A stretch of DNA of 60,850 bases, taken from positions 1 to 60,850 of IMG/VR virus record IMGVR_UViG_3300034990_000021, one strand, 5' to 3'. Origin of the DNA: a virus (lineage: Duplodnaviria > Caudoviricetes). The notes beneath the pieces are model-generated. The model was given only the letters and a program-made list of their open reading frames with translations. It had not been told where the DNA came from and did not search any database. Made by a program: the position numbers and the translations under genes. Below are positions 1 through 60,850 of the stretch, piece after piece; position 1 is the first letter of the stretch; each line of letters opens with the position of its first letter.

Positions 1-126
1 CGGCCTACCCGACCCGCAACGAAGACGGGAGTCTCGTCTATAAAGATGAGGTCGTGGCCGCGTTGGACGATGGGGAAAACCCGGAAGAGGCTATGGTAGC
101 CCTGCTGAAAGTTGAAGAAAGGTACC
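1..126. repeat. Terminal direct repeat (left copy), circular-assembly overlap
   Basis: 1-126 is identical to 60724-60849. The length fits a k=127 assembly overlap, and an ORF reads through the junction. Confidence 0.95.
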
Positions 127-407
127 GGGAAGAGGTTTATCGCACAGTACTCGAAAAGTACGTGGAACTCTACAGCGACCCGAACGGCTTGGTTGGCGCA
201 GCGTATTGGGGTGACGTAGACTTGGACAAGACCGGGAGATTTACGAATGTAAATAATATGTACCCAGATATCCCGGCCAACGCTGAACCCTTTGACTGGG
301 ACGCCCACGACGCTCGTCAAAACGAAAAGAACGAGGAAGCCAAGAAGAACGAGGAAGCCGAAAAACCGAAACCCACAAAGCAGAAGAAAAAGAAGAAGAA
401 GAAGTAA
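1..407 (+). CDS. 3' part of junction-spanning gene (starts 60375), putative ssDNA-binding protein, DUF669-like
   Basis: In frame with the ORF from ATG 60375 across the overlap. Ends in an acidic stretch then a poly-Lys tail. Lies between the AAA ATPase and PolA. Confidence 0.55.
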   Translation, partial: AYPTRNEDGSLVYKDEVVAALDDGENPEEAMVALLKVEERYREEVYRTVLEKYVELYSDPNGLVGAAYWGDVDLDKTGRFTNVNNMYPDIPANAEPFDWDAHDARQNEKNEEAKKNEEAEKPKPTKQKKKKKKK

Positions 408-428
408 CCAGTTTTGTGAGGGGCCGCT

Positions 429-459
429 GGGGTTAGGTGGTTAATAGCCGCCTAACCCC
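429..459 (+). terminator. GC-rich hairpin between SSB-like gene and polA
   Basis: GGGGTTAGGTGGTT-AAT-AGCCGCCTAACCCC inverted repeat; no U-tract. Confidence 0.45.
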
Positions 460-488
460 CAAGGCCATCACTCCGTACGGGAGCAGTA

Positions 489-3071
489 GTGTTCGACCCG
501 CGTACATTAGGTTGCCTTTGTGACGAGTGCCCGTTTAAGAACAGCATCGCTGTCCCACCATACCCAACCAAACCAGTCAAGCTCATAGTCTTATTGGAGT
601 CCCCAGGGCCGACGGAGGAAATATTTGGCAAGTATCTAATCGGCCCAAGTGGAGATCTCTTTAACGATTGCCTCAACTACTGGGGTTTGGACCGCGATGA
701 TATGCACATAACCAATAGCACTATGTGCCGCCCAAAAAACAAAGCGAGCCCGAAGCAGTGGCGCGAAGCGATAAGATGTTGCAGCAAACGCTTACGAGAT
801 GAATTGAGTAAGTGCAGGACCACGTGGATATTAGGTTGTGGCGCTGTCGCTCTGCACACGATCGTTCCGAGGGGTGACAGACTGCCATCCATAAAAGCCT
901 GGTCGGGAGCGCCACTGCAAGGTTTGGGCTATTACAAAGACTTTAAGATACTGCCGACTATGCACCCAGCAGCCATACTGCGCGAAAAGGGATGGGCCTT
1001 TAAGCCCATCTTTATGATCCACACAAAGCGCGCATGGGATCTGGCCCATAATCTAATACCGGATTGGGAGTGGCCGCCGATCCATACTGCGGTCAATGAG
1101 ACAACACTACGAGCTTTGAGAGAGATCAGGAGAGCCAAAAAACTCACTGGGGCCGACGTCGAAACTAGAGGCATTAACCCGCTACGTGATCTCTGCATGT
1201 GTATCGGGGTCGCCAATGAAGACGTTGCTGTGTGCGTCCCTTGGGAGGGGTACAACGCAGGTAAGTACGGTGCAGTAAGTAGTATCAAGAGTTCCCCAAT
1301 CGGCCGCAGGATCATGGAGGAAGTGATCGGTATTTTGGAAGACGAGCAGATCCCTCTGGCTTTCCAGAATGGCCCACACGACCTACTGACATTTGATCGG
1401 TTGCGGATCAAGTGGAAAAACTATGCGTGGGACAGCCACCCGGCGCATACTGCTGTAGCAGTAGGTCGTTGGCATGACTTGGGTTGGATCATGGCTGAGG
1501 AATGCCACGGCCCACGCTGGAAGGAAGAAAAACATACGGCATCAAACGAAAAGGGAGCTGCGAAGTTTGCAAAGCGCAAACCCTCAGAGCTCAATGAGTA
1601 TTGTGCTAAAGACTCTTGGAGCCCTGTTTGGCTCAAGACGCCGCTCGAACAGCGTTTGGCTGACGAAAGTAGCGGCTGGGAAATCTACCATCTACTCATA
1701 CAAAACATGCAGGACGCAGCGATGAAAATGCAGACTTTGGGTTTTCGCATCGACAGAGATCGAATGTTGATGCATCGGCGGTTGCTACGCCAACGAAGGT
1801 CTCGAGCTAAGGGCGAGTTGAGAGTCATCGCCAGAAAATACTGGCCGGCATGGGGTAAAAAGTTTAACCCCAACAGCCAAGAACATCTACGCAAGTTGGT
1901 TTTTGACAAGTTGAAAGTACGCCCAAGAAAATGGAGTGCTGTCACTGGCAAGCCTAGCATAGACAAAGAAGTACTGCAGGATCTAGCACTGGACGACCGC
2001 CCATTAGTAGCAGCTATGGGGCGGGCCATGTTGCGCTTTCGTCAGGCCAATAAACTGGTAACTACCTACTGCGACCCCAGTAACCTACTAGACTCAAAAA
2101 CGAGTTGTATCCACAGCTCACAAAGAGTAATGCAAGCACGCACGTTCCGGTGGGCGTCCTCACCAAATCTAGCCAACATCCCGAAGCCCATAGAGCGCAA
2201 TGGCAGAGTCTTAACCGGTCTACGCGACATGTTTTTACCACCCACCGACGATGGTTGGATAGTCAGGGCCGATTATGACCAACAAGAGATCAAGATCATT
2301 GCGCTGTTGGCCGGGGCGCAACGCGTCCTGCGGTGGTTCGACGAAAAAAAGGATGTGCACAGGATGTTCGGGGCCCCGCTATTTGGGCGCAGGCCAGAGG
2401 ACCTATCAAAAAATGAGAGAGACGTCACAAAAAACTTGGAGTTCGGGTGGTGCTACGGGGCTCAGCCACCAACTCTACATAGGACTCTAGTCACCAAAGG
2501 ATTTACCGATATCACCCTGCGGCAATGCATCGAGTTTAGTGATGAGTTAGGGCGCCAACACCCGGAGATTGTACAATGGCACAAACAAGTTTTGCACACC
2601 GCTTATCAAGAGCGTTATATCGAGGCGCCCTTGAGCGGGCATCGAATCTATTTGTACGTGCGCGTGAAAGCGCAGGAATGTTTCAACCTTCCGGTGCAGC
2701 ACACCGCCGCGGATCTACTCAACCCTGCGATCAAGCCGATTGCGGACGGGCTGAATTGGAGGGACGAAGGGATACTGGCCAACATCCACGACGAGTTAGT
2801 GACCGGTGGGAGGCGACCACTCAAGCTGATCCGATTGCTGATCAAGCACATGGAGCGGAGAATCACGCTGAACGGCAAGAGCGCGCTGTTTTCGATCAGC
2901 GGGAAGATCGGAAGGAACTTCGGGATGTGTGTGGAGATAGACAGGGGCAAGCCACTCCAAACGGCGGTGCGGGAGGCTCAGAAGGCCTGGGGCAAGCAAT
3001 TTGGAGCGGAGTGGAAAGAGTGGAATTCGAAGAGAACAAAGAAAAAGGCTATTGGTACATCAAGAAAGTAA
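489..3071 (+). CDS. polA: Family A DNA polymerase with N-terminal family-4 uracil-DNA-glycosylase-like domain (SPO1-type) and 3'-5' exonuclease
   Basis: UDG-like motifs CxCDEC, LESPG..EE, ITN..CRP, HPAAILR; exonuclease ADVET/QNGPHD/YCAKD; Pol motif A DYDQQEIKI, B RxxxKNLEFGWCYG, C IHDE. Confidence 0.93.
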   Translation: MFDPRTLGCLCDECPFKNSIAVPPYPTKPVKLIVLLESPGPTEEIFGKYLIGPSGDLFNDCLNYWGLDRDDMHITNSTMCRPKNKASPKQWREAIRCCSKRLRDELSKCRTTWILGCGAVALHTIVPRGDRLPSIKAWSGAPLQGLGYYKDFKILPTMHPAAILREKGWAFKPIFMIHTKRAWDLAHNLIPDWEWPPIHTAVNETTLRALREIRRAKKLTGADVETRGINPLRDLCMCIGVANEDVAVCVPWEGYNAGKYGAVSSIKSSPIGRRIMEEVIGILEDEQIPLAFQNGPHDLLTFDRLRIKWKNYAWDSHPAHTAVAVGRWHDLGWIMAEECHGPRWKEEKHTASNEKGAAKFAKRKPSELNEYCAKDSWSPVWLKTPLEQRLADESSGWEIYHLLIQNMQDAAMKMQTLGFRIDRDRMLMHRRLLRQRRSRAKGELRVIARKYWPAWGKKFNPNSQEHLRKLVFDKLKVRPRKWSAVTGKPSIDKEVLQDLALDDRPLVAAMGRAMLRFRQANKLVTTYCDPSNLLDSKTSCIHSSQRVMQARTFRWASSPNLANIPKPIERNGRVLTGLRDMFLPPTDDGWIVRADYDQQEIKIIALLAGAQRVLRWFDEKKDVHRMFGAPLFGRRPEDLSKNERDVTKNLEFGWCYGAQPPTLHRTLVTKGFTDITLRQCIEFSDELGRQHPEIVQWHKQVLHTAYQERYIEAPLSGHRIYLYVRVKAQECFNLPVQHTAADLLNPAIKPIADGLNWRDEGILANIHDELVTGGRRPLKLIRLLIKHMERRITLNGKSALFSISGKIGRNFGMCVEIDRGKPLQTAVREAQKAWGKQFGAEWKEWNSKRTKKKAIGTSRK

Positions 3072-3081
3072 GAGGTGAGTG

Positions 3082-3243
3082 ATGGGAGATTGGGAAACAG
3101 CAAAAACAGTCAAAGTGCGTTATTTGTGGGTCTTGGGATCTTTGTCTAATACGTCAGAACAACCGCCCGGACCGGGTTGGGTTGCCGTAAGGACAGAACG
3201 GCAGTGCCGCGATACGGTACTGGTCCATTGCGAAAAAAGGTGA
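3082..3243 (+). CDS. Small hypothetical protein (53 aa)
   Basis: GAGGTG RBS then ATG; fills the gap between polA and the MTase. Confidence 0.45.
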   Translation: MGDWETAKTVKVRYLWVLGSLSNTSEQPPGPGWVAVRTERQCRDTVLVHCEKR

Positions 3244-3247
3244 GGGA

Positions 3248-3742
3248 GTGACGACGATGGGCCAACAAGACATGAGAACACCAAAATGGTTATTCGACTT
3301 ACTCAATGAGCTCTATGGCCCGTTCCAACTAGATGCGTTTGCCGACCACCACAACGCTCTATGCAAACGGTATTACACAGAGCAGGGAGATAATGGGTTG
3401 GTGGCCCCCTGGTTGGATCGGACGTTTGCCAATCCTCCGTTTTCTATCTTTGACCGAGCAATGTGCACGGCCGTAACCTCTAACCTTGCGCACGGACATA
3501 GGAGCGTACTGATCGGACCGGTGGCGTGCAGCCAGCGATGGTTTCACGATTGGGTCGTTCCGGATGGGCATATACTGGTGCCCAACAAGCGAATCAACTT
3601 TTTACGCCCGGACGGTACCCCAACGAAGAGTGCCGATCGTGATACAATGATCTTTTTGGTGGGTTACAGAGAGCCGTGGGCACCTAGTCTACTAGTGGAG
3701 CCGTTAGATGTTAGGGCGGTCATCCCGACCGATCCCCTTTAG
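3248..3742 (+). CDS. Phage DNA N6-adenine methyltransferase (Dam-like)
   Basis: TPKWLFD..FQLDAFA..NALC..YY and catalytic NPPF motif. Confidence 0.88.
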   Translation: MTTMGQQDMRTPKWLFDLLNELYGPFQLDAFADHHNALCKRYYTEQGDNGLVAPWLDRTFANPPFSIFDRAMCTAVTSNLAHGHRSVLIGPVACSQRWFHDWVVPDGHILVPNKRINFLRPDGTPTKSADRDTMIFLVGYREPWAPSLLVEPLDVRAVIPTDPL

Positions 3743-4099
3743 CTCATAGGTAATCAAAAACATCAAGCAGCAAGCGGCGTGAGCTAGATGAGACAGTCCA
3801 CTATCCTTGTCTGGGGATTCTCGCATTTGCCACTTCAGGAGGTGGCGCTGAGCGGCATTGTATACTCGGCTCCAAGACATCCCTTTAGCCCAATTCCATG
3901 GGGAGTACTCCTTAGCTCCATGTTGTAACACCTTGGCTACTTCCCAAAGCGCCCACGGGGGTATTAACCCAATTGGCGCTTTCCCATCATCGTGCTTCTC
4001 CCCCTCTTCCTTACTCTCTCCTTCAGGCTTTATCACTTTGGCTTTTTCCAGTAACATTGCTGCCCTCGCAGGGTCTGGTGGATGTTTAAAAATCCTCAT
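3704..4099 (-). CDS. dATP/dGTP diphosphohydrolase domain protein (DUF5664-like)
   Basis: KHDDGK..LIP..AL..VAKVL.HGA.EY..WNW.KG..RHL..D.DSGL.HLAHA signature. Confidence 0.85.
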   Translation of the reverse strand: MRIFKHPPDPARAAMLLEKAKVIKPEGESKEEGEKHDDGKAPIGLIPPWALWEVAKVLQHGAKEYSPWNWAKGMSWSRVYNAAQRHLLKWQMRESPDKDSGLSHLAHAACCLMFLITYELKGIGRDDRPNI

Positions 4100-4102
4100 A
4101 CG

Positions 4103-4621
4103 TCAGCCTAACAAGTCTCGCGGGATATTATCCCAGGTAAACGATGGATATTCGGAGTCTATGTTATATGGTTGCGCATACACGTATATTAGGCCTCCCC
4201 AATGTTCTTGGTGCCACTTTCGTACGTGATCGACGCTGTCGTCTACAAACGCATCCCCACTAACCAAGTACTTAGAGCTTGTTTGGATCAGGCTATTATG
4301 ATCAGCCCCGAAGAAGTGGCGTAAGAAGTTGTATCGATGATAGCCCCAGGTTTTACAAGACAGCCAGGGCGAGGTCAGGAAGAACACATCACTGTTCTCC
4401 CGCAGCCTTTTCACACCGTCTACAGCCCCCGGGATGGGCTTTACAGATCCCCAAAATTTCGACTCGCCCATTGCATGGTGCAGAACTTCTCTCTGCACTT
4501 TGGTCATGTTCGAAAATCCCCAATCCTTGAAGTCTTCCCGTTTGACGGACCCATCAAACAGATCTAGTACAACCCCCAAAAAATCGGCTAGTACGCCATC
4601 AACGTCGAGTAGGATACGCAT
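4103..4621 (-). CDS. 5'(3')-deoxyribonucleotidase (HAD/NT5C family)
   Basis: DVDGVLADF motif I, LTSP, K..GD.FVDD, PYN; AGGAGG RBS upstream. Confidence 0.9.
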   Translation of the reverse strand: MRILLDVDGVLADFLGVVLDLFDGSVKREDFKDWGFSNMTKVQREVLHHAMGESKFWGSVKPIPGAVDGVKRLRENSDVFFLTSPWLSCKTWGYHRYNFLRHFFGADHNSLIQTSSKYLVSGDAFVDDSVDHVRKWHQEHWGGLIYVYAQPYNIDSEYPSFTWDNIPRDLLG

Positions 4622-4646
4622 GGTTGCTGAGTCCTCCTATCGACTA

Positions 4647-4705
4647 ACGGTAACCGCTCTGACCAGAAACGTCAAGTTGACAGGGGTCGACGTATGTGCT
4701 ACGTT
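4647..4705. promoter_or_regulatory. Back-to-back divergent sigma70-like promoters
   Basis: Minus: TTGACG(4675-4670)-17-TACCGT. Plus: TTGACA(4677-4682)-17-TACGTT with an extended TG. The two -35 boxes form the palindrome GTCAA-G-TTGAC. Confidence 0.55.
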
Positions 4706-4726
4706 CTGAGCGTTGCTGCTTCCTCT

Positions 4727-4790
4727 GGAGCCGGGTCTCTCCATAGCGTAGATCTGAGATCCCTGTCAGTAAAGGCCCGGCTCCCCCTTT
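4727..4790. ncRNA. Structured intergenic element (candidate sRNA or terminator)
   Basis: 12-bp stem 4727-4738/4773-4784 enclosing a GATCT-G-AGATC mini-hairpin, just downstream of the plus-strand promoter. Confidence 0.35.
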
Positions 4791-4797
4791 ATCTGCG

Positions 4798-5037
4798 TTA
4801 CTTGTTGGAGGACATAAAGGGCAACTTGCTAGCTGTGATATACCCTAGCAACGCGTACATCACTGTCATCATCGTATCCGGTGGATTAGTGTCGTGCGAC
4901 CACTTCCACAGAGCGATCGCGAAGATCGCCAGGAAAGACAGACGCCCAAGGCTGACTACCTTGACGCCGTCTTTGTCCTCTAGAAAAGTTGCGCCTATCC
5001 TCCAAACTTCGAGTTTGAGTTTTTCAAGTTTTGTCAT
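4798..5037 (-). CDS. Putative holin (2 TM)
   Basis: Two hydrophobic segments; overlaps the endolysin end. Confidence 0.6.
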   Translation of the reverse strand: MTKLEKLKLEVWRIGATFLEDKDGVKVVSLGRLSFLAIFAIALWKWSHDTNPPDTMMTVMYALLGYITASKLPFMSSNK

Positions 5038-5620
5038 TACGATCCTCCATGATGTGTCTAAATCTCACCAAGCCGACCATGATAGCTGCAGCCATTGCAG
5101 ACTGGATTGATGGCCTCTGCAAGGCCGCTAGGTTGCTCGCGTTGGTTGCATAACCCATTTCAATTAGCAGCCCTGGACACTTATAGTGTTCCAAAGCATT
5201 GAACACCTGCGGATACTGTTCATCGGCTATGTGGCACGTTGAGTGTTTTGGATTTACGAGCTCTCTAGGCCAAGCGTCCATAATCAGATCGCCTATACCT
5301 ATTATGGACAAATCTTCATCAGGTCGGGTAAACGCCATTCCGCCATGCCACGTAGGCTTGGGTCCAGCATTGACATGTAGTGAGATAGCAAGGTCGCAAC
5401 CCTTAGTGAGATCTCCCCTACGCCTCAGACTCAGCACCTCGTCAATCCGAGATCTTGTTATGGCTAGATCAAACGGCTCGTACGAATTTCTGATCCACCT
5501 TGCCACAAGATGGGCCATAGATATGGTGTAGTCAGATTCGACAAAGTCCGAAGTTACAACTCCCCTGTCCCCTGAGTAAGATGGGTGACCAGCATCTATG
5601 CCAATAGTATATCGTCTCAT
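5024..5620 (-). CDS. Endolysin, N-acetylmuramoyl-L-alanine amidase (Amidase_3)
   Basis: IDAGH..E, ISLHVNA, LIEMGY.TN zinc-amidase motifs. Confidence 0.9.
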   Translation of the reverse strand: MRRYTIGIDAGHPSYSGDRGVVTSDFVESDYTISMAHLVARWIRNSYEPFDLAITRSRIDEVLSLRRRGDLTKGCDLAISLHVNAGPKPTWHGGMAFTRPDEDLSIIGIGDLIMDAWPRELVNPKHSTCHIADEQYPQVFNALEHYKCPGLLIEMGYATNASNLAALQRPSIQSAMAAAIMVGLVRFRHIMEDRNDKT

Positions 5621-5910
5621 TGCGTGATCTCCATCCAGCCGAGTACAGCGCCTACGCCAATACCGACAGCGGCCACGAAAGCGCTAACGGCCTTCCACTT
5701 TTTGCCGCCGACACCCAAAAATGTCCCTGTCACCTCGCCTGGTCTGCACACCACGTCACGCAACACCTCGACCTCCCCAGACAAGCGGTGTACATCATTG
5801 TCCACCTTTGCTAGCTTGGTCTCTACTCCCTCAACACGCTTGTCAGTACGCTGTACTGTTTCGTAGATCGCGTCAAAAAGTCCGTAATCACCACCTTGAT
5901 TAGGCATCAC
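5617..5910 (-). CDS. Coiled-coil protein with C-terminal TM helix (lysis accessory or holin-like)
   Basis: Heptad-rich N-part, hydrophobic C-terminus, adjacent to the endolysin. Confidence 0.5.
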   Translation of the reverse strand: MMPNQGGDYGLFDAIYETVQRTDKRVEGVETKLAKVDNDVHRLSGEVEVLRDVVCRPGEVTGTFLGVGGKKWKAVSAFVAAVGIGVGAVLGWMEITQ

Positions 5911-5915
5911 TCCAC

Positions 5916-7136
5916 CTAGTCTGCTGTAGCAGCAGTGTAATCCAAAACGTGCACGCTCAACTTGACAACCAGATCAAAACAATTACCCCCATTGGCTGTT
6001 ACCACGACGTCCCCGGCCCCAGATGCAGTCGGGATGAACTCCATTGCATCGGTTGTCCAATCATCCGCGTCAAACGTAGTGCCTGCCGATACGGCTATAT
6101 CATCGCCATAACGATCCACATCAGTACCATCGCCGATGTCTATGCTCGAGCAGTTAGTGCCAGTGGTTGTTACTCTCCCAGTAACTCCCAGCAGGTGTTT
6201 TCCAACCGCGCGTAGGCCTGTAGCGGTTTTCGAAGCATCGCCGGGGTCGGCCGCAAAAGTAACTGTAGTCCCATCATCCACGTCGATATCAGTCGCTGCG
6301 AATGTGGAGTTGACGGCCGATGCGCCATCCTCGAAAAACACATCATCGTCATACTCTGTTTGCCCGCACACGTGAGTTGTACCAACGCCAGAGACGATCG
6401 ATGGGACTGTGTACGATTGGCATAGGCCTAACGGCCCGTTGGCATCAAAAAATGGGTGGCTAGTAACCCAGCACCCTGCAGTGTTGCATGATAGTGCTGC
6501 GTAGGTACCGGTAATCAGGGAGATCCGATCGTCGCCCCCTTTAGCAATACCTGTATCTGGGTCTCCAGCAAACGTGATCCCCGGAGCCAAGAAAGTGCCA
6601 TCTTGGGCTATAAATTGCCCGTCTGTCCCGCTTGTAATGTCACGTGCTGTGAGGTCTCTCAAAGTCCCTAAGGTGCCGTTGTTGATCTCGAGCACCCCAG
6701 CTGAGGCACGCCCGAATCCAATATCATAGGTCGGGCTATCAACAGCATTGAGGCTCACACCGTCGGCAAATTTAAAAACTCCCCCGGACTGCAGTCTAAA
6801 ACCCTCGTGTTCCATAACGGCCTGTTTAGTTGCGGCGTCCAGCGAAAACGCTTCGAGTTGGTTGGCCAGAAAACGCCCGAGCTCAACGCTAGGTGTGACC
6901 TGTTTGAAGATCGTCAGACTCCCTTGCACTGACGTAAAATCCAGCCAGGTGCCGTTACCGGGATTGTCAACACTGGTAACAGCCCTAATGGCATTGTTGC
7001 CGCCCAACCAAAAAGTACCATTTACCGTCAGGTCGCCGGAGATCGTGGTGTCACCTACTCCAGCCTGGTCGATGTAAAATGCGTCTGCGTAAAACGCCGT
7101 CTGTCCCACCGCAAGTAGTGCCAACACACTCAACAT
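5916..7136 (-). CDS. Fibre-like beta-rich protein with signal-peptide-like N-terminus
   Basis: Fibre-like segments (PGITFAGDPDTGI, RASAGVLEINNG); hydrophobic start MLSVLALLAVGQTA; paired Cys. Confidence 0.5.
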   Translation of the reverse strand: MLSVLALLAVGQTAFYADAFYIDQAGVGDTTISGDLTVNGTFWLGGNNAIRAVTSVDNPGNGTWLDFTSVQGSLTIFKQVTPSVELGRFLANQLEAFSLDAATKQAVMEHEGFRLQSGGVFKFADGVSLNAVDSPTYDIGFGRASAGVLEINNGTLGTLRDLTARDITSGTDGQFIAQDGTFLAPGITFAGDPDTGIAKGGDDRISLITGTYAALSCNTAGCWVTSHPFFDANGPLGLCQSYTVPSIVSGVGTTHVCGQTEYDDDVFFEDGASAVNSTFAATDIDVDDGTTVTFAADPGDASKTATGLRAVGKHLLGVTGRVTTTGTNCSSIDIGDGTDVDRYGDDIAVSAGTTFDADDWTTDAMEFIPTASGAGDVVVTANGGNCFDLVVKLSVHVLDYTAATAD

Positions 7137-7146
7137 TGTAACCTCC

Positions 7147-7629
7147 TCAATCAGCCAAGTGAGCCCTTACCGTAACCAAATCGCTTGCGGTCGGAGTGCC
7201 GTCATGGGTGATTGTACAAGTCCATGTCCGGTACCCGCGAATACCTAATCGGACAGCCCACTTTTTGTCGGCAGTTACAGCCTTGGATACTACACCAATA
7301 TCGGCAGCAGTGCACACCCCATCAATTACCGAAGCGCATCCTTGGGGCGCTTTGTCCGCGGTGGCGACCGACTGTCCAGTCAAACAGGTTACAACGACAT
7401 TGCCATTGCTATCGTGTGTGTACTCTAGCTCTAGGATCATATAGGTGTACGAGCTAACACGAGCACCGCACTGCATTGGCCCAACATTGAACGATACGGT
7501 ACCGTTAAGAGCACCGTCCCGTACTACGATACCATCACGACCGACTCTGCAATAACGTGCATCGGCTTGACCGTATGCTGTAGATGTTACACAGAGCAGT
7601 ATTAGAGCAAGCAGAATACGCATAATCAA
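7147..7629 (-). CDS. Cys-rich protein with predicted Sec signal peptide
   Basis: MIMRILLALILLCVTSTAYG|Q; six Cys in the mature part. Confidence 0.55.
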   Translation of the reverse strand: MIMRILLALILLCVTSTAYGQADARYCRVGRDGIVVRDGALNGTVSFNVGPMQCGARVSSYTYMILELEYTHDSNGNVVVTCLTGQSVATADKAPQGCASVIDGVCTAADIGVVSKAVTADKKWAVRLGIRGYRTWTCTITHDGTPTASDLVTVRAHLAD

Positions 7630-7632
7630 CCC

Positions 7633-8955
7633 CTATGTCGCAGAGATTTTTGTCCATGTACCAGGTGTACCAGCAACCGTACAGATATAAGGTACTCCTG
7701 CAGTAGTAACATAAATATTGCCTATTGCATTAGGGCCGGTAGGAGCCGCATCTTGGGGTTCGATGTGTAATGCTGATTTAGTTGGGCTGCTAGTATCACC
7801 TTGGATGTAAGCCCCATGGTCGGCAGGGCTAATAAACCGCCCACCATAACCGGAGGTAGATCCCCCATAACCAGTTACACCATGCCCGCTAGATCCTCCA
7901 ACTCCCGATACGCCACTCCCGCTCCCAACCCCCTCACCACTCACCCCAAGACCATGCCCGCTACCACCAGTGCCTTCTATTCCGATGCCGCTCGAAGAAC
8001 CGCCAGTGCCCTTTACCCCAACCCCAGTACCTGTGCCCTCACCAACAACACCGTCACCATTGGTCGCCCCCCCAACCCCGTATACGCCATCACCGTTAGA
8101 GGTTCCGCCGGTACCCTTTACTCCAACTCCAGTACCTGCACCCTCACCAACGAGACCATTACCATTAGTGGTCCCCCCAATCCCATAGACACCATCAGCG
8201 TTAGAGTTACCACCGGTACCCTTTACTCCGACCCCTGTGCCTGTGCCCTCACCAACAACACCATTACCATTAGTAACTCCTCCGACCCCATAGACACCAT
8301 CACCGTCAGCACCCCCGCCAGTGCCTTTCAACCCTACCCCAGTACCTGCACCCTCGCCGACGACGCCCATACCATTAGTGGTCCCCCCAATCCCATATAC
8401 ACCATCGCCGTTAGAGGTTCCGCCAGTGCCCTTCAAACCTACCCCAGTACTGGTACCTTCGCCAACAACGCCAATACCGTTAGTTGATCCGCCAGTGCCT
8501 TTTACTCCCTCCCCAGTACCAGTACCCGCACCAACGACACCTTCGCCGTTAGTAGATCCTCCAACTCCGTATACTCCCGCGCCATCAGTTGACCCGCCAG
8601 TACCCTTTACTCCCTCCCCAGTACCAGTACCCTCTGCTGTAACTCCTATACCATTCGTGGCCCCACCAACTCCGTGTACGCCAGTACCATCTGTTGACCC
8701 GCCGGTACCCTTTAAACCAGGCCCGGCCCCAGTACCTACCATGTTTCGCAATATGTCGCGGACCTGGGTTCTAGTGCCTTTACTTAGCGTCCCACCATTG
8801 CCCTCGATGAGGTTACACAGCTCCTCCTGCACGCCGTCCAGCCAGTCAGCGGTAACTTCAGTCGCCGGCGTTACGCCTGGTACTCCCTCTGTAAATCCGT
8901 CCTTACCAGCCCCGAACTTGTCTTGCTCTCGATTTGGTGAGTCGATCCGATGCAT
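7633..8955 (-). CDS. Tail fibre: Mu/SfV-type baseplate-attachment N-terminus plus Gly-rich repeat shaft
   Basis: N-terminus MHRID..DKFGAGKDGFT.G..PAT..QEELCNLIE; about 35-aa GTGVGxKGTGGxxNGDGVYGxGGxTNGxGVVGEG repeats. Confidence 0.85.
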   Translation of the reverse strand: MHRIDSPNREQDKFGAGKDGFTEGVPGVTPATEVTADWLDGVQEELCNLIEGNGGTLSKGTRTQVRDILRNMVGTGAGPGLKGTGGSTDGTGVHGVGGATNGIGVTAEGTGTGEGVKGTGGSTDGAGVYGVGGSTNGEGVVGAGTGTGEGVKGTGGSTNGIGVVGEGTSTGVGLKGTGGTSNGDGVYGIGGTTNGMGVVGEGAGTGVGLKGTGGGADGDGVYGVGGVTNGNGVVGEGTGTGVGVKGTGGNSNADGVYGIGGTTNGNGLVGEGAGTGVGVKGTGGTSNGDGVYGVGGATNGDGVVGEGTGTGVGVKGTGGSSSGIGIEGTGGSGHGLGVSGEGVGSGSGVSGVGGSSGHGVTGYGGSTSGYGGRFISPADHGAYIQGDTSSPTKSALHIEPQDAAPTGPNAIGNIYVTTAGVPYICTVAGTPGTWTKISAT

Positions 8956-10475
8956 TATTGACTCCTTACCATGTAAGCATCAACGCCGTCAGCTACCCCG
9001 ACCGCTATTGCATGGCCCACTACTGTCCCTGGCGTTGTAGCGCCATGGGCCACGCTGTTTAGAGATACCGACTTCGCGTTTGGTGATTCCGTCCATGTCA
9101 GGCCATCGTCGCTCTGAAAAATATTAGCGTCGACACCGTCAGTCGGCCCGACAGTTACCCACTTGCCCATCAAACTCGAATATGCCAACTCAGCTAGGCC
9201 ATTACCAATCGCCTTTGCAGGCACTGATGTAGTGCGCGTCCAGGTAATGCCATCAGTTGATGTAATGATGTACGGAGTACCATCGGCGTTGTTGCCGACA
9301 GCGATCCACAGGCTGTTTGCATAGAGCACGCCCTGGACCCCGGTTGTACTGCCCTCTGAACGGGCTGTCCAAGTAATACCGTCCGGGCTCGTAATGATCT
9401 TGTTGCCGGCATTTATAGCTACCCAAAGACCGTTGCCGTAAGCCACACAATTGTACGTGATGCTCCCTAATGGTTGAGTCCGAGTCGTCCAGGTAATACC
9501 GTCCGGGCTGGTCATCACCGTACCAAACTCTCCAACAGCTACCCAAAGCCCATTACCATACCAAACTGCCTGGAGCGTCCCGGTAGATGGGTTGCTGCGC
9601 AGCGTCCATGAGACTGCGCCAATACTGGTCACGATCAGTGAGGCGCCACCAATTGGAGCGCCAACGGCAACCCATAACGATCCACTACCGTGTACTTGTT
9701 TTAAATCAGCCGTAGTCCCAGGGCAACTTTGCTCGGTCCAAAGCTCTCCGTCTGTACTGGTAATGACATACGGATCACTACCGTCGGACGCACCAACGGC
9801 AACGTACTGTACTCCGTCATGATAGACACCGTCTAGGCGCACATTGGCTGGATTAGCTTGTTCGTACCACGTGTAGTAAGACTTATAGATCACGTCATGG
9901 TTAGTGTGCTCAGGCACATTTCGGGACACGGTCCAGTCCAATAACGCGTCGGAGGCATCAGCAACAACTTCCAACGTCCACCAAAACGCCCAATCGTCTC
10001 CCCATAGTGGATCGCCTGCACTAGACCCAGCTACAAACGTGTCGTAGAGCTTGTGAGCCAGATAAGCCTTGTCGTAACCAAGGTCGTTTGCCAACCCAAC
10101 AAAAAATGACGGCGTTGGGTCATCTTGCTCAGTCAATCTAGCTCGAACCGCAGCTCGCCGCTCGGCCAGGGCGGTAGGAGGTGATGGATTACTGCCAGGT
10201 AGGCCTAGGACTCTTTCCCAGTCGGGCAATAGCTCCATCATCGTATCTGGATGCGCCTCGAGCAATAATTGCTGCGCGCGGATAGCCACCCGGCTAAAGT
10301 TGTAACTCAGAGCTCGCAACAATAGGTAAGCATTGCTGCCCTCCCGAAAATCCCAAATGACCCCAGTGGGCAGTAAAGCCTTTAAGACCTCAGCGTACAC
10401 CTCATTGACCTCATCGTAATAGCCTTCGGGCATGATCGTCGTGGTCGTAGATGCGTATATGTCCTCGAAAGCCAT
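8955..10475 (-). CDS. Baseplate protein (Mu gp48/YmfQ-like) fused to an Asp-box beta-propeller
   Basis: LLPTG..W..E..P...ELLPDWERVLGLP N-domain; six SxDGxTW-type repeats in the C-terminal half. Confidence 0.8.
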   Translation of the reverse strand: MAFEDIYASTTTTIMPEGYYDEVNEVYAEVLKALLPTGVIWDFREGSNAYLLLRALSYNFSRVAIRAQQLLLEAHPDTMMELLPDWERVLGLPGSNPSPPTALAERRAAVRARLTEQDDPTPSFFVGLANDLGYDKAYLAHKLYDTFVAGSSAGDPLWGDDWAFWWTLEVVADASDALLDWTVSRNVPEHTNHDVIYKSYYTWYEQANPANVRLDGVYHDGVQYVAVGASDGSDPYVITSTDGELWTEQSCPGTTADLKQVHGSGSLWVAVGAPIGGASLIVTSIGAVSWTLRSNPSTGTLQAVWYGNGLWVAVGEFGTVMTSPDGITWTTRTQPLGSITYNCVAYGNGLWVAINAGNKIITSPDGITWTARSEGSTTGVQGVLYANSLWIAVGNNADGTPYIITSTDGITWTRTTSVPAKAIGNGLAELAYSSLMGKWVTVGPTDGVDANIFQSDDGLTWTESPNAKSVSLNSVAHGATTPGTVVGHAIAVGVADGVDAYMVRSQ

Positions 10476-10488
10476 GTCTCAATTAGCC

Positions 10489-10899
10489 TCAGTCCAACCC
10501 GATTTTGAGTTCCTGGTGCACGAACCTGGGGATATTGCCGGCGCTAAACGTCTTGTCCTCTACCACACTGCCACCAGCATCGAGCAATGGCCCATATGCT
10601 AAGAGATTGCCGCCGGTGATCGCGCTCCAAATCCCCCACCCGTAGATCCCAGTCAGATCAGCGGTCAGGGTTGGCAACTCCACCGCGCCGTTGTTTACTC
10701 GATAGACATCATCACCAACAGTAGTATTGAGCCAAGCGTTGTGCGCCTTACGTGCATATCCAGATCCAGTAGCCTCAACACCGCCAGTTGGCGTGTCATC
10801 TGTTGGTAGCTCTGTAAAAAGCCCAACGTAGACGTCAGTGAGGTTTACTAACACAGCCTCTAGAGCAGTCTGTTTTGCAGTTATAGTCATCCCGCTCAT
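10489..10899 (-). CDS. Minor tail protein
   Basis: YVGLFT..P....E..G.GYAR..GIWSA.TGGNLL pattern seen in phage tail proteins; baseplate context. Confidence 0.6.
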   Translation of the reverse strand: MSGMTITAKQTALEAVLVNLTDVYVGLFTELPTDDTPTGGVEATGSGYARKAHNAWLNTTVGDDVYRVNNGAVELPTLTADLTGIYGWGIWSAITGGNLLAYGPLLDAGGSVVEDKTFSAGNIPRFVHQELKIGLD

Positions 10900-10900
10900 G

Positions 10901-11959
10901 TTACACCCATGTAATATCCCCCATGATAGCGATCTGCCCCACTGTAAAAGTGGGGTCGCTAGCTGGTATGGTCATAACGTGATCAGTCTCGCCAGTAGCA
11001 ATGGATATTGCTTCGTCTAGCTGCGATAGCGGAAATGTCGTGCCGTCTGCCTCACTGTTCCGCAGGATATAATCCTCCAATTCCGCTCGCACTGCTAGCT
11101 TCACGGTGTCTATATTAGGTGTCAACGCGATTTCAAAATCGACCGCAACAGCTGTGGGAGCGTAGACATTTACATCAGCCGTTACTGGAGCTTTGGTATC
11201 TAGATAATCTTGTACGGTAGTTACCTCACTACCGTTCGGGATGATAGTTCCGACTTTATCATCCATTACGAAATACAGGACTACCGTGCCTGCCCCATCG
11301 CCATTGGCGATCTGCCACGCCCTCGTAGTACCGGACACTTCGAGCGCCCACGCCTCATAATCACCAGGGCCGCCACCTTTAGGAGGACTTTGCATGCGTG
11401 CCAGCAAACGCTCCCTCAAAGCCGCAGTAGTCTCTTCGTCAACCCCTCCGGTCAAGCCGGCCCCGCTCACTGTACCATCAGTGTCAATACCAGCAACCGG
11501 GTTTACTAAAGATAGAGTTGCGCCAACGCTCTGGTTACCATCCGCTCCCCCCTCTTGGGCCTCCACTGTGATAGTTGCCGACCCGCCACCAGAAATGGTC
11601 GCATCTCCATCCTGCTCGTAAACAACATCGCCCAACGCCCACAAAGTACCGTCAGGACAAACTGTCGATGGGGTACCGGTGATGTCAACATCACCAGACG
11701 CCTTGGCTGCAGCCGTTTTTTCGATCCCCCAAATGCTGGCCAGTCTAACTGCAAACTCGTCCTCAGCCGTGTCCACAAACATTTGTCGCGACGCCCAAAC
11801 TAGATGGCCGTGTAGCCCATGTGCCGCCCCAGCAACAGCACGCGAAATGGCTAGCTCAAATGATCGCCTGAGCGATGCTACAGATCCATCAACGCGTGTC
11901 TCGATGTCACTCTGACTCCGTGACACGAGTTTGCTCAAAGTGGGCCTGGCAAAAGCCAT
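10901..11959 (-). CDS. Baseplate J-like wedge protein (Mu gp47)
   Basis: GG.DEET..LRERLL..PPKGG..DYEAWALEV; probable start MAFARP at 11959. Confidence 0.92.
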   Translation of the reverse strand: MAFARPTLSKLVSRSQSDIETRVDGSVASLRRSFELAISRAVAGAAHGLHGHLVWASRQMFVDTAEDEFAVRLASIWGIEKTAAAKASGDVDITGTPSTVCPDGTLWALGDVVYEQDGDATISGGGSATITVEAQEGGADGNQSVGATLSLVNPVAGIDTDGTVSGAGLTGGVDEETTAALRERLLARMQSPPKGGGPGDYEAWALEVSGTTRAWQIANGDGAGTVVLYFVMDDKVGTIIPNGSEVTTVQDYLDTKAPVTADVNVYAPTAVAVDFEIALTPNIDTVKLAVRAELEDYILRNSEADGTTFPLSQLDEAISIATGETDHVMTIPASDPTFTVGQIAIMGDITWV

Positions 11960-11961
11960 AA

Positions 11962-12417
11962 CTACAACCTTTCCATGTGTGCCTGCCAAATACCGACCCA
12001 CTTACCCAAGACTTTAGACGGTTTAGTGGGTTGCACTTTTATGGCCATTGTATCTGGGCTGTTTTCATACCTCTCCGTAGTGACTTCCACGCTTTCGCAC
12101 AGACCGTCGTCGACCATCCATTGGATAGCCTCTGTGATATAGTCCCTCGCTTGGTTTAACACGCTCTGAGACAGCTTGGATCTACTCAGCAACCACAATC
12201 TAGAACCGATCAGATCGCCCTCGACAGACGAATACGCATCGGCCCACCAGCCGCCCTTGTCACTCTTCGGGTCTGGCAACTCGTCATCATCCTCAGCACG
12301 TCGGCGCGTAAACAATGAGATCAAAGCAGCAGTATCGATCCACTCACGACTGACGAAGTTATCGTCACGCTCCAAGTCCGGCTCTTGCTGTGTATTACTC
12401 CACTTGATCTGCAGCAT
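11962..12417 (-). CDS. Baseplate protein (Mu gp46)
   Basis: ISLFT.RRA..D..GGWWAD..IGSRLWLL.RSK..EA.QWM.DDG. Confidence 0.92.
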   Translation of the reverse strand: MLQIKWSNTQQEPDLERDDNFVSREWIDTAALISLFTRRRAEDDDELPDPKSDKGGWWADAYSSVEGDLIGSRLWLLSRSKLSQSVLNQARDYITEAIQWMVDDGLCESVEVTTERYENSPDTMAIKVQPTKPSKVLGKWVGIWQAHMERL

Positions 12418-12418
12418 G

Positions 12419-13012
12419 TTATGACCCCTTGACTTTACTAGTCCCTACAGAGCTGAGCGATATGGTACTAGCCAACCAAGCGGTTAGAGCAGTCTTTAGA
12501 GCCGCACCGCCGTCTGCAGGTGCAGGCGTCCAACCGTTAACGGCCGTGCGCAGTGCATCTACGTTGGTCTTAATAGCAGAGTCACTGGCCTCAGTCTCCG
12601 TTGCCTTTGCCAGAAAATCGTCGGCGTATCTCGCCCCTAAATGCAGCATGTCCCCAGACGTTTCGAGGTAAACCCGTTCCCCCTTGTCCGTAAATAAGCA
12701 GACATCACCTTCCGCGAGGTTTTTAGGGCGGTATCGCCTATCCAAAACGCGGACTGCGATACCGTGTGATCGCTGCCCACCAACGGACAAATACAAAACC
12801 TCGGAGTCCACAAACGGGTGCGACGTCATGCCGTAATCTTCAAAGCGCTCCACACCATCCCTCAGCTCGTCTGCCAAGAGCTCAACTTGCAATCCCTGGC
12901 ATTTTAAACTGTCGTTGACCACTTTGACAACCCCCCGAGCTACGATCATTCGTATGCGTTGACTGAGCGGCGCGATCAATCTCCTGAGTGCCAAAGCATC
13001 CGGCAATCTCAT
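12419..13012 (-). CDS. Baseplate spike (Mu gp45)
   Basis: Q.LQV....E....VERFEDYG.TS.P..GG.RSH..DRRYRP..L.EG.V. Confidence 0.92.
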   Translation of the reverse strand: MRLPDALALRRLIAPLSQRIRMIVARGVVKVVNDSLKCQGLQVELLADELRDGVERFEDYGMTSHPFVDSEVLYLSVGGQRSHGIAVRVLDRRYRPKNLAEGDVCLFTDKGERVYLETSGDMLHLGARYADDFLAKATETEASDSAIKTNVDALRTAVNGWTPAPADGGAALKTALTAWLASTISLSSVGTSKVKGS

Positions 13013-14055
13013 TCCAACGCTCCAGTTTTTTGCTTCGGGGGCGGCAACGGCTGGATGTCATAGCCCTCCTTACGCACCAGAGATAACCTGGTTACCGTCC
13101 CAGAGTTTTCGTTACGCTCGAACGTGACCTCCGAAATCAGTACCTCATCGTCAACACGTAGTACTCTGTCCTCGATGCTAACTAGTTTATTGGGCTGCCA
13201 CAAGCCTCCTGTGTGACTCCAACCCTGCACTAGATAATCTAGTTTGGCGGCTCTACCAGCGCGCACATTACGCTCCCAGTTAGCACGTTTTTGCAGCTCT
13301 TCGCCACTGTCCTCATCATCGGCCGAGATTATAGTTGGCCGATATCTAGTTACCCCACTGTCAGTGCTAACCATTTTCAACGCAGCGGCAGACGATCCGA
13401 AAAATGTATCGGTGCCCTGCGCTTGAGCCTTGACGGTATAGGCGCTAAATCGATCCTGCCAACTGGTGCGCTTTGAGCCTTCTAGGATGTTCCTGCCATA
13501 GACTAGTTTGGTCTTTATCTTTGTGCCGCCAACCCGATCGAACACAATGTTGCCGTCGGGCCTAGTTTGCAACAAGACACCTCTACGCCTGGCCGCGCGC
13601 TCCAGTGCCTGGAAAACAGTTTCGCCATCTTGGAGCTCAAAGATCCGAAAGGCACCGCCCAAATCAGTATTGGTATAGGCACTGAGACCAAACGGCGAAC
13701 ACAAGTCCTGTGCAATCTTGAGCAAGCCGGAGCCCCTCCACTGCCCGCCACTGTGTGTCGCTGCGCAATCGACCAAATCACCACTTAGGGATCTGCCACT
13801 CACTGTGATACGCATGCCATCGGATGTATAATCGGCAATTACCGAATCGATCCAACCTGTAAGTATGCCAACATTGTCATGGGTGATACGACACCGTTGG
13901 CCAACCTCTAACGGGAGATCTGCCTCCTCCACAACCCAGCGGTCAGTCAGCGACAAGTCAAACGAGTGAGCGAGCTGATCCATGCTTTTGGTAACTCGGA
14001 TACTAGTCCAGCCACTATACTTATAACCGGCTATATGCAGTTTTAAGTCAGTCAT
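13009..14055 (-). CDS. Baseplate hub (Mu gp44/P)
   Basis: Y.GW.SI.V..F.L..GRS..DLVDC..GETVF..LER..DRFS.Y.V..W.PN.LV. Confidence 0.92.
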   Translation of the reverse strand: MTDLKLHIAGYKYSGWTSIRVTKSMDQLAHSFDLSLTDRWVVEEADLPLEVGQRCRITHDNVGILTGWIDSVIADYTSDGMRITVSGRSLSGDLVDCAATHSGGQWRGSGLLKIAQDLCSPFGLSAYTNTDLGGAFRIFELQDGETVFQALERAARRRGVLLQTRPDGNIVFDRVGGTKIKTKLVYGRNILEGSKRTSWQDRFSAYTVKAQAQGTDTFFGSSAAALKMVSTDSGVTRYRPTIISADDEDSGEELQKRANWERNVRAGRAAKLDYLVQGWSHTGGLWQPNKLVSIEDRVLRVDDEVLISEVTFERNENSGTVTRLSLVRKEGYDIQPLPPPKQKTGALE

Positions 14056-15364
14056 AGACCAGTACTTCCAATGCCTCGCCCCCTGGAGCTAAGCACGGAT
14101 TACGTATGCCGTTGCGCCAAATGATCTCGGGCTCTCGATCTGGCGTACCATATAACTGCTGCGATAGCACCAAGGTTGGCATGGTTCTGTTTGGCGTATA
14201 CGTGATGGTGCTGGGCAAGTCCTCAGCTACAATGGCAAAATGAGACACCAGAGCAACGCGCAGGTCCATTAATGCTGCATAAGCCTTGTCACCAACAGTA
14301 TCTAACAGGGAGTCAAAAGCCGCCAAGAGCTCGATACGCACTTCGTCTACTTTGTCGCTCGATGTAAAAGGCATGGCTGATAATGCTCGGCACCCTTCGA
14401 TCAGAGCTAACGTGCGAACCAGATTGACCATGACGACCCGGTTGTCTGCTTGACGCTCTCGCTGCGGAGTAGTTTCGTTGACGGTACTCAAGTCATCACC
14501 AAAAGTATTGAGCTCACGCCAAGCGCGCATGGCCAGGTCTATCCTGACATCACTGCTAATCACGGCCGCTGACGTAGGTGACCCAACTGGAGCACCGACC
14601 ACAGAGTCAGGATCCTCATCGTCCCCAAAATAGTTATCCCAAGCGCTACCTATAGTAGAGATGGATGCCATAATACCATTGACGATGCTTTGCACCGAGC
14701 TAACTAATTGAGCCGGCAACAAGATGAGCGATGTTACCGTGTCGGCCAAAGTCTGGATAGTATCCCCGATCGTGTCGGCAATGGCCATGGCAGCGTTGAC
14801 GTACCCCTTGATCTTGTTCAGGTCGCTGATTACACCGTTAACTAGGTCTACCGCATCCTGCAGTACGTCAGCAATGTACCCAATAACCGTAAACTCCTCC
14901 TCAAACTCTTCCTCCAAAGCCTCAACGGCCTCATCCGCAGCGTCTTCGACCCCGGCGGCGGTATCCGGCGCAACTATTGGTGAGATCGTTTTGCCAACCT
15001 GCGTTACAGACATGGCAAAACGTGCCATCCCACCTTCGTCGGGCGTCTCTTGGATCCTCACATGCCCATTTACTACTACCCGCAGCTTACCCCAATAGGG
15101 ATGTATCAGATCGCCAGGGCCACGTCGCTCGAAGGCTTGTCGCAACCGATCACGCTCGTACATGTAGTTGTCGCCGAGCAAAAAACACTCGAGATCAAAC
15201 TCTCGGGGTTCGCGACCATTGTCCTCTACCCCCGGGTCATTGCGCCCCGGATACCGGTGGATCACTGTACGCCGACCAACTCTGCCTGAGGTCTGACGTA
15301 CGAAAAATTCAATGCCGCGAAATGAGCCCTTGCCCCCTAACTGTAAGTCGTCGCGCCAACTCAT
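14048..15364 (-). CDS. DNA circularization protein (Mu gp43/N)
   Basis: SFRG..F..GRR..H.YPGR..VED.G..G.LIHPYWG; C-terminal P.LVL..LYG..R..EI..RN.I.NP. Confidence 0.92.
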   Translation of the reverse strand: MSWRDDLQLGGKGSFRGIEFFVRQTSGRVGRRTVIHRYPGRNDPGVEDNGREPREFDLECFLLGDNYMYERDRLRQAFERRGPGDLIHPYWGKLRVVVNGHVRIQETPDEGGMARFAMSVTQVGKTISPIVAPDTAAGVEDAADEAVEALEEEFEEEFTVIGYIADVLQDAVDLVNGVISDLNKIKGYVNAAMAIADTIGDTIQTLADTVTSLILLPAQLVSSVQSIVNGIMASISTIGSAWDNYFGDDEDPDSVVGAPVGSPTSAAVISSDVRIDLAMRAWRELNTFGDDLSTVNETTPQRERQADNRVVMVNLVRTLALIEGCRALSAMPFTSSDKVDEVRIELLAAFDSLLDTVGDKAYAALMDLRVALVSHFAIVAEDLPSTITYTPNRTMPTLVLSQQLYGTPDREPEIIWRNGIRNPCLAPGGEALEVLVYD

Positions 15365-17340
15365 GGGGTTGCCATCAACATACCGGTGTCTATGTCAGTA
15401 CGTACCGGGCCAGTCTCGCGTATCTTAGATGCTGTCGCTCGACCCTCAGCATCAACTTTGATGCCTACGTCTACTCTACCTTGTGCCTGTGCGGCCGCTC
15501 CAAGTGTCGCCGGAGCCGCCTCAGCTGTGGGGGTGATTACAGGGGGTTTTGTCCCTCCCATCACCCCCATATCCTTGAGTAGAGTACGCGGGTCGAACAG
15601 TTCACCAAGTGTACTCAAGATACCAAACTCGCTAAGGTGTTCACTGATACCTTTCATGCCCTCCTCAAAGTCCAGCTCGTCCCAATGTTTTACCAGTTGC
15701 ACTATGGCCAAAGACACCCCAGCAATAGCAGCTCCAATGGCCAAAAAAGGTGCCACCGCAGCAAGACTAGCTGCAGCGGCCGCCCATGCAGATTTGATGT
15801 ACATTGCAAGGGCCGGTAATGCTTTAACCCAAATCGTCTTCGCCGCACCGCCAACCGCTGGGACGACTTTGGTCCATAAAGATGTTGCCCAACCTGTAAA
15901 GGTGGGCATCAAACGTTTCGCCACCGTCCACACCCAGACAGTAGTAGCGGGTATCGCCCGTTTGAATATTGTAACTGTTAAGGCTCGTATGCGCACTATC
16001 AAAAATTTCAGCGCGGCTCCCATGAGTTCCGCGCCAGTCTTTTGGCTGCCCATAGCCACAGCAAACACGCCCATAGCAGTAGTGGCTGCAGCCATTGTAA
16101 AGATCAGTCCAGTTAAACCCGCCGACAACACGCCTAGGGCCCCGACAGTCATCATGATAACCTTAACCGTAGTCGGGTGCGCATTAGCAAACTCGGTTAA
16201 GGACTGGATCACTCCGGCAAGCTCTTGCTTAGTACTAGTCAAAGTAGGCTCTAGTTGGTCGGCCATAGTCAGGTTTAGGCCTCCTATAGCACTAGACAAT
16301 CTAACAGTCGCACCTCTAGCATTATCGTCCATGACACGTGCAACTTCTTGCACAGTCTTAGTGCCGCTAGCTACTTCAGTTGTAAATTTGGCAATCTCGT
16401 CTCGCCCCATAGTAGCCAAACTGCTAGCGGCCGTCATGGCATCGAGCCCAAAAATATGCGCGAAAGCCTTCCCGCGTTTCGCTGTGCCCATTTCGGCCGT
16501 GCTGATCAGCACATCACTCAAAATATCCGGTAGCGGACGCAGATTCCCGGCCACATCGGTAATGCCGACGTTGAGAGCCTGCAGAGTTTTTTGGCCCTGC
16601 CTACGCATGGCTGTCAGCTTAGCAATCATTGCCCTCAAAGCGGTCCCTGCCGTACTCCCTTTGATACCGACCGAGCCTAATAGTCCCGTCATAGCTAACA
16701 GCTCTTGGTTGCTGACCTTCATTTGCTTCGCGACAGCCCCGGAGTAAATCAGAGACTCAAACAGAGTCTCCAGCGTCACGTTGGCCCCTGTAAACGTTCG
16801 CGTCAACTGATTTGCGAACTCTGGCAAGTCACTCATACTGACACCCAAGGACCCCATCAAATCTGACACTATGTCGGCCGTCCTACCAAGATCTGTCCCT
16901 GCCGCAGTAGCCAAATCCAAAGTAATTGGCACCCCAGCCATAGTCTTCTCGGCGTCGTAACCAGCCATCCCAAAATACTTCATTGCTTGGGCGGCTTGAG
17001 TAGCGGTCCAACGAGTTGTACCACCGAGTTCTTTGGCTCGCGCTGTGAGATCTGCAAACTCCTTTTCGGTCAGGCCGCCCATAACCGCTTTGACGTTGCT
17101 CATGGTCGCCTGGAATTCCTCGAACTCCTGTATCGGGCCTCTAACGGCCCCTATCATGGCTCGTGAGAACCTACTGACACCCTCGCCTGCCTGACGAAGA
17201 TCGGCGGCCCTCCTAAAAGCAATATTGGCCCGCTTCTGAGCGGCTCTCATAGTCTCAAAGTTTTTGGTTACAGTCCGCATCGCTGACGACGCGCGGTCAA
17301 TGGCTTTGATGACTATGTTGGCTTTTAGATCATCGGCCAC
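15361..17340 (-). CDS. Tail tape measure protein (TP901-type core)
   Basis: AKELGGTT..TATQAA.AM..AG..GS.AGTALR; Ala-rich; follows the chaperone. Confidence 0.92.
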   Translation of the reverse strand: MADDLKANIVIKAIDRASSAMRTVTKNFETMRAAQKRANIAFRRAADLRQAGEGVSRFSRAMIGAVRGPIQEFEEFQATMSNVKAVMGGLTEKEFADLTARAKELGGTTRWTATQAAQAMKYFGMAGYDAEKTMAGVPITLDLATAAGTDLGRTADIVSDLMGSLGVSMSDLPEFANQLTRTFTGANVTLETLFESLIYSGAVAKQMKVSNQELLAMTGLLGSVGIKGSTAGTALRAMIAKLTAMRRQGQKTLQALNVGITDVAGNLRPLPDILSDVLISTAEMGTAKRGKAFAHIFGLDAMTAASSLATMGRDEIAKFTTEVASGTKTVQEVARVMDDNARGATVRLSSAIGGLNLTMADQLEPTLTSTKQELAGVIQSLTEFANAHPTTVKVIMMTVGALGVLSAGLTGLIFTMAAATTAMGVFAVAMGSQKTGAELMGAALKFLIVRIRALTVTIFKRAIPATTVWVWTVAKRLMPTFTGWATSLWTKVVPAVGGAAKTIWVKALPALAMYIKSAWAAAAASLAAVAPFLAIGAAIAGVSLAIVQLVKHWDELDFEEGMKGISEHLSEFGILSTLGELFDPRTLLKDMGVMGGTKPPVITPTAEAAPATLGAAAQAQGRVDVGIKVDAEGRATASKIRETGPVRTDIDTGMLMATP

Positions 17341-17485
17341 GTTTGAGTTCCTTACTGATCCGCTCCGCTTGCTTGGCCCACATTAGCAGCTCGTCAGCGT
17401 CCATACCCCAAAGCTCAGAGGGCTGGAATCGAAATGTGTATGCTAAGTTGCCGAAGACGTCCCTCCAGTTCTCGACTTTTTTCCC
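17330..17485 (-). CDS. -1 frameshift extension of the tail chaperone (P2 gpE'-like)
   Basis: G GGA AAA AAG at 17485-17476. The -1 frame reads KVENWRDVFGNLAYTFRFQPSELWGMDADELLMWAKQAERISKELKRGR*, and its stop overlaps the tape-measure start. Confidence 0.85.
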   Translation of the reverse strand, partial: GKKVENWRDVFGNLAYTFRFQPSELWGMDADELLMWAKQAERISKELKRGR

Positions 17486-17781
17486 ACCAACGCTGCCAAG
17501 TTAGAGCACAAAATGGCATCCTCGCCGTCCATCTCGTGAAAAACTGCTAGGGGTACCCCAGAGACAGACGCAGCTAGCTGCAGTCCCTGCCCAACGACGC
17601 CCTTAGCACCATCGGTGCGTTCCCAGTCACGCCCCTTGGCTTTACGTAGCACTATCTCAGTGTACGTCACCCCTCTGTAATCAACAGGCTCAATGGTTAC
17701 TGTTACAGTACCATCATCGTTGGTTTGTACCCTAGGGTCAGCGGCGTACTCTTCGTACAATGCAAGCTGCTCATCCGTCAT
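17443..17781 (-). CDS. Tail assembly chaperone (Mu gp41/P2 E-like)
   Basis: Between tube and tape measure; ends shortly after the slippery GGGAAAAAAG. Confidence 0.85.
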   Translation of the reverse strand: MTDEQLALYEEYAADPRVQTNDDGTVTVTIEPVDYRGVTYTEIVLRKAKGRDWERTDGAKGVVGQGLQLAASVSGVPLAVFHEMDGEDAILCSNLAALVGKKSRTGGTSSAT

Positions 17782-18139
17782 TTCGAGTTTCCTCTCTAGC
17801 TGGGTCTCCTGTCATTTCCACTTCAACCTCGCCGTCACCACCACTGAGCTTGAGCGTCTTTGACACAAATGCATTAGTGACCAAATAGACCCGGCCGGAG
17901 TCGCATTCGTAGCGCAGCGTTGCACCGGTAATGTCTTTTAGATCTGCCAAGACGGTATCTGACGCATGCGCCTCAGACCACGTCAGAACCGACGGCATTA
18001 CTCTCTCTTTGTGCCCATATACGGAGTGCCCGACCACCGCTTCGCGCTCGTATCCCCCGAGATCCAGCTCGGCCCCTTCGATCGAGCGTTGCAAGGATCC
18101 GTTAACGTAGATTTTAACCACTCCTGTAATTTGCGGCAT
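17771..18139 (-). CDS. Tail tube protein (Mu gpM)
   Basis: LGG..RE.VVG..VYG.KE; follows the sheath. Confidence 0.88.
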   Translation of the reverse strand: MPQITGVVKIYVNGSLQRSIEGAELDLGGYEREAVVGHSVYGHKERVMPSVLTWSEAHASDTVLADLKDITGATLRYECDSGRVYLVTNAFVSKTLKLSGGDGEVEVEMTGDPAREETRNDG

Positions 18140-18185
18140 TTTCTACCTCGCCTTCCTAAAGCACTAGAGCTACCATACTGTAGCA

Positions 18186-19661
18186 CTAGAGCAAAAACTG
18201 CACTTGGGCAGCAGTGACCAGTAGTTGGTTGATCAGATCTGGCGCGATTCGGATGTCCAACCGATCGTTGTTAGACGCATTCCGCTGCACCAGCATGTCC
18301 TGACTGTATTGGTCAAAGCCTTCGATGATGCCTAAGGACTCTAGCTCACTGCCGAGTGCTAACAGCTCGGTGCGCACGATAGCCGGCGTGGTAATGGCCT
18401 GGCCGGGCGAAAAGTTAGTACCGTCGTCAGCAAGCTTGTGCCGTGGGAATCGCAGTTGTACGCGGCTCCTAAAGGCATATCTAATGTACGCCAGGCTGCG
18501 CATGGTGGTAACCTTAAAGTAAGACCAGTCACGTACACCAGCGGCGTTAGTCTGATAGGTAGTAATCAGCATCTCGACGTAGCAGTTACCATCAGCACCG
18601 ACTGTAAACGTCGACACGCCATCTGTCAGCAACACCCCGCGTTCGGTCTGCGTAAACTCCTCAGACACCTTAGGTGCCACCAGGCCAGTAAGCTGCAGAT
18701 TGGTTCGTTGGCGTGCTGGGTCTGACTCACTAGTATCAATAGCCCCTCCGACCGTAGCCCAGATCCAAGGTGGAGTAGGACTCAGCCCACCACCCATCAA
18801 GCAGGTAAACTTGTTGTTACGCGCATTACCGAGAGCTGTAAGTGCCGACTGTGTCCCCAAGGCTCCGATAAAAAGCATTACGTCTTTTTGCTCGTAGGGA
18901 TGCCAACGAGCTAGAGCCTCAGCCTCCAACTTGTCGTGATTGGTGTCATCGGCGTAGGCGGAGATGATCGTGGTGTACCAACCATCGCCCATGGCCGCGA
19001 TTGCGTCTGCCACGTCCGGGTCGGTAGCGCCGGCGACAACACCACCAACGTCAGTGACCACACAAGAGACCCCTGCCGGTAGAGACTCGCCGGTGTTATG
19101 GTTCAGGGCTAGGCCTATATTGTTGCCCAGAGTGCCTTTGTGCAAACAGGTAATGGTAACTGTTGCAGCGCCCGCTCCGGAAACGGGCAGATTGGAATCC
19201 GCAACGTGCGCTGTAACTGCCGCGGCCAAATTGGTGCCTATAGTCGCAGCGGTGTCTCCGGACGAAACAGCTGTTGTAATGCGCTCGCCGCCAATATAGG
19301 CGTACACCACCCCGTCTTCTGTAGCCGTACCCGAAAATGCAAAGGTGCCAGTACCGGCCGTACCCCCAGCATCATCATCCAGGGCGATAGCCCAAAGTTC
19401 GACGTAGGGATTGGCCGCTTTGAATGCGTCAATCATGTGAGCCAGGATCGACCCGTGGCCAAAGTACTCCTCTCCTTTAGCGGCGCTCGGTACGCTAACG
19501 GGCGTCTCGGCGGCTACGGTACCGGTTGATAGGCGCTGACCAATGAGCAAGACCACATTAGGCATGGTTGGCGTGGTCTGCACCGCCCTACTGGAGTCAT
19601 ACTCTACGTAGGTGCCTGGGGTTAGCAAATCAATACTGATCTGGTTAAAGGAGATGCTCAT
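18186..19661 (-). CDS. Tail sheath protein (Mu gpL)
   Basis: PG.Y.E.D.S.A..LLIGQ..FG.GS.L..M; DPAR..L.L; FPRHKLADDGT; RLD...PDLINQL. Confidence 0.95.
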   Translation of the reverse strand: MSISFNQISIDLLTPGTYVEYDSSRAVQTTPTMPNVVLLIGQRLSTGTVAAETPVSVPSAAKGEEYFGHGSILAHMIDAFKAANPYVELWAIALDDDAGGTAGTGTFAFSGTATEDGVVYAYIGGERITTAVSSGDTAATIGTNLAAAVTAHVADSNLPVSGAGAATVTITCLHKGTLGNNIGLALNHNTGESLPAGVSCVVTDVGGVVAGATDPDVADAIAAMGDGWYTTIISAYADDTNHDKLEAEALARWHPYEQKDVMLFIGALGTQSALTALGNARNNKFTCLMGGGLSPTPPWIWATVGGAIDTSESDPARQRTNLQLTGLVAPKVSEEFTQTERGVLLTDGVSTFTVGADGNCYVEMLITTYQTNAAGVRDWSYFKVTTMRSLAYIRYAFRSRVQLRFPRHKLADDGTNFSPGQAITTPAIVRTELLALGSELESLGIIEGFDQYSQDMLVQRNASNNDRLDIRIAPDLINQLLVTAAQVQFLL

Positions 19662-19876
19662 TTGTCACCCTCCCTAACTCTCGACTTTTGTACAGGCTTT
19701 GAAGTGGCTTCCTTGGGACCCTCCCCAAGGGCGCACTCACCAAACTTTATGCGTCTGCGCCAATATGCATTGTCTGGTACCCAATCACCATCAGATCCCA
19801 GTAGCGGCTTACCAGTACGGTACGGGTCCCTGACACGGGCCCCAGCTACCGGCTTGACAAAGATTTTACGGATCAT
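19658..19876 (-). CDS. Mu gp38-like protein (DUF2635)
   Basis: VKP..G..VRDP..G.WVP...YWRRRI..G. Confidence 0.85.
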   Translation of the reverse strand: MIRKIFVKPVAGARVRDPYRTGKPLLGSDGDWVPDNAYWRRRIKFGECALGEGPKEATSKPVQKSRVREGDK

Positions 19877-19886
19877 AATTGACTCC

Positions 19887-20861
19887 TCACGTAGCAATAA
19901 GAGCCAGGGTGGCTTTACCCAAAGTCACCCCGATCGTGTCATCCGCCTTTACCCATATTTCTATGTAGTCGTCCCCATCCAAGTTAAACACAGCATTCAG
20001 CGAAAACGCTTCCGGCCCGCCTGCAACAGTACATTGCTGCTCGACCTCGCTAGTCTCATCCACCACACCGTTTTTAGCTAGAGCCAATGTGACCAGAGCA
20101 TCAGCATCGACCTCAATCGACACTGACGCTTGCGCAAACATGGGCTTTTCGGCAGTGCCTGTGTAGCGCAGTCGCCCAGCTACTGGGCTGTCGACATCAG
20201 CCGTGGGAGACGCCAAGGTGGTAGTCCCCGCGGCTTTTTGGTAGGTGTCAACAACAGCTATCGAAGTAGCCAGTGGAGTACTTACATACAATCGTCCGTA
20301 TACAGCCATGAGTGTACCATTCAGCAGGACAGCAAACTCGTCCTCATAGACACCGTCCATCGGTGCTAAGTCAGTTTTTACGTAGACCTCATGCAGCAAC
20401 GGGAGTGCGTCGTACGCCTCAGCGTCAAAGCTGGCATCCACGAGTTGGGTCCAAGACACAGCCCAGAGGGCAACACCAGCTCTACGGTCCAGGTTGCTGC
20501 TAAACAAGTTCCGAGCACTTATATCTTCGGGCGCTTTAGCATGTTCATACGCCCAGGCATTGTTGGACACTTGGATAGCTACAGCTTCGGTCAGAGCCAT
20601 TACTTGGGAGTCACGCAGTGTTTGTGACGACCCGTGGCAAATTATAAAGATGGCAAGGTTAGCCTCTTGTGCTGCTGCACCACCATGCCGCCTGACACGC
20701 CCCCCAAGGCAAACCACGAAAGCGCTCGGAGACCTGAGAGCAACACGATTGATCTCATTCAGGTCGATGTCGCCACCGTGGGCCTTTACGGACTCGAATT
20801 GCGTAACGGACTCCGAAATAGACGCCACAATAGCATCTCGTAGGGCTACGAGGTGGCTCAC
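19887..20861 (-). CDS. Tail terminator (Mu gp37-like) with an extra C-terminal jelly-roll domain
   Basis: N-part: HGG...E..SP.AFV..LG..RNLFS..GVALWAVSW.Q. C-part of about 140 aa ends LDGDDYIEIWV (C1q/BclA-like). Confidence 0.7.
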   Translation of the reverse strand: MSHLVALRDAIVASISESVTQFESVKAHGGDIDLNEINRVALRSPSAFVVCLGGRVRRHGGAAAQEANLAIFIICHGSSQTLRDSQVMALTEAVAIQVSNNAWAYEHAKAPEDISARNLFSSNLDRRAGVALWAVSWTQLVDASFDAEAYDALPLLHEVYVKTDLAPMDGVYEDEFAVLLNGTLMAVYGRLYVSTPLATSIAVVDTYQKAAGTTTLASPTADVDSPVAGRLRYTGTAEKPMFAQASVSIEVDADALVTLALAKNGVVDETSEVEQQCTVAGGPEAFSLNAVFNLDGDDYIEIWVKADDTIGVTLGKATLALIAT

Positions 20862-21373
20862 AAAAATTCCCTCCGTAGCCAGTCGGTAATAGTTTCCTTT
20901 ACCTCGTCGCGGTTTGAGCTAGACAATCCTAGGTACGGCCTGGCGGGGATCTTGGCCTCCTCTGCTTTGGACTTCTTAGCCGCTTTTACCTTGGACTTCT
21001 TAGGTTCTTCTGCGTCGTCCTTCTTTAGCTTCCTGCCTTTTTGGTGGGTCCATGAGTAGATCAGATTGCTGCCTACTATGATTTCGTCGCCCCGCACCTC
21101 ATACTGTATAGAATCGAGTAGATGATTATCAAGCTGCAAAATACCACCGCTAGAACGCTTTTTCTTCCACTTTTCATACCGCGACGATAGTTCTTCCCAA
21201 GCTTTTCCATTCGGGGACTCCTTTTCCTCTTCGATCCTACGTCTGACTTGTGACTCTATCACTGCACCGATGTCATCTAATAAACTTTTGGTATCCATCT
21301 GGCTGAGCCGGTCGAGTCGGCGTTTTATGCGCTCCCCACCAATATCAGTAATACTTATTTCGATGCCAGCCAT
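20858..21373 (-). CDS. Virion morphogenesis protein (Mu gpG)
   Basis: SPNG..W..LS..IL...L..SI..VGSN..Y...HQ.G..IPARPYLGLS. Confidence 0.92.
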   Translation of the reverse strand: MAGIEISITDIGGERIKRRLDRLSQMDTKSLLDDIGAVIESQVRRRIEEEKESPNGKAWEELSSRYEKWKKKRSSGGILQLDNHLLDSIQYEVRGDEIIVGSNLIYSWTHQKGRKLKKDDAEEPKKSKVKAAKKSKAEEAKIPARPYLGLSSSNRDEVKETITDWLRREFL

Positions 21374-21831
21374 CAGAATAACCTCGACATCGTGCTCCGC
21401 GTGAAGAGCCTGTCCGGCGCACTGGTTGTGTCAATCTCACAAGACTCAACCTGGTCGTTGATCTGCTCTGTGTTACCTGTGGTGCCAGTCCCCAGAGTCA
21501 CTTTTTTGGCCGCCAGTTTCCCAAGCCAGGTTACAGCGGCATCGTATCTCTTTTCTTTGTCCTCCGTCATCGACGGCCGATCGATACTCAAATGGTACAT
21601 GGCCAAATCGCAACACAAACGTTTCAGGATTCCCGGTGTCTCAGCAAGCGGCAAGTCGTACAAAACACCAACGTACGAGTCGATCTCTTCGTCAGCAGCT
21701 GTGAGCGCCGCAGCTATCGTAGCAACGACGGTGGGGTCGGCTAGTGAGCCAGACCCCTCGCGATCCGCCGCTATGAGTAGTTGCTCATCACCAAAGCGAG
21801 CCTCCATATCTGGTTGCGTCGCGTAAGCCAT
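21373..21831 (-). CDS. Head-tail connector (Mu gp36, DUF1320)
   Basis: MAYAT..D...RFG..A..EIDSY...Y.LPL..CCDLA.Y.L..RY..A..WL. Confidence 0.92.
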   Translation of the reverse strand: MAYATQPDMEARFGDEQLLIAADREGSGSLADPTVVATIAAALTAADEEIDSYVGVLYDLPLAETPGILKRLCCDLAMYHLSIDRPSMTEDKEKRYDAAVTWLGKLAAKKVTLGTGTTGNTEQINDQVESCEIDTTSAPDRLFTRSTMSRLF

Positions 21832-21832
21832 G

Positions 21833-22150
21833 TCACTGCTTTTCCACTTCGCAAGCTTCCACCGTGATCAGACCACCCTCCTCCTTAATTCTGATCTCAT
21901 CACGTTGACTATCCGAGAGAGATGCTTCGCGTAACACTATTGACCGCCCGCGGCTTATCTTTTTCTGGCAGCACCAAAAATCGCGTCCCAGCCTAGACTG
22001 CAACCGTAGCGCCGGCTCCATGGGCTTCGGAGGCGGTTCCGGCGGGCATACTGCACTGGGCTCCGCAGCGGGGGCTACGTTGGACGGCCCGCTTTCTTGG
22101 GGCGCCTTCATGCCCTCCGACACTTTTTTGTAGTGGAACTTCTTAGCCAC
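21833..22150 (-). CDS. Hypothetical (Mu gp35 position)
   Basis: Syntenic position after the major capsid gene. Confidence 0.5.
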   Translation of the reverse strand: MAKKFHYKKVSEGMKAPQESGPSNVAPAAEPSAVCPPEPPPKPMEPALRLQSRLGRDFWCCQKKISRGRSIVLREASLSDSQRDEIRIKEEGGLITVEACEVEKQ

Positions 22151-22167
22151 AATCCACCTCTACAAAA

Positions 22168-23061
22168 TTAGGTTAGGTAGTGACTCATCACAAGCTTGAA
22201 AGCCTTGTAATACGGGTTATCAGCCCCACTAGCCAGCTTTTGCTGCTCTACCAGAGTCCTGGCAGCCGCCCAATTACTGGGGCCAAAGACCAGCGTGTCG
22301 TAATAAATGTTGAGCGGGTGTCCCTCGTCACCCTTGAGATCAAACCCCGCTTGCATGTACGTATCGACGTTAGTGCTGTTGAGGGTGTTGAGAGACCCGT
22401 AAGCCATTTGCCACAACCCGTAACCAGCAACCGCACGGGCTCTTACCCCATACAGGTAGTCGCCGGTCATAAACACGTTCTGATCGTTTGCATTGTCTAA
22501 CTTTACAAACTTGTAAGGCTTTCGGGTCTGCCAGATTAGCGGCTTTAGTGGCCGTTTAGTGTCCATCAGACACCAAAGATTCCCGCCACCGGTAGCGTCA
22601 TAGTTGCTCACAGTCGACGCTACTTCGTTGACGACTACTGGGTGGCTCGCGTCGAAAAATGCTTGCCCATCATAACACAGGCCGGTAGCCCCGGCAGCGA
22701 GAGCCGCAAACACCAGGGAGTCCGGGTGCATGGCCGAAGCATACCCCATGTCATCAAACATCGGGGCGAAGACACCGTACGTATCGTCATCAAGCTGGTC
22801 TTCGTTGACGGCCACTGTGCTTTCAAACTTTTTGTTTATCAGCGTGTAATCGTGAGCTTTTAGATCTTTGATGTGGAGATCACCGATCCACTCGCGGAGC
22901 TGAGGCCACTGACCCAAAAATGCATAGAGGTTTTGGGCGGTAGCTGATGGTATTTGCGTAGCCACCGAAGGCCATACTGGCGTTGCGCGGCCAAACCCGC
23001 GCGAAAAGTTGCCCTTGTACGATGTAAACAAGGCGCTCAAATTTGCGGTGTTCCTGATCAT
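22168..23061 (-). CDS. Major capsid protein (Mu gpT-like)
   Basis: LGQWPQLREWIG..Y.L.NK.FE.TV..CYDGQ.FFD..HP..KPLIWQ.R..YGV.AR...GYG.WQ.A; probable start MIRN at 23061. Confidence 0.95.
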   Translation of the reverse strand: MIRNTANLSALFTSYKGNFSRGFGRATPVWPSVATQIPSATAQNLYAFLGQWPQLREWIGDLHIKDLKAHDYTLINKKFESTVAVNEDQLDDDTYGVFAPMFDDMGYASAMHPDSLVFAALAAGATGLCYDGQAFFDASHPVVVNEVASTVSNYDATGGGNLWCLMDTKRPLKPLIWQTRKPYKFVKLDNANDQNVFMTGDYLYGVRARAVAGYGLWQMAYGSLNTLNSTNVDTYMQAGFDLKGDEGHPLNIYYDTLVFGPSNWAAARTLVEQQKLASGADNPYYKAFKLVMSHYLT

Positions 23062-23072
23062 TTGTCTACCCC

Positions 23073-24044
23073 TCAGTTTTCGATCTTGAGTGTTACTTCG
23101 GCGAAGGCGTCGGTATCGGTATTTGTACCGCCGACTGTACACTCAATCACATCATCGATTGCAACAGTGTTGGCTGCACTTGGAGTGGCCGAATCTACAT
23201 CCCCAGCTGCAGAGCCTGACTGGGTGATGGTAATGACCCCACCCGTGACAGGAGTACCGTTTATGCTAAATGTCAAAGTGGCATCCCCAGTCGCCAAGGC
23301 GGCCTCTTGCAGCACTGACTGCAAATCGGTAATGTCGCCGGCTACTGGCGCTACCACTCTATAGACTTTAGCGTCAGCGCCAACCAGGTTAGATACCCTC
23401 ATCACCAACGGTACGATGTTGGCTCCGAGAGCGGCCCTCGCAGCGGCGGCCGTGCTAGATCCAGTCCCTCCATCGGCCACAGCCAAATCGGTGATCCCCG
23501 AGATGGCGCCTCCGGTGATGGCGACTGCGCTGGCTGCTTGTGTAGCCATCGTGTCCAAACCCAAGTTGGTTCGGGCCGTCGCGACCGTGCCAACGTCAGA
23601 CAAGTTGTTCGCTGCCAGCAATCCAGCAGTCCCGTACAAGCGCTCGTCGACGGTAACCCAAACGCCAACATCGTCTATGTCCACCATGATCCCAGCCGGT
23701 GATGTCCCGGTCGCGTCAGAGCCGACTGTCTGATCGTCTTCGATGTAGACAGTATCTCCAATATTGGCCTTGGTAAGAGTGTTGACGGCGGAATTGTTCC
23801 AGCGAAACGTGCCAGATCTGTACCTTACGTTCGAGGCGGCGGCGACTCCGGTTGACTCCAGAGCGTACTCCATGCACTTACCGGCCCCGATCAAACTCGC
23901 AGCAGCGGTTGCTGGCTTGAGATTGCCGCTAGCATCGCGCACCAAGAGAGCGCCTTCGAAACACTCGGCCGACGCCGCCATCGGGCCTTCGAAGTTAGTA
24001 CTTTCGCGTTGCGGCGTATGTCGACTATCAGTTAACGCTGCCAT
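23073..24044 (-). CDS. Capsid decoration/cement protein with C-terminal extension
   Basis: N-domain MAALT..R.T..G.F.W.NS..IG..VY..DDQTV..AG..GVWV, then LLAANNLSDV..ARTNLGL and LAVADGGTG fibre-like repeats and a beta domain. Confidence 0.7.
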   Translation of the reverse strand: MAALTDSRHTPQRESTNFEGPMAASAECFEGALLVRDASGNLKPATAAASLIGAGKCMEYALESTGVAAASNVRYRSGTFRWNNSAVNTLTKANIGDTVYIEDDQTVGSDATGTSPAGIMVDIDDVGVWVTVDERLYGTAGLLAANNLSDVGTVATARTNLGLDTMATQAASAVAITGGAISGITDLAVADGGTGSSTAAAARAALGANIVPLVMRVSNLVGADAKVYRVVAPVAGDITDLQSVLQEAALATGDATLTFSINGTPVTGGVITITQSGSAAGDVDSATPSAANTVAIDDVIECTVGGTNTDTDAFAEVTLKIEN

Positions 24045-24045
24045 T

Positions 24046-25383
24046 TCAAACCTCCTGAGCCTGGGCTTTTTCGAACTCTTCGACCGTCAACCCGCACTGC
24101 TCCATGATTCGCTTCTCGTCGGTGCTGGGCTCTTTTGCTCTTTGAGTAGGTGGGTTGTCATCCAATCCCGAATCGGCGCAAATTACAGGTGCGTCTCTGA
24201 CAAATTCCTTAAAGCGCTCCAGCCCATCTTTGTCAGAGCAAGTCTGCGCGTAGAACTCACGCTTCGCAGGGATGATCTTCCCAGCTTTGGACGCCGCCTC
24301 AATCACCGAGTCAACTTCGCGTCGGTGCTCGGCTTCGTCACGCTCCCGCAGGGCCTTTTCGGTGCTTGCAGCCTTAACCGCGAGAGCATTAAATTCCTCC
24401 CGCGGCACAAACTCGTCCAGGCTAGGTTTGGCCTCCTTCAGAGCCTTCACCTCAGCCTCAGTCGCTGCGGCCTTACTGACCAACGTACTAATGGCGGTTT
24501 TACACTCCTCAACAGTTGCCTTTTCGTCAAGGCCCAGCAATCCCATCAAGTCTTTGTCCATGTGATCCTCACTTGCAGTTTGTTCGTCCAACAATCGCCG
24601 GGCCTTGGCCTGTAAACGGCGTTTGTCCTCACTCGTAAATCCAGCGATCTTAGCCTGTGGTATGCGCGCGATCGCATTTCTCAAATGCGGCAGATCGATC
24701 TCGCCGCCAGAACCTTTGTACGGGAAGTGCCTTAGGGCACGTGGGGTGGTTTTTCCCTCATCATCTTTTCGTCCACCACCCTCAACCAACAAAAAAGCGG
24801 AGTCCGGTAGATCGTTGACGTACCGTGCGGTCCACTCAGCGGCCGTTTGCGTATCGTCGTGCGCCAACGCAGGCATATCCAACGCCGGCCGATTAGTAAG
24901 CCCACCAGAAGTGATCCGTTTAATCACCTTGGTTACTTTGTCCATCACAAAGGCCGGCGAAAAATATCTATACTCTTTCGTTGCGAGTGACTCGGCCCCT
25001 TTTGGCGTCCACTCTTTGACGTGCCCCCAAACCTCGCCATTCCGGACTTCCATCTTGTCGATCCAAGCAGACGCGGGCGCTTTTTTGCCGCGTGGGGCGA
25101 GCTCTTCGGTGGCGTGCTCCCAGTCGATCACCAAATCCCTTGGGTCTTGCTCGAAAGCCTCAATGATAGCTTCGGGCTCGCTGTTGGAAAACTTACGGCC
25201 ATCGAGGGCTTTGATGTCGGCCCCAGCAGGGAGTAACTGGATCCAGTCAGGGAGTCCCCCTTCTGCCGTAAGATCTACTTGGCAAGTAACCGCCCATCTT
25301 ACGGGCTCAGTACCTCCCTCTGCGCATTTGTGTACACTGGTATCCATCGGGGCCAGGGTAAGCCATAGCCACGTTTGATCCAA
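24046..25383 (-). CDS. Prohead protease/scaffold (Mu gpI) with inserted domain
   Basis: WIQLLPAG..DGR..IDWEH..APA.AW..WT..G..EYRY.SP.F..LTN.PAL; insert NDLPDSAF..RHFP..HLRNAIAR. Confidence 0.92.
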   Translation of the reverse strand: MDQTWLWLTLAPMDTSVHKCAEGGTEPVRWAVTCQVDLTAEGGLPDWIQLLPAGADIKALDGRKFSNSEPEAIIEAFEQDPRDLVIDWEHATEELAPRGKKAPASAWIDKMEVRNGEVWGHVKEWTPKGAESLATKEYRYFSPAFVMDKVTKVIKRITSGGLTNRPALDMPALAHDDTQTAAEWTARYVNDLPDSAFLLVEGGGRKDDEGKTTPRALRHFPYKGSGGEIDLPHLRNAIARIPQAKIAGFTSEDKRRLQAKARRLLDEQTASEDHMDKDLMGLLGLDEKATVEECKTAISTLVSKAAATEAEVKALKEAKPSLDEFVPREEFNALAVKAASTEKALRERDEAEHRREVDSVIEAASKAGKIIPAKREFYAQTCSDKDGLERFKEFVRDAPVICADSGLDDNPPTQRAKEPSTDEKRIMEQCGLTVEEFEKAQAQEV

Positions 25384-25398
25384 TGTGCGAACTGTGCG

Positions 25399-25626
25399 TT
25401 ATGTGCAGGATTTATCAGCCGGGCAACCAGCCCATTTGTCACGGAGCGCATGCACCTCTTCGAGACTCACCCAGTAGTACCCATCTCGCGGTGGGAATCG
25501 TATCACGTCCTTGAGTGGCGATGCTTTGCCCTCAACAGCTCGTTGTGCCCAAGCAATGACAGTATTGCGATGTACACTGAGTATACGCGCTGTCTTAGTT
25601 GTTGATATGCGCCCAGGGATCCTCAT
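25399..25626 (-). CDS. Small helix-turn-helix DNA-binding protein (excisionase/MerR-like)
   Basis: ISTTKTARILSVHRNTVIAW HTH pattern. Confidence 0.7.
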   Translation of the reverse strand: MRIPGRISTTKTARILSVHRNTVIAWAQRAVEGKASPLKDVIRFPPRDGYYWVSLEEVHALRDKWAGCPADKSCT

Positions 25627-26351
25627 TGGGCCTCGGCCCTCTTCTGCTCGAGCAAATCCGATAGTGCGTCTTGGCGGTTTGTCCCCTTGCCGGGGATAAA
25701 ATCAAATGATGGGTGTACCGATTCCGGCAGTGTCTTGGTCCTGCCATCAGGCAAGGTCCATGTCACTTCCGCTTCCTCTGGTATTTGGCTGGTGCCACCA
25801 CGTGACTCCGCTTCGCGCGCCGATATCTGGCGCACTCCATGTTTGCAGCTGTACCCGATAGGCGGGTAATGCAGGTCCCACCAAGGATCGTCCGCCGGCA
25901 GGATCGTACCAACCAACGCTTGGTGCTCTGGCCGTGGCCGTAGCGACGAAGTACTGGTAAATATCAGGTACGGGAGCGCCGCTTTGGTACGCTGCACACG
26001 TTGCCATTGGCCCGCCGCGCGTGCTTGGCGCAGATTAGTATCGTAGATCAGCTTGAGTCGGTACGGTGGGACTTTCTCGCCAGGCGGACTGGCCCACCCA
26101 CTGGCTTGTAATTTCGGCCCGACCTGTTTCTTAAATTCGGCTAGAGTCGTCCCCTCCGTGATCGCCCGATCGACGGCTTGCTTAACGTGCGACAACAGAT
26201 CTACCTCGAGTATCCCAGCTATGGTAAATGCAGCGTCATGCTCCTCCGCCCAGCTACTACTCAAATCAAGGTCAGGCTCAATACGCTTCGCTTCAAAATA
26301 CGCAATGGCCTCTAGGGGTACAGGCCCCTCACGTTTTGCCTCAGCTACCAT
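25623..26351 (-). CDS. Head morphogenesis protein (Mu gpF)
   Basis: EEH..AFT.A..RL.LIY.TN...A..AG.W..PYL..RP.H..DDPWW..H.PP.GY.C. Confidence 0.92.
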   Translation of the reverse strand: MVAEAKREGPVPLEAIAYFEAKRIEPDLDLSSSWAEEHDAAFTIAGILEVDLLSHVKQAVDRAITEGTTLAEFKKQVGPKLQASGWASPPGEKVPPYRLKLIYDTNLRQARAAGQWQRVQRTKAALPYLIFTSTSSLRPRPEHQALVGTILPADDPWWDLHYPPIGYSCKHGVRQISAREAESRGGTSQIPEEAEVTWTLPDGRTKTLPESVHPSFDFIPGKGTNRQDALSDLLEQKRAEAQ

Positions 26352-26460
26352 CTAGTTCTCGCCCCGATCTTCCGAAGTGGCAAGCTACCAAGATTAATAA
26401 AACAAGTACTACTAAGCACAAGTCCACTACGTCATCCATCGGTAACGTGATGTCATCCAT
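26341..26460 (-). CDS. Possible 39-aa membrane peptide
   Basis: MDDITLPMDDVVDLCLVVLVLLILVACHFGRSGRELDGS; overlaps both neighbours. Confidence 0.35.
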   Translation of the reverse strand: MDDITLPMDDVVDLCLVVLVLLILVACHFGRSGRELDGS

Positions 26461-28087
26461 CACTAACGTCTCCCAGTCCGCGGGCCTTTAAAGCTGCGGT
26501 AGCTAGGTCTTTTACCAATGCGTCAGCGTCTACACCTGACAACTCCGAGCTTACTATCGCAATAAAGTGTTCGTAACTCTCTGCGTCGGCCGCTGCCTTT
26601 GTCAGTACGTTGAGATACGGGTCCATTACCCGAGTCCAGTTGTCCAGGTGTGAGTCAACAATGTCATCAACGCCATCACGATCTTTTTGGCTAGCGGCAG
26701 TTTGCGATTTGTGCTCCTCACGGCCTTGCTGGTCATCATCTGGGTTATCACTCTCCTCCTCATCACCGTCCGCACCGTCCGTGCCATCCCCGCCGCCAGC
26801 ACCACCCGGGCCGCTCGGGCCACCAGCGTCTCCGAGGGCGGCCAGTGCCTCGGGCAATAAGACCTCAGCATCCTCTTCCGGCTCCGCTAGGTTAAACTTG
26901 TCCCGGATCACGCTAGCCTCAACGCGAAGCCCGTGATTAATAAAAACGGAAAGTGACTTGGACAACTTAACTAGATCCTCCGGCTCCTCTGCGATAAAGC
27001 GCAATAATGGGTACTTCTTTTGCGCGCCAAAATTGAGATCCACATACGACTTTACGAGGTCTCGTCGTAATGTAGCTCCGATCTGCCAAGCATCCGATTT
27101 TAATATATCGCCGCGTACTTGATCATGTACTTGCGCTTGGCTCAGTGAGCTACCGTCATCGGTAGTCATGGTCTGCCCAAGGACGCCTTTGCTCACCTGA
27201 CGATCAAACCAATCCGCCGCACCAGAAAACAGCGCGTCTGCCCCAGTCGTTTTAGAGGTCTCGATCAACTCAATGTCCATGTCCTTGGGCAAGATCGCGG
27301 CCGCGTCAGTGCCGAGCGAGGCAACAGCATTTTTGAGCGAGGCCTTACTCTTTTCGTCCTCGCCGGAGTCGTATCGTCCGACCCTAAACGGTATACCGTA
27401 GATCTCCATAAAAGCCATCCAGTGCTTAATTGTATACCCCTTGCACATGTAAGCTACTGCAGCCAATCGTGCTAACCCACCTCTTGTTGGCAAGCCCGAT
27501 TTGATCTTAGGCAAATGGTAGATAAACTTAAATGGGTCGAGCGGCTTGCCGTTTGGACTACCATCTATGATGCCCAATGTTACACCGTCTTCGGTCGAGT
27601 ATTGGAAATTTCGCTGGTCGCGCCTTTTATACTCACACGGCCACCAAGTTCTGCCCTGGCGGTCCCACATAATCTCGACGGCTGCAAAGCCTTTACCCAA
27701 AGCGTCTGTAGCGTCAGGCAGCATTGCCGTAAAGATATCAGTCTCTACTACCTCCTCTCTTACAGCATCAGCTATTTTTACATCTTTGGCATCGTCGCTT
27801 GCAGCACTCACACTGATCGGCAAACCCTGTATAGCTTGGCGCCTAGTACTCAGTACAGAGTGATAATGCGCGTCTCGCTCCTCCATCTCCTCTGCCAGCG
27901 TCAAATAGTTGAGCAGATCGTTTTGATCCGCTTGGGCCATGATCGAGCCCAACCGCTGTGGGGTTAAGTTGTTAGCTACCGACTCAAACCAGACTTGCCG
28001 GATGGATGTAACCGAGGCATCCGCAACTTCTTGCGGCAGCACACCCCTATTTACTTTTCGCCCGTGGGCGTCATACAACGTTGCCAT
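26453..28087 (-). CDS. Portal protein (Mu gp29, DUF935)
   Basis: LTP.RL..L.EEMEERD.H..DALGKGF...EI.W..GLAR..W..F.E.YG.P.RVG.Y..SK.VLGQT.TT. Confidence 0.95.
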   Translation of the reverse strand: MATLYDAHGRKVNRGVLPQEVADASVTSIRQVWFESVANNLTPQRLGSIMAQADQNDLLNYLTLAEEMEERDAHYHSVLSTRRQAIQGLPISVSAASDDAKDVKIADAVREEVVETDIFTAMLPDATDALGKGFAAVEIMWDRQGRTWWPCEYKRRDQRNFQYSTEDGVTLGIIDGSPNGKPLDPFKFIYHLPKIKSGLPTRGGLARLAAVAYMCKGYTIKHWMAFMEIYGIPFRVGRYDSGEDEKSKASLKNAVASLGTDAAAILPKDMDIELIETSKTTGADALFSGAADWFDRQVSKGVLGQTMTTDDGSSLSQAQVHDQVRGDILKSDAWQIGATLRRDLVKSYVDLNFGAQKKYPLLRFIAEEPEDLVKLSKSLSVFINHGLRVEASVIRDKFNLAEPEEDAEVLLPEALAALGDAGGPSGPGGAGGGDGTDGADGDEEESDNPDDDQQGREEHKSQTAASQKDRDGVDDIVDSHLDNWTRVMDPYLNVLTKAAADAESYEHFIAIVSSELSGVDADALVKDLATAALKARGLGDVSDG

Positions 28088-28090
28088 AAG

Positions 28091-28306
28091 TCACCCCACT
28101 ACGTACCAGTCTTTAGCTCGCAGGTCGCTACTGGTGGGTGTGTAAGCTTTATCCATCCCGGAGATGTTGGTCAGTATTGGGCAGTGGCGTACTCCAGGAC
28201 GCAGCCAAGTGTCCTGCTCTTTACTATGGTACCAACCTACCCTACCAACACAATACCCCCTGGCCAAAAATTCAAGGGCTTGATCATAATCAAATCCGAA
28301 CATCAT
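28091..28306 (-). CDS. DUF2829/Tad2-like protein (possible Thoeris/CBASS signal sponge)
   Basis: F..ALE.L..G..V.R.GW at the N-end and YTPT.SDL.A.DW.VV at the C-end, 71 aa. Confidence 0.65.
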   Translation of the reverse strand: MMFGFDYDQALEFLARGYCVGRVGWYHSKEQDTWLRPGVRHCPILTNISGMDKAYTPTSSDLRAKDWYVVG

Positions 28307-29607
28307 TACAAGAGACTCCCATGTTGCCTGCCAAATCCGCGGCGACCGTAGCTACCAACACGCTTTGTTACGGACTCGTACCCGCTGGTACTTTTGCGCT
28401 CCCGTTGTATGATCGGTTCCAAAGCGTACCGGACCGAATCCCAGCAATCATCGTGCTTTTTAACCACTACTGGCAAGACGTCCTCAGTTTTAGCATCCAC
28501 CTTGTAGCTATACCGCTTAGCTTGGTCCGCTGTCCAGGGGCAACGGCTGTGGATAACGATCCGATCGTAGCCGCGCAGGTGTCGTAGGCCATCCTCAACC
28601 GACCCTTGCCATTTTGCGGCACCGCATACTCGTGGGTACCCGTGGCGCCGCATGTGGCTGATTGTTTCCGGTCGCGCGCAGTCGCTCCTAGTTACGTAAT
28701 CCCTAGCCCGTGGGATCTGATCAAAAAAGTTTGGGAGCTCGTCGTTATCGATACCAACACCGTATGCCTCATACTCGATCCACAACTCTCGTTTGAGCGA
28801 CTTGACTGGCCCAGTTATCCACGACCTCGTCATTACAGTAGGTGACTCGGCAAAGCCCCAGTCAATGCCCTGATATGGCCCATGCCATTCGCCGTGCCTT
28901 GGATCCCCAGGCTCAAAATCCGCCACTACCCATTTGCCCGCCAGGATTTGAGCCTTACTAACTTTTCGTGGGTTGCCGCCGTAAACGTTATCAGCCCGAT
29001 CTGGATCAGTAGCGTACATTTGGTCTTTGTCATCACGTATCTCAGTAGGCAGCCACGGATTATCCTCCCAGCCGGTCTTGATCACCAGCGAGTTTTTTGG
29101 CGGGTTAATCACAAAACGTTGATAGGTAGGATCAGACTCCTCATCCGGATTAAAACTCATCCAGATCTCTGAGCCTGGCTCGCGTATGGTGGGGATGAGA
29201 GATATCCAACTGAGCTCGCTTATACACTGCGCCTCCTCCACCCAAGCTACGTTAAACCCATAATACGATCGCATCGAGTGTACTGTGGCACGTAGGCCGA
29301 TAAACACAAACTCGCTACCGTTGACACCGCGGATCTCGTTTTGAAATACCCGGAAATGATCATGAAATCCAAGTTCTGAGATTTGGTCTTTGAGTACTTG
29401 ATGGACAGACTCTCGAATCGAATTTTGGAACTCCCTGCAGCACAGCACGCGCAATTTTGTTCGGGCACTGAGGATAATCAACGCACGCGCGATAGCGATC
29501 GTCTTCATTCCGCCGCGCCCGCCGTACAAGATTTTGAAGCGGTGCGGGTGAAACAGCCCCTCGAACTTGTAATGTAGTGCAGCATCAATCGCGGGTTGTT
29601 TGCGCAT
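28306..29607 (-). CDS. terL: Terminase large subunit, PBSX family
   Basis: YGGRGGMKT, REFQNSI..SV, WVEEAQ, LIPTIR, SFNP, GIDWGF, DCARPETI, HDDCWDSVRYA. Confidence 0.95.
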   Translation of the reverse strand: MRKQPAIDAALHYKFEGLFHPHRFKILYGGRGGMKTIAIARALIILSARTKLRVLCCREFQNSIRESVHQVLKDQISELGFHDHFRVFQNEIRGVNGSEFVFIGLRATVHSMRSYYGFNVAWVEEAQCISELSWISLIPTIREPGSEIWMSFNPDEESDPTYQRFVINPPKNSLVIKTGWEDNPWLPTEIRDDKDQMYATDPDRADNVYGGNPRKVSKAQILAGKWVVADFEPGDPRHGEWHGPYQGIDWGFAESPTVMTRSWITGPVKSLKRELWIEYEAYGVGIDNDELPNFFDQIPRARDYVTRSDCARPETISHMRRHGYPRVCGAAKWQGSVEDGLRHLRGYDRIVIHSRCPWTADQAKRYSYKVDAKTEDVLPVVVKKHDDCWDSVRYALEPIIQRERKSTSGYESVTKRVGSYGRRGFGRQHGSLL

Positions 29608-30251
29608 TAAGCACCATTGACATCAGCGTTATGAACATAGCCATCGCCATCACTACTGCCGCCGCCATCACCATTACCTTTACCGCCAACGAAGACCACA
29701 TTGACTTGAGTGGCTTGGTTCCCGCCGTTAGCGCCTCCCACAAAGATTCCGACATTGGGCCCCAACATCTTGAGGTACTCCATTAGGTTACGCATCGCGC
29801 GGTTTTTATCCCAGAGTTCGATTTTCACGGATCGCCTAATCAATTTGCCAGTGCGAGCGTCAAACTGCTCACAAAAGTGCGCAGACTTGGCTGCTTTGGT
29901 ACATTTTTCGGATCTCCCCTCTGCGATTATGACTCGACCATCGTCACCTACTCCAGCGTAGTCATTGAGGTCACTAAATGCTAATAGACAAAGCTCCTCA
30001 ATCGTCTTGACGGCTAGAGCATCGGGGTCACTGTGGCCAAATTTTTCCATCAGCCGCGCACGGATGGCCTCTTGTACCGACCGCTTTTTTAGCAGTTTTG
30101 CGCCGCCCCTCCCTCGTGACTGTCGTGATTTGTAGCGATACCCAGCCCGTTCCGCCGCCGCTCCGGCATCCAAGTCAACTAGCCACTCCTCGGCAAATCG
30201 CTGCTCGAGCAGCTGCTCCGTTTTTGGGTCAGGTATCTTCTTTTTCGGCAT
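29607..30251 (-). CDS. terS: Terminase small subunit
   Basis: F..EWLVDL.A..AA.RAGY..EL..LAFSD..IELWDK..A; probable start MPKKK at 30251. Confidence 0.85.
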   Translation of the reverse strand: MPKKKIPDPKTEQLLEQRFAEEWLVDLDAGAAAERAGYRYKSRQSRGRGGAKLLKKRSVQEAIRARLMEKFGHSDPDALAVKTIEELCLLAFSDLNDYAGVGDDGRVIIAEGRSEKCTKAAKSAHFCEQFDARTGKLIRRSVKIELWDKNRAMRNLMEYLKMLGPNVGIFVGGANGGNQATQVNVVFVGGKGNGDGGGSSDGDGYVHNADVNGA

Positions 30252-30260
30252 AATTCCCCA

Positions 30261-30289
30261 ATAATAACGACTAGATAGGACCTTGTCAA
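30261..30289 (-). promoter_or_regulatory. Consensus sigma70 promoter of the morphogenesis arm
   Basis: TTGACA(30289-30284)-17 bp-TATTAT(30266-30261); terS ATG 9 nt downstream. Confidence 0.75.
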
Positions 30290-30359
30290 GCAAAAAACGA
30301 CAGATCTGGGTGAATGAACGCTCACTCGCCGAAAAAGTCGCGGAGACACTGCCTGTCAC

Positions 30360-31090
30360 AGGCCCTGTTTTTATTAGGTTTTTCCCGCCGGCCAGCGAGC
30401 GCGCTATCTACCCGATATTACTTGTAAAAATGAGCGGCTGAGACATTACCTGCACCAAGGTGTTTCGCCCCAAAAAACCGTAAGTCGTTGTGCCCATTAC
30501 CATTTTTTACCCTTATGATACATGTTACACTTTATTCTCTCAAACAAACAAATTTGAAAAATGTAAATAATAACTCTGTAATTACATATAGGTTTAGATG
30601 GGATCGGTGTTACCTGTTGCAAAACCAAAAATTGCCTGATATAGCTGTAAACATTGAGGAAACGCAGCAGTGACAGCCAAAATTTACCTGCACCTAACCT
30701 GCACTTACCTGCTTTTTGGCCCATCGCGGAAAGCCTGGATAACAAAGGGGATTTTCCGGACGCGCCGGGAGTTGTTGAAACTGGCAATAATTGCGACCAC
30801 TTACAGCAGCCGGATTTATACTCAGTACACGGCTAAATGGCCCCATTTACACTCAGTGTACACCCCCATTTATACTGAGTGTACGCAGAGAGGGACAGGA
30901 GTCTAATGATTACGCCAAACTCCAACGCTTTATACTTAATACATTGTCAAATCGGCTAAGTACTGCATGACAAATGACATTTCAAAAATTTGTTTCGGCT
31001 GTGCGAAATCGCCAGTCGTTACGCACGCTTGCAAAGGCCTGTTTTATACTGGGTATAACGCCGCGCGATCACGGGTAGAAAGGATCCTCA
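30360..31090. promoter_or_regulatory. AT-rich divergence region with iteron-like and palindromic repeats (candidate origin/control region)
   Basis: TWACCTGCAC at 30446 and three times in tandem at 30684-30714; TAYACTSAGTRYA three times at 30817-30883; AT-rich tract about 30500-30600. Confidence 0.6.
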
Positions 31091-33136
31091 ATGATTACGT
31101 GCGATTACACAACGGCCGCAATTACGAAATTGTCGACATATGGTCTAAACACATCAGACGCTGAGGCCCTGGGCATCACAGAGATACCCCCGGGCGAGCT
31201 AGCTGGGTATTACAAAAATCCAAAACGTGGGGCTCTACGCTTTGCCTACCACGACTCGTCTGGTGTAGCGCACAGGCACAGCATGATGATCTGCCCACTG
31301 GGAGACAAATACTGGACCAGGGTCGTAACGCCTGACTGTCGAGTTTACTGGCCCAGGATAATAGACTGGGTTGGGCAGGCGTTGGACGACCCAGACCGCC
31401 AGATCCTAATCGTCAAAGATGAGCCCAATGCGGCTAGCCTGGCAAAACACGGCTACGCGGCAGTAGCTGTACCCGAGCCAGGTACTGACGATGTGGGGGG
31501 CGCTGACGATGGCAACAGCGGCCAACGAGTAGACGACCCCAGCACATTGATCCCCGAGCTGCAACGAGTCGTTTGGGCAGGCCGCAAAGTGTACCTGTGC
31601 TTATATGGTACGAGAGCGCCAAAATCCAAAAAGGTTGAGTCTGACCTAATAGCCGCAATCCAAGAGCGCGGTGCCACGGTAAGAGTAGTGATACTGCCAG
31701 AGCGCACAGACCCAAAGATGATATTACTGGACAATGGTACTGCAGCCATGGATACTCTGTTGGAGCGCGGCGAAAACCCACAATTTGTGCTCGACGCTCA
31801 GGACCCTTACCACATAGCCAGAGTGTATTTGGGTGATTGCCACAGAGACAAACGAGGGCGCTTGCTGTTACGCTGGCATCTTGAAGAGGCATACAAATAC
31901 GAGGATCAGTACTATAAAAGAGTCTCCACAAAAAATATCACCAGTGCCTTGTGGCCTTGGTTAGCCAGGCAGTGCAGGCTAGTTCGCAAGCGCATTTTTC
32001 CGTTCGCCCCGAACGAGTTAGTTGTACGCAACGTCAGATGCGCTTTGGACAGTCAAGCAATGACAGAAGCGCCCCCCGGAAATTGGTTAGTCCCCAATGA
32101 GTATGATGACAAAGATCTGATACCAGTACAAAACGGCCTGTACTGTTTTCAAACGCGCGAAGTCCTAAAACACACCCCAGACTTTTTCAGTATTCACCGC
32201 TTAAATTTCGCCTACGACCCGAAAACCATAAAAGGCCAACCAGAAAGGTTACTGCGCATCTTAGATCAGTGGTTTGGGGATGATCTAGTAATCCAATACT
32301 ACCAAGAGATCTTAGGGTTTCTGGTCGTCCCAATTAACCTCGGGTTACAAAAGATAGTATTTTTGTACGGGCCGCCACGATCTGGCAAGGGTACTACCTT
32401 CCAATTGTTAGAACATATGGTTGGAAAGCAAAATGTTGTAACTCCTAAATCGGGCGCGTTTGCGTATACCTTTGGGTCTTGGTCGATGATCGGCAAGCAA
32501 ATCATAGGAGTCACTGACACCAGGCTAAAACCTGCTGACGCCGACCGTTTACTCGAGTCACTACTAACAATCAGCGGTGGCGATTCGATCACGATCGAGC
32601 GGAAGTACAAAGAGCCATGGGTCGGCAAGATAGACGCACGTATCGTTTTGATATCCAATGATCTCCCAAACATCAAAGACTCGTCTGGCGCTTTTGTCTC
32701 TCGCATAGTACCGCTGCACTTCGTCCAATCCTTTTTAGGCCAGGAGGACACAACATTGATGTCAGACTTGAATGATGAACTCCCAACAATTTTCGACTGG
32801 GCGTTGGCCGGTTTTCGCCGGTTGAGAAGACGTGGGCACTTTAACATCCCTGGCAAGCTGGCGAGTGACGTCTTGCGCGCCATGCAGGAGACCACGTCCA
32901 CAATGGGGTCTTTTGTCTCAGACTGTTGCGTCGTGCGCGAAAATGCCTTTGTAGCCCGCCAGGATCTTTACACGAGTTGGAAACAGTGGTGCGTGCAGCA
33001 CGGTCACCAACACGGATCTACCAGTACCATGGGGAGGCAACTCAGCTCCTACATGGGCGGTAGGCTGAGGAGCAGGACTCACAGGATCAAAGGGCGTCAG
33101 ATCCGCTGTTACGTGGGCATCGGGCTCAAGCGATGA
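31091..33136 (+). CDS. Primase-helicase, P4/D5 family (degenerate Toprim-like N-part, SF3 helicase C-part)
   Basis: IPVQNGL..HTPDFF, GPPRSGKGT Walker A, ISGGD.ITIERKYK, SNDLP..D.SGA..R, C-terminal winged helix ending YVGIGLK. Confidence 0.9.
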   Translation: MITCDYTTAAITKLSTYGLNTSDAEALGITEIPPGELAGYYKNPKRGALRFAYHDSSGVAHRHSMMICPLGDKYWTRVVTPDCRVYWPRIIDWVGQALDDPDRQILIVKDEPNAASLAKHGYAAVAVPEPGTDDVGGADDGNSGQRVDDPSTLIPELQRVVWAGRKVYLCLYGTRAPKSKKVESDLIAAIQERGATVRVVILPERTDPKMILLDNGTAAMDTLLERGENPQFVLDAQDPYHIARVYLGDCHRDKRGRLLLRWHLEEAYKYEDQYYKRVSTKNITSALWPWLARQCRLVRKRIFPFAPNELVVRNVRCALDSQAMTEAPPGNWLVPNEYDDKDLIPVQNGLYCFQTREVLKHTPDFFSIHRLNFAYDPKTIKGQPERLLRILDQWFGDDLVIQYYQEILGFLVVPINLGLQKIVFLYGPPRSGKGTTFQLLEHMVGKQNVVTPKSGAFAYTFGSWSMIGKQIIGVTDTRLKPADADRLLESLLTISGGDSITIERKYKEPWVGKIDARIVLISNDLPNIKDSSGAFVSRIVPLHFVQSFLGQEDTTLMSDLNDELPTIFDWALAGFRRLRRRGHFNIPGKLASDVLRAMQETTSTMGSFVSDCCVVRENAFVARQDLYTSWKQWCVQHGHQHGSTSTMGRQLSSYMGGRLRSRTHRIKGRQIRCYVGIGLKR

Positions 33137-33152
33137 GCGCGAAATTTTCCGC

Positions 33153-33180
33153 TTGCAAATTAATCGCGGTATGCTACACT
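33153..33180 (+). promoter_or_regulatory. Sigma70-like promoter of the accessory operon
   Basis: TTGCAA-16-TACACT with extended TG, upstream of a GGAGG RBS. Confidence 0.5.
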
Positions 33181-33202
33181 ACTGGTACATATGGAGGACA
33201 GC

Positions 33203-33328
33203 ATGCAAAGCAGTGAAATCACAGCGAAACTGGCGGCGGCTAAGGCGCTCGCCAGGTATACGGCCAACCGCGTCGATTACATAGCGAAGCGCCCCAAGGC
33301 GGTGCCGGAGCGGAAAAAACATGGATAA
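33203..33328 (+). CDS. Small hypothetical (41 aa)
   Basis: GGAGG RBS; stop overlaps the next start (CATGGATAA). Confidence 0.5.
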   Translation: MQSSEITAKLAAAKALARYTANRVDYIAKRPKAVPERKKHG

Positions 33329-33662
33329 GGACGATCTGCTTAGGGGTTTTGGCTGGCTGAAGCTAGACTACCTACGCCGCCACCTAATACGCAGTCAGTA
33401 CAGCACCTTTGAGCAATGGTGGCCTGAGTTGGTACGTGACAGCCCGGAGCGATCCCTTTTAAGGCGCCAAGCTAGATCGATGATTTATGGCCTATGGTGT
33501 ACTGTTTTGGATCCAGACCTTTGGGAATGCTATGAGTACCTTTACGCCACAGGTAGTAATCTCGAAGATATCCCGTGGCCAATCATCGAGACTGCACTAG
33601 AGCGCTACATAACTATGAAGAGAAATTTAGAGTACTGGTGGGGTAAAAAAGCACATGGATAA
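33321..33662 (+). CDS. Unknown family A paralog 1 ('EDIPWPIIE')
   Basis: One of four tandem paralogs of about 110 aa. Confidence 0.85.
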   Translation: MDKDDLLRGFGWLKLDYLRRHLIRSQYSTFEQWWPELVRDSPERSLLRRQARSMIYGLWCTVLDPDLWECYEYLYATGSNLEDIPWPIIETALERYITMKRNLEYWWGKKAHG

Positions 33663-33981
33663 AAGCGACTTGCTTAGAGCTCTGAGCTCGTTGAGAGTAG
33701 ATTATTTAAGGTGCCACCTAAGGGAGAGTCCGTACAGCGCCCTTGAGGAGTGGTGGCGCACCCTGGTACGGGACAGTCGTAAATGCCCTCTTTTGAGACA
33801 TCAAGCCAAGGTGCTGTTTTACAGTCTCTGGTGTGCTGCGATGGGACGCTCGGATTTAGAAGCAGACGTGTGGGAGTGCTATGTATACTTATGTAAAACA
33901 AGGGGTAGCCTCGAAGATATCCCGTGGCCAATCATCGAGGAAGCATTAGGACTATGCCGGAGGCAAAGAGCGCATGGATAA
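33655..33981 (+). CDS. Unknown family A paralog 2
   Basis: Aligns end to end with its neighbours. Confidence 0.85.
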   Translation: MDKSDLLRALSSLRVDYLRCHLRESPYSALEEWWRTLVRDSRKCPLLRHQAKVLFYSLWCAAMGRSDLEADVWECYVYLCKTRGSLEDIPWPIIEEALGLCRRQRAHG

Positions 33982-34309
33982 GAACACAATACTAAGAGCT
34001 TTAAACTTGTTGCGCGTAGATCATCTACGCCAGCACCTAAAACGCAGTACGTGTAAAACTTTGGGAGATTGGTGGTCTGAGTTGGCGCAGGACAGTCGTA
34101 AATGCCCCTTTTTGAGGCACCAAGGTAAAGCACTGTTTTACAGCCTCTGGTGCGCCGCGGCGGGACGTCTAGATTTGGAAGCGGACGTTGAAGAGTGTTA
34201 TACGCACTTGTGCAGCTCGGAAGGCAACCTCGGTGATATCCCGTGGCCAATCATCGAGGAGGCGTTAGGGCAATACATAACAAAGCAGGTCTTTTTTAAG
34301 GTTTGGTGA
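33974..34309 (+). CDS. Unknown family A paralog 3
   Basis: Aligns end to end with its neighbours. Confidence 0.85.
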   Translation: MDKNTILRALNLLRVDHLRQHLKRSTCKTLGDWWSELAQDSRKCPFLRHQGKALFYSLWCAAAGRLDLEADVEECYTHLCSSEGNLGDIPWPIIEEALGQYITKQVFFKVW

Positions 34310-34344
34310 GCCGGGCTGATTGGTTGGTAGGAAGAGAGTGATGT

Positions 34345-34680
34345 ATGACTAAAGACGTGCTATCAAAGGCCCTAGATCGGTTGGGGCTATACTATCTACC
34401 GTATCACTTAGACTGCAGTCCGCACAACACGTTCGAAGAGTGGTGGTGGTGGTGGTGGTGTGTAATAATGCAAGATAACCACAATACTACTATTATAGGA
34501 CTTGAGGTCGCAACGATGATCTTCAGACTAAGCTCAGCCCTGGTCAGGTACCCAGATTTGCAGTCGGACTTGGTGGGGTGTTACATACACCTGACTGTCT
34601 CAGGGGGTAACCTCGAAGACGTACCGTGGCCAATTATCGAAGAGGGTTTAGATCAATATTGGGGGAAACATGCCCAGTAA
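34345..34680 (+). CDS. Unknown family A paralog 4 (W6 expansion)
   Basis: NLEDVPWPIIEE; the family's WW is expanded to six Trp. Confidence 0.8.
   Translation: MTKDVLSKALDRLGLYYLPYHLDCSPHNTFEEWWWWWWCVIMQDNHNTTIIGLEVATMIFRLSSALVRYPDLQSDLVGCYIHLTVSGGNLEDVPWPIIEEGLDQYWGKHAQ
34441..34458 (+). repeat. (TGG)6 microsatellite
   Basis: Read directly. Confidence 0.95.
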
Positions 34681-35128
34681 TAACAAGCCGGCAATTATTG
34701 GGCCCCGAGAATGGCTCTATCGATGCGTCGAGCGCGCGATCGAAACCGAGTGCAAATTATTTATGGCGCCGTACACTGACGCACTCAAAGCTCTCGATGC
34801 GGGCGAACGGTCGCTGCCAATCACAGAAAAGCCAGGACCTACATTCCACGAGCTTGCGTTGTCGTGGGCACATGAGGTCGGCACGTCGGGATTGGTCGTG
34901 TCCCGAGATCTCGACCTGAAGACTGGCCGGCGCTGCAACCAGTTTCTGATCGCAGACAAACTGGTCTTGAACGAACGCCAATGGGAGCTGTGCTACAAAG
35001 CCGGTCGGGAATTGCAGAACGAAGGCGTTCGGACTGCGAGCGGCCGTAGTGTAACGCTCCTACTTACCGCACGCATGGCATCAAGTACAACCCACCAAAA
35101 AAGACAAGGGGACGAAAATGGCTCGTGA
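34670..35128 (+). CDS. Hypothetical protein
   Basis: Overlaps both neighbours in the operon. Confidence 0.65.
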   Translation: MPSNNKPAIIGPREWLYRCVERAIETECKLFMAPYTDALKALDAGERSLPITEKPGPTFHELALSWAHEVGTSGLVVSRDLDLKTGRRCNQFLIADKLVLNERQWELCYKAGRELQNEGVRTASGRSVTLLLTARMASSTTHQKRQGDENGS

Positions 35129-35603
35129 TTCGCGAAGAAACCCATATACTGGAGATACCTTAGTCAGATCCGACGGAACACTCGCACTTTACGTGCTTGA
35201 GGTTACCCCCAATGATGGGTGTGTGACTTACCGTGTTTTTGATCGTCTTGAGCGATTACTATATGAGCGCAAAATAAAACTATCTGAGTGGAGGAAGTTA
35301 AAGTGGGAGGCTAAAGCGTACTGGGAAGTAAGCACTGACGAGGATATATCTACGAACCGCGATCCAAGAAATGACCCGCGCGAGGGAGATGTGATGGTCC
35401 ACTCCGATGGATCTGGTCTGTGCGTATGGAGCACAGAACTTTCCAACGACGGGCCGGTAACTACTCACACTGTAGGGTTACGCGGTAGCCCTGTAGGGTT
35501 ACGCGGTAGCCCTAATAAAGAGGTTACATGGGATCTAAGCGACTGGCGGAAATTTGATTGGACGGATTATACGCCAACCAGAAGGTGTAGTAGGAAAGGT
35601 TAG
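35118..35603 (+). CDS. Unknown family B paralog 1 (two RDPRxxPxxGD units)
   Basis: Internal duplication; 21-bp tandem duplication at 35471-35512. Confidence 0.8.
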   Translation: MARDSRRNPYTGDTLVRSDGTLALYVLEVTPNDGCVTYRVFDRLERLLYERKIKLSEWRKLKWEAKAYWEVSTDEDISTNRDPRNDPREGDVMVHSDGSGLCVWSTELSNDGPVTTHTVGLRGSPVGLRGSPNKEVTWDLSDWRKFDWTDYTPTRRCSRKG

Positions 35604-35612
35604 GGGACGAAA

Positions 35613-36506
35613 ATGGTTCGCGATCCTAGGAAAGCCCCATGCACTGGGGATACGCTAATCAGATCTGATGGGACACTTGCACTCTACGTGCTTGCGTCTG
35701 ATCTACACAATGATTGGGTACTTTATCGTGTTTTTGCCCCCTCCACCCGACTCAGTGCCGAGTACAAAAAAGCTCTAGCTAACTGGCGGGAGATAAGCGA
35801 GGCATATTTGGAAGATGGGGCACACTGGCAAGTAAGCACTAATACAGACGCAATTACTGAGCGTGATCCGAGAAAGGATCCACGCGAGGGGGATATGATG
35901 CTCCACTACAAAGGGCATGGCCTCCGCGTGTATAGAACAGCAGAATGGGCCGTGTTTGCCGAAACTGTAACGGCATCCGGCAAATCCAAGAAAGTTGCAA
36001 AGAGCCTATCTAGCTGGCGGAGGGTCGACTGGGTAAGCTACACGCCAATCAGAAGGTCTAGCAAGCCGGTTGCATTGCAGGACGGGGGAAAAACAGCTGG
36101 AGTTGCCACCACCACCACCACCACCACCACCACCACCACCACCGTCACCAAAAAAACCTGTGGCCACACGGGCCGTGAACCGATTAGTTACGTCAGGCCC
36201 GAACTGGTTGCCTGCCTAAGCCCAAACGTAGTTACGGAGTTACTCACTGTACAAACCCCTGAAGAGGTGCGAGCAACTGTAAAAGCCACTGACATAGCGG
36301 CCGCGGAAAACGCTGAGGCGAGGCTGCGCAAAAAAATCAGAGACTGGCCGTTTTGTCCGTACGCCGGGCGTAACGTGGAGCTGAAGATATTATTTCGCGA
36401 CAATGCGGATGGCTGTTACGCCTACGCTTGTTGGTACTGCCCGCATTGCCACCTAAGTGGTATTACACCCCAATTAAAATTGACGCATCGGTATGGTGAG
36501 GTATAA
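35613..36506 (+). CDS. Unknown family B paralog 2 with poly-Thr linker and Cys-rich C-terminal domain
   Basis: Same leader AGGGGACGAAAATGG and N-domain as 35118; T12; CWYCPHC. Confidence 0.8.
   Translation: MVRDPRKAPCTGDTLIRSDGTLALYVLASDLHNDWVLYRVFAPSTRLSAEYKKALANWREISEAYLEDGAHWQVSTNTDAITERDPRKDPREGDMMLHYKGHGLRVYRTAEWAVFAETVTASGKSKKVAKSLSSWRRVDWVSYTPIRRSSKPVALQDGGKTAGVATTTTTTTTTTTTVTKKTCGHTGREPISYVRPELVACLSPNVVTELLTVQTPEEVRATVKATDIAAAENAEARLRKKIRDWPFCPYAGRNVELKILFRDNADGCYAYACWYCPHCHLSGITPQLKLTHRYGEV
36108..36143 (+). repeat. (ACC)12 microsatellite
   Basis: Read directly. Confidence 0.95.
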
Positions 36507-36747
36507 AATGCCAAAAAGTTTTGACAGGCGAGTTTTGGATCGCTTAATAAACTACCTCCAACGTCCGAGGTCTTTCGGGGCCATTAAGGCCAAGCTTGAT
36601 GTCGACAGAGCTACGGTATACGTGTGGCTCCGGCGGGCTGATGAAACAGTGCGTGCACACGGTCAGGAGTTAGTACTCCGCGACAGTCTAAGTGGGCCAA
36701 AGATGCGACGCTACCAACTCATAGGTACTGGGGAGATGCTACAATGA
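36493..36747 (+). CDS. Helix-turn-helix protein
   Basis: PRSFGAIKAKLDVDRATVYVWLRR; stop overlaps the first hexapeptide gene. Confidence 0.7.
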   Translation: MVRYKMPKSFDRRVLDRLINYLQRPRSFGAIKAKLDVDRATVYVWLRRADETVRAHGQELVLRDSLSGPKMRRYQLIGTGEMLQ

Positions 36748-37403
36748 CCTTAGAGACATTTGACTTTGGCGATGGCAAAGGGCCCGTCCCGGCGCGTCGG
36801 CACAGCAATGGTAATGGGTGGGTCGCCAACACAGCCTATGTTGCCCCATCCGCTTACGTAGGCCCCGATGCTCAAGTGCGCGACTCCGCCCAAGTGCTTG
36901 ACAATGCGCAGATAGGCGCCTGGGCAAGGGTATATGGTAATGTTGTAATAAGTGACCGTGCAATGGTGGGAGGTAGCGCAAAAGTATCTGACCACGCACG
37001 GATACGCGACGAAGCCGTAGTATTTAGCTACGCACGGGTACGGGATTACTCACTGATATGTGATGAGGCTTTAGTCGGTGGCCATGTGCTGATACGTTAC
37101 CATGCCCAAGTACGAGATCGCGCACGGGTGTACGGGTGGGCGGTAATATGGCATAACGCAATAGTATGTGATGACGCAAGGTTATATGACAATGCGCATG
37201 TGTACAACCGCGCACAGGTATGTGGCAGTGCAGTTGTAGGCGGGTCTACAGTAATGTACGACCAGGCTGTAGCGTGCGGCAACGCGACTGTAGGTGGCCA
37301 TGTGGTGTTGTGTGATAGAGTCATTGTATGTGGGCACGCCAGCCTAAAGGGCACCACCAAGATCGGAGGCGCGCAAATTGTGTGGGGGGCTTGCGTGCTC
37401 TGA
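36744..37403 (+). CDS. Hexapeptide-repeat (LbH) protein 1, distinct subfamily
   Basis: RH.NG.GWVA.TA.V start, then [VI]x[DG]xA[RQV] hexads. Confidence 0.85.
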   Translation: MTLETFDFGDGKGPVPARRHSNGNGWVANTAYVAPSAYVGPDAQVRDSAQVLDNAQIGAWARVYGNVVISDRAMVGGSAKVSDHARIRDEAVVFSYARVRDYSLICDEALVGGHVLIRYHAQVRDRARVYGWAVIWHNAIVCDDARLYDNAHVYNRAQVCGSAVVGGSTVMYDQAVACGNATVGGHVVLCDRVIVCGHASLKGTTKIGGAQIVWGACVL

Positions 37404-37429
37404 GACGTCGTTTTTTTCGTTTTTTTTTG

Positions 37430-37467
37430 TTGCAATCCTCGAAAAAATCGCCGATACTATGATCATG
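37430..37467 (+). promoter_or_regulatory. Repeated early-type promoter, copy 1
   Basis: T-tract, TTGCAA-17-GATACT-6-ATG; spacer contains AAAAATCGCC. Confidence 0.7.
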
Positions 37468-37497
37468 ATGACGACGACACAAACCGAGGAGACAGCG

Positions 37498-37731
37498 ATG
37501 AGGATCCAAAACGGCGATATCATCTATCTTGGTCGTGCGGGCGGTGCGGACCTGGTAGCCACAGTGGCTAACGACAAAGTGACCATGGCCCACGGCGATC
37601 AAATCACCGCCGAGCTCGAGCTGGCCAGCCTGCCCGCCGATGTGGAGGCCGCAATAGTCCGCGCCAAGGCAAAAAATGCCAGAGACCAAGCCAACCGTTA
37701 CTCCATGTGCCCATCGGGAGGTGTCAGATGA
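37498..37731 (+). CDS. Hypothetical protein (in-frame upstream ATG at 37465)
   Basis: GAGGAG RBS; follows the promoter. Confidence 0.65.
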   Translation: MRIQNGDIIYLGRAGGADLVATVANDKVTMAHGDQITAELELASLPADVEAAIVRAKAKNARDQANRYSMCPSGGVR

Positions 37732-38030
37732 CCACTACCCAGCAATTTACATCGGTGCTAAGCAAGTACGTCCGGGGTCATCCCAGTTACCGTACGGAGG
37801 CAGGCGTCCTGAGGGGTGATTGGGTGGCCGACTGCACTGCCAACAACCAGCCAGCGCAGGACATCATTGCCCAGATGGGTAATTGGGCAACGGTGGATCT
37901 CGAGTTGGACGCAGCCGGCAACTACCGCGTGTGGGTGGAGGGGCCCTGCAGGGGGCATTGGTTAACGTGGGAGGATCTCGACTACCTCGAGACCTGGATC
38001 AACCAACGGTCTCGCGGGCCGGAGGGCTAG
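37728..38030 (+). CDS. Hypothetical protein
   Basis: GGAGG RBS, ATGA overlap. Confidence 0.65.
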   Translation: MTTTQQFTSVLSKYVRGHPSYRTEAGVLRGDWVADCTANNQPAQDIIAQMGNWATVDLELDAAGNYRVWVEGPCRGHWLTWEDLDYLETWINQRSRGPEG

Positions 38031-38059
38031 GTAGCACTACCATCAGCAGGGAGGCAGCA

Positions 38060-38509
38060 ATGATCGACGAGACAGCGGTGGTCCACCCGACGGCGGTGAT
38101 CCACCCAACAGCCCGCATAGACGCCAAGGCTCGCGTGGGAGCTGGCGCTTACGTAGGCGCTGATGCTTACATAGGTACTGGGGCCTACGTAGGCGCCAAG
38201 GCTTACATAGGCAAGAGGGCTTGTGTGAGCGCTGGGACCTGTATTGGTGAGGCGGCTGTAGTGTTCGCGAGGGCCACCATAGGCAATGGGGCTCGCGTAG
38301 GCGCGCTGGCCTGTGTGAGCAACGGAGCTCATGTGGGCGATCGTGCTATTGTAGGCGATGAGGCTCGCGTGGGCGCTGGGGCCATCGTGGGGGATGGGGT
38401 CACCGTGGGTACTGGGGCCATCGTGGGGGATGGAGCCCGTGTGAGTGCTGGGGCCCATATTGCCGAGGGGGCTCGCGTAGACGGTAAGGTTAAGGGGGGC
38501 GCAGGATGA
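38060..38509 (+). CDS. LbH paralog 2 (149 aa)
   Basis: GGAGG RBS; MIDETAVVHPTAVIHPTA then [VI]GxxAx hexads. Confidence 0.88.
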   Translation: MIDETAVVHPTAVIHPTARIDAKARVGAGAYVGADAYIGTGAYVGAKAYIGKRACVSAGTCIGEAAVVFARATIGNGARVGALACVSNGAHVGDRAIVGDEARVGAGAIVGDGVTVGTGAIVGDGARVSAGAHIAEGARVDGKVKGGAG

Positions 38510-39060
38510 TCCATGAGACTGCACAAATACATCCAACGGCTGTGGTCCATCCAACAGCCAACATAGACGCCAAGGCCAATATCGGAGCTGGGGCTCGTAT
38601 AGAAGATGGAGCATACGTAGGTGAGAGAGCTTGTGTGGGCGCTAAGGCCATCATAGGCCCCTCAGTGCACATAGGCGCTAGAGCTATTGTAGGCAGCCTA
38701 GCTGATACGAGCATTGGGGTCTATGTGGGCGCCAGAGCTCGCGTAGGGGCGCAGGCCTACATTGGGGACGGGGCCGCTGTGGGCTTTGGAGCTACCCTAG
38801 GCGGTAGGGCCCGTGTGGATTATGGGGCCGTTGTAAGTCCTAGAGCTACCATTGGGAGCGAGGCTAGTATCAGCCCTCAGGCCCATGTGGGTGTTGGGGC
38901 TAATGTAGGACGTAATGCCTATGTAGGCTCTGGCACTCACGTGGGGGACGGCGCTCACCTGGGTACTAGAGCACGTGTAGGCCGCTGGGCGCGTATAGAC
39001 TCACAAGCTAACGTGGGCCATCGGGCTCGTGTAGACAATTATGCCCATGTGAGGAGATGA
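38506..39060 (+). CDS. LbH paralog 3
   Basis: MIHETAQIHPTA; ATGA coupling. Confidence 0.88.
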   Translation: MIHETAQIHPTAVVHPTANIDAKANIGAGARIEDGAYVGERACVGAKAIIGPSVHIGARAIVGSLADTSIGVYVGARARVGAQAYIGDGAAVGFGATLGGRARVDYGAVVSPRATIGSEASISPQAHVGVGANVGRNAYVGSGTHVGDGAHLGTRARVGRWARIDSQANVGHRARVDNYAHVRR

Positions 39061-39557
39061 TAGTGATCCACGAGACCGCGAAAGTGCATCAAACAGCAAA
39101 GGTCCACCCAACAGCCCATATAGACGCCAAGGCTCGCGTAGGCGCTGGGGCCACCGTGGGCGCCGAGTCCCGCGTGGGCTTTAATGCATGTGTGGAAAGT
39201 GGAGCCGGTATAGGTGCTGCGGTCCGTATTGGCGATCGGGCCAACATAGGCTTTCAAACTTGTGTGGGTGACGGGGTTACTGTAGGCGATGAGGCCCACA
39301 TAGACGATTGCGCCAACGTAGGCACCAAAGCCTATGTAGGTCGTGGAGCCAATGTGAGCGGTTGGGCTCACATAGGTACCGAGGCTAGTATAGGTGATTG
39401 GGCTAGCGTAGGCGTGGGAGCCTACATAGGCGATGGGGCATGTATAGGCCACTGGGCTCGGATTGGTTACGCTGCCCATGTATACAGTGGGGCGCGTGTG
39501 GGGGGCGGAGTCCGTGTGGATCCTAGAGCCATTGTAGATTGTGGGACCTGCACGTAG
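39057..39557 (+). CDS. LbH paralog 4
   Basis: IHETAKVHQTAKVHPTA; ATGA coupling. Confidence 0.88.
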   Translation: MIVIHETAKVHQTAKVHPTAHIDAKARVGAGATVGAESRVGFNACVESGAGIGAAVRIGDRANIGFQTCVGDGVTVGDEAHIDDCANVGTKAYVGRGANVSGWAHIGTEASIGDWASVGVGAYIGDGACIGHWARIGYAAHVYSGARVGGGVRVDPRAIVDCGTCT

Positions 39558-39587
39558 TAACTCTACTCGGTAGGCAGGAGATGGACA

Positions 39588-40022
39588 ATGGGGATCCACA
39601 AGACTGCAAGGGTGCACTCAACAGCAATAATACATCCAACAGCCAACGTGGGCGCTGGGGTCATCGTGGGAGAGTGGGCCCGCATATGCGCTAGGGCCAA
39701 AATCGACTACGGGACCATTATATGTGCTGGGGCAGGCGTAGGCCACGACGCTAACGTAGGCGCTAGGGCTTATGTAGGCCCCATGGCCATTGTAGGTCGT
39801 AGGGCTACCCTAAAATACAAAGCTTGGGTGGACGACTGGGCCCACGTGGGCGACGAGGCCTATGTGGGCGTTGAGGCCCGCGTGGGTATCTGGGCTACAT
39901 TAGGACATGGAGCTCAAATAGGTAATGGCGCCACAGTGGGCGCCAGGGTCCGCATTGACGCTCGGCACACCGTGGGTAACGATGTTACCGTTATGACTAA
40001 TACCAAGGAGGGCGTAGGATGA
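39588..40022 (+). CDS. LbH paralog 5
   Basis: MGIHKTARVHSTAIIHPTA; AGGAG RBS. Confidence 0.88.
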   Translation: MGIHKTARVHSTAIIHPTANVGAGVIVGEWARICARAKIDYGTIICAGAGVGHDANVGARAYVGPMAIVGRRATLKYKAWVDDWAHVGDEAYVGVEARVGIWATLGHGAQIGNGATVGARVRIDARHTVGNDVTVMTNTKEGVG

Positions 40023-40372
40023 TCCACACAACTGCACAGGTCCACCCGACGGCGGTGATCCACCCAACAGCCCATGTGGGGGCGGGAGCTCACGTGGGGG
40101 CTAAAGCTCGCGTATGCGCCGGCGCTCACGTAGGCAATGGAGCTCATGTGGCCCATTGGGCCCATGTGTGTTGTGGGGCTCATGTGGGGGATGGGACCCG
40201 CGTGGATGTCGGGGCTACCATAGGAGTCCGCGCTACTGTGGGCAACGAGGCCTACATCGGCGTTTTGGCCATCGTGGATAACGGGGCCGCTGTGAGCGAC
40301 GGGACCGTTGTGAGCGATGGGGCCGTTGTGGGTAGCCGGACCCATACCGCAACGTGCGGGACGCCAAAGTAA
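40019..40372 (+). CDS. LbH paralog 6
   Basis: MIHTTAQVHPTAVIHPTA; ATGA coupling. Confidence 0.88.
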   Translation: MIHTTAQVHPTAVIHPTAHVGAGAHVGAKARVCAGAHVGNGAHVAHWAHVCCGAHVGDGTRVDVGATIGVRATVGNEAYIGVLAIVDNGAAVSDGTVVSDGAVVGSRTHTATCGTPK

Positions 40373-40391
40373 TTATCATGGAGAGACCAAA

Positions 40392-40805
40392 ATGATCGAC
40401 AAGACCGCAAGAGTGCATCCGACAGCGGCGGTACACCCAACAGCTCACATAGGCGCCAAAGTCTATGTGGGTGCTGGGGCTCGCGTAGGAGAGGGAGCTC
40501 GCATAAGCAGCGGAGCTCGTATTGTCTATGGGGCCATTGTAGGCAATTTGGTGCGTATAGCACCCCATGCCTGCGTGGATGCTGGGGCCACCGTGGGGGC
40601 TGAGGCTCACATAGACATGTGGGCCTATGTGGGTGTTAGAGCCACCGTAGGCGCCAAAGCTCATGTGGGCAGGGGGGCCGGCATAGGCGCGGGGGCTTAC
40701 GTTGGTACTAGGGCCCATATCACTGAGGGGGCCCGCGTGAGTGACGGAGCTTGTGTGGACGACGATGCTGTCGTAGACGCTGAGGTCAAGGAGAGTACGG
40801 GATGA
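40392..40805 (+). CDS. LbH paralog 7 (137 aa)
   Basis: GGAG RBS; MIDKTARVHPTA. Confidence 0.88.
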   Translation: MIDKTARVHPTAAVHPTAHIGAKVYVGAGARVGEGARISSGARIVYGAIVGNLVRIAPHACVDAGATVGAEAHIDMWAYVGVRATVGAKAHVGRGAGIGAGAYVGTRAHITEGARVSDGACVDDDAVVDAEVKESTG

Positions 40806-41395
40806 TCCATGAGACTGCGAGGGTGCATCAAACAGCAGTGATACACCCAACAGCCTACGTGGGTGCTAAAGTCTATGTGGGGGAGGGGGCTCATGTAGGG
40901 GAGGGTGCTCAGGTAGGAGATAGAGCTCGTATTGCCTGCAGGGCTATTGTGGCCAGTTTGGCGCGCATAGACCAAAATGCTTTTGTGGGTACTGGGGCCA
41001 GTGTAGACGTCGAGGCTACCATAGGCATATGGGCCTTTTTGGACGTTGGGGCTACCGTAGGCGCTGGGGCTCGTGTGGACGGGTGGGCCTTTGTAGGTAA
41101 CGGAGCCATTGTAGGTATTAGAGCACATATACGCAGGGAGGTTACTATATGCAGCATGGCCCGTGTGGGCGCCTCGGCTCGCGTGGGTGCGTGGACCTAT
41201 GTAGGCGAGGAGGCTTATGTGGGTAACAACGTCTATATAGGTAGCTCAAGCATTGTGGACGCTGGTGCTCACGTGGGTGCCTCGGCCATTGTGGGGGCCA
41301 GGGCCTATATTGCTGAGGGGGCTCGCGTAGGTGAGGGGGATCGTACAGACGATGATGCTACCGTAAGTAGCAAGATTGATGAGGGTACAGGATGA
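40802..41395 (+). CDS. LbH paralog 8
   Basis: MIHETARVHQTAVIHPTA; ATGA coupling. Confidence 0.88.
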   Translation: MIHETARVHQTAVIHPTAYVGAKVYVGEGAHVGEGAQVGDRARIACRAIVASLARIDQNAFVGTGASVDVEATIGIWAFLDVGATVGAGARVDGWAFVGNGAIVGIRAHIRREVTICSMARVGASARVGAWTYVGEEAYVGNNVYIGSSSIVDAGAHVGASAIVGARAYIAEGARVGEGDRTDDDATVSSKIDEGTG

Positions 41396-42468
41396 TCCAC
41401 GGGACAGCACGGGTACACCAAACAGCGGTCATCCATCCATCAGCCCATGTGGGAGCGGGGGCTTGCGTAGGCGCTCGGGCATTTGTGGGCGCTATGGCCT
41501 ACGTGGGCGACGGAGCTCATATTGAGGAGATGGCCCATATAGGTGATGGGGCTAATATAGGCCCCGAGGCCTATGTAGGTCACAAGGTCGAGGTGAGTCG
41601 TGGGGCTGTTGTGGATCGCGAGGCCCACGTGGGTAACGAGGCCTACGTGTGTATGTGGACTCATGTGGGCTGTTTGGTGCGTATAGGTCCCAGGGCCCAT
41701 GTGCACTATCTAGCTTATGTAGGTGCCCAGGCTAAGGTGGGTGATTGGGCTTACGTGGGTCCTAGAGCTCGCATAGGAGATTGGGCTTACGTGGGTGATT
41801 GGGCCCGTGTAAATGTCGCGGCTAGAGTAGGTGATTATGCCTACGTGGGCGCTAGGACTACCATAGGTGATAGAGCTACAGTAGGTACCAGAGCGCGTGT
41901 GGGCGGGAGGGTCTACATAGGTAATGATACTGTCGTAGGCGTCCGAGCTATCATAAGCAGCGGTACTCACATAGGCGCTGAGACCACTGTGGTCGACGCG
42001 GCCACCGTGGGCGATGAGAGGCGCACAGTGGTACGCATCAAACCCCTACACCCTGATTTGGGTTCGTCCATCCCGCTGCCCACGCGAATGAGCGAGCAGG
42101 CGGCTGGTCTGGATTTGGCAGCAGCCGTAGATGAGCCGCGCACATTGAAACCAGGGGAACGTGCTCTGATTCCTTGCGGGTTCGCCATGGCTCTCCCTGT
42201 TGGGCACGAGGCGCAAGTGCGCCCGCGCAGTGGTTTGGCGGCACACCACGGCATCAGTGTACTCAGTGCGCCGGGGACTATCGATGCCGACTATCGCGGC
42301 GAAGTCAAAGTCATAGTGATCAACCTGGGTAATGAGCCTTTTGTCGTGCAAAAAGGCATGCGCATTGCTCAGATGATTATCGCGCCGGTGCTAGCTCCTG
42401 AGATCGAACTAGTCACCGAGCTCGATAGTACAAAGCGCGGCCAAAATGGGCTCGGATCAACCGGGTAG
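41392..42468 (+). CDS. dut: LbH paralog 9 fused in frame to a trimeric dUTPase
   Basis: About 210 aa of hexads, then AAGLDL, RPRSGLA, PGTIDADYRGE, RIAQ, RGQNGLGSTG. Confidence 0.9.
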   Translation: MIHGTARVHQTAVIHPSAHVGAGACVGARAFVGAMAYVGDGAHIEEMAHIGDGANIGPEAYVGHKVEVSRGAVVDREAHVGNEAYVCMWTHVGCLVRIGPRAHVHYLAYVGAQAKVGDWAYVGPRARIGDWAYVGDWARVNVAARVGDYAYVGARTTIGDRATVGTRARVGGRVYIGNDTVVGVRAIISSGTHIGAETTVVDAATVGDERRTVVRIKPLHPDLGSSIPLPTRMSEQAAGLDLAAAVDEPRTLKPGERALIPCGFAMALPVGHEAQVRPRSGLAAHHGISVLSAPGTIDADYRGEVKVIVINLGNEPFVVQKGMRIAQMIIAPVLAPEIELVTELDSTKRGQNGLGSTG

Positions 42469-42490
42469 TTACCAAGGAGGCAAGCAACAC

Positions 42491-42676
42491 ATGCGCTCAG
42501 TCAAACGCATGGATTCACCGGAGTCCCGGAGGTTCTGGGCACAACTAGACAAAAACCGCGAAGAGGTCGCGGGTTGGCCCGAATGGAAACGCCAGACGCC
42601 AGTAGCCGATCCGCCGCTCCCACGCAGCCCACTTGAGGCGTTGGAATGCGCCATGGACTGGGCAGTTACTAAGTAG
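42491..42676 (+). CDS. Small hypothetical protein
   Basis: AGGAGG RBS; the ExRxFWxxLDK motif is shared with 53869. Confidence 0.6.
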   Translation: MRSVKRMDSPESRRFWAQLDKNREEVAGWPEWKRQTPVADPPLPRSPLEALECAMDWAVTK

Positions 42677-42799
42677 GTAGAGGAGATTGCTATGTTCAAA
42701 CCGAATCCTAGTCAGAAATGGTACGAGAAGGCGATCAAGTGTGAGGGCGATCACGACATCTACTTGGGCCCATCACATCGGACAAGGAGGCAAGCAGCA

Positions 42800-43534
42800 A
42801 TGATCCACGAGAGTGCTAAAGTGCATCCAACAGCGACCATCCACCCGGGTGCTCACGTAGGCCCAAATGTCCATGTGGGTGCTAAAGCCGTTGTGGGAGT
42901 TGGAGCGCACATAGGCCGTGGGGGTTGTGTGGGCGACGCAGCCTACGTGGGACCTGACGCTTATATAGGCCGTAGGGTCAAGATAGGTAACAACGTCATC
43001 ATTGGTACCGCGGCCGACCTGGGCGCCGATGTTATCATAGGTGATGAGGCCCGCATTGATGCCGAGGTCCGCATAGGTACCAAGGCCATAATAGGCCGAC
43101 AGACACATGTAGGCACCACGGCCCGCGTATTCCCTGTGGCTCGTGTAGGTGCCGATGTCAGTGTAGGACCGTGGGCGTGGGTGGGTCACATGGTCCGTGT
43201 GGGTAATGGAGTTGTCATAGGCGTCGAGACCAATATTGGTGACAAGGTCCATGTGGGTGCCGACGCCCGCATAGGTCTCAGGGTCGAGGTGGGCAGTGAC
43301 GCTAACATAGGCGCCAAGGCCGTTGTGGATGATGAGGCCTATGTAGGTGTTGAGACTCACATAGGGGATGGAGCCCACATAGGCGTCGGAGCCAACATTG
43401 GTGCTTGGGCCTGCATTGGGGCTGGGGCCCATATAGGGGATGGGTCTTGGGTAGACTCTCGAGCCGTTGTAGGCAGGAGAGCCCATGTTGCAGCGTACAG
43501 TAGGACACGCGCGCTCGGGGAGGCGCCAAAATAA
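42800..43534 (+). CDS. LbH paralog 10 (244 aa; in-frame upstream start at 42692 possible)
   Basis: AGGAGG RBS; MIHESAKVHPTATIHPGA. Confidence 0.88.
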   Translation: MIHESAKVHPTATIHPGAHVGPNVHVGAKAVVGVGAHIGRGGCVGDAAYVGPDAYIGRRVKIGNNVIIGTAADLGADVIIGDEARIDAEVRIGTKAIIGRQTHVGTTARVFPVARVGADVSVGPWAWVGHMVRVGNGVVIGVETNIGDKVHVGADARIGLRVEVGSDANIGAKAVVDDEAYVGVETHIGDGAHIGVGANIGAWACIGAGAHIGDGSWVDSRAVVGRRAHVAAYSRTRALGEAPK

Positions 43535-43558
43535 TTTTTGCGGAGTCTCACTTTTTTG

Positions 43559-43596
43559 TTGCAGTGACCGAAAAAATCGTCGATACTAGGATCATG
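43559..43596 (+). promoter_or_regulatory. Repeated early-type promoter, copy 2
   Basis: T-tract, TTGCAG-17-GATACT-AGGATC-ATG. Confidence 0.7.
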
Positions 43597-43887
43597 ACAA
43601 AGACACCAAAAATCAAGGTCATTAAGCAGCTCTCAGGTAATTACGTACTCCGGATTGCCCGCTTCCGCGATTTCGGCCCGTCAGACGAGCTGAAAGTCTG
43701 CAAGACACTCCGTGATGTACAGGCCGACCTTAGCTCCCGCTTCGGGCAGCGTCACGATTGCCCCTCTAAGTGGCCAGAGGGCAAAAAAGAGGTGACAGTC
43801 AGCATCGCGTATCGACTCACCCCTGTGAGTCAGGACTACGACCACTCCGCACCAATCACTATCACTCCGGCATCATGGCCATGGTGA
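43594..43887 (+). CDS. Hypothetical protein, probably leaderless
   Basis: ATG at the predicted TSS; no SD sequence. Confidence 0.6.
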   Translation: MTKTPKIKVIKQLSGNYVLRIARFRDFGPSDELKVCKTLRDVQADLSSRFGQRHDCPSKWPEGKKEVTVSIAYRLTPVSQDYDHSAPITITPASWPW

Positions 43888-44498
43888 GATCTCGCCAATT
43901 ACTCCTCACTGTACGCAAGGTCATGTCCTGGCGACCGTGTGAGGACTGGCCCGAGAGGCGCCTGCTCGAATATGCTGCAGGTCGTAAGAGTGTCAGCGTT
44001 ATCACTGTGCTACGTGACGAAACTCTCTCTACGGGTGCCCGTATCTTTGTGGGAGCAAATGCGTTGCAAGGGCGCCATGCAGAGATTGGGTATTGGGCTG
44101 CCGATAGAGCGGTGCACATCCACGCGCTCGCTGCGCTAGAGATGTACGATCACCGCGAGCAGGCTGATCTCATACGTGCGCTGCCACCTGTTACTAATGT
44201 AGCGCCCGCTAGGATAGCACACCGTATGTGCAGGGAGGCAAGACATGGGATGCAGTCTGGGTATGCGACCGACGCGCTCGAAGATGCTTCACGGGCGGCC
44301 GGCCATGCATACCCTAGCAGAGAAGCTGCGTTTTTCGAGCAGCCTCCCACGGATCTCTGGCAAGTACTACAGTACGCGGCCAGGGCGGCTCAGGCGCCGA
44401 TTGAGGACAGGCACCCCACGACACTATCCGCAGCCTTTCGCGCAGAGCAACTAGTACATATTAACCATATACTTGATTTTATTGATGAAAAAAGTTGA
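43881..44498 (+). CDS. Ala-rich helical hypothetical protein
   Basis: Overlaps the upstream gene; SWRPCxxW motif. Confidence 0.65.
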   Translation: MVRSRQLLLTVRKVMSWRPCEDWPERRLLEYAAGRKSVSVITVLRDETLSTGARIFVGANALQGRHAEIGYWAADRAVHIHALAALEMYDHREQADLIRALPPVTNVAPARIAHRMCREARHGMQSGYATDALEDASRAAGHAYPSREAAFFEQPPTDLWQVLQYAARAAQAPIEDRHPTTLSAAFRAEQLVHINHILDFIDEKS

Positions 44499-44518
44499 TC
44501 ATCCCGTGTCGATTTTGC

Positions 44519-44556
44519 TTGATACCTGCGACAAAATCGTCGATACTAGGATCATG
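44519..44556 (+). promoter_or_regulatory. Repeated early-type promoter, copy 3
   Basis: TTGATA-17-GATACT-AGGATC-ATG; shares AAAATCGTCGATACTAGGATCATGA with copy 2. Confidence 0.7.
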
Positions 44557-44629
44557 ATGACAACGACAACGACGACTGACGGCGAGCCACTGTTGGTTGG
44601 CGCCATCCAATTTTAAAGGGGCAAAGACA

Positions 44630-45046
44630 ATGACCAAAGAAGATTTTGACAGTCTACCAGACGCCGACTGTTTGCCAAATGCGGCGCAGCAGAGGAGACT
44701 GTACGAATTGGCCAAATTGTCGCGTGATAGAGCGACAAGATCCTACAATAGTTTTGTTGGGGCCGATTCGGCTGAGGCGTACGTACACGATTTGATCGCC
44801 GACATCTACGGGGTCGTGGGCTCTGGTAAAGATGCTGGCGCTGTTATCCAATTGAATTTGGGTAAGTGGCGTAGATATGCGGCAGATCAAAATGATCGTG
44901 TAGACAATGCCCCAAAGATGCCCAAAAGGCACCCTAGAGGGGGGCAACCCGTAATTGCCCACCGATGGGTATCACCCGATTTATTTGGTAGTTATCTACC
45001 ACATGTCAAGGGTATGATTGACAAAATCAAAGGACCACAACGATGA
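44630..45046 (+). CDS. Hypothetical protein
   Basis: AGGGG RBS then MTKED. Confidence 0.65.
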   Translation: MTKEDFDSLPDADCLPNAAQQRRLYELAKLSRDRATRSYNSFVGADSAEAYVHDLIADIYGVVGSGKDAGAVIQLNLGKWRRYAADQNDRVDNAPKMPKRHPRGGQPVIAHRWVSPDLFGSYLPHVKGMIDKIKGPQR

Positions 45047-45282
45047 TGACGATGTACCATTTGGACGGGGGACCACTGAGGTCTCTACAGTATCTACTGC
45101 AACGTGCGGCTCGGCACTGTCGCACACAGGACCTTGAGGCTCTGCGGTCCTGGGCAGAGGATCCAAGGCGTAGGGACGGTGACAAGTGGGTGTCACCACT
45201 CCGCTATACCTGTGGGACTGCAGCCGGCCAGCCACGACTCGTGGTAACTGCAGCGGTTCGTCAAGGACCGGGGGAGTGCGAA

Positions 45283-45867
45283 ATGATCGACAAGACGGCA
45301 GTGGTGGACCCAACGGCGGTGATCCACCCATCAGCCAGTATAGGCATTAAAGCCTACATCGGCAAGGGGGTTGTAGTAGGCGCCCAGGCTCAAATAGGCA
45401 ACGGGGCCCACGTGAGCGATAAGGCCCACATAGGCGCCCAGGCTCAAATAGCCGGGTGCGTCTATATAGAGACCATGGCCTGCGTAGATGACCACGCCAG
45501 TATAGAGGCTGGGGCCCATGTAGGATCAAGGGCACGTATTGGGGAGGGGGCTATTATAGGCCCCGAGGTCTCTATCGGGGCTGATGCCAATGTGGGCTGC
45601 GGAGCTCGTGTAGGTCTATGGGCTCGCGTGGGTGGTTGGGCCCGCATTGAGGCTGAGGCCCACGTGGGCACTCAGGCCAACATCGGCATCGAGGCACACG
45701 TAGGTGCCAGAGCTCGTGTGGGCAATGACGCATCCATTGGCGCCATGGCCGCCATCGGAAACGGGGCCATCGTGGGTACTAAGGCCTCCGTGGGCGACCG
45801 GGCCACTGTCAGGGAGGGGGCTAACGTAGGTGATGGAGCTTACGTGGCCACCGACAACGAGCAGTAG
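45283..45867 (+). CDS. LbH paralog 11 (194 aa; an in-frame 80-aa N-extension from 45043 is possible)
   Basis: GGGGAG RBS; MIDKTAVVDPTAVIHPSA. Confidence 0.85.
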   Translation: MIDKTAVVDPTAVIHPSASIGIKAYIGKGVVVGAQAQIGNGAHVSDKAHIGAQAQIAGCVYIETMACVDDHASIEAGAHVGSRARIGEGAIIGPEVSIGADANVGCGARVGLWARVGGWARIEAEAHVGTQANIGIEAHVGARARVGNDASIGAMAAIGNGAIVGTKASVGDRATVREGANVGDGAYVATDNEQ

Positions 45868-45937
45868 TAGCTCTGCCACGCCCCCATGCTTGCGGGCCTG
45901 GGGGCTAGGCAGCGTTACCACCAGCAAGGAGCCGGTA

Positions 45938-46402
45938 ATGATCGACGAGACAGCAACGATAGCCCCATCAGCAACTATCCACCCGACAGCAATCATCCAC
46001 CCGGGCGCTCACGTAGGCGTTAATGCAGTTGTAGGCCGCGATGTCATCATAGGTAGTAGAGCTAAGGTGGGCGACCGAACTATCGTGTGTGGTGGGGCTA
46101 CCGTAGGTAATGGGGCTACCGTAGCTCCCTGGGCCTATATTGGTCCTGGAGCCCACGTGGAGGCCAAAGCCAATGTGGGTTATGCAACTACAGTAGGCCC
46201 TTGGGCCCGTGTGGGCAGTGGGGCTCGCATTGCCTCCGAGGCCATTGTAGCCCAAGAGGCTGTCATAAGTGACAGAGCACATGTAGGGGCTGGGGCCCGT
46301 GTAGGAGCGGGGGCACATGTTGGGGAGGGGGCCTGTATCAAAAGCGGGGCTATTGTAGGTGATGGGGCCCGCGTAGAAGATTGGGACACCGTAAACCCCT
46401 AG
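45938..46402 (+). CDS. LbH paralog 12 (154 aa)
   Basis: AAGGAG RBS; MIDETATIAPSATIHPTA. Confidence 0.88.
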   Translation: MIDETATIAPSATIHPTAIIHPGAHVGVNAVVGRDVIIGSRAKVGDRTIVCGGATVGNGATVAPWAYIGPGAHVEAKANVGYATTVGPWARVGSGARIASEAIVAQEAVISDRAHVGAGARVGAGAHVGEGACIKSGAIVGDGARVEDWDTVNP

Positions 46403-46429
46403 ATTACCACCAATTAACGAGGTGATGAC

Positions 46430-47116
46430 ATGATCCATCAGACCGCGGTAATAGACCCATCGGCGACTATCCACCCGTCGGCCTATGTAGGTGCTGGAGC
46501 CCGCGTGGAGGCCAAAGCCGATGTGGGCAGTCGGGCCAGCGTGGGCTGTGGTGTACGTGTGGGGCGCGGGGCCCATGTAGGGTGTGGAGCAAACGTGTGC
46601 ACTGGCGCCAATGTGGATGCTGGCGCATACATAGACAACAGAGCTCATATAGGCAACTACGCTCGCGTGGGTACCAAGGCACATGTGGGAGTTTGGACTG
46701 TTGTAGATGCCGGCACCCTTGTTGGTGCTGGAGCCTACATAGGCCCGGAAGCCCGCATAGGTGCTGCGGTCTGTATTGGCATTGATGCTCATGTGGGGCA
46801 CCAGACCCACGTGGGCGTCGAGGCCTACATAGGTGATAAAGCCTGTGTGGGTGACAAGGCTAACATAGGCGTTAGAGCCCGTGTGGGTTACAGAGCCTGC
46901 GTAGGTAATGAGACTTACGTGGGCAACTGGACTGTCGTGGGCAGGGGGGCTCACGTTTTTGACCGGGCTAACGTAGGTGATATGGGCTACGTGGGTGTAG
47001 GGGCCCGCGTAGAGTATGGGGCCCACGTGTGGGAGGGAGTACACGTAGGCGATGGGGCTCGTGTTGAGCCCGGAGAGCTGCTGCTGGAGTCGAGATACGA
47101 CTGTCAATACGGTTAG
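46430..47116 (+). CDS. LbH paralog 13
   Basis: GAGGTG RBS; MIHQTAVIDPSATIHPSA. Confidence 0.88.
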   Translation: MIHQTAVIDPSATIHPSAYVGAGARVEAKADVGSRASVGCGVRVGRGAHVGCGANVCTGANVDAGAYIDNRAHIGNYARVGTKAHVGVWTVVDAGTLVGAGAYIGPEARIGAAVCIGIDAHVGHQTHVGVEAYIGDKACVGDKANIGVRARVGYRACVGNETYVGNWTVVGRGAHVFDRANVGDMGYVGVGARVEYGAHVWEGVHVGDGARVEPGELLLESRYDCQYG

Positions 47117-47161
47117 GCAATGGGGCTACAAATGATGACGATGATGACAGGAGCATAAGGG

Positions 47162-47716
47162 ATGATCCATAGGTCAGCTCGGGTACACTGGTCAGCAGAC
47201 ATCCATCCATCCGCGCACATATTGCCCGGGGCTTATGTTGGCGCTAAAACTCATGTGGGCAAGGAGGCTATCATTGGGTATGGGGCCCGCGTGAGTGCTG
47301 GGGCTTATGTTGGTGCTAAAACTCATGTGGGTATGGGGACTTACGTAGGTGCTAAAGCCTACATAGGCAACGGTACTAACGTGGGTGACAAAGTATCTAT
47401 AGGCCCCAGGGCCCGTGTGGGCAATCTGGCTCGTGTGCATATCAGAGCCCGCGTGTGTAGTAACTCTCACGTATGCTCAGGAGCCACTGTGGGCAGTGGG
47501 GCTTACATAGGTGCCTGTGCTCATGTGGGTACCAAGGCCCGTATAGATGGCGGCGCTCGCGTAGGCAGGGGGGCTCGTCTGGGCAGAGCGGTCCGCGTTG
47601 GCATTGAGGCTCACATAGGCACTGGAGCCTACATAGGCACCCGGGCTGTCATAGCCGACGGTGCTCGCGTGAGTAACGGAGACCGCGTGGGCACTTGCGT
47701 CCACGTAGGTACTTGA
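47162..47716 (+). CDS. LbH paralog 14
   Basis: MIHRSARVHWSADIHPSA; shares identical blocks with paralog 15. Confidence 0.88.
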   Translation: MIHRSARVHWSADIHPSAHILPGAYVGAKTHVGKEAIIGYGARVSAGAYVGAKTHVGMGTYVGAKAYIGNGTNVGDKVSIGPRARVGNLARVHIRARVCSNSHVCSGATVGSGAYIGACAHVGTKARIDGGARVGRGARLGRAVRVGIEAHIGTGAYIGTRAVIADGARVSNGDRVGTCVHVGT

Positions 47717-47734
47717 TCGGCTGAGGGCGTAACG

Positions 47735-48433
47735 ATGGTACATGAGACTGCGCAAGTACACTGGTCTGCAAGCATCCACCCAACAGCCCACATATGGCCC
47801 AGGGCCTATGTTGGTGCCAAAGCTCATGTGGGCAAGGAGGCTTTCGTTGGGTATGGGGCCCGCGTGGGTGTCGGAGCCAACATTGGTACTTGGGCCAGTG
47901 TGGGCGATCGGGCTCGTATCAGTAGGGGAGCTCATGTAGGCTTTGATACGCGTGTGGGTATGGGGACTTACGTAGGTGCTAAAGCCTACATAGGCAACGG
48001 TACTAACGTGGGTGACAAAGTATCTATAGGCCCCAGGGCCCGTGTGGGCAATCTGGCTCGTGTGCATATCAGAGCCCGTGTGGGGAGTGGAGCTCACATT
48101 GCCTCCGGGGCCATTGTGGCCAGTGAGGCTTACATAGGTGCCTGTGCTCATGTGGGTACCAAGGTCCAAGTGGCCACTAAGGTACGTATAAGCTCCAAGG
48201 CCTATGTAGCTGATGGGGTCAATATAGACACAAAGGCTTACATAGGTGCCAAGGCCCGTATAGGTGGCGGCGCTCGCGTAGGCAGGGGGGCTCACGTGTG
48301 CAGGGCGGTCCACGTGGGCGTTGAGGTTTACATAGGCACTGGAGCCTACATAGGCACCCGGGCTGTCATAGCCGACGGTGCTCGCGTGAGTAACGGAGAC
48401 CGCGTGGGCACTTGCGTCCACGTAGGTACTTGA
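47735..48433 (+). CDS. LbH paralog 15
   Basis: MVHETAQVHWSASIHPTA. Confidence 0.88.
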   Translation: MVHETAQVHWSASIHPTAHIWPRAYVGAKAHVGKEAFVGYGARVGVGANIGTWASVGDRARISRGAHVGFDTRVGMGTYVGAKAYIGNGTNVGDKVSIGPRARVGNLARVHIRARVGSGAHIASGAIVASEAYIGACAHVGTKVQVATKVRISSKAYVADGVNIDTKAYIGAKARIGGGARVGRGAHVCRAVHVGVEVYIGTGAYIGTRAVIADGARVSNGDRVGTCVHVGT

Positions 48434-48592
48434 GCGCAGATAGACACTGGCGCATACGTAGGCGACGGAGCCTGTGTAGGCATTAACGCACACATAGGTT
48501 CTTGGGTCCGCGTGGGCGCTATGGCTACCGTGGCTAGTGGGGCTCGCATAGAGGCCGGGACCAACATAGACGATGGGGCTTACGTATGGTGA
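48434..48592 (+). pseudogene. In-frame LbH tail stranded behind the stop of paralog 15
   Basis: After TGA the same frame reads AQIDTGAYVGDGACVGINAHIGSWVRVGAMATVASGARIEAGTNIDDGAYVW*. Confidence 0.75.
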
Positions 48593-48618
48593 TTCCGGGG
48601 GGACACGGAGAGCAAGAG

Positions 48619-50229
48619 ATGACGTACCCAGTACAATACCACCGCGAAGAGTTCTCGAGACCAGAAAAACAGCTTCTGTCTAAGTTTTTCACCAACGTTG
48701 ACGGGCCGGTCTTTGCGCTTGTCAACTTACCGGAGGTGGTCAAGGGCGCGTTGTATGCACGCTACAGTAGATCGCCCAAGCCGATCCGCCGGTTGTTTCT
48801 CGACGAGTTCGTGGGCAGCCTCGACGCGGCAACCTTTGCACGTTCTGGTGCGCCCGATCATGATGTCGTGGATGTAAATCGGGCCACCGAGCTATACCAC
48901 AGAATCTTCTCAGACTTCGGTGATGACTCAGTCGCACAACTCGGAGGCGTACACCTCGCGTGCGAGCAGGCATCGAACCTGCTGACCAAAGTCTTGGAAT
49001 GGGGGCGTCTCGCTGCGTACCTGGAACAGAGCACTCGGTACATTTACTTTGATCGCCCGCTTGGCTCGCGATACCGGTATGTTCTCCCCCCTGAGGTAGC
49101 GGCTTGTGGTCTTGAGGCCCGGTACAAATCTACCCTCGACAACCTGTTTGAGACGTACCGAAACAACGTCCCGAGATTGCAAGCTTACTACCAGGGGCGT
49201 TTCCCTCGCGCTCCGGACGTACGCAAGTCCGCGTGGAATGCGACGATCCGCGCTAAGGTCTGTGATAACCTCCGTGGGCTCCTGCCTGCATCCACTACCT
49301 CGAACGTTGGCATCTATGCGAACGGTCAGGCTTACGAATACCTTCTCATCCGGATGCGTGCGCACCCGCTAGAAGAGGTCCGGGGCTACGCCAACTTGAT
49401 GCTTCACGAACTGCGGAAAGTGATTCCGGCGTTCATGCGCCGAGTTGATCTGTCAGACCGCGGCAAGCAATGGACATCCTATTTGCGAGACGTGGCCAGG
49501 GCAATGGAGAAGGAAGCAGAAACTCTCACGCACACAGACACGCCTCAGGCAGACGTCGAACTGGTAGATTGGGACCCCAACGGGGAAGTCAAGGTCGTTG
49601 CGGCAGCGTTGTACCAATACAGCGAACTCCCTCATAGAGAACTCTTCAAGGCAGCGTCTCGGATGTCCGATGACGAGCGGCAACGTGTGCTGAGAGCCTA
49701 TGTGGGGGACAGAAAGAACCGCCGACACAAGCCGGGGCGCGCTTTCGAGCGCGTGTCATACAAATTTGATGTGATTGCTGACTACGGAGCGTTTCGTGAT
49801 CTCCAACGCCATCGGATGCTCACGCTGGAGTGGCAGAAGCTCAGCCCCGCACTCGGTTACGTGACCCCGCTAGCGATCCAGGAATTGGGCCTGGCCGCCA
49901 CTTGGGATTCGGCGATGGCGAAGGCACTCGAACTCTACGATACGATACGGAACCTTGCTGGCGCCAACGTGGCGCAATACGCGGTACCTTTCGCGTGCAA
50001 CGTGCGCTTCACAATGCAGTTGAACGCTCGTGAGGCGCTCCACATGCTGGAGCTCCGCACCGCCCCGAACGGACACGAATCGTATCGGAGGGTTTGCCAG
50101 AAGATGCACAATGCGATTCGCGATTGCGCTGGCCACCACGCAATTGCCGACGCGATGAACTTCGTGGATCATGGCGCTGCAGCCACGGGGCGCCTGGCGG
50201 CAGAGGCCAAGGCGGCAGTCAAGAGGTAA
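48619..50229 (+). CDS. thyX: FAD-dependent thymidylate synthase, tandem-domain type
   Basis: GALYARYSRS, FGDDSVAQLGG, LEQSTRY, RGLLPA, FRDLQRHR, ELRT...GHESYR. Confidence 0.93.
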   Translation: MTYPVQYHREEFSRPEKQLLSKFFTNVDGPVFALVNLPEVVKGALYARYSRSPKPIRRLFLDEFVGSLDAATFARSGAPDHDVVDVNRATELYHRIFSDFGDDSVAQLGGVHLACEQASNLLTKVLEWGRLAAYLEQSTRYIYFDRPLGSRYRYVLPPEVAACGLEARYKSTLDNLFETYRNNVPRLQAYYQGRFPRAPDVRKSAWNATIRAKVCDNLRGLLPASTTSNVGIYANGQAYEYLLIRMRAHPLEEVRGYANLMLHELRKVIPAFMRRVDLSDRGKQWTSYLRDVARAMEKEAETLTHTDTPQADVELVDWDPNGEVKVVAAALYQYSELPHRELFKAASRMSDDERQRVLRAYVGDRKNRRHKPGRAFERVSYKFDVIADYGAFRDLQRHRMLTLEWQKLSPALGYVTPLAIQELGLAATWDSAMAKALELYDTIRNLAGANVAQYAVPFACNVRFTMQLNAREALHMLELRTAPNGHESYRRVCQKMHNAIRDCAGHHAIADAMNFVDHGAAATGRLAAEAKAAVKR

Positions 50230-50301
50230 GTACAAGTGTTTATGTGGGTAAAGGTATTCGTGCAGAACGAAAAAAAAATCACGTGCGATTGGATTTTTTT
50301 G

Positions 50302-50339
50302 TTGCGACCGATGACTAAATCGTCTATATCGCAATTATG
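50302..50339 (+). promoter_or_regulatory. Repeated early-type promoter, copy 4
   Basis: T-tract, TTGCGA-17(..AAATCGTC)-TATATC-6-ATG. Confidence 0.6.
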
Positions 50340-50543
50340 ACAACAGCAACACAGGAGACAGCAATGACCATCACGAGCGCAGTTAATGGTTATCTGGCCG
50401 ACAAGAAGGACCTGGACGCGATCGCGGGCGATTGGGTCGACCGGATTGAGCTGCTGGAAAATGGCGAGGTCTTTGCCGTTGGTGTCGGCAAGTTGAGCCC
50501 GGAGGACATTGATTATCTAGAGAGGACAGCGGGGGCGGAGTAA
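50337..50543 (+). CDS. Small acidic hypothetical protein
   Basis: Follows the promoter; internal AGGAG RBS and second ATG. Confidence 0.6.
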   Translation: MTTATQETAMTITSAVNGYLADKKDLDAIAGDWVDRIELLENGEVFAVGVGKLSPEDIDYLERTAGAE

Positions 50544-50722
50544 TGGCGGCGAGCGTAAAAACCTGCAACTGCTGCCACGCGTCTTATGACGCGAACGGGT
50601 GGCTGCGTCTGGTCATGGTCGGACTGCAAGAGGTCCCGACCCCCAACAGTCGCCCCCGACAGATCGAATTGAGAAATTGCGCATGCGGCTCGACACTGGC
50701 GAGCAATCCTAGCAGGAGGTAA
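50543..50722 (+). CDS. 59-aa zinc-finger protein (absent from the ORF track)
   Basis: TAATG coupling; KTCNCC..Y...W.......ELRNCACGSTLA. Confidence 0.7.
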   Translation: MAASVKTCNCCHASYDANGWLRLVMVGLQEVPTPNSRPRQIELRNCACGSTLASNPSRR

Positions 50723-50725
50723 ATA

Positions 50726-50971
50726 ATGCGCCCCAGAATGACGGCGGCAGAGGTAGTTACCGCCTTAGCCACGATGGACGATAGGCACGCAGCCAACCTG
50801 GCCGAGTTGTGTGTATCTCATGGAGCTAAAGAGGTAAAACGGCACGTAGGTCCTGATGAAGACCACATGGTCTACCACTTTGCGGATGGGAGCTTGATCT
50901 ATCACATGGGCCCCATTTGGGATACCAACGATTGGTCGAGCGAATTCCCATCTTTGGTGGATTCGCCATGA
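50726..50971 (+). CDS. Hypothetical protein
   Basis: AGGAGGT RBS. Confidence 0.65.
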   Translation: MRPRMTAAEVVTALATMDDRHAANLAELCVSHGAKEVKRHVGPDEDHMVYHFADGSLIYHMGPIWDTNDWSSEFPSLVDSP

Positions 50972-51231
50972 AACCATCCGAGTACTACATACTACTGGTA
51001 CGGAAGAGCGCACGCGGGCATATTTGTGCGTGGTACTATAAAGGAGTGTGCTTGGACCAAAAGCACTACTACGATGCGGAGCAGTACAGCACTGCGCATT
51101 TCCGTGGGATAAGACACCTGGAAACTCTAGTGGGTCCGATCCAGCTTGAGGATCTGATAGAGTTGGGACTATTCGGCGCCATAGAATTTTACGGCCGCAT
51201 GGAGGCCTGCGCCCCAGAGGAGGACACGTAA
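50968..51231 (+). CDS. Hypothetical protein
   Basis: ATGA coupling. Confidence 0.6.
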   Translation: MKPSEYYILLVRKSARGHICAWYYKGVCLDQKHYYDAEQYSTAHFRGIRHLETLVGPIQLEDLIELGLFGAIEFYGRMEACAPEEDT

Positions 51232-51695
51232 TGTCACGCGGTAAAAAAAGGGTAACAGTAAACGCCTCACTGTGCCGTGGGCGTCTCTACGAGTCTGCCG
51301 ACGGCGAGTGGTATGGTAGCTCGCACTGGATAGCCAGGAAGTATATCTGCAAACTTTCCAATACCGCTCCAGTTATAGAGAGACACAAAAAAGATCTAAC
51401 GATGCTGGGCATACCAAGCCCATGCGAGTATCATAGAGCACTAATAGTTAACGAGATCCAATTGCATGGCCGCCACCCGGTAGTCGTGGAGAGTTGCATA
51501 ATTACTTGGATTGATAGTAATTACGCCAAGGCTTGGGGGGGAGTTGGCGTGGTCTACGCTTCTGGGCCAAGTGATCCGATACTCATAGGCGGCCCAGATA
51601 TTTACAGTGCCGAAGTAGCAATCATGCCTTGTCGCCTCGACCAGACTCGCATCAAAGAGTACGTAGAGCTACTTGGTAACTATTGGGGTAAGTGA
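51231..51695 (+). CDS. Hypothetical protein (weak beta-clamp-like C-terminus)
   Basis: GAGGAGG RBS; VAIMPCRL near the end. Confidence 0.55.
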   Translation: MSRGKKRVTVNASLCRGRLYESADGEWYGSSHWIARKYICKLSNTAPVIERHKKDLTMLGIPSPCEYHRALIVNEIQLHGRHPVVVESCIITWIDSNYAKAWGGVGVVYASGPSDPILIGGPDIYSAEVAIMPCRLDQTRIKEYVELLGNYWGK

Positions 51696-51955
51696 TGATC
51701 TGGGGCTGCAAAAGCTGGCATTTTTTTCGTGTCGATGAAGACTGTGCATTCGCAATCGAGTCGGAGGCGCCTAGTGCTTGTGACTGCCCAGGGTCTCTGC
51801 CAGGAAATTTAGAACAGTCGGAAGCTGGGGATGCGATGATATGTCCCGATTGCGGCACGTACATCTATGTACTGTCTCGCCAAGCGGCGGTAGCCGCTTA
51901 TGTAATGGTCTCCTACGGCCTGCGTCAGGGGACCATAAAAATCACTCAGGAGTAA
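51692..51955 (+). CDS. Small Cys-rich (zinc ribbon) protein
   Basis: CDC..CPDCG. Confidence 0.55.
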   Translation: MMIWGCKSWHFFRVDEDCAFAIESEAPSACDCPGSLPGNLEQSEAGDAMICPDCGTYIYVLSRQAAVAAYVMVSYGLRQGTIKITQE

Positions 51956-51957
51956 CC

Positions 51958-52209
51958 GTGAAAATCGTTAGACCAGAAACAAGCCAGAACGAAATCCTCG
52001 TATCTGAAATACCGCCGGGGACCCTGTTTGTAGATCAAGACGGAGATCTCTGCCTGAAACTCGCAGGAGATGCGTGGGTCATAATGGAATACAAACCGGG
52101 AACTACGGACCTGAAAGAAGACTTCGAGATCAACCGTTGCACAAAAGAGTACCGGGCCTACAAGGTCTTGAAAAACGCAGTCCTGTATACCCATGAGGAC
52201 AAAGTGTGA
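51958..52209 (+). CDS. Hypothetical protein
   Basis: AGGAG RBS, GTG start. Confidence 0.6.
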   Translation: MKIVRPETSQNEILVSEIPPGTLFVDQDGDLCLKLAGDAWVIMEYKPGTTDLKEDFEINRCTKEYRAYKVLKNAVLYTHEDKV

Positions 52210-52225
52210 AAGCGCGGGGTGAATT

Positions 52226-52558
52226 ATGAGCACCGCCGATTGGATCATCTACCCGGGGAATGAGGAGCCGACCGAATTGGGCCGCTGCCAAACCCTGGAT
52301 GAGGCTATACTCCTAGCTCGGAGTATGGTCGATGAAGGTTTAGCTGATCATGTGGATGTAAGGTCCGCGAAGGCCAAAGTGCCTAACCAAAAACGGACCG
52401 AACAAATCAGACGCTGGTTGCGCGGAGAATTTGTAGATATGAGGGATTTTAAATCTTACCGGCGTATGACTGATGGGGTGAGCATAAACAGATCCAAAGC
52501 AATCCGGAGGGATCGTGCATGGGTCTATGTCAAATCAAAAAGGGGGATAGGACTATGA
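52226..52558 (+). CDS. Hypothetical protein
   Basis: Operonic position. Confidence 0.6.
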   Translation: MSTADWIIYPGNEEPTELGRCQTLDEAILLARSMVDEGLADHVDVRSAKAKVPNQKRTEQIRRWLRGEFVDMRDFKSYRRMTDGVSINRSKAIRRDRAWVYVKSKRGIGL

Positions 52559-53100
52559 CAACAGCACTCGTGGTATTACTGATCACTGCCTGCGAGACTC
52601 CGATCAACGTAGTCCCTTTGGAGGGAGTCTCACCAAACTTTCAGCTCCATGTGAAAGCGGCAGCGGCATTTTGGAATGCGCAAGTTGGTCATGGAGTATT
52701 TAAGGTACAAACCATAGACCAGTTTGTTAATGCCAAAAACAATCAGCCGCAGATAATCGTAACTGAGGAGCCGGGCTACGGCCCGAAGTCAAAAAGCGCG
52801 CCGGGAATAATATTGCCAGTGACATGGGCCTCTGGTTGTTTGATCAGAGCATACGTCAATATTTATCCGAGCGTGGCAGACGAACATGGAATGGATCACA
52901 CAAAGCGTGTCAGGATCATAGCGCACGAACTTGGGCACGCGCTGGGGCTGAAACACAAGGGCCCAGGAGATCATAAACAGTGGCGTCTACTGGTTATGGC
53001 TCCGGTGATCCCATCAGACGCCACATCAATCGGACGAATCACAGAATCAGAGTACGAGTGGTTACGTCATAGATACATACCCAGGGGGCGGCATGAATAA
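52555..53100 (+). CDS. Matrixin-like (metzincin) zinc metalloprotease, probable lipoprotein
   Basis: HELGHALGLKH plus Met-turn VMAP; MTTALVVLLITA-C lipobox; ATGA coupling. Confidence 0.8.
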   Translation: MTTALVVLLITACETPINVVPLEGVSPNFQLHVKAAAAFWNAQVGHGVFKVQTIDQFVNAKNNQPQIIVTEEPGYGPKSKSAPGIILPVTWASGCLIRAYVNIYPSVADEHGMDHTKRVRIIAHELGHALGLKHKGPGDHKQWRLLVMAPVIPSDATSIGRITESEYEWLRHRYIPRGRHE

Positions 53101-53284
53101 ACAATGGCAGGAGGTTCGCGATTGGCGGCACCGTTGTGACTGCTATCGTAAGTTGCTCGAGTATGCAAATCGGCGCTTGGAGGAGGCTACGGCAAGCTGG
53201 GCAATTGCTGTGCATGATAGCCACGAGTGTCACTCAAGTGATCGTTTGTGCCTGGACATACTGGAAGGTCGGAGTGATGTTTGA
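53093..53284 (+). CDS. Hypothetical protein
   Basis: Coupled ORF. Confidence 0.5.
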   Translation: MNKQWQEVRDWRHRCDCYRKLLEYANRRLEEATASWAIAVHDSHECHSSDRLCLDILEGRSDV

Positions 53285-53366
53285 CATTTTGCTTTGGTGT
53301 TTTGGCCTATTTTGTTTGTTAATCCTCATACTCTGCGCTATTTGGCTAGATGGTATAGGGGAGTAG
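53277..53366 (+). CDS. 29-aa membrane peptide
   Basis: MFDILLWCFGLFCLLILILCAIWLDGIGE. Confidence 0.4.
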   Translation: MFDILLWCFGLFCLLILILCAIWLDGIGE

Positions 53367-53408
53367 TGGTTGGACATGCTAGAAGGCGCCAAAACGGTGG
53401 GGGCTTAG

Positions 53409-53885
53409 ATGCGGTTTTCAGAAATGACTTTCCCAGAGCAGCTTTCGGCGTATGAATCGGCACTGGCCGATGTGTCGCGCCTAAAGGCACAGGCCATCGA
53501 GCACCAGGCAGACGTTGTGGCGTTTCGCCATGACATAGAAATGGCCGAGCATGAGCGTGACCAAGCCCGCAAGGAACTAGAAGACTGGAAACGTCTACAC
53601 TCACAGCCCATCCACAATCCGCCGGAAGCCACCGGAGAGTACGTAGACGTGATGGGCGAGATGACCATAGCCTTTACGGTACAACTTCCCGCAGAGCTTT
53701 GCCGCGAGCCCATAGCTTGTGACGACCCGGCCATAGAGGCCGCATTACAGGCCGTGTCTGGGCACATCTGTACGTACATTTGGGGCGAAGATAAAAAGCC
53801 CGCTGTCGTCTATTGCGATGTCAGCGACCAGAATGTTGAGATCGAAAGCGACGACCGAGAGGGCTTAGATGCTAGGGTACCGTAA
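53409..53885 (+). CDS. Coiled-coil hypothetical protein
   Basis: Operonic ORF. Confidence 0.6.
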   Translation: MRFSEMTFPEQLSAYESALADVSRLKAQAIEHQADVVAFRHDIEMAEHERDQARKELEDWKRLHSQPIHNPPEATGEYVDVMGEMTIAFTVQLPAELCREPIACDDPAIEAALQAVSGHICTYIWGEDKKPAVVYCDVSDQNVEIESDDREGLDARVP

Positions 53886-54057
53886 CGAGCGTACGGAGGA
53901 AGCGAGAGCCTTTTGGGTGGCTGTTGATAAAGCTGCTGCGAAGGTTAGTGAGGTTTCGCCCGAGCGCATGCAAGAGATAGGGGATGAGTGGTTGGACAGC
54001 CCAACCAGTATCGTGCCGGAAAGGCCTCTCAAATTCACCCGCACCAAAAAAGTGTAG
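53869..54057 (+). CDS. Small hypothetical protein
   Basis: The EARAFWVAVDK motif resembles 42491. Confidence 0.55.
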   Translation: MLGYRNERTEEARAFWVAVDKAAAKVSEVSPERMQEIGDEWLDSPTSIVPERPLKFTRTKKV

Positions 54058-54064
54058 AAAGCAC

Positions 54065-54093
54065 TTGACGACAAAAAACGTAAAGGCTATACG
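54065..54093 (+). promoter_or_regulatory. Sigma70-like promoter of the replication operon
   Basis: TTGACG-17-TATACG followed by a GGAGG RBS. Confidence 0.55.
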
Positions 54094-54115
54094 TTGTGGC
54101 GGAGGAACAGCAAAG

Positions 54116-54754
54116 ATGCCAAAGATGCCAAAGGTGACAAACAAGATCGCGAAAATCAAGAGCCCAATAGTGATAGATGGATACATTACCAAATGGATGT
54201 CGGTAGATATCATTCGCACCGAAGATGAATGGCAAAGTATGGGGGAAGCCTACAAAGAGGTCAACAGCAGAATCAAAAAGGTACAAGACGAGCATATGTA
54301 CATGCTCGAAGACATCAAAGGGCAGAAGCGCAAAATAGATGAGCGCTACACCCCTTGGATAAAGGCGTATGAGAAGATCAAGACTCACCTTAGGGGTCTC
54401 GGCGATCGATACATTGCCCAATCCAAAAAGGCTGAAAAAACCGCGTTGGAACGCAAAGCGAAACGAGCGGAAAAGAAGGGCGACGCCCAAAAGGCGTCCG
54501 ATCTACGGGCAAGCGCCCAAATGGTCAAAGCGGCGCCCTGCACTGAGACAATCACAGTGGTCAATCGATGGAAGGCCAAGATTACAGATCTGCAGGCTTT
54601 CATCACGTTTGTAGCTGATCATGAAGAGTTTCATGATTTGATCAGGGTCAACTACGGACAGTTGAACAAGCTCGCGGCGAAACACCACCAAGACCTCAAA
54701 GACACGGTCGCGGGGGTGGAGGCGTACGTAGAACAGGTTATCAGGGAGCGGTAG
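54116..54754 (+). CDS. Coiled-coil phage protein (Gam/Gp157-like architecture)
   Basis: Long coiled coil, then WK.KI.D..LI.VN...LNK.A..V.GVE.Y.E. Confidence 0.5.
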   Translation: MPKMPKVTNKIAKIKSPIVIDGYITKWMSVDIIRTEDEWQSMGEAYKEVNSRIKKVQDEHMYMLEDIKGQKRKIDERYTPWIKAYEKIKTHLRGLGDRYIAQSKKAEKTALERKAKRAEKKGDAQKASDLRASAQMVKAAPCTETITVVNRWKAKITDLQAFITFVADHEEFHDLIRVNYGQLNKLAAKHHQDLKDTVAGVEAYVEQVIRER

Positions 54755-54755
54755 T

Positions 54756-55133
54756 ATGTTTTGGGTAGTGTGCTTGTGTTGCGATGGGTATGCTCTAAGC
54801 GAAACGATAGAGAAGAACGGGTTCCTGCCGATGCTCTGCTCAGATTGTTTTGGCCCGCTGGTTAGCACGTACGATAACCCGTACACCAGCGGAGTTTGTA
54901 CAACGTGTAAGAAGGCCGACCAAGAAAGCAGCGATCCCAACCTTGAAAGTGTAAGTGATCTCATCGGCTCTGAGCGCGGTCTAAGCCATGAAGACACTAC
55001 CGTACTAGCTATCTGCCGCTCCATAGCATTGCGCACTAGGGGCCCGTTCGATGAGAGATTAAATGGGGTCTTGTCTGCTGGGACTGTAGATCAAATCATG
55101 CAAGAGCTTTCGTGCGGTAAAAGCTCCGAGTGA
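54756..55133 (+). CDS. Cys-rich zinc-binding protein
   Basis: Three CxxC pairs. Confidence 0.55.
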   Translation: MFWVVCLCCDGYALSETIEKNGFLPMLCSDCFGPLVSTYDNPYTSGVCTTCKKADQESSDPNLESVSDLIGSERGLSHEDTTVLAICRSIALRTRGPFDERLNGVLSAGTVDQIMQELSCGKSSE

Positions 55134-55192
55134 ATGCTTTCGCTGCAACTGCTGCCCGATCCAGGGTAGCTTAACAGGAAGTGAGGGAAAAC

Positions 55193-55426
55193 ATGGCAAG
55201 AGTAGTATTACACCTACCTATGGTTGGTGAGTTCGGCCCCGGAGAGGATGGGGTCGTAAGCGTTTTCGCGGACAGCATTACGTATGTCGAAGCAGGCGCG
55301 GCCCAGGAAGGAGGGTGTCACGTTCACACGTTCGGGAATGTCAAGCACGTCAACCTATCGCGCCAGCAAGTGCTGGACATGATTGCTGGGGCCGAAGGTG
55401 TAGTGTATGTCAACTACCCCTCGTAG
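55193..55426 (+). CDS. Hypothetical protein
   Basis: GAGGG RBS. Confidence 0.6.
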   Translation: MARVVLHLPMVGEFGPGEDGVVSVFADSITYVEAGAAQEGGCHVHTFGNVKHVNLSRQQVLDMIAGAEGVVYVNYPS

Positions 55427-55449
55427 CCAGTCGCTGTAACGCAAACCGA

Positions 55450-55481
55450 GTGCCCACCTTACTGACAAAGTGGGTGGGCAC
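55450..55481 (+). terminator. Intergenic hairpin
   Basis: GTGCCCACC/GGTGGGCAC stem; no U-tract. Confidence 0.4.
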
Positions 55482-55504
55482 CACTGCATAGTGTAAGGTG
55501 CAAG

Positions 55505-55957
55505 ATGGCTCATCTAACAGACGAGTCGCCTACAACGAACTCGACCAGCTCGCTGGCGGCTAGTTTAAGCGCCTCTGCAAAGCGGGCCACATCGCCAAGG
55601 ACTTGTTGGGTGATCATTGCAGGCAGCCGTACTATACGCCCAACGATCAAGGAGATTGATCGTATAGTTTGGCGGTCCGAATTCAACCCGACCGGAATAA
55701 TTTCCGGGGGCGCGAAGCGCGGGGTGGATCCTATGGGCGAAGCCTGGGCGCGCAGCGTAGGGTTGCCTGTTAGGGTTTTTGAAGCTGATTGGGAAACTCA
55801 TGGAGCGCGTGCTGGGATGTTGAGGAATGCTCTAATGCTTACGCAGGCGCACTGTGTGATCGCAATATGGGACGGTAGCTCCAGAGGCACGAGAGACATG
55901 ATCAGACGCGCCAGACACGCAGGAGTACCGACCATTACAGAAATACTGAAACCATAA
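55505..55957 (+). CDS. SLOG family protein (YspA/DUF2493-like)
   Basis: VIIAGSR..IISGGA.GVD..GE.WA..ADW..HG..AG..RN..M..WDG.SRGT.DMI; the true start may be further downstream. Confidence 0.88.
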   Translation: MAHLTDESPTTNSTSSLAASLSASAKRATSPRTCWVIIAGSRTIRPTIKEIDRIVWRSEFNPTGIISGGAKRGVDPMGEAWARSVGLPVRVFEADWETHGARAGMLRNALMLTQAHCVIAIWDGSSRGTRDMIRRARHAGVPTITEILKP

Positions 55958-55961
55958 CTGA

Positions 55962-57626
55962 GTGGATTACCTAGTGGCTAGAAGCAGCGACAACTATTTT
56001 GTGATCAGATCCTATCCACAAAGGAGTGACCTAGTCACTTTGTCATTTCCGTACAACACCAATTTGCAAGGTCGACTCAGGAGCGAAGTCCCCGGTTGTC
56101 GCTACGCACCCGAAATAGCTCGGGGGCAATGGTCTGGGCCCTTAGAGATGACTGGGCCAATCACAAAAATCGCTGAGCAAGAAGGTTATGCGGTGCATGA
56201 TAAAGCACCCAAGATAGAGCGCAAACCGGTAAGCTTACCAAAGCTGGACCCTCGCCTGTTTGAGTTTCAAACAGAGACAATCCACAGGATTGTAAACACT
56301 CCGTCGCACGGCTTTATGCCAATTTATGAAATGGGCATGGGTAAGACAGTAGTAGCCCTCCAATACGCGGGGCTATTAGGCCCAACAAGAACTTTAGTCA
56401 TCGCCCCTAGAATGGTCTGCTCTCAATGGGAGGACATGGCGGATGACTGGTGGCCGGGCCACCCAGAAATAAAAGTGATACACTCCGGCAAGGAAGCTAA
56501 GGCAGACGCCATAGAGCAAAACCCAGGCATCTCGGTCGTCAGCTATCGGCTCGCTTCGTATTACGCCCAGATGGATTTTGACCTCGTGATCGCCGATGAG
56601 TCGCACCACGTTATGAACCACAGAGCGGCTCAGAGCCAAGCCGTGTTTCGCATATTCGAAAATAATGTGGGAAACCCACGGTTGATGCTCGACGCTACGC
56701 CGATAATGACTAGACCACATCAGATCAGGCACCAACTCCACTGCCTTTATCCAACTAGATACGGTGGCCATAGGACGTTCGCTGAGCGTTACTGCAATAT
56801 GGTACTCAACGAGTATACAGGATTCCGCGAGCCAAAAGGTCTCAACAAGGATCATGTAAGGGAGTTGCGGGAGCGGATAAATCTGGTGAGCCACAGAGTG
56901 ACTATGTCTGAGTATGGGCATCTAATGCCTAAGTGGCGGCTCAACACACTATGGGTAAAAGCCAAGCGTAGCACGGCGACCATTGATAAACTCTTCGCCA
57001 ACGCCAAAGACCCGAGTGATATCACTGACGAGATGCTGGCAACCTTCACACCGCAAAAACTACAGGCTGCCTATGACTGGGTGGATAATGCGGTACGTAC
57101 CCAAGACAACATTTGTGTCTTGACATATTTTCACCACACGTGCAATGAGGTGGCACAGCACCTGCGCAACAAACACGGTGACTGTTTAGTCTACGCAGTG
57201 ACAGGTAAGTCCCCAGATAAAAAACGTCACAGGATGATCCAAGACCTATTAGACGCGCCGAGAAGCATATTGGTAGTTACCATGGGGTGTATCAGGGAGG
57301 GCATTAACAGTTTGGCCGGGTTTGATCAAGCACTACTGGCCGAGTTGTATTGGTCACAGGGATATATGGAGCAGGTGCTCGGAAGATTTAGGCGAGCTAA
57401 TAGAGCATGCAATGTTACCATATTGGCGGTTAGCGGCACCCACGAAGAGGCGGTGGCCATTAAGTTACGGGAGAGATCAGACGATCAGAGCATGTTACTC
57501 CGGAAAGGTGCCACGTCTAAAAAATTTAGCAAGAGGTTACTGGGGAAACGAAGCGAGAAAGAGGAGCTCGCTGAGCTGCGGGAGGCGGCGGCAAACAGAA
57601 TTCAGGCCGACGAGTATGGCCTATAA
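55962..57626 (+). CDS. SNF2-like superfamily 2 helicase
   Basis: EMGMGKT, IADESH, ATPI, REGIN, EQ..GR..R. Confidence 0.9.
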   Translation: MDYLVARSSDNYFVIRSYPQRSDLVTLSFPYNTNLQGRLRSEVPGCRYAPEIARGQWSGPLEMTGPITKIAEQEGYAVHDKAPKIERKPVSLPKLDPRLFEFQTETIHRIVNTPSHGFMPIYEMGMGKTVVALQYAGLLGPTRTLVIAPRMVCSQWEDMADDWWPGHPEIKVIHSGKEAKADAIEQNPGISVVSYRLASYYAQMDFDLVIADESHHVMNHRAAQSQAVFRIFENNVGNPRLMLDATPIMTRPHQIRHQLHCLYPTRYGGHRTFAERYCNMVLNEYTGFREPKGLNKDHVRELRERINLVSHRVTMSEYGHLMPKWRLNTLWVKAKRSTATIDKLFANAKDPSDITDEMLATFTPQKLQAAYDWVDNAVRTQDNICVLTYFHHTCNEVAQHLRNKHGDCLVYAVTGKSPDKKRHRMIQDLLDAPRSILVVTMGCIREGINSLAGFDQALLAELYWSQGYMEQVLGRFRRANRACNVTILAVSGTHEEAVAIKLRERSDDQSMLLRKGATSKKFSKRLLGKRSEKEELAELREAAANRIQADEYGL

Positions 57627-57645
57627 TCCAGGAGGACGGCACGCA

Positions 57646-57852
57646 ATGAAATCGCAGAAGGTAATACGGAGGACATATTTCGTACCGCCCAGCGGGAAGC
57701 GCGTGAGTATGAGATATCTCATGGGGCTGGCCGAAGGGTTGGGGCGTAAAGTGGTGTCAATAAGAATGAGAAAATATCACGGTCAGGAGAAGTCGGCCAG
57801 CGCGATAGTGGAAATCATTAGCGAGCGTGAGGAGATGTTACCAAATGCGTGA
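57646..57852 (+). CDS. Small basic hypothetical protein
   Basis: AGGAGG RBS. Confidence 0.55.
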   Translation: MKSQKVIRRTYFVPPSGKRVSMRYLMGLAEGLGRKVVSIRMRKYHGQEKSASAIVEIISEREEMLPNA

Positions 57853-58699
57853 AAGACCACAGATCATAAAAGTGTCTACTGGGGGCAGTGGCCGAGGGGT
57901 TAGTTACTATAAAAGTGTGCTTCGCTGCCCTCGAAAAAAGTGGTTGGACGACTTGGTGACTGAGAGCGGAAAGGCAATACCCAGCGGCACCTATATTACA
58001 CAGATGGGGACAGCGGGCCATGGGCTATTGGCGAAATACTACAAAGACAGATCAGATTTCCCAACAGAAAATCTGATGTACAAGACGGAAGGTGGCCGGG
58101 TATATTCATTGCCGCCTCTGGCCAAGCAAACAGCTGAGCGTTTGTATCGGCACTACCGCTTGGCCTTTCCGCCCACTGAATTTTCCGTGTTGGGTGTGGA
58201 GAGGCGCTACGAAGTCGCAGGGGGCTCAGCCGCTTGGCTACCAGACGATATAAACCTCACTGGCCAGATCGACTTAGAAGTACACTACAATAAAAAGCAG
58301 GCCCAACGCGCTAGCAAATTACGCAATGTCGATATTGCGCCTGGTAATTATATAGTGGATCACAAGTTTCACTGGCAACCCAGTCCCGGATTGGTAAATA
58401 AACACACGACAGCAATCAAAGAGCGTGCTTACTGCCTAATTTGGCAGTTGGAAAACCCGCGCAAGAAACTGGCTGGGCTGATCTACAACATGCTGATTGG
58501 AGGGGGTACCCCCCAATACAAGACGTTAGTCTGTCCGCCACCAAGTGTGCACGATGAAAAAAGGCTACAAGCGCTATTACATACAGCCGCTCAGTACCTA
58601 CAAAAGAGCCCCCCCGATCCGCACAATACAGAATGCACCAACGTTTATACCGGCGAGCTTTGCCAGTACTACGTAAGCAAATTGTGTATGGGGTATTAA
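57845..58699 (+). CDS. PD-(D/E)XK (Cas4/RecB-like) exonuclease
   Basis: CPRK, GTAGH, VE, LTGQIDL..IVDHK, three C-terminal Cys. Confidence 0.85.
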   Translation: MRERPQIIKVSTGGSGRGVSYYKSVLRCPRKKWLDDLVTESGKAIPSGTYITQMGTAGHGLLAKYYKDRSDFPTENLMYKTEGGRVYSLPPLAKQTAERLYRHYRLAFPPTEFSVLGVERRYEVAGGSAAWLPDDINLTGQIDLEVHYNKKQAQRASKLRNVDIAPGNYIVDHKFHWQPSPGLVNKHTTAIKERAYCLIWQLENPRKKLAGLIYNMLIGGGTPQYKTLVCPPPSVHDEKRLQALLHTAAQYLQKSPPDPHNTECTNVYTGELCQYYVSKLCMGY

Positions 58700-58756
58700 A
58701 GTTGGTGCGACCGTAGTGAGAACTGAGGCAGTACGTACAATTGGAGAAGTTAACAT

Positions 58757-59632
58757 ATGGCAAAGCCCCCAACCAAGACCAAAAAAACGTCAGCCAGTAA
58801 AACACCAGAGGCAAAGGCATACGGCCTACCGAATTACGTTGATTACAGCGACTCCGGCAAAGATGAACAAGGGGTCTTTATCATATTGGGGAAGACCGGA
58901 GTCGGCAAAACATTTAGCTGGTTGAGTATCTCGGACTACCGAACGAACCTGGTTGGACCAGAGCCGAAAATGCGGGACATGGAAGACTTGGTCCTGGCAG
59001 AAGCTGACTCTCTCGGATCGGCTGGGCTGAAGCACAACAACATGCGCGTGAGACGCTTTGTGTTCGGGCGCGCTCTGGCAGAAGGCAAGTCGATCGGATA
59101 TGCTTTAAACAAGTTCATCGAGTTTTTACTTCTGCCCAGTGTCTGGAGTACCGATTTAAAGGTCGGGGTTGACCTGACCGGTCTGGACAGATTTATGTTC
59201 GCGCAGAACGTCAAAGCGAGCAAAGGCAGCCCCAACAAGTTTGAAGCCTACCGTTTGAATTTTTTGGATCATGTTGAGTTTTCGCAGATGATCAAAGGTA
59301 CAAACTTGCACATTTGCTATATGTGCCATGGCCGCCAGGCAAACGAGGGCGATAAAGACGCCGTCGTTAAGCTCCCAGGCGGCGGAGAGATCGTCCCCGA
59401 CCTGATAGGGCAAGCTCCGAAGTTTTACAAGACGGACGCGTCGTTGCAAGTTGCTGTAGTTGCCAAGCGGGGCCCGAGAGACAAAAAATTCCAACGCGAG
59501 CTTTTGTTTGGATTGGAGGCCGACTCTAAGGGCTACGAGGGCAAAAACCGATTCGAGGGCTTGATACCGGACCGCCAAAGCCCTCCAAACCTACGAGAGA
59601 TTTTGAGGATAATAAACCGGGGGAAACGATGA
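58757..59632 (+). CDS. AAA_24/Sak4-like P-loop ATPase
   Basis: GKTGVGKT, VGVD, C.MCH, PDLIG, GKNRF; next to the nuclease and SSB-like gene. Confidence 0.75.
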   Translation: MAKPPTKTKKTSASKTPEAKAYGLPNYVDYSDSGKDEQGVFIILGKTGVGKTFSWLSISDYRTNLVGPEPKMRDMEDLVLAEADSLGSAGLKHNNMRVRRFVFGRALAEGKSIGYALNKFIEFLLLPSVWSTDLKVGVDLTGLDRFMFAQNVKASKGSPNKFEAYRLNFLDHVEFSQMIKGTNLHICYMCHGRQANEGDKDAVVKLPGGGEIVPDLIGQAPKFYKTDASLQVAVVAKRGPRDKKFQRELLFGLEADSKGYEGKNRFEGLIPDRQSPPNLREILRIINRGKR

Positions 59633-60081
59633 TTGAGATTGTGCATGGCAATTTGCTGGAGGCCAAGGTAGACGCGCTAGTCAACGCCGTCAACACAGTG
59701 GGGGTCATGGGCAAGGGTATCGCGCTCCAGTTCAGGGTTGCGTTCCCAGGTAACTTTGCGGCGTACAAGAGGGAGTGTACTGCAGGCAACTTGGAATTGG
59801 GTCAAATGTTTGTGTACCGAACAGGTAGCACTAGTAAGCCCTACTATATAATCAACTTCCCAACAAAAAAACATTGGGCCAATAAATCTCGCATTGAGTT
59901 TGTGCGCGACGGTCTTGGATCCCTAGTACCTGAGATCCAGAGGTTAAAGATTGGGTCGGTAGCTATACCAGCACTTGGCTGCGGTTGCGGCGGCTTGTCG
60001 TGGCAAAAAGTGAGAGAACTCATTGAGGAAGCTGTTAAACCACTAACCGATGTTCAGGTGCTTTTATTCGAGCCCCGGTAG
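59629..60081 (+). CDS. Stand-alone DarG-like macrodomain (ADP-ribosyl hydrolase)
   Basis: GNLL..DALVN.VNTVGVMGKGIALQF..IINFPTK.HW..S..S.AIP.LG.G.GGL.W, including the catalytic Lys of FPTK. Confidence 0.9.
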   Translation: MIEIVHGNLLEAKVDALVNAVNTVGVMGKGIALQFRVAFPGNFAAYKRECTAGNLELGQMFVYRTGSTSKPYYIINFPTKKHWANKSRIEFVRDGLGSLVPEIQRLKIGSVAIPALGCGCGGLSWQKVRELIEEAVKPLTDVQVLLFEPR

Positions 60082-60093
60082 AAGAGGTAAGAA

Positions 60094-60315
60094 ATGGCCG
60101 CAGTAAAATCGACGAGTAGCCCTCTTTTTAGCATCCTGCTCTATAGTGTAAAGGAGCTATTTGACAGAAGAGTACACGAGCTAGAAAACCACGGGCGTTA
60201 TGACGGGCTTACTGTTGCGGCATGCATTACTGAGCTCAAACAACTGGAGGAAGAAGTCGGCAGAATACTACTTGAATGGATTGATACAACCGAAAGCCAA
60301 ACAAAAAATGATTGA
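60094..60315 (+). CDS. Hypothetical protein
   Basis: GAGGT RBS. Confidence 0.55.
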   Translation: MAAVKSTSSPLFSILLYSVKELFDRRVHELENHGRYDGLTVAACITELKQLEEEVGRILLEWIDTTESQTKND

Positions 60316-60374
60316 TTAAACCCCGAACATGGGGCTACAACAAAAAGGGGCATAACCCCTTTGGAGGAAAACGC

Positions 60375-60850
60375 ATGAGTAGGCTCATTCCCAAAGCAAC
60401 AGATCTGAAATTTACAGATCCCCAGGTCCGTAGTGGAGCAGCAAGACGGGCCCTACCACTTGGACTACATTACTTGGTGGTGCAAAAGGCAGAACGCGGT
60501 GTGATCGAAAAAGAGGGAGACTATTACGGTACCCTAACTCTACAACTCAGGTGTGCTGCCCTGAGGGACCCCAGTGATGCAGATAGTAAAGTGCTGCCTC
60601 TGATAAACCACAGTATCTGGTTGCCATTGAGCAATCCCAACGTGGATGGCCACGAGGTTACAGCAGATTGGATCAAAGCTCGGGCAGTGGAAGCTCTACG
60701 CGCGATGTTCGAGGATGAAATTCCGGCCTACCCGACCCGCAACGAAGACGGGAGTCTCGTCTATAAAGATGAGGTCGTGGCCGCGTTGGACGATGGGGAA
60801 AACCCGGAAGAGGCTATGGTAGCCCTGCTGAAAGTTGAAGAAAGGTACCA
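60375..60850 (+). CDS. 5' part of junction-spanning putative SSB (DUF669-like)
   Basis: GGAGG RBS; MSRLIP..ALPLGLHYLVVQKAE; open to the window end and continuing to 407. Confidence 0.6.
   Translation, partial: MSRLIPKATDLKFTDPQVRSGAARRALPLGLHYLVVQKAERGVIEKEGDYYGTLTLQLRCAALRDPSDADSKVLPLINHSIWLPLSNPNVDGHEVTADWIKARAVEALRAMFEDEIPAYPTRNEDGSLVYKDEVVAALDDGENPEEAMVALLKVEERY
60724..60849. repeat. Terminal direct repeat (right copy)
   Basis: Identical to 1-126. Confidence 0.95.

Follow-up and report, generated by a model that had tools for sequence, protein, structure and literature searches.

The window, the whole 60,850-nt stretch analysed here, is a linear IMG/VR contig (CheckV completeness 62%) of an uncultured tailed phage from a wetland. 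Between positions 36,744 and 48,433, embedded in a block of replication and nucleotide-metabolism genes, its plus strand carries 15 genes for left-handed beta-helix (LbH) proteins, one YdcK-like (g01) and 14 paralogs with a common N-terminal cap (g02 to g15). This agrees with the count of the initial annotation, as does the length of the capped paralogs, 117 to 244 aa from the cap Met (for g09, the 214 LbH residues are counted), and in a Pfam scan all 15 proteins scored above the cut-off of PF00132 Hexapep (38 to 104 bits versus 27). The end of the array, previously placed at 48,592, had to be moved: the last LbH gene stops at 48,433, and a ThyX-type thymidylate synthase of 547 aa (48,586–50,229, plus strand; PF02511, 139 bits in two stretches) lies directly 3′ of it. 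The LbH coding sequence totals 8,331 nt or 13.7% of the window, close to the earlier figures of about 8.5 kb and 14% of the genome, but as the contig is linear and 62% complete, the percentage holds for the contig only.

The first gene, g01 (36,744–37,403; plus strand, as are all genes of the array), encodes a 219-aa LbH protein of another subfamily, with YdcK-like repeats (PF00132, 56 bits, and PF18836 YdcK repeat) and a non-LbH N-terminal motif, TFDFxDGxGPVPA; it matches phrog_7964 (3.8e-43) and phrog_5070 (5e-38). The capped genes begin with g02 (38,060–38,509; 149 aa, 24 hexads), g03 (38,506–39,060; 184 aa, 30 hexads, pI 10.2) and g04 (39,057–39,557; 166 aa, 27 hexads), the latter two each joined to the preceding gene by an ATGA start/stop overlap, of which the array has five. 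They continue with g05 (39,588–40,022; 144 aa, 23 hexads), g06, the shortest (40,019–40,372; 117 aa, 19 hexads), g07 (40,392–40,805; 137 aa, 22 hexads), g08 (40,802–41,395; 197 aa, 32 hexads), g09 (41,392–42,468), in which a capped LbH part (residues 1–214, 35 hexads) is followed by a complete trimeric-type dUTPase (about 213–358), and g10, the longest (42,800–43,534; 244 aa, 40 hexads). Further downstream lie g11 (45,283–45,867; 194 aa, 32 hexads), g12 (45,938–46,402; 154 aa, 25 hexads), g13 (46,430–47,116; 228 aa, 37 hexads), g14 (47,162–47,716; 184 aa, 30 hexads, pI 10.6) and g15 (47,735–48,433; 232 aa, 38 hexads, pI 10.4). The pI of the capped paralogs spans 5.6 to 10.6, and each of the 14 has a GGAG/GAGG-like Shine–Dalgarno site 6 to 10 nt 5′ of the cap ATG. 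The frames of g10 and g11 are open further upstream, so that these genes could start at 42,692 and 45,043, respectively, the latter with a possible 80-aa extension. Minus-strand ORFs of up to 379 aa across the array are by-products of the periodic sequence.

A 67-nt element occurs three times on the plus strand. Copy 1 (37,423–37,489) contains TTGCAA-17 nt-GATACT followed by the ATG of a small gene and precedes the g02–g10 block, copy 2 (43,552–43,618) is immediately 3′ of g10, and copy 3 (44,512–44,578; 72% identical to copy 1) precedes the block with g11–g15. The pattern of the element has two exact matches versus none expected by chance, and a promoter scan picked up TTGATA-17-GATACT in copy 3. 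Copy 1 is a candidate promoter and leader for the g02–g10 block. The early expression proposed previously was based solely on gene position.

Hexad register, cap and predicted fold

The near-uninterrupted hexads described in the initial annotation are confirmed: from residue 2 onwards, all 14 capped paralogs stay in one register as far as their C-terminus, and their 414 complete hexads are free of insertions and loops. Among the framework positions earlier called nearly fixed, position 1 is V/I in 402 of 414 hexads (97%), position 2 is Gly in only 253 (61%) and so does not merit the term, and position 5 is Ala in 317 and A, V or T in 395. Entropy is lower at positions 1 (1.1 bits), 2 (2.1 bits) and 5 (1.3 bits) than at positions 3 (3.7 bits), 4 (3.3 bits) and 6 (3.4 bits), the last three being those stated to vary. 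The LpxA-like cap, M-I-[HD]-x-[TS]-A-x-[VI]-H-P-[TS]-A, is present too, and five columns of the 14-paralog alignment (A6, A12, H15, P16 and A18) are invariant; outside the cap, the conserved columns are four scattered framework Ala/Gly only. The C-termini of the proteins fall inside a hexad or just beyond one, carry only short polar tails and lack a helical domain. Modelled with AlphaFold2 (mean pLDDT 80), g08 shows a two-residue strand per hexad and neither helix nor loop. The three prism faces are alike in hydrophobicity, position 6 being 18 to 23% hydrophobic on each, and no conserved trimer interface is visible from the face hydrophobicity of the paralogs.

A profile of the 14 paralogs found WlbB (3mqg, 2.6e-16), LpxD (2iu8, 1e-15) and LpxA (6oss, 1.1e-15) among solved structures, with the cap aligned to their N-terminal turns. 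Both the hexapeptide [VI]-G-x-x-A-x and, in the first turn, the motif x-[VI]-H-P-T-A-x-[VI] are common to these proteins and the paralogs but, unlike LpxA and LpxD, the paralogs lack loops, the C-terminal helical domain of LpxA, the N-terminal domain of LpxD and a conserved His. By sequence, they appear to derive from LpxA/LpxD/WlbB-type proteins, yet they belong to none of those enzyme families.

Paralog divergence and a second strain

The paralogs are 30 to 65% identical in amino acids and mostly 58 to 75% in DNA, and by this divergence we regard them as old duplicates. The gene closest to g07 is the adjacent g08 (63% aa and 73% nt identity over the first 54 residues), and g14 and g15 share DNA stretches 79 to 87% identical. 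Over the 91 pairs, identity is 60% at framework and 21% at surface positions. The dN/dS of the closest paralog pairs is 0.3 to 0.9, with 0.3 to 0.66 in three of four segments and 0.9 in one g14/g15 segment, making purifying selection evident from the coding sequences. In the two closest pairs, dN/dS is equal at framework and surface positions, and non-synonymous changes are no more frequent at the surface than in the framework. These values do not support the proposed binder library with selected variable surfaces. The richness in W, Y, H, R and C noted earlier is explained by codon neighbourhood: YRY codons account for 60% of hexad position 6 and RRR codons for 61% of position 4, and the observed residues are those expected from transitions in a simple V-G-A/D-G-A-R/H repeat. 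The variable surfaces could therefore reflect drift constrained by the fold only.

Contigs from a second wetland sample of another study represent a strain (X2) about 90 to 95% identical and cover the array at about 87 to 93% identity. X2 lacks precisely the g02 unit, 446 nt measured between start codons, and has g05 fused to g06 at a hexad boundary, with frame and hexad register preserved (joint 39,971→40,238); most members of the array are retained. The missing and fused genes imply that single members are dispensable, and a diverged version with a unit deletion and a fusion indicates that the array is altered by unequal recombination and is no assembly artefact.

The array could also be seen as a recombination-prone hexad repeat that was amplified and tolerated, most copies having little or no function. 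In line with this, gene number and boundaries vary between strains only about 7 to 13% apart, mutation alone yields the observed surface composition, dN/dS reaches 0.9 in one segment and the periodic sequence keeps antisense frames open as well. We nevertheless consider this unlikely: despite their long divergence, all 14 paralogs have kept the start, Shine–Dalgarno site, cap and an intact frame, together with the 97% V/I at position 1, dN/dS is 0.3 to 0.66 in the remaining three segments and X2 retains most members. Some 8 kb of ballast would also be unusual, such sequence being rare in phage genomes.

Possible mode of action of the rods

We give a probability of roughly 0.5 to the reading that the array encodes LbH rods without catalytic activity, probably trimers, whose surfaces mediate their action. 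Each capped gene provides only the LpxA/LpxD/WlbB-type first-turn cap and 19 to 40 perfect hexads, the predicted product being a bare triangular prism of about 6 to 13 turns, made singly from translationally coupled operons. Such rigid rods probably bind something via the outward-facing hexad positions 3, 4 and 6, and candidate targets are proteins of the host or of the phage, among them perhaps the LbH trimers of the host. The initially suggested action against host defences, poisoning of trimers and capping of polymers would be putative roles; PADLOC, which catalogues defence but not anti-defence proteins, gave no match.

The oligomeric state is suggested by g09. Its two parts are recognised by Pfam (PF00692, 113.6 bits; PF00132, 85.7 bits), the dUTPase also by NCBIfam (NF001862 dUTP diphosphatase, 185 bits versus a cut-off of 103), and the AlphaFold2 model is confident over residues 1–180 and 213–340. 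The last hexad leads directly, without a linker, into the first dUTPase strand, and the region is contiguous also in X2. Trimeric-type dUTPases assemble their active sites from three subunits, and the linker-free fusion to an obligately trimeric enzyme suggests a parallel trimer for the rods, as in other LbH proteins. The fusion had been overlooked in the initial annotation.

In carboxysome CcmN, dynactin p25/p27 and eIF2B epsilon/gamma, the LbH fold is purely a rigid protein-binding module, and the array most plausibly works like these non-catalytic scaffolds, although they are single-copy components of defined complexes. Matches to the models of eIF2B-epsilon LbH, dynactin p25 and CcmN were weak (PF25084, 26 to 60 bits; PF21711; NF053793, 28.6 bits) and represent generic LbH similarity, the PF25084 cut-off being barely passed by g10 and g15 only; the CcmN model score was far under its cut-off of 100. 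The pentapeptide-repeat DNA mimics Qnr, MfpA and AlbG are likewise regular non-enzymatic solenoids, but they have another repeat length and cross-section and a uniformly acidic surface, unlike the wide pI range of the array, and although Foldseek weakly matched such proteins with the modelled g08 (E about 1e-3, TM 0.2 to 0.3), these TM-scores are too low to be meaningful.

Instead of binding as separate rods, the prisms, having no C-terminal capping domain, might polymerise end to end, each by itself or with others, into filaments similar to those of bactofilins, which are also small, loop-poor beta-solenoids; such filaments would serve to organise the replication of the phage or would perturb the host cell. 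The endings of the paralogs would permit this, copolymers are conceivable with the cap and cross-section common to all, and g01-like proteins are named "polymer-forming cytoskeletal protein" by NCBI in 3 of 40 phage records among the matches listed. On the other hand, bactofilin solenoids are right-handed and built from another repeat and none of the 15 proteins matched Pfam Bactofilin at E ≤ 0.01, the acidic or charged last turns of several paralogs (e.g., VDDDAV-VDAEVK) would oppose stacking and the paralog lengths spread two-fold, making polymerisation rather improbable.

The products could also be active acyl- or acetyltransferases, each with its own acceptor among sugar nucleotides, envelope precursors or, via the neighbouring dUTPase and ThyX, modified DNA bases. 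The best solved relatives of the profile and the adjoining nucleotide-metabolism genes fit with this, and as LbH enzymes bind acyl-CoA in the grooves between subunits, a trimer of bare prisms would keep such grooves. Yet the only non-LbH family matched in Pfam scans of the 15 proteins (E ≤ 0.01) was dUTPase/DCD on g09, and the LpxA C-terminal, LpxD N-terminal and NeuD N-terminal domains had no Pfam match in the paralogs. No LbH part reached an NCBIfam enzyme cut-off, the best scores being 109.6 versus 242.5 for LpxD, 102.4 versus 226 for LpxA (both less than half) and 102.8 versus 160.8 for NeuD, and the matches span only the LbH part of the models. A conserved catalytic His was looked for and not found at equivalent hexads: eight of the 14 paralogs have His at position 3, never in equivalent hexads, and six have none. 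Some small sugar N-acetyltransferases of the LbH fold are said to need no catalytic base, so the missing His alone does not exclude catalysis. However, the proteins have no loop or C-terminal extension able to close an active site, and fourteen enzymes with unrelated surfaces would require fourteen substrates. As no enzyme cut-off is reached and little is conserved beyond the cap, the paralogs are most likely non-enzymatic, as the initial annotation had concluded from the missing loops and helical domains, and we find transferase activity quite improbable.

That the assembly misjoined or inflated a shorter repeat is hardly credible: the similar g14/g15 stretches and the short Logan contigs of the probable source run between 47,355 and 48,404 would allow it, but one 7,312-nt contig of that independent assembly covers 40,044–47,355 with zero differences, further contigs abut across 36,157–40,068, a diverged array exists in X2 and the other paralogs are too different in DNA to confuse an assembler.

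Copy number and origin of the array

An unusually large expansion had been claimed, and the comparison agrees: the capped family has one or two genes in each of 13 IMG/VR records and four cultured phages carry one to three LbH genes per genome, so that the 15-gene expansion is exceptional among the phages examined. The paralogs match phrog_5353 (2e-42 to 1.8e-23), which like PHROGs 7964, 5070 and 2154 consists of phage-encoded hexapeptide proteins with no assigned function; in the other phages examined, such genes are single or paired, unlike the array with its dUTPase-fused member. As to the origin of the rods, the ancestor would be a pair of one g01-type and one capped gene, and the family probably grew through unequal homologous recombination, with the conserved caps and hexads as sites of exchange, a process by which members may still be gained, lost and fused. 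Genes similar to g01 are present in 64 cultured-phage records. In a complete 42.5-kb IMG/VR phage (G004), a single capped gene, with 46% identity to g03, adjoins a single g01-type gene, with 45% identity to g01, a conserved pairing that had previously gone unnoticed.

A 15-gene array of loop-free hexapeptide repeats

The array of 15 left-handed beta-helix (LbH) genes described in the initial annotation was borne out: all 15 genes, lying on the plus strand between 36744 and 48433, scored 38–104 bits against the Hexapep model PF00132 (cut-off 27). The first gene, g01 (36744–37403, +), has YdcK-type repeats and a non-LbH N-terminal motif, matches phrog_7964 and phrog_5070, and belongs to a subfamily other than that of g02–g15, the 14 capped paralogs. 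The latter are 117–244 aa long and begin with the N-terminal cap M-I-[HD]-x-[TS]-A-x-[VI]-H-P-[TS]-A, with a GGAG/GAGG-like site 6–10 nt 5′ of the cap ATG in 14 of 14 cases. Five junctions of the array show ATGA overlaps, and the semi-conserved C-terminal tails (K-E-G-x-G) overlie the ribosome-binding site of the next gene; their conservation probably lies in the DNA. Starting at residue 2, every paralog holds a single hexad register throughout, giving 414 hexads with no inserted loop. Of the framework positions, position 1 is V or I in 97% of hexads, position 2 is G in 61% and position 5 is A in 77%; the surface positions 3, 4, and 6 are variable. The LbH coding sequence totals 8331 nt, or 13.7% of the window.

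AlphaFold2 predicted g08 as a pure solenoid (pLDDT 80) with a two-residue strand per hexad and no helix, and residues 1–180 of g09 similarly carry a two-residue strand in each hexad; the models show a beta-solenoid, the handedness of which is not given by the output. A Foldseek search of the g08 model against PDB and BFVD was uninformative because the solenoid is so regular, returning only weak matches to beta-helix and pentapeptide proteins (TM 0.2–0.45).

In g09 (41392–42468, +), the 35th hexad leads directly, with no linker, into a complete dUTPase (PF00692, 113.6 vs. a cut-off of 22; NF001862, 185.1 vs. 103; model positions 6–148 of 150), and AlphaFold2 was confident in both parts and weak only at residues 178–208. 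As dUTPases of this type are obligate trimers and LbH proteins typically form parallel trimers, the linker-free fusion is the best available hint, though no more than that, of trimerisation by the LbH rods; a homotrimer prediction of g08, run without controls, scored 0.00 and weighs neither way. The fusion can be seen as a natural experiment on the trimerisation of bare LbH. PF00692 and PF00132 were combined in none of the 120 matches listed of 498 in a set of 5.8 billion proteins, and a metagenome scan with g09 retrieved ordinary dUTPases, with 0 of the 80 loci kept matching the LbH portion that precedes residue 171; the two loci that were opened are bacterial dut genes. We give roughly even odds (about 0.5) that the array encodes non-catalytic, probably trimeric LbH rods acting via their surfaces.

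Divergence, selection, and recombination

With 30–65% identity over the first 54 residues and mostly 58–75% at the DNA level, the paralogs are, by these measures, old. Mutual closest relatives are neighbours (g02/g03/g04, g07/g08, and g14/g15), as predicted by tandem duplication. Across the 91 paralog pairs, identity is 60% at framework and 21% at surface positions. The earlier proposal that the surfaces are selected for diversity was not supported: in four segments of the two closest pairs, dN/dS is 0.30, 0.62, 0.80, and 0.38 at the surface and 0.28, 0.64, 1.01, and 0.38 in the framework, these values being based on few counts and the third segment being in part poorly aligned. Selection is purifying to relaxed, without an excess at the surface.

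Nor could the richness in W, Y, H, R, and C be retained as the signature of a binder. At position 6, where R/H/Y/C stand out, 60% of the codons are of the form Y-R-Y (CGY, CAY, TAY, and TGY), and at position 4, where G/R/E/K/W stand out, 61% are of the form R-R-R (GGR, AGR, GAR, and AAR). Both sets are closed under transitions, and the composition is therefore the expected mutational product of a simple V-G-A/D-G-A-R/H repeat; it does not argue for a paratope-like surface. The three prism faces are alike in composition, with no distinct interface. The paralogs' pI spans 5.6–10.6, for which reason the idea of DNA mimicry was dropped. Separately, a capped LbH gene in the IMG/VR record G001 (locus L009, 10001–10855) is cut off by the contig end at 285 aa, and its very low-complexity VG[DA]GA[RS] hexads are near the simple repeat that seems to have given rise, by divergence, to the paralogs of the window.

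A relative, here called X2, is present in a second wetland metagenome, which stems from a different sample and a different study. Among the listed pieces, letter differences amount to 6.8–7.5% in g03, g09, g10 with its neighbours, ThyX, and the small genes and to 10–13% in g04–g05, g06–g07, and g12–g13, with transitions making up 741 of the 917 differences; the g08 and g14–g15 regions are too divergent for alignment at 90%. X2 lacks a 446-nt stretch, exactly the start-to-start distance from g02 to g03, and the joint falls at the same codon in both caps. Furthermore, codons 1–128 of g05 are fused in frame, at a hexad boundary, to g06 from codon 74 (frames at the joints by arithmetic on the joint coordinates). 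From the deletion and the in-register fusion, we conclude that unequal homologous recombination, acting between its caps and hexads, alters the array, and the comparison displays the growth and shrinkage of a phage repeat-protein family at single-junction resolution. Single members are dispensable and the array is conserved over the distance to X2. That it represents a tolerated amplification with little function, an idea to be weighed against this conservation, we consider unlikely.

The capped family is rare, being found in 13 IMG/VR records with 1–2 genes apiece, and the closest relative of g08 among the 5.8 billion proteins is weak (E 7e-12). Genes like g01 occur in 64 cultured-phage records, and the four cultured phages examined in full have 1–3 LbH genes per genome; set against these counts, the 15 genes of the window are indeed the unusually large expansion they had been taken for. 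In the complete 42.5-kb IMG/VR record G004, a single capped gene with 46% identity to g03 adjoins a single g01-type gene with 45% identity to g01, N-terminal motif included. Such a pair looks ancestral, and in the window the amplification hit the capped partner only; the capped family would have been amplified from this pair via unequal recombination. Copy number in close relatives could be compared via the X2 contigs only, as scans of viral contigs in IMG/VR found nothing for ThyX and PolA and no close relative for TerL (best 52%, on a 6.4-kb contig). Searching cultured phages with the array by megablast gave no match.

Searching 1.84 billion representatives with the profile yielded 49,976 matches, topped by proteins of 400–6379 aa with several LbH modules; the nine inspected have different architectures and are not read-through arrays. 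Four proteins of this library (P0254, P0260, P0265, and P0268; 585–687 aa) contain several capped LbH modules per chain, recognisable by an internal IHPTA, and a non-LbH domain at the C-terminus is common to two of the four; all come with no annotation or context. Small stand-alone bacterial LbH clusters in the ESM Atlas (scores 0.84–0.91) are leads only. The titles and abstract openings searched in the literature included no paper on phage LbH arrays.

Polymers, enzymes, and binders

Assembly of the proteins into bactofilin-like polymers is quite unlikely; the Bactofilin model PF04519 found no match at E ≤ 0.01 among the 15 proteins. An enzymatic role has profile similarity on its side. The solved structures nearest to the profile of the 14 paralogs are WlbB, LpxD, and LpxA (E 1e-16 to 1e-15), the paralog cap aligns with the first turns of all three, and the capped family probably descends from an acyltransferase of this kind. 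The resemblance covers only the LbH core of the NCBIfam enzyme models, and no paralog approaches their cut-offs. Matches to the LpxA models TIGR01852 and NF003657 are confined to model positions 1–70 and reach at best, in g10, 83 and 102 bits (cut-offs 231 and 226); the C-terminal alpha-helical domain of LpxA is absent, the paralogs stopping within or just after a hexad. For LpxD (TIGR01853), g10 is again best with 109.6 bits of the 242.5 needed, and the N-terminal uridine-binding domain PF04613 is unmatched, the LbH part of the paralogs beginning at residue 2. The NeuD/PglB/VioB model TIGR03570 gave at best 102.8 bits in g03 (cut-off 160.8), with the NeuD N-terminal domain PF17836 unmatched in the Pfam scans, and the gamma-class carbonic anhydrase/PaaY/YrdA model NF050158 gave 42.9 at most (cut-off 250). 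At E ≤ 0.01, the only non-LbH Pfam match in the 15 proteins was the dUTPase/DCD of g09.

Outside the cap, which includes H15 and P16, the invariant or near-invariant columns are four scattered framework Ala/Gly. Hexad position 3, which we take to be the site of the LpxA/LpxD catalytic His, holds a His in 8 of the 14 paralogs, in hexads 8, 9, 11, 18, 21, 22, 22, and 29, which are not equivalent between paralogs. As far as the sequence can tell, g02–g15 are not enzymes. The non-enzymatic part of the initial annotation is at this level upheld by the lack of loops, the scores below the cut-offs, and the lack of a conserved His, and unusual acyltransferases are clearly improbable. An assembly artefact is highly improbable: across the array, an independent Logan assembly made from the probable source run shows no differences (one 7312-nt contig spans 40044–47355, with only the g14–g15 part in short pieces), and the second sample holds the relative X2.

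The reading as surface-acting rods allows a more specific, tentative version, which we regard as possible rather than probable: a repertoire of minimal LbH trimers, each with its own surface, encoded by an array in flux through unequal recombination. By binding host proteins, the rods would neutralise them. They might co-assemble with the host's LbH trimers (enzymes for lipid A, peptidoglycan precursors, or O-antigen) or cap them, poisoning them in a dominant-negative manner, or they might instead make up a set of anti-defence binders. PADLOC anti-phage defence models assigned 0 families to 8 LbH proteins and 2 neighbours. Among bacterial viruses, a repertoire of this type would parallel the expansions of ankyrins and other repeat proteins in large eukaryotic viruses, and it would be a new use for the LbH fold. 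The fold itself and the occurrence of phage LbH genes are already known; new are the 15-gene array, its complete lack of loops, the fusion to a dUTPase, and the recombination dynamics seen here. Phage LbH proteins span several PHROG families without known function, and an extreme case with 15 genes on ~14% of a contig makes the family hard to dismiss. The array offers for testing 14 naturally occurring surfaces on a common scaffold. Should the rods bind host targets, they would represent a new class of proteins for host take-over or counter-defence and would also supply protein engineering with a ready-made beta-helical scaffold free of loops.

Genome setting

The record is linear, with 60,850 bp and a completeness of 62% by CheckV. 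Tail, baseplate, capsid, and terminase genes occupy ~4–30 kb on the minus strand, and a plus-strand block extends from 31 kb to the record end and resumes at the record start. In addition to the array, this block contains genes for a D5-type primase-helicase (31091, +), ThyX (48586–50229, +), an SNF2 helicase (55962, +), a macro-domain protein (59629–60081, +; PF01661, 83.8 bits), a UDG-PolA fusion (489–3071, +; 860 aa combining a UDG superfamily domain, a 3′–5′ exonuclease, and a family A DNA polymerase), and a Dam methylase (3248, +). Given these neighbours, the array lies within the replication/nucleotide-metabolism module and not the virion module. With the UDG-PolA fusion, the dUTPase fusion, and ThyX, the phage puts much into excluding uracil from its own DNA. 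ThyX has 547 aa, about twice the usual length, with two Thy1 stretches; it scored 65 bits against TIGR02170, below the cut-off of 87.9, and far above the Pfam cut-off. The macro-domain protein stands alone in the replication block; since proteins of this kind remove ADP-ribose, its gene is possibly one of counter-defence.

Scans of the window for tRNAs and Rfam families came up empty, and a promoter/terminator scan gave no enrichment over shuffled sequence. Two adjoining paralogs upstream of the array (35118–35603 and 35613–36506) share the N-terminal module M-x-R-D-x-R-x-x-P-x-T-G-D-T-L-[VI]-R-S-D-G-T-L-A-L-Y-V-L and matched no family, save weakly phrog_23694; the second has a run of 12 Thr (CCA × 12.7, 36106–36143), at which the contigs of the source run break. 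Farther upstream, two small plus-strand paralogs (33321–33662 and 34345–34680), one with a run of five Trp, flank repeated DNA (33674–34250), and the stretch between them contains two similar minus-strand ORFs, both starting with MATGY; together, these indicate local DNA duplication. Within the array, a 67-nt element occurs three times (37423–37489, 43552–43618, and 44512–44578) and splits it into blocks. It reads TTGCAA/TTGATA, 17 nt, and GATACT, followed by ATG and the opening, Thr-rich codons of a small gene; its appearance is that of a candidate promoter plus leader in repeated form.
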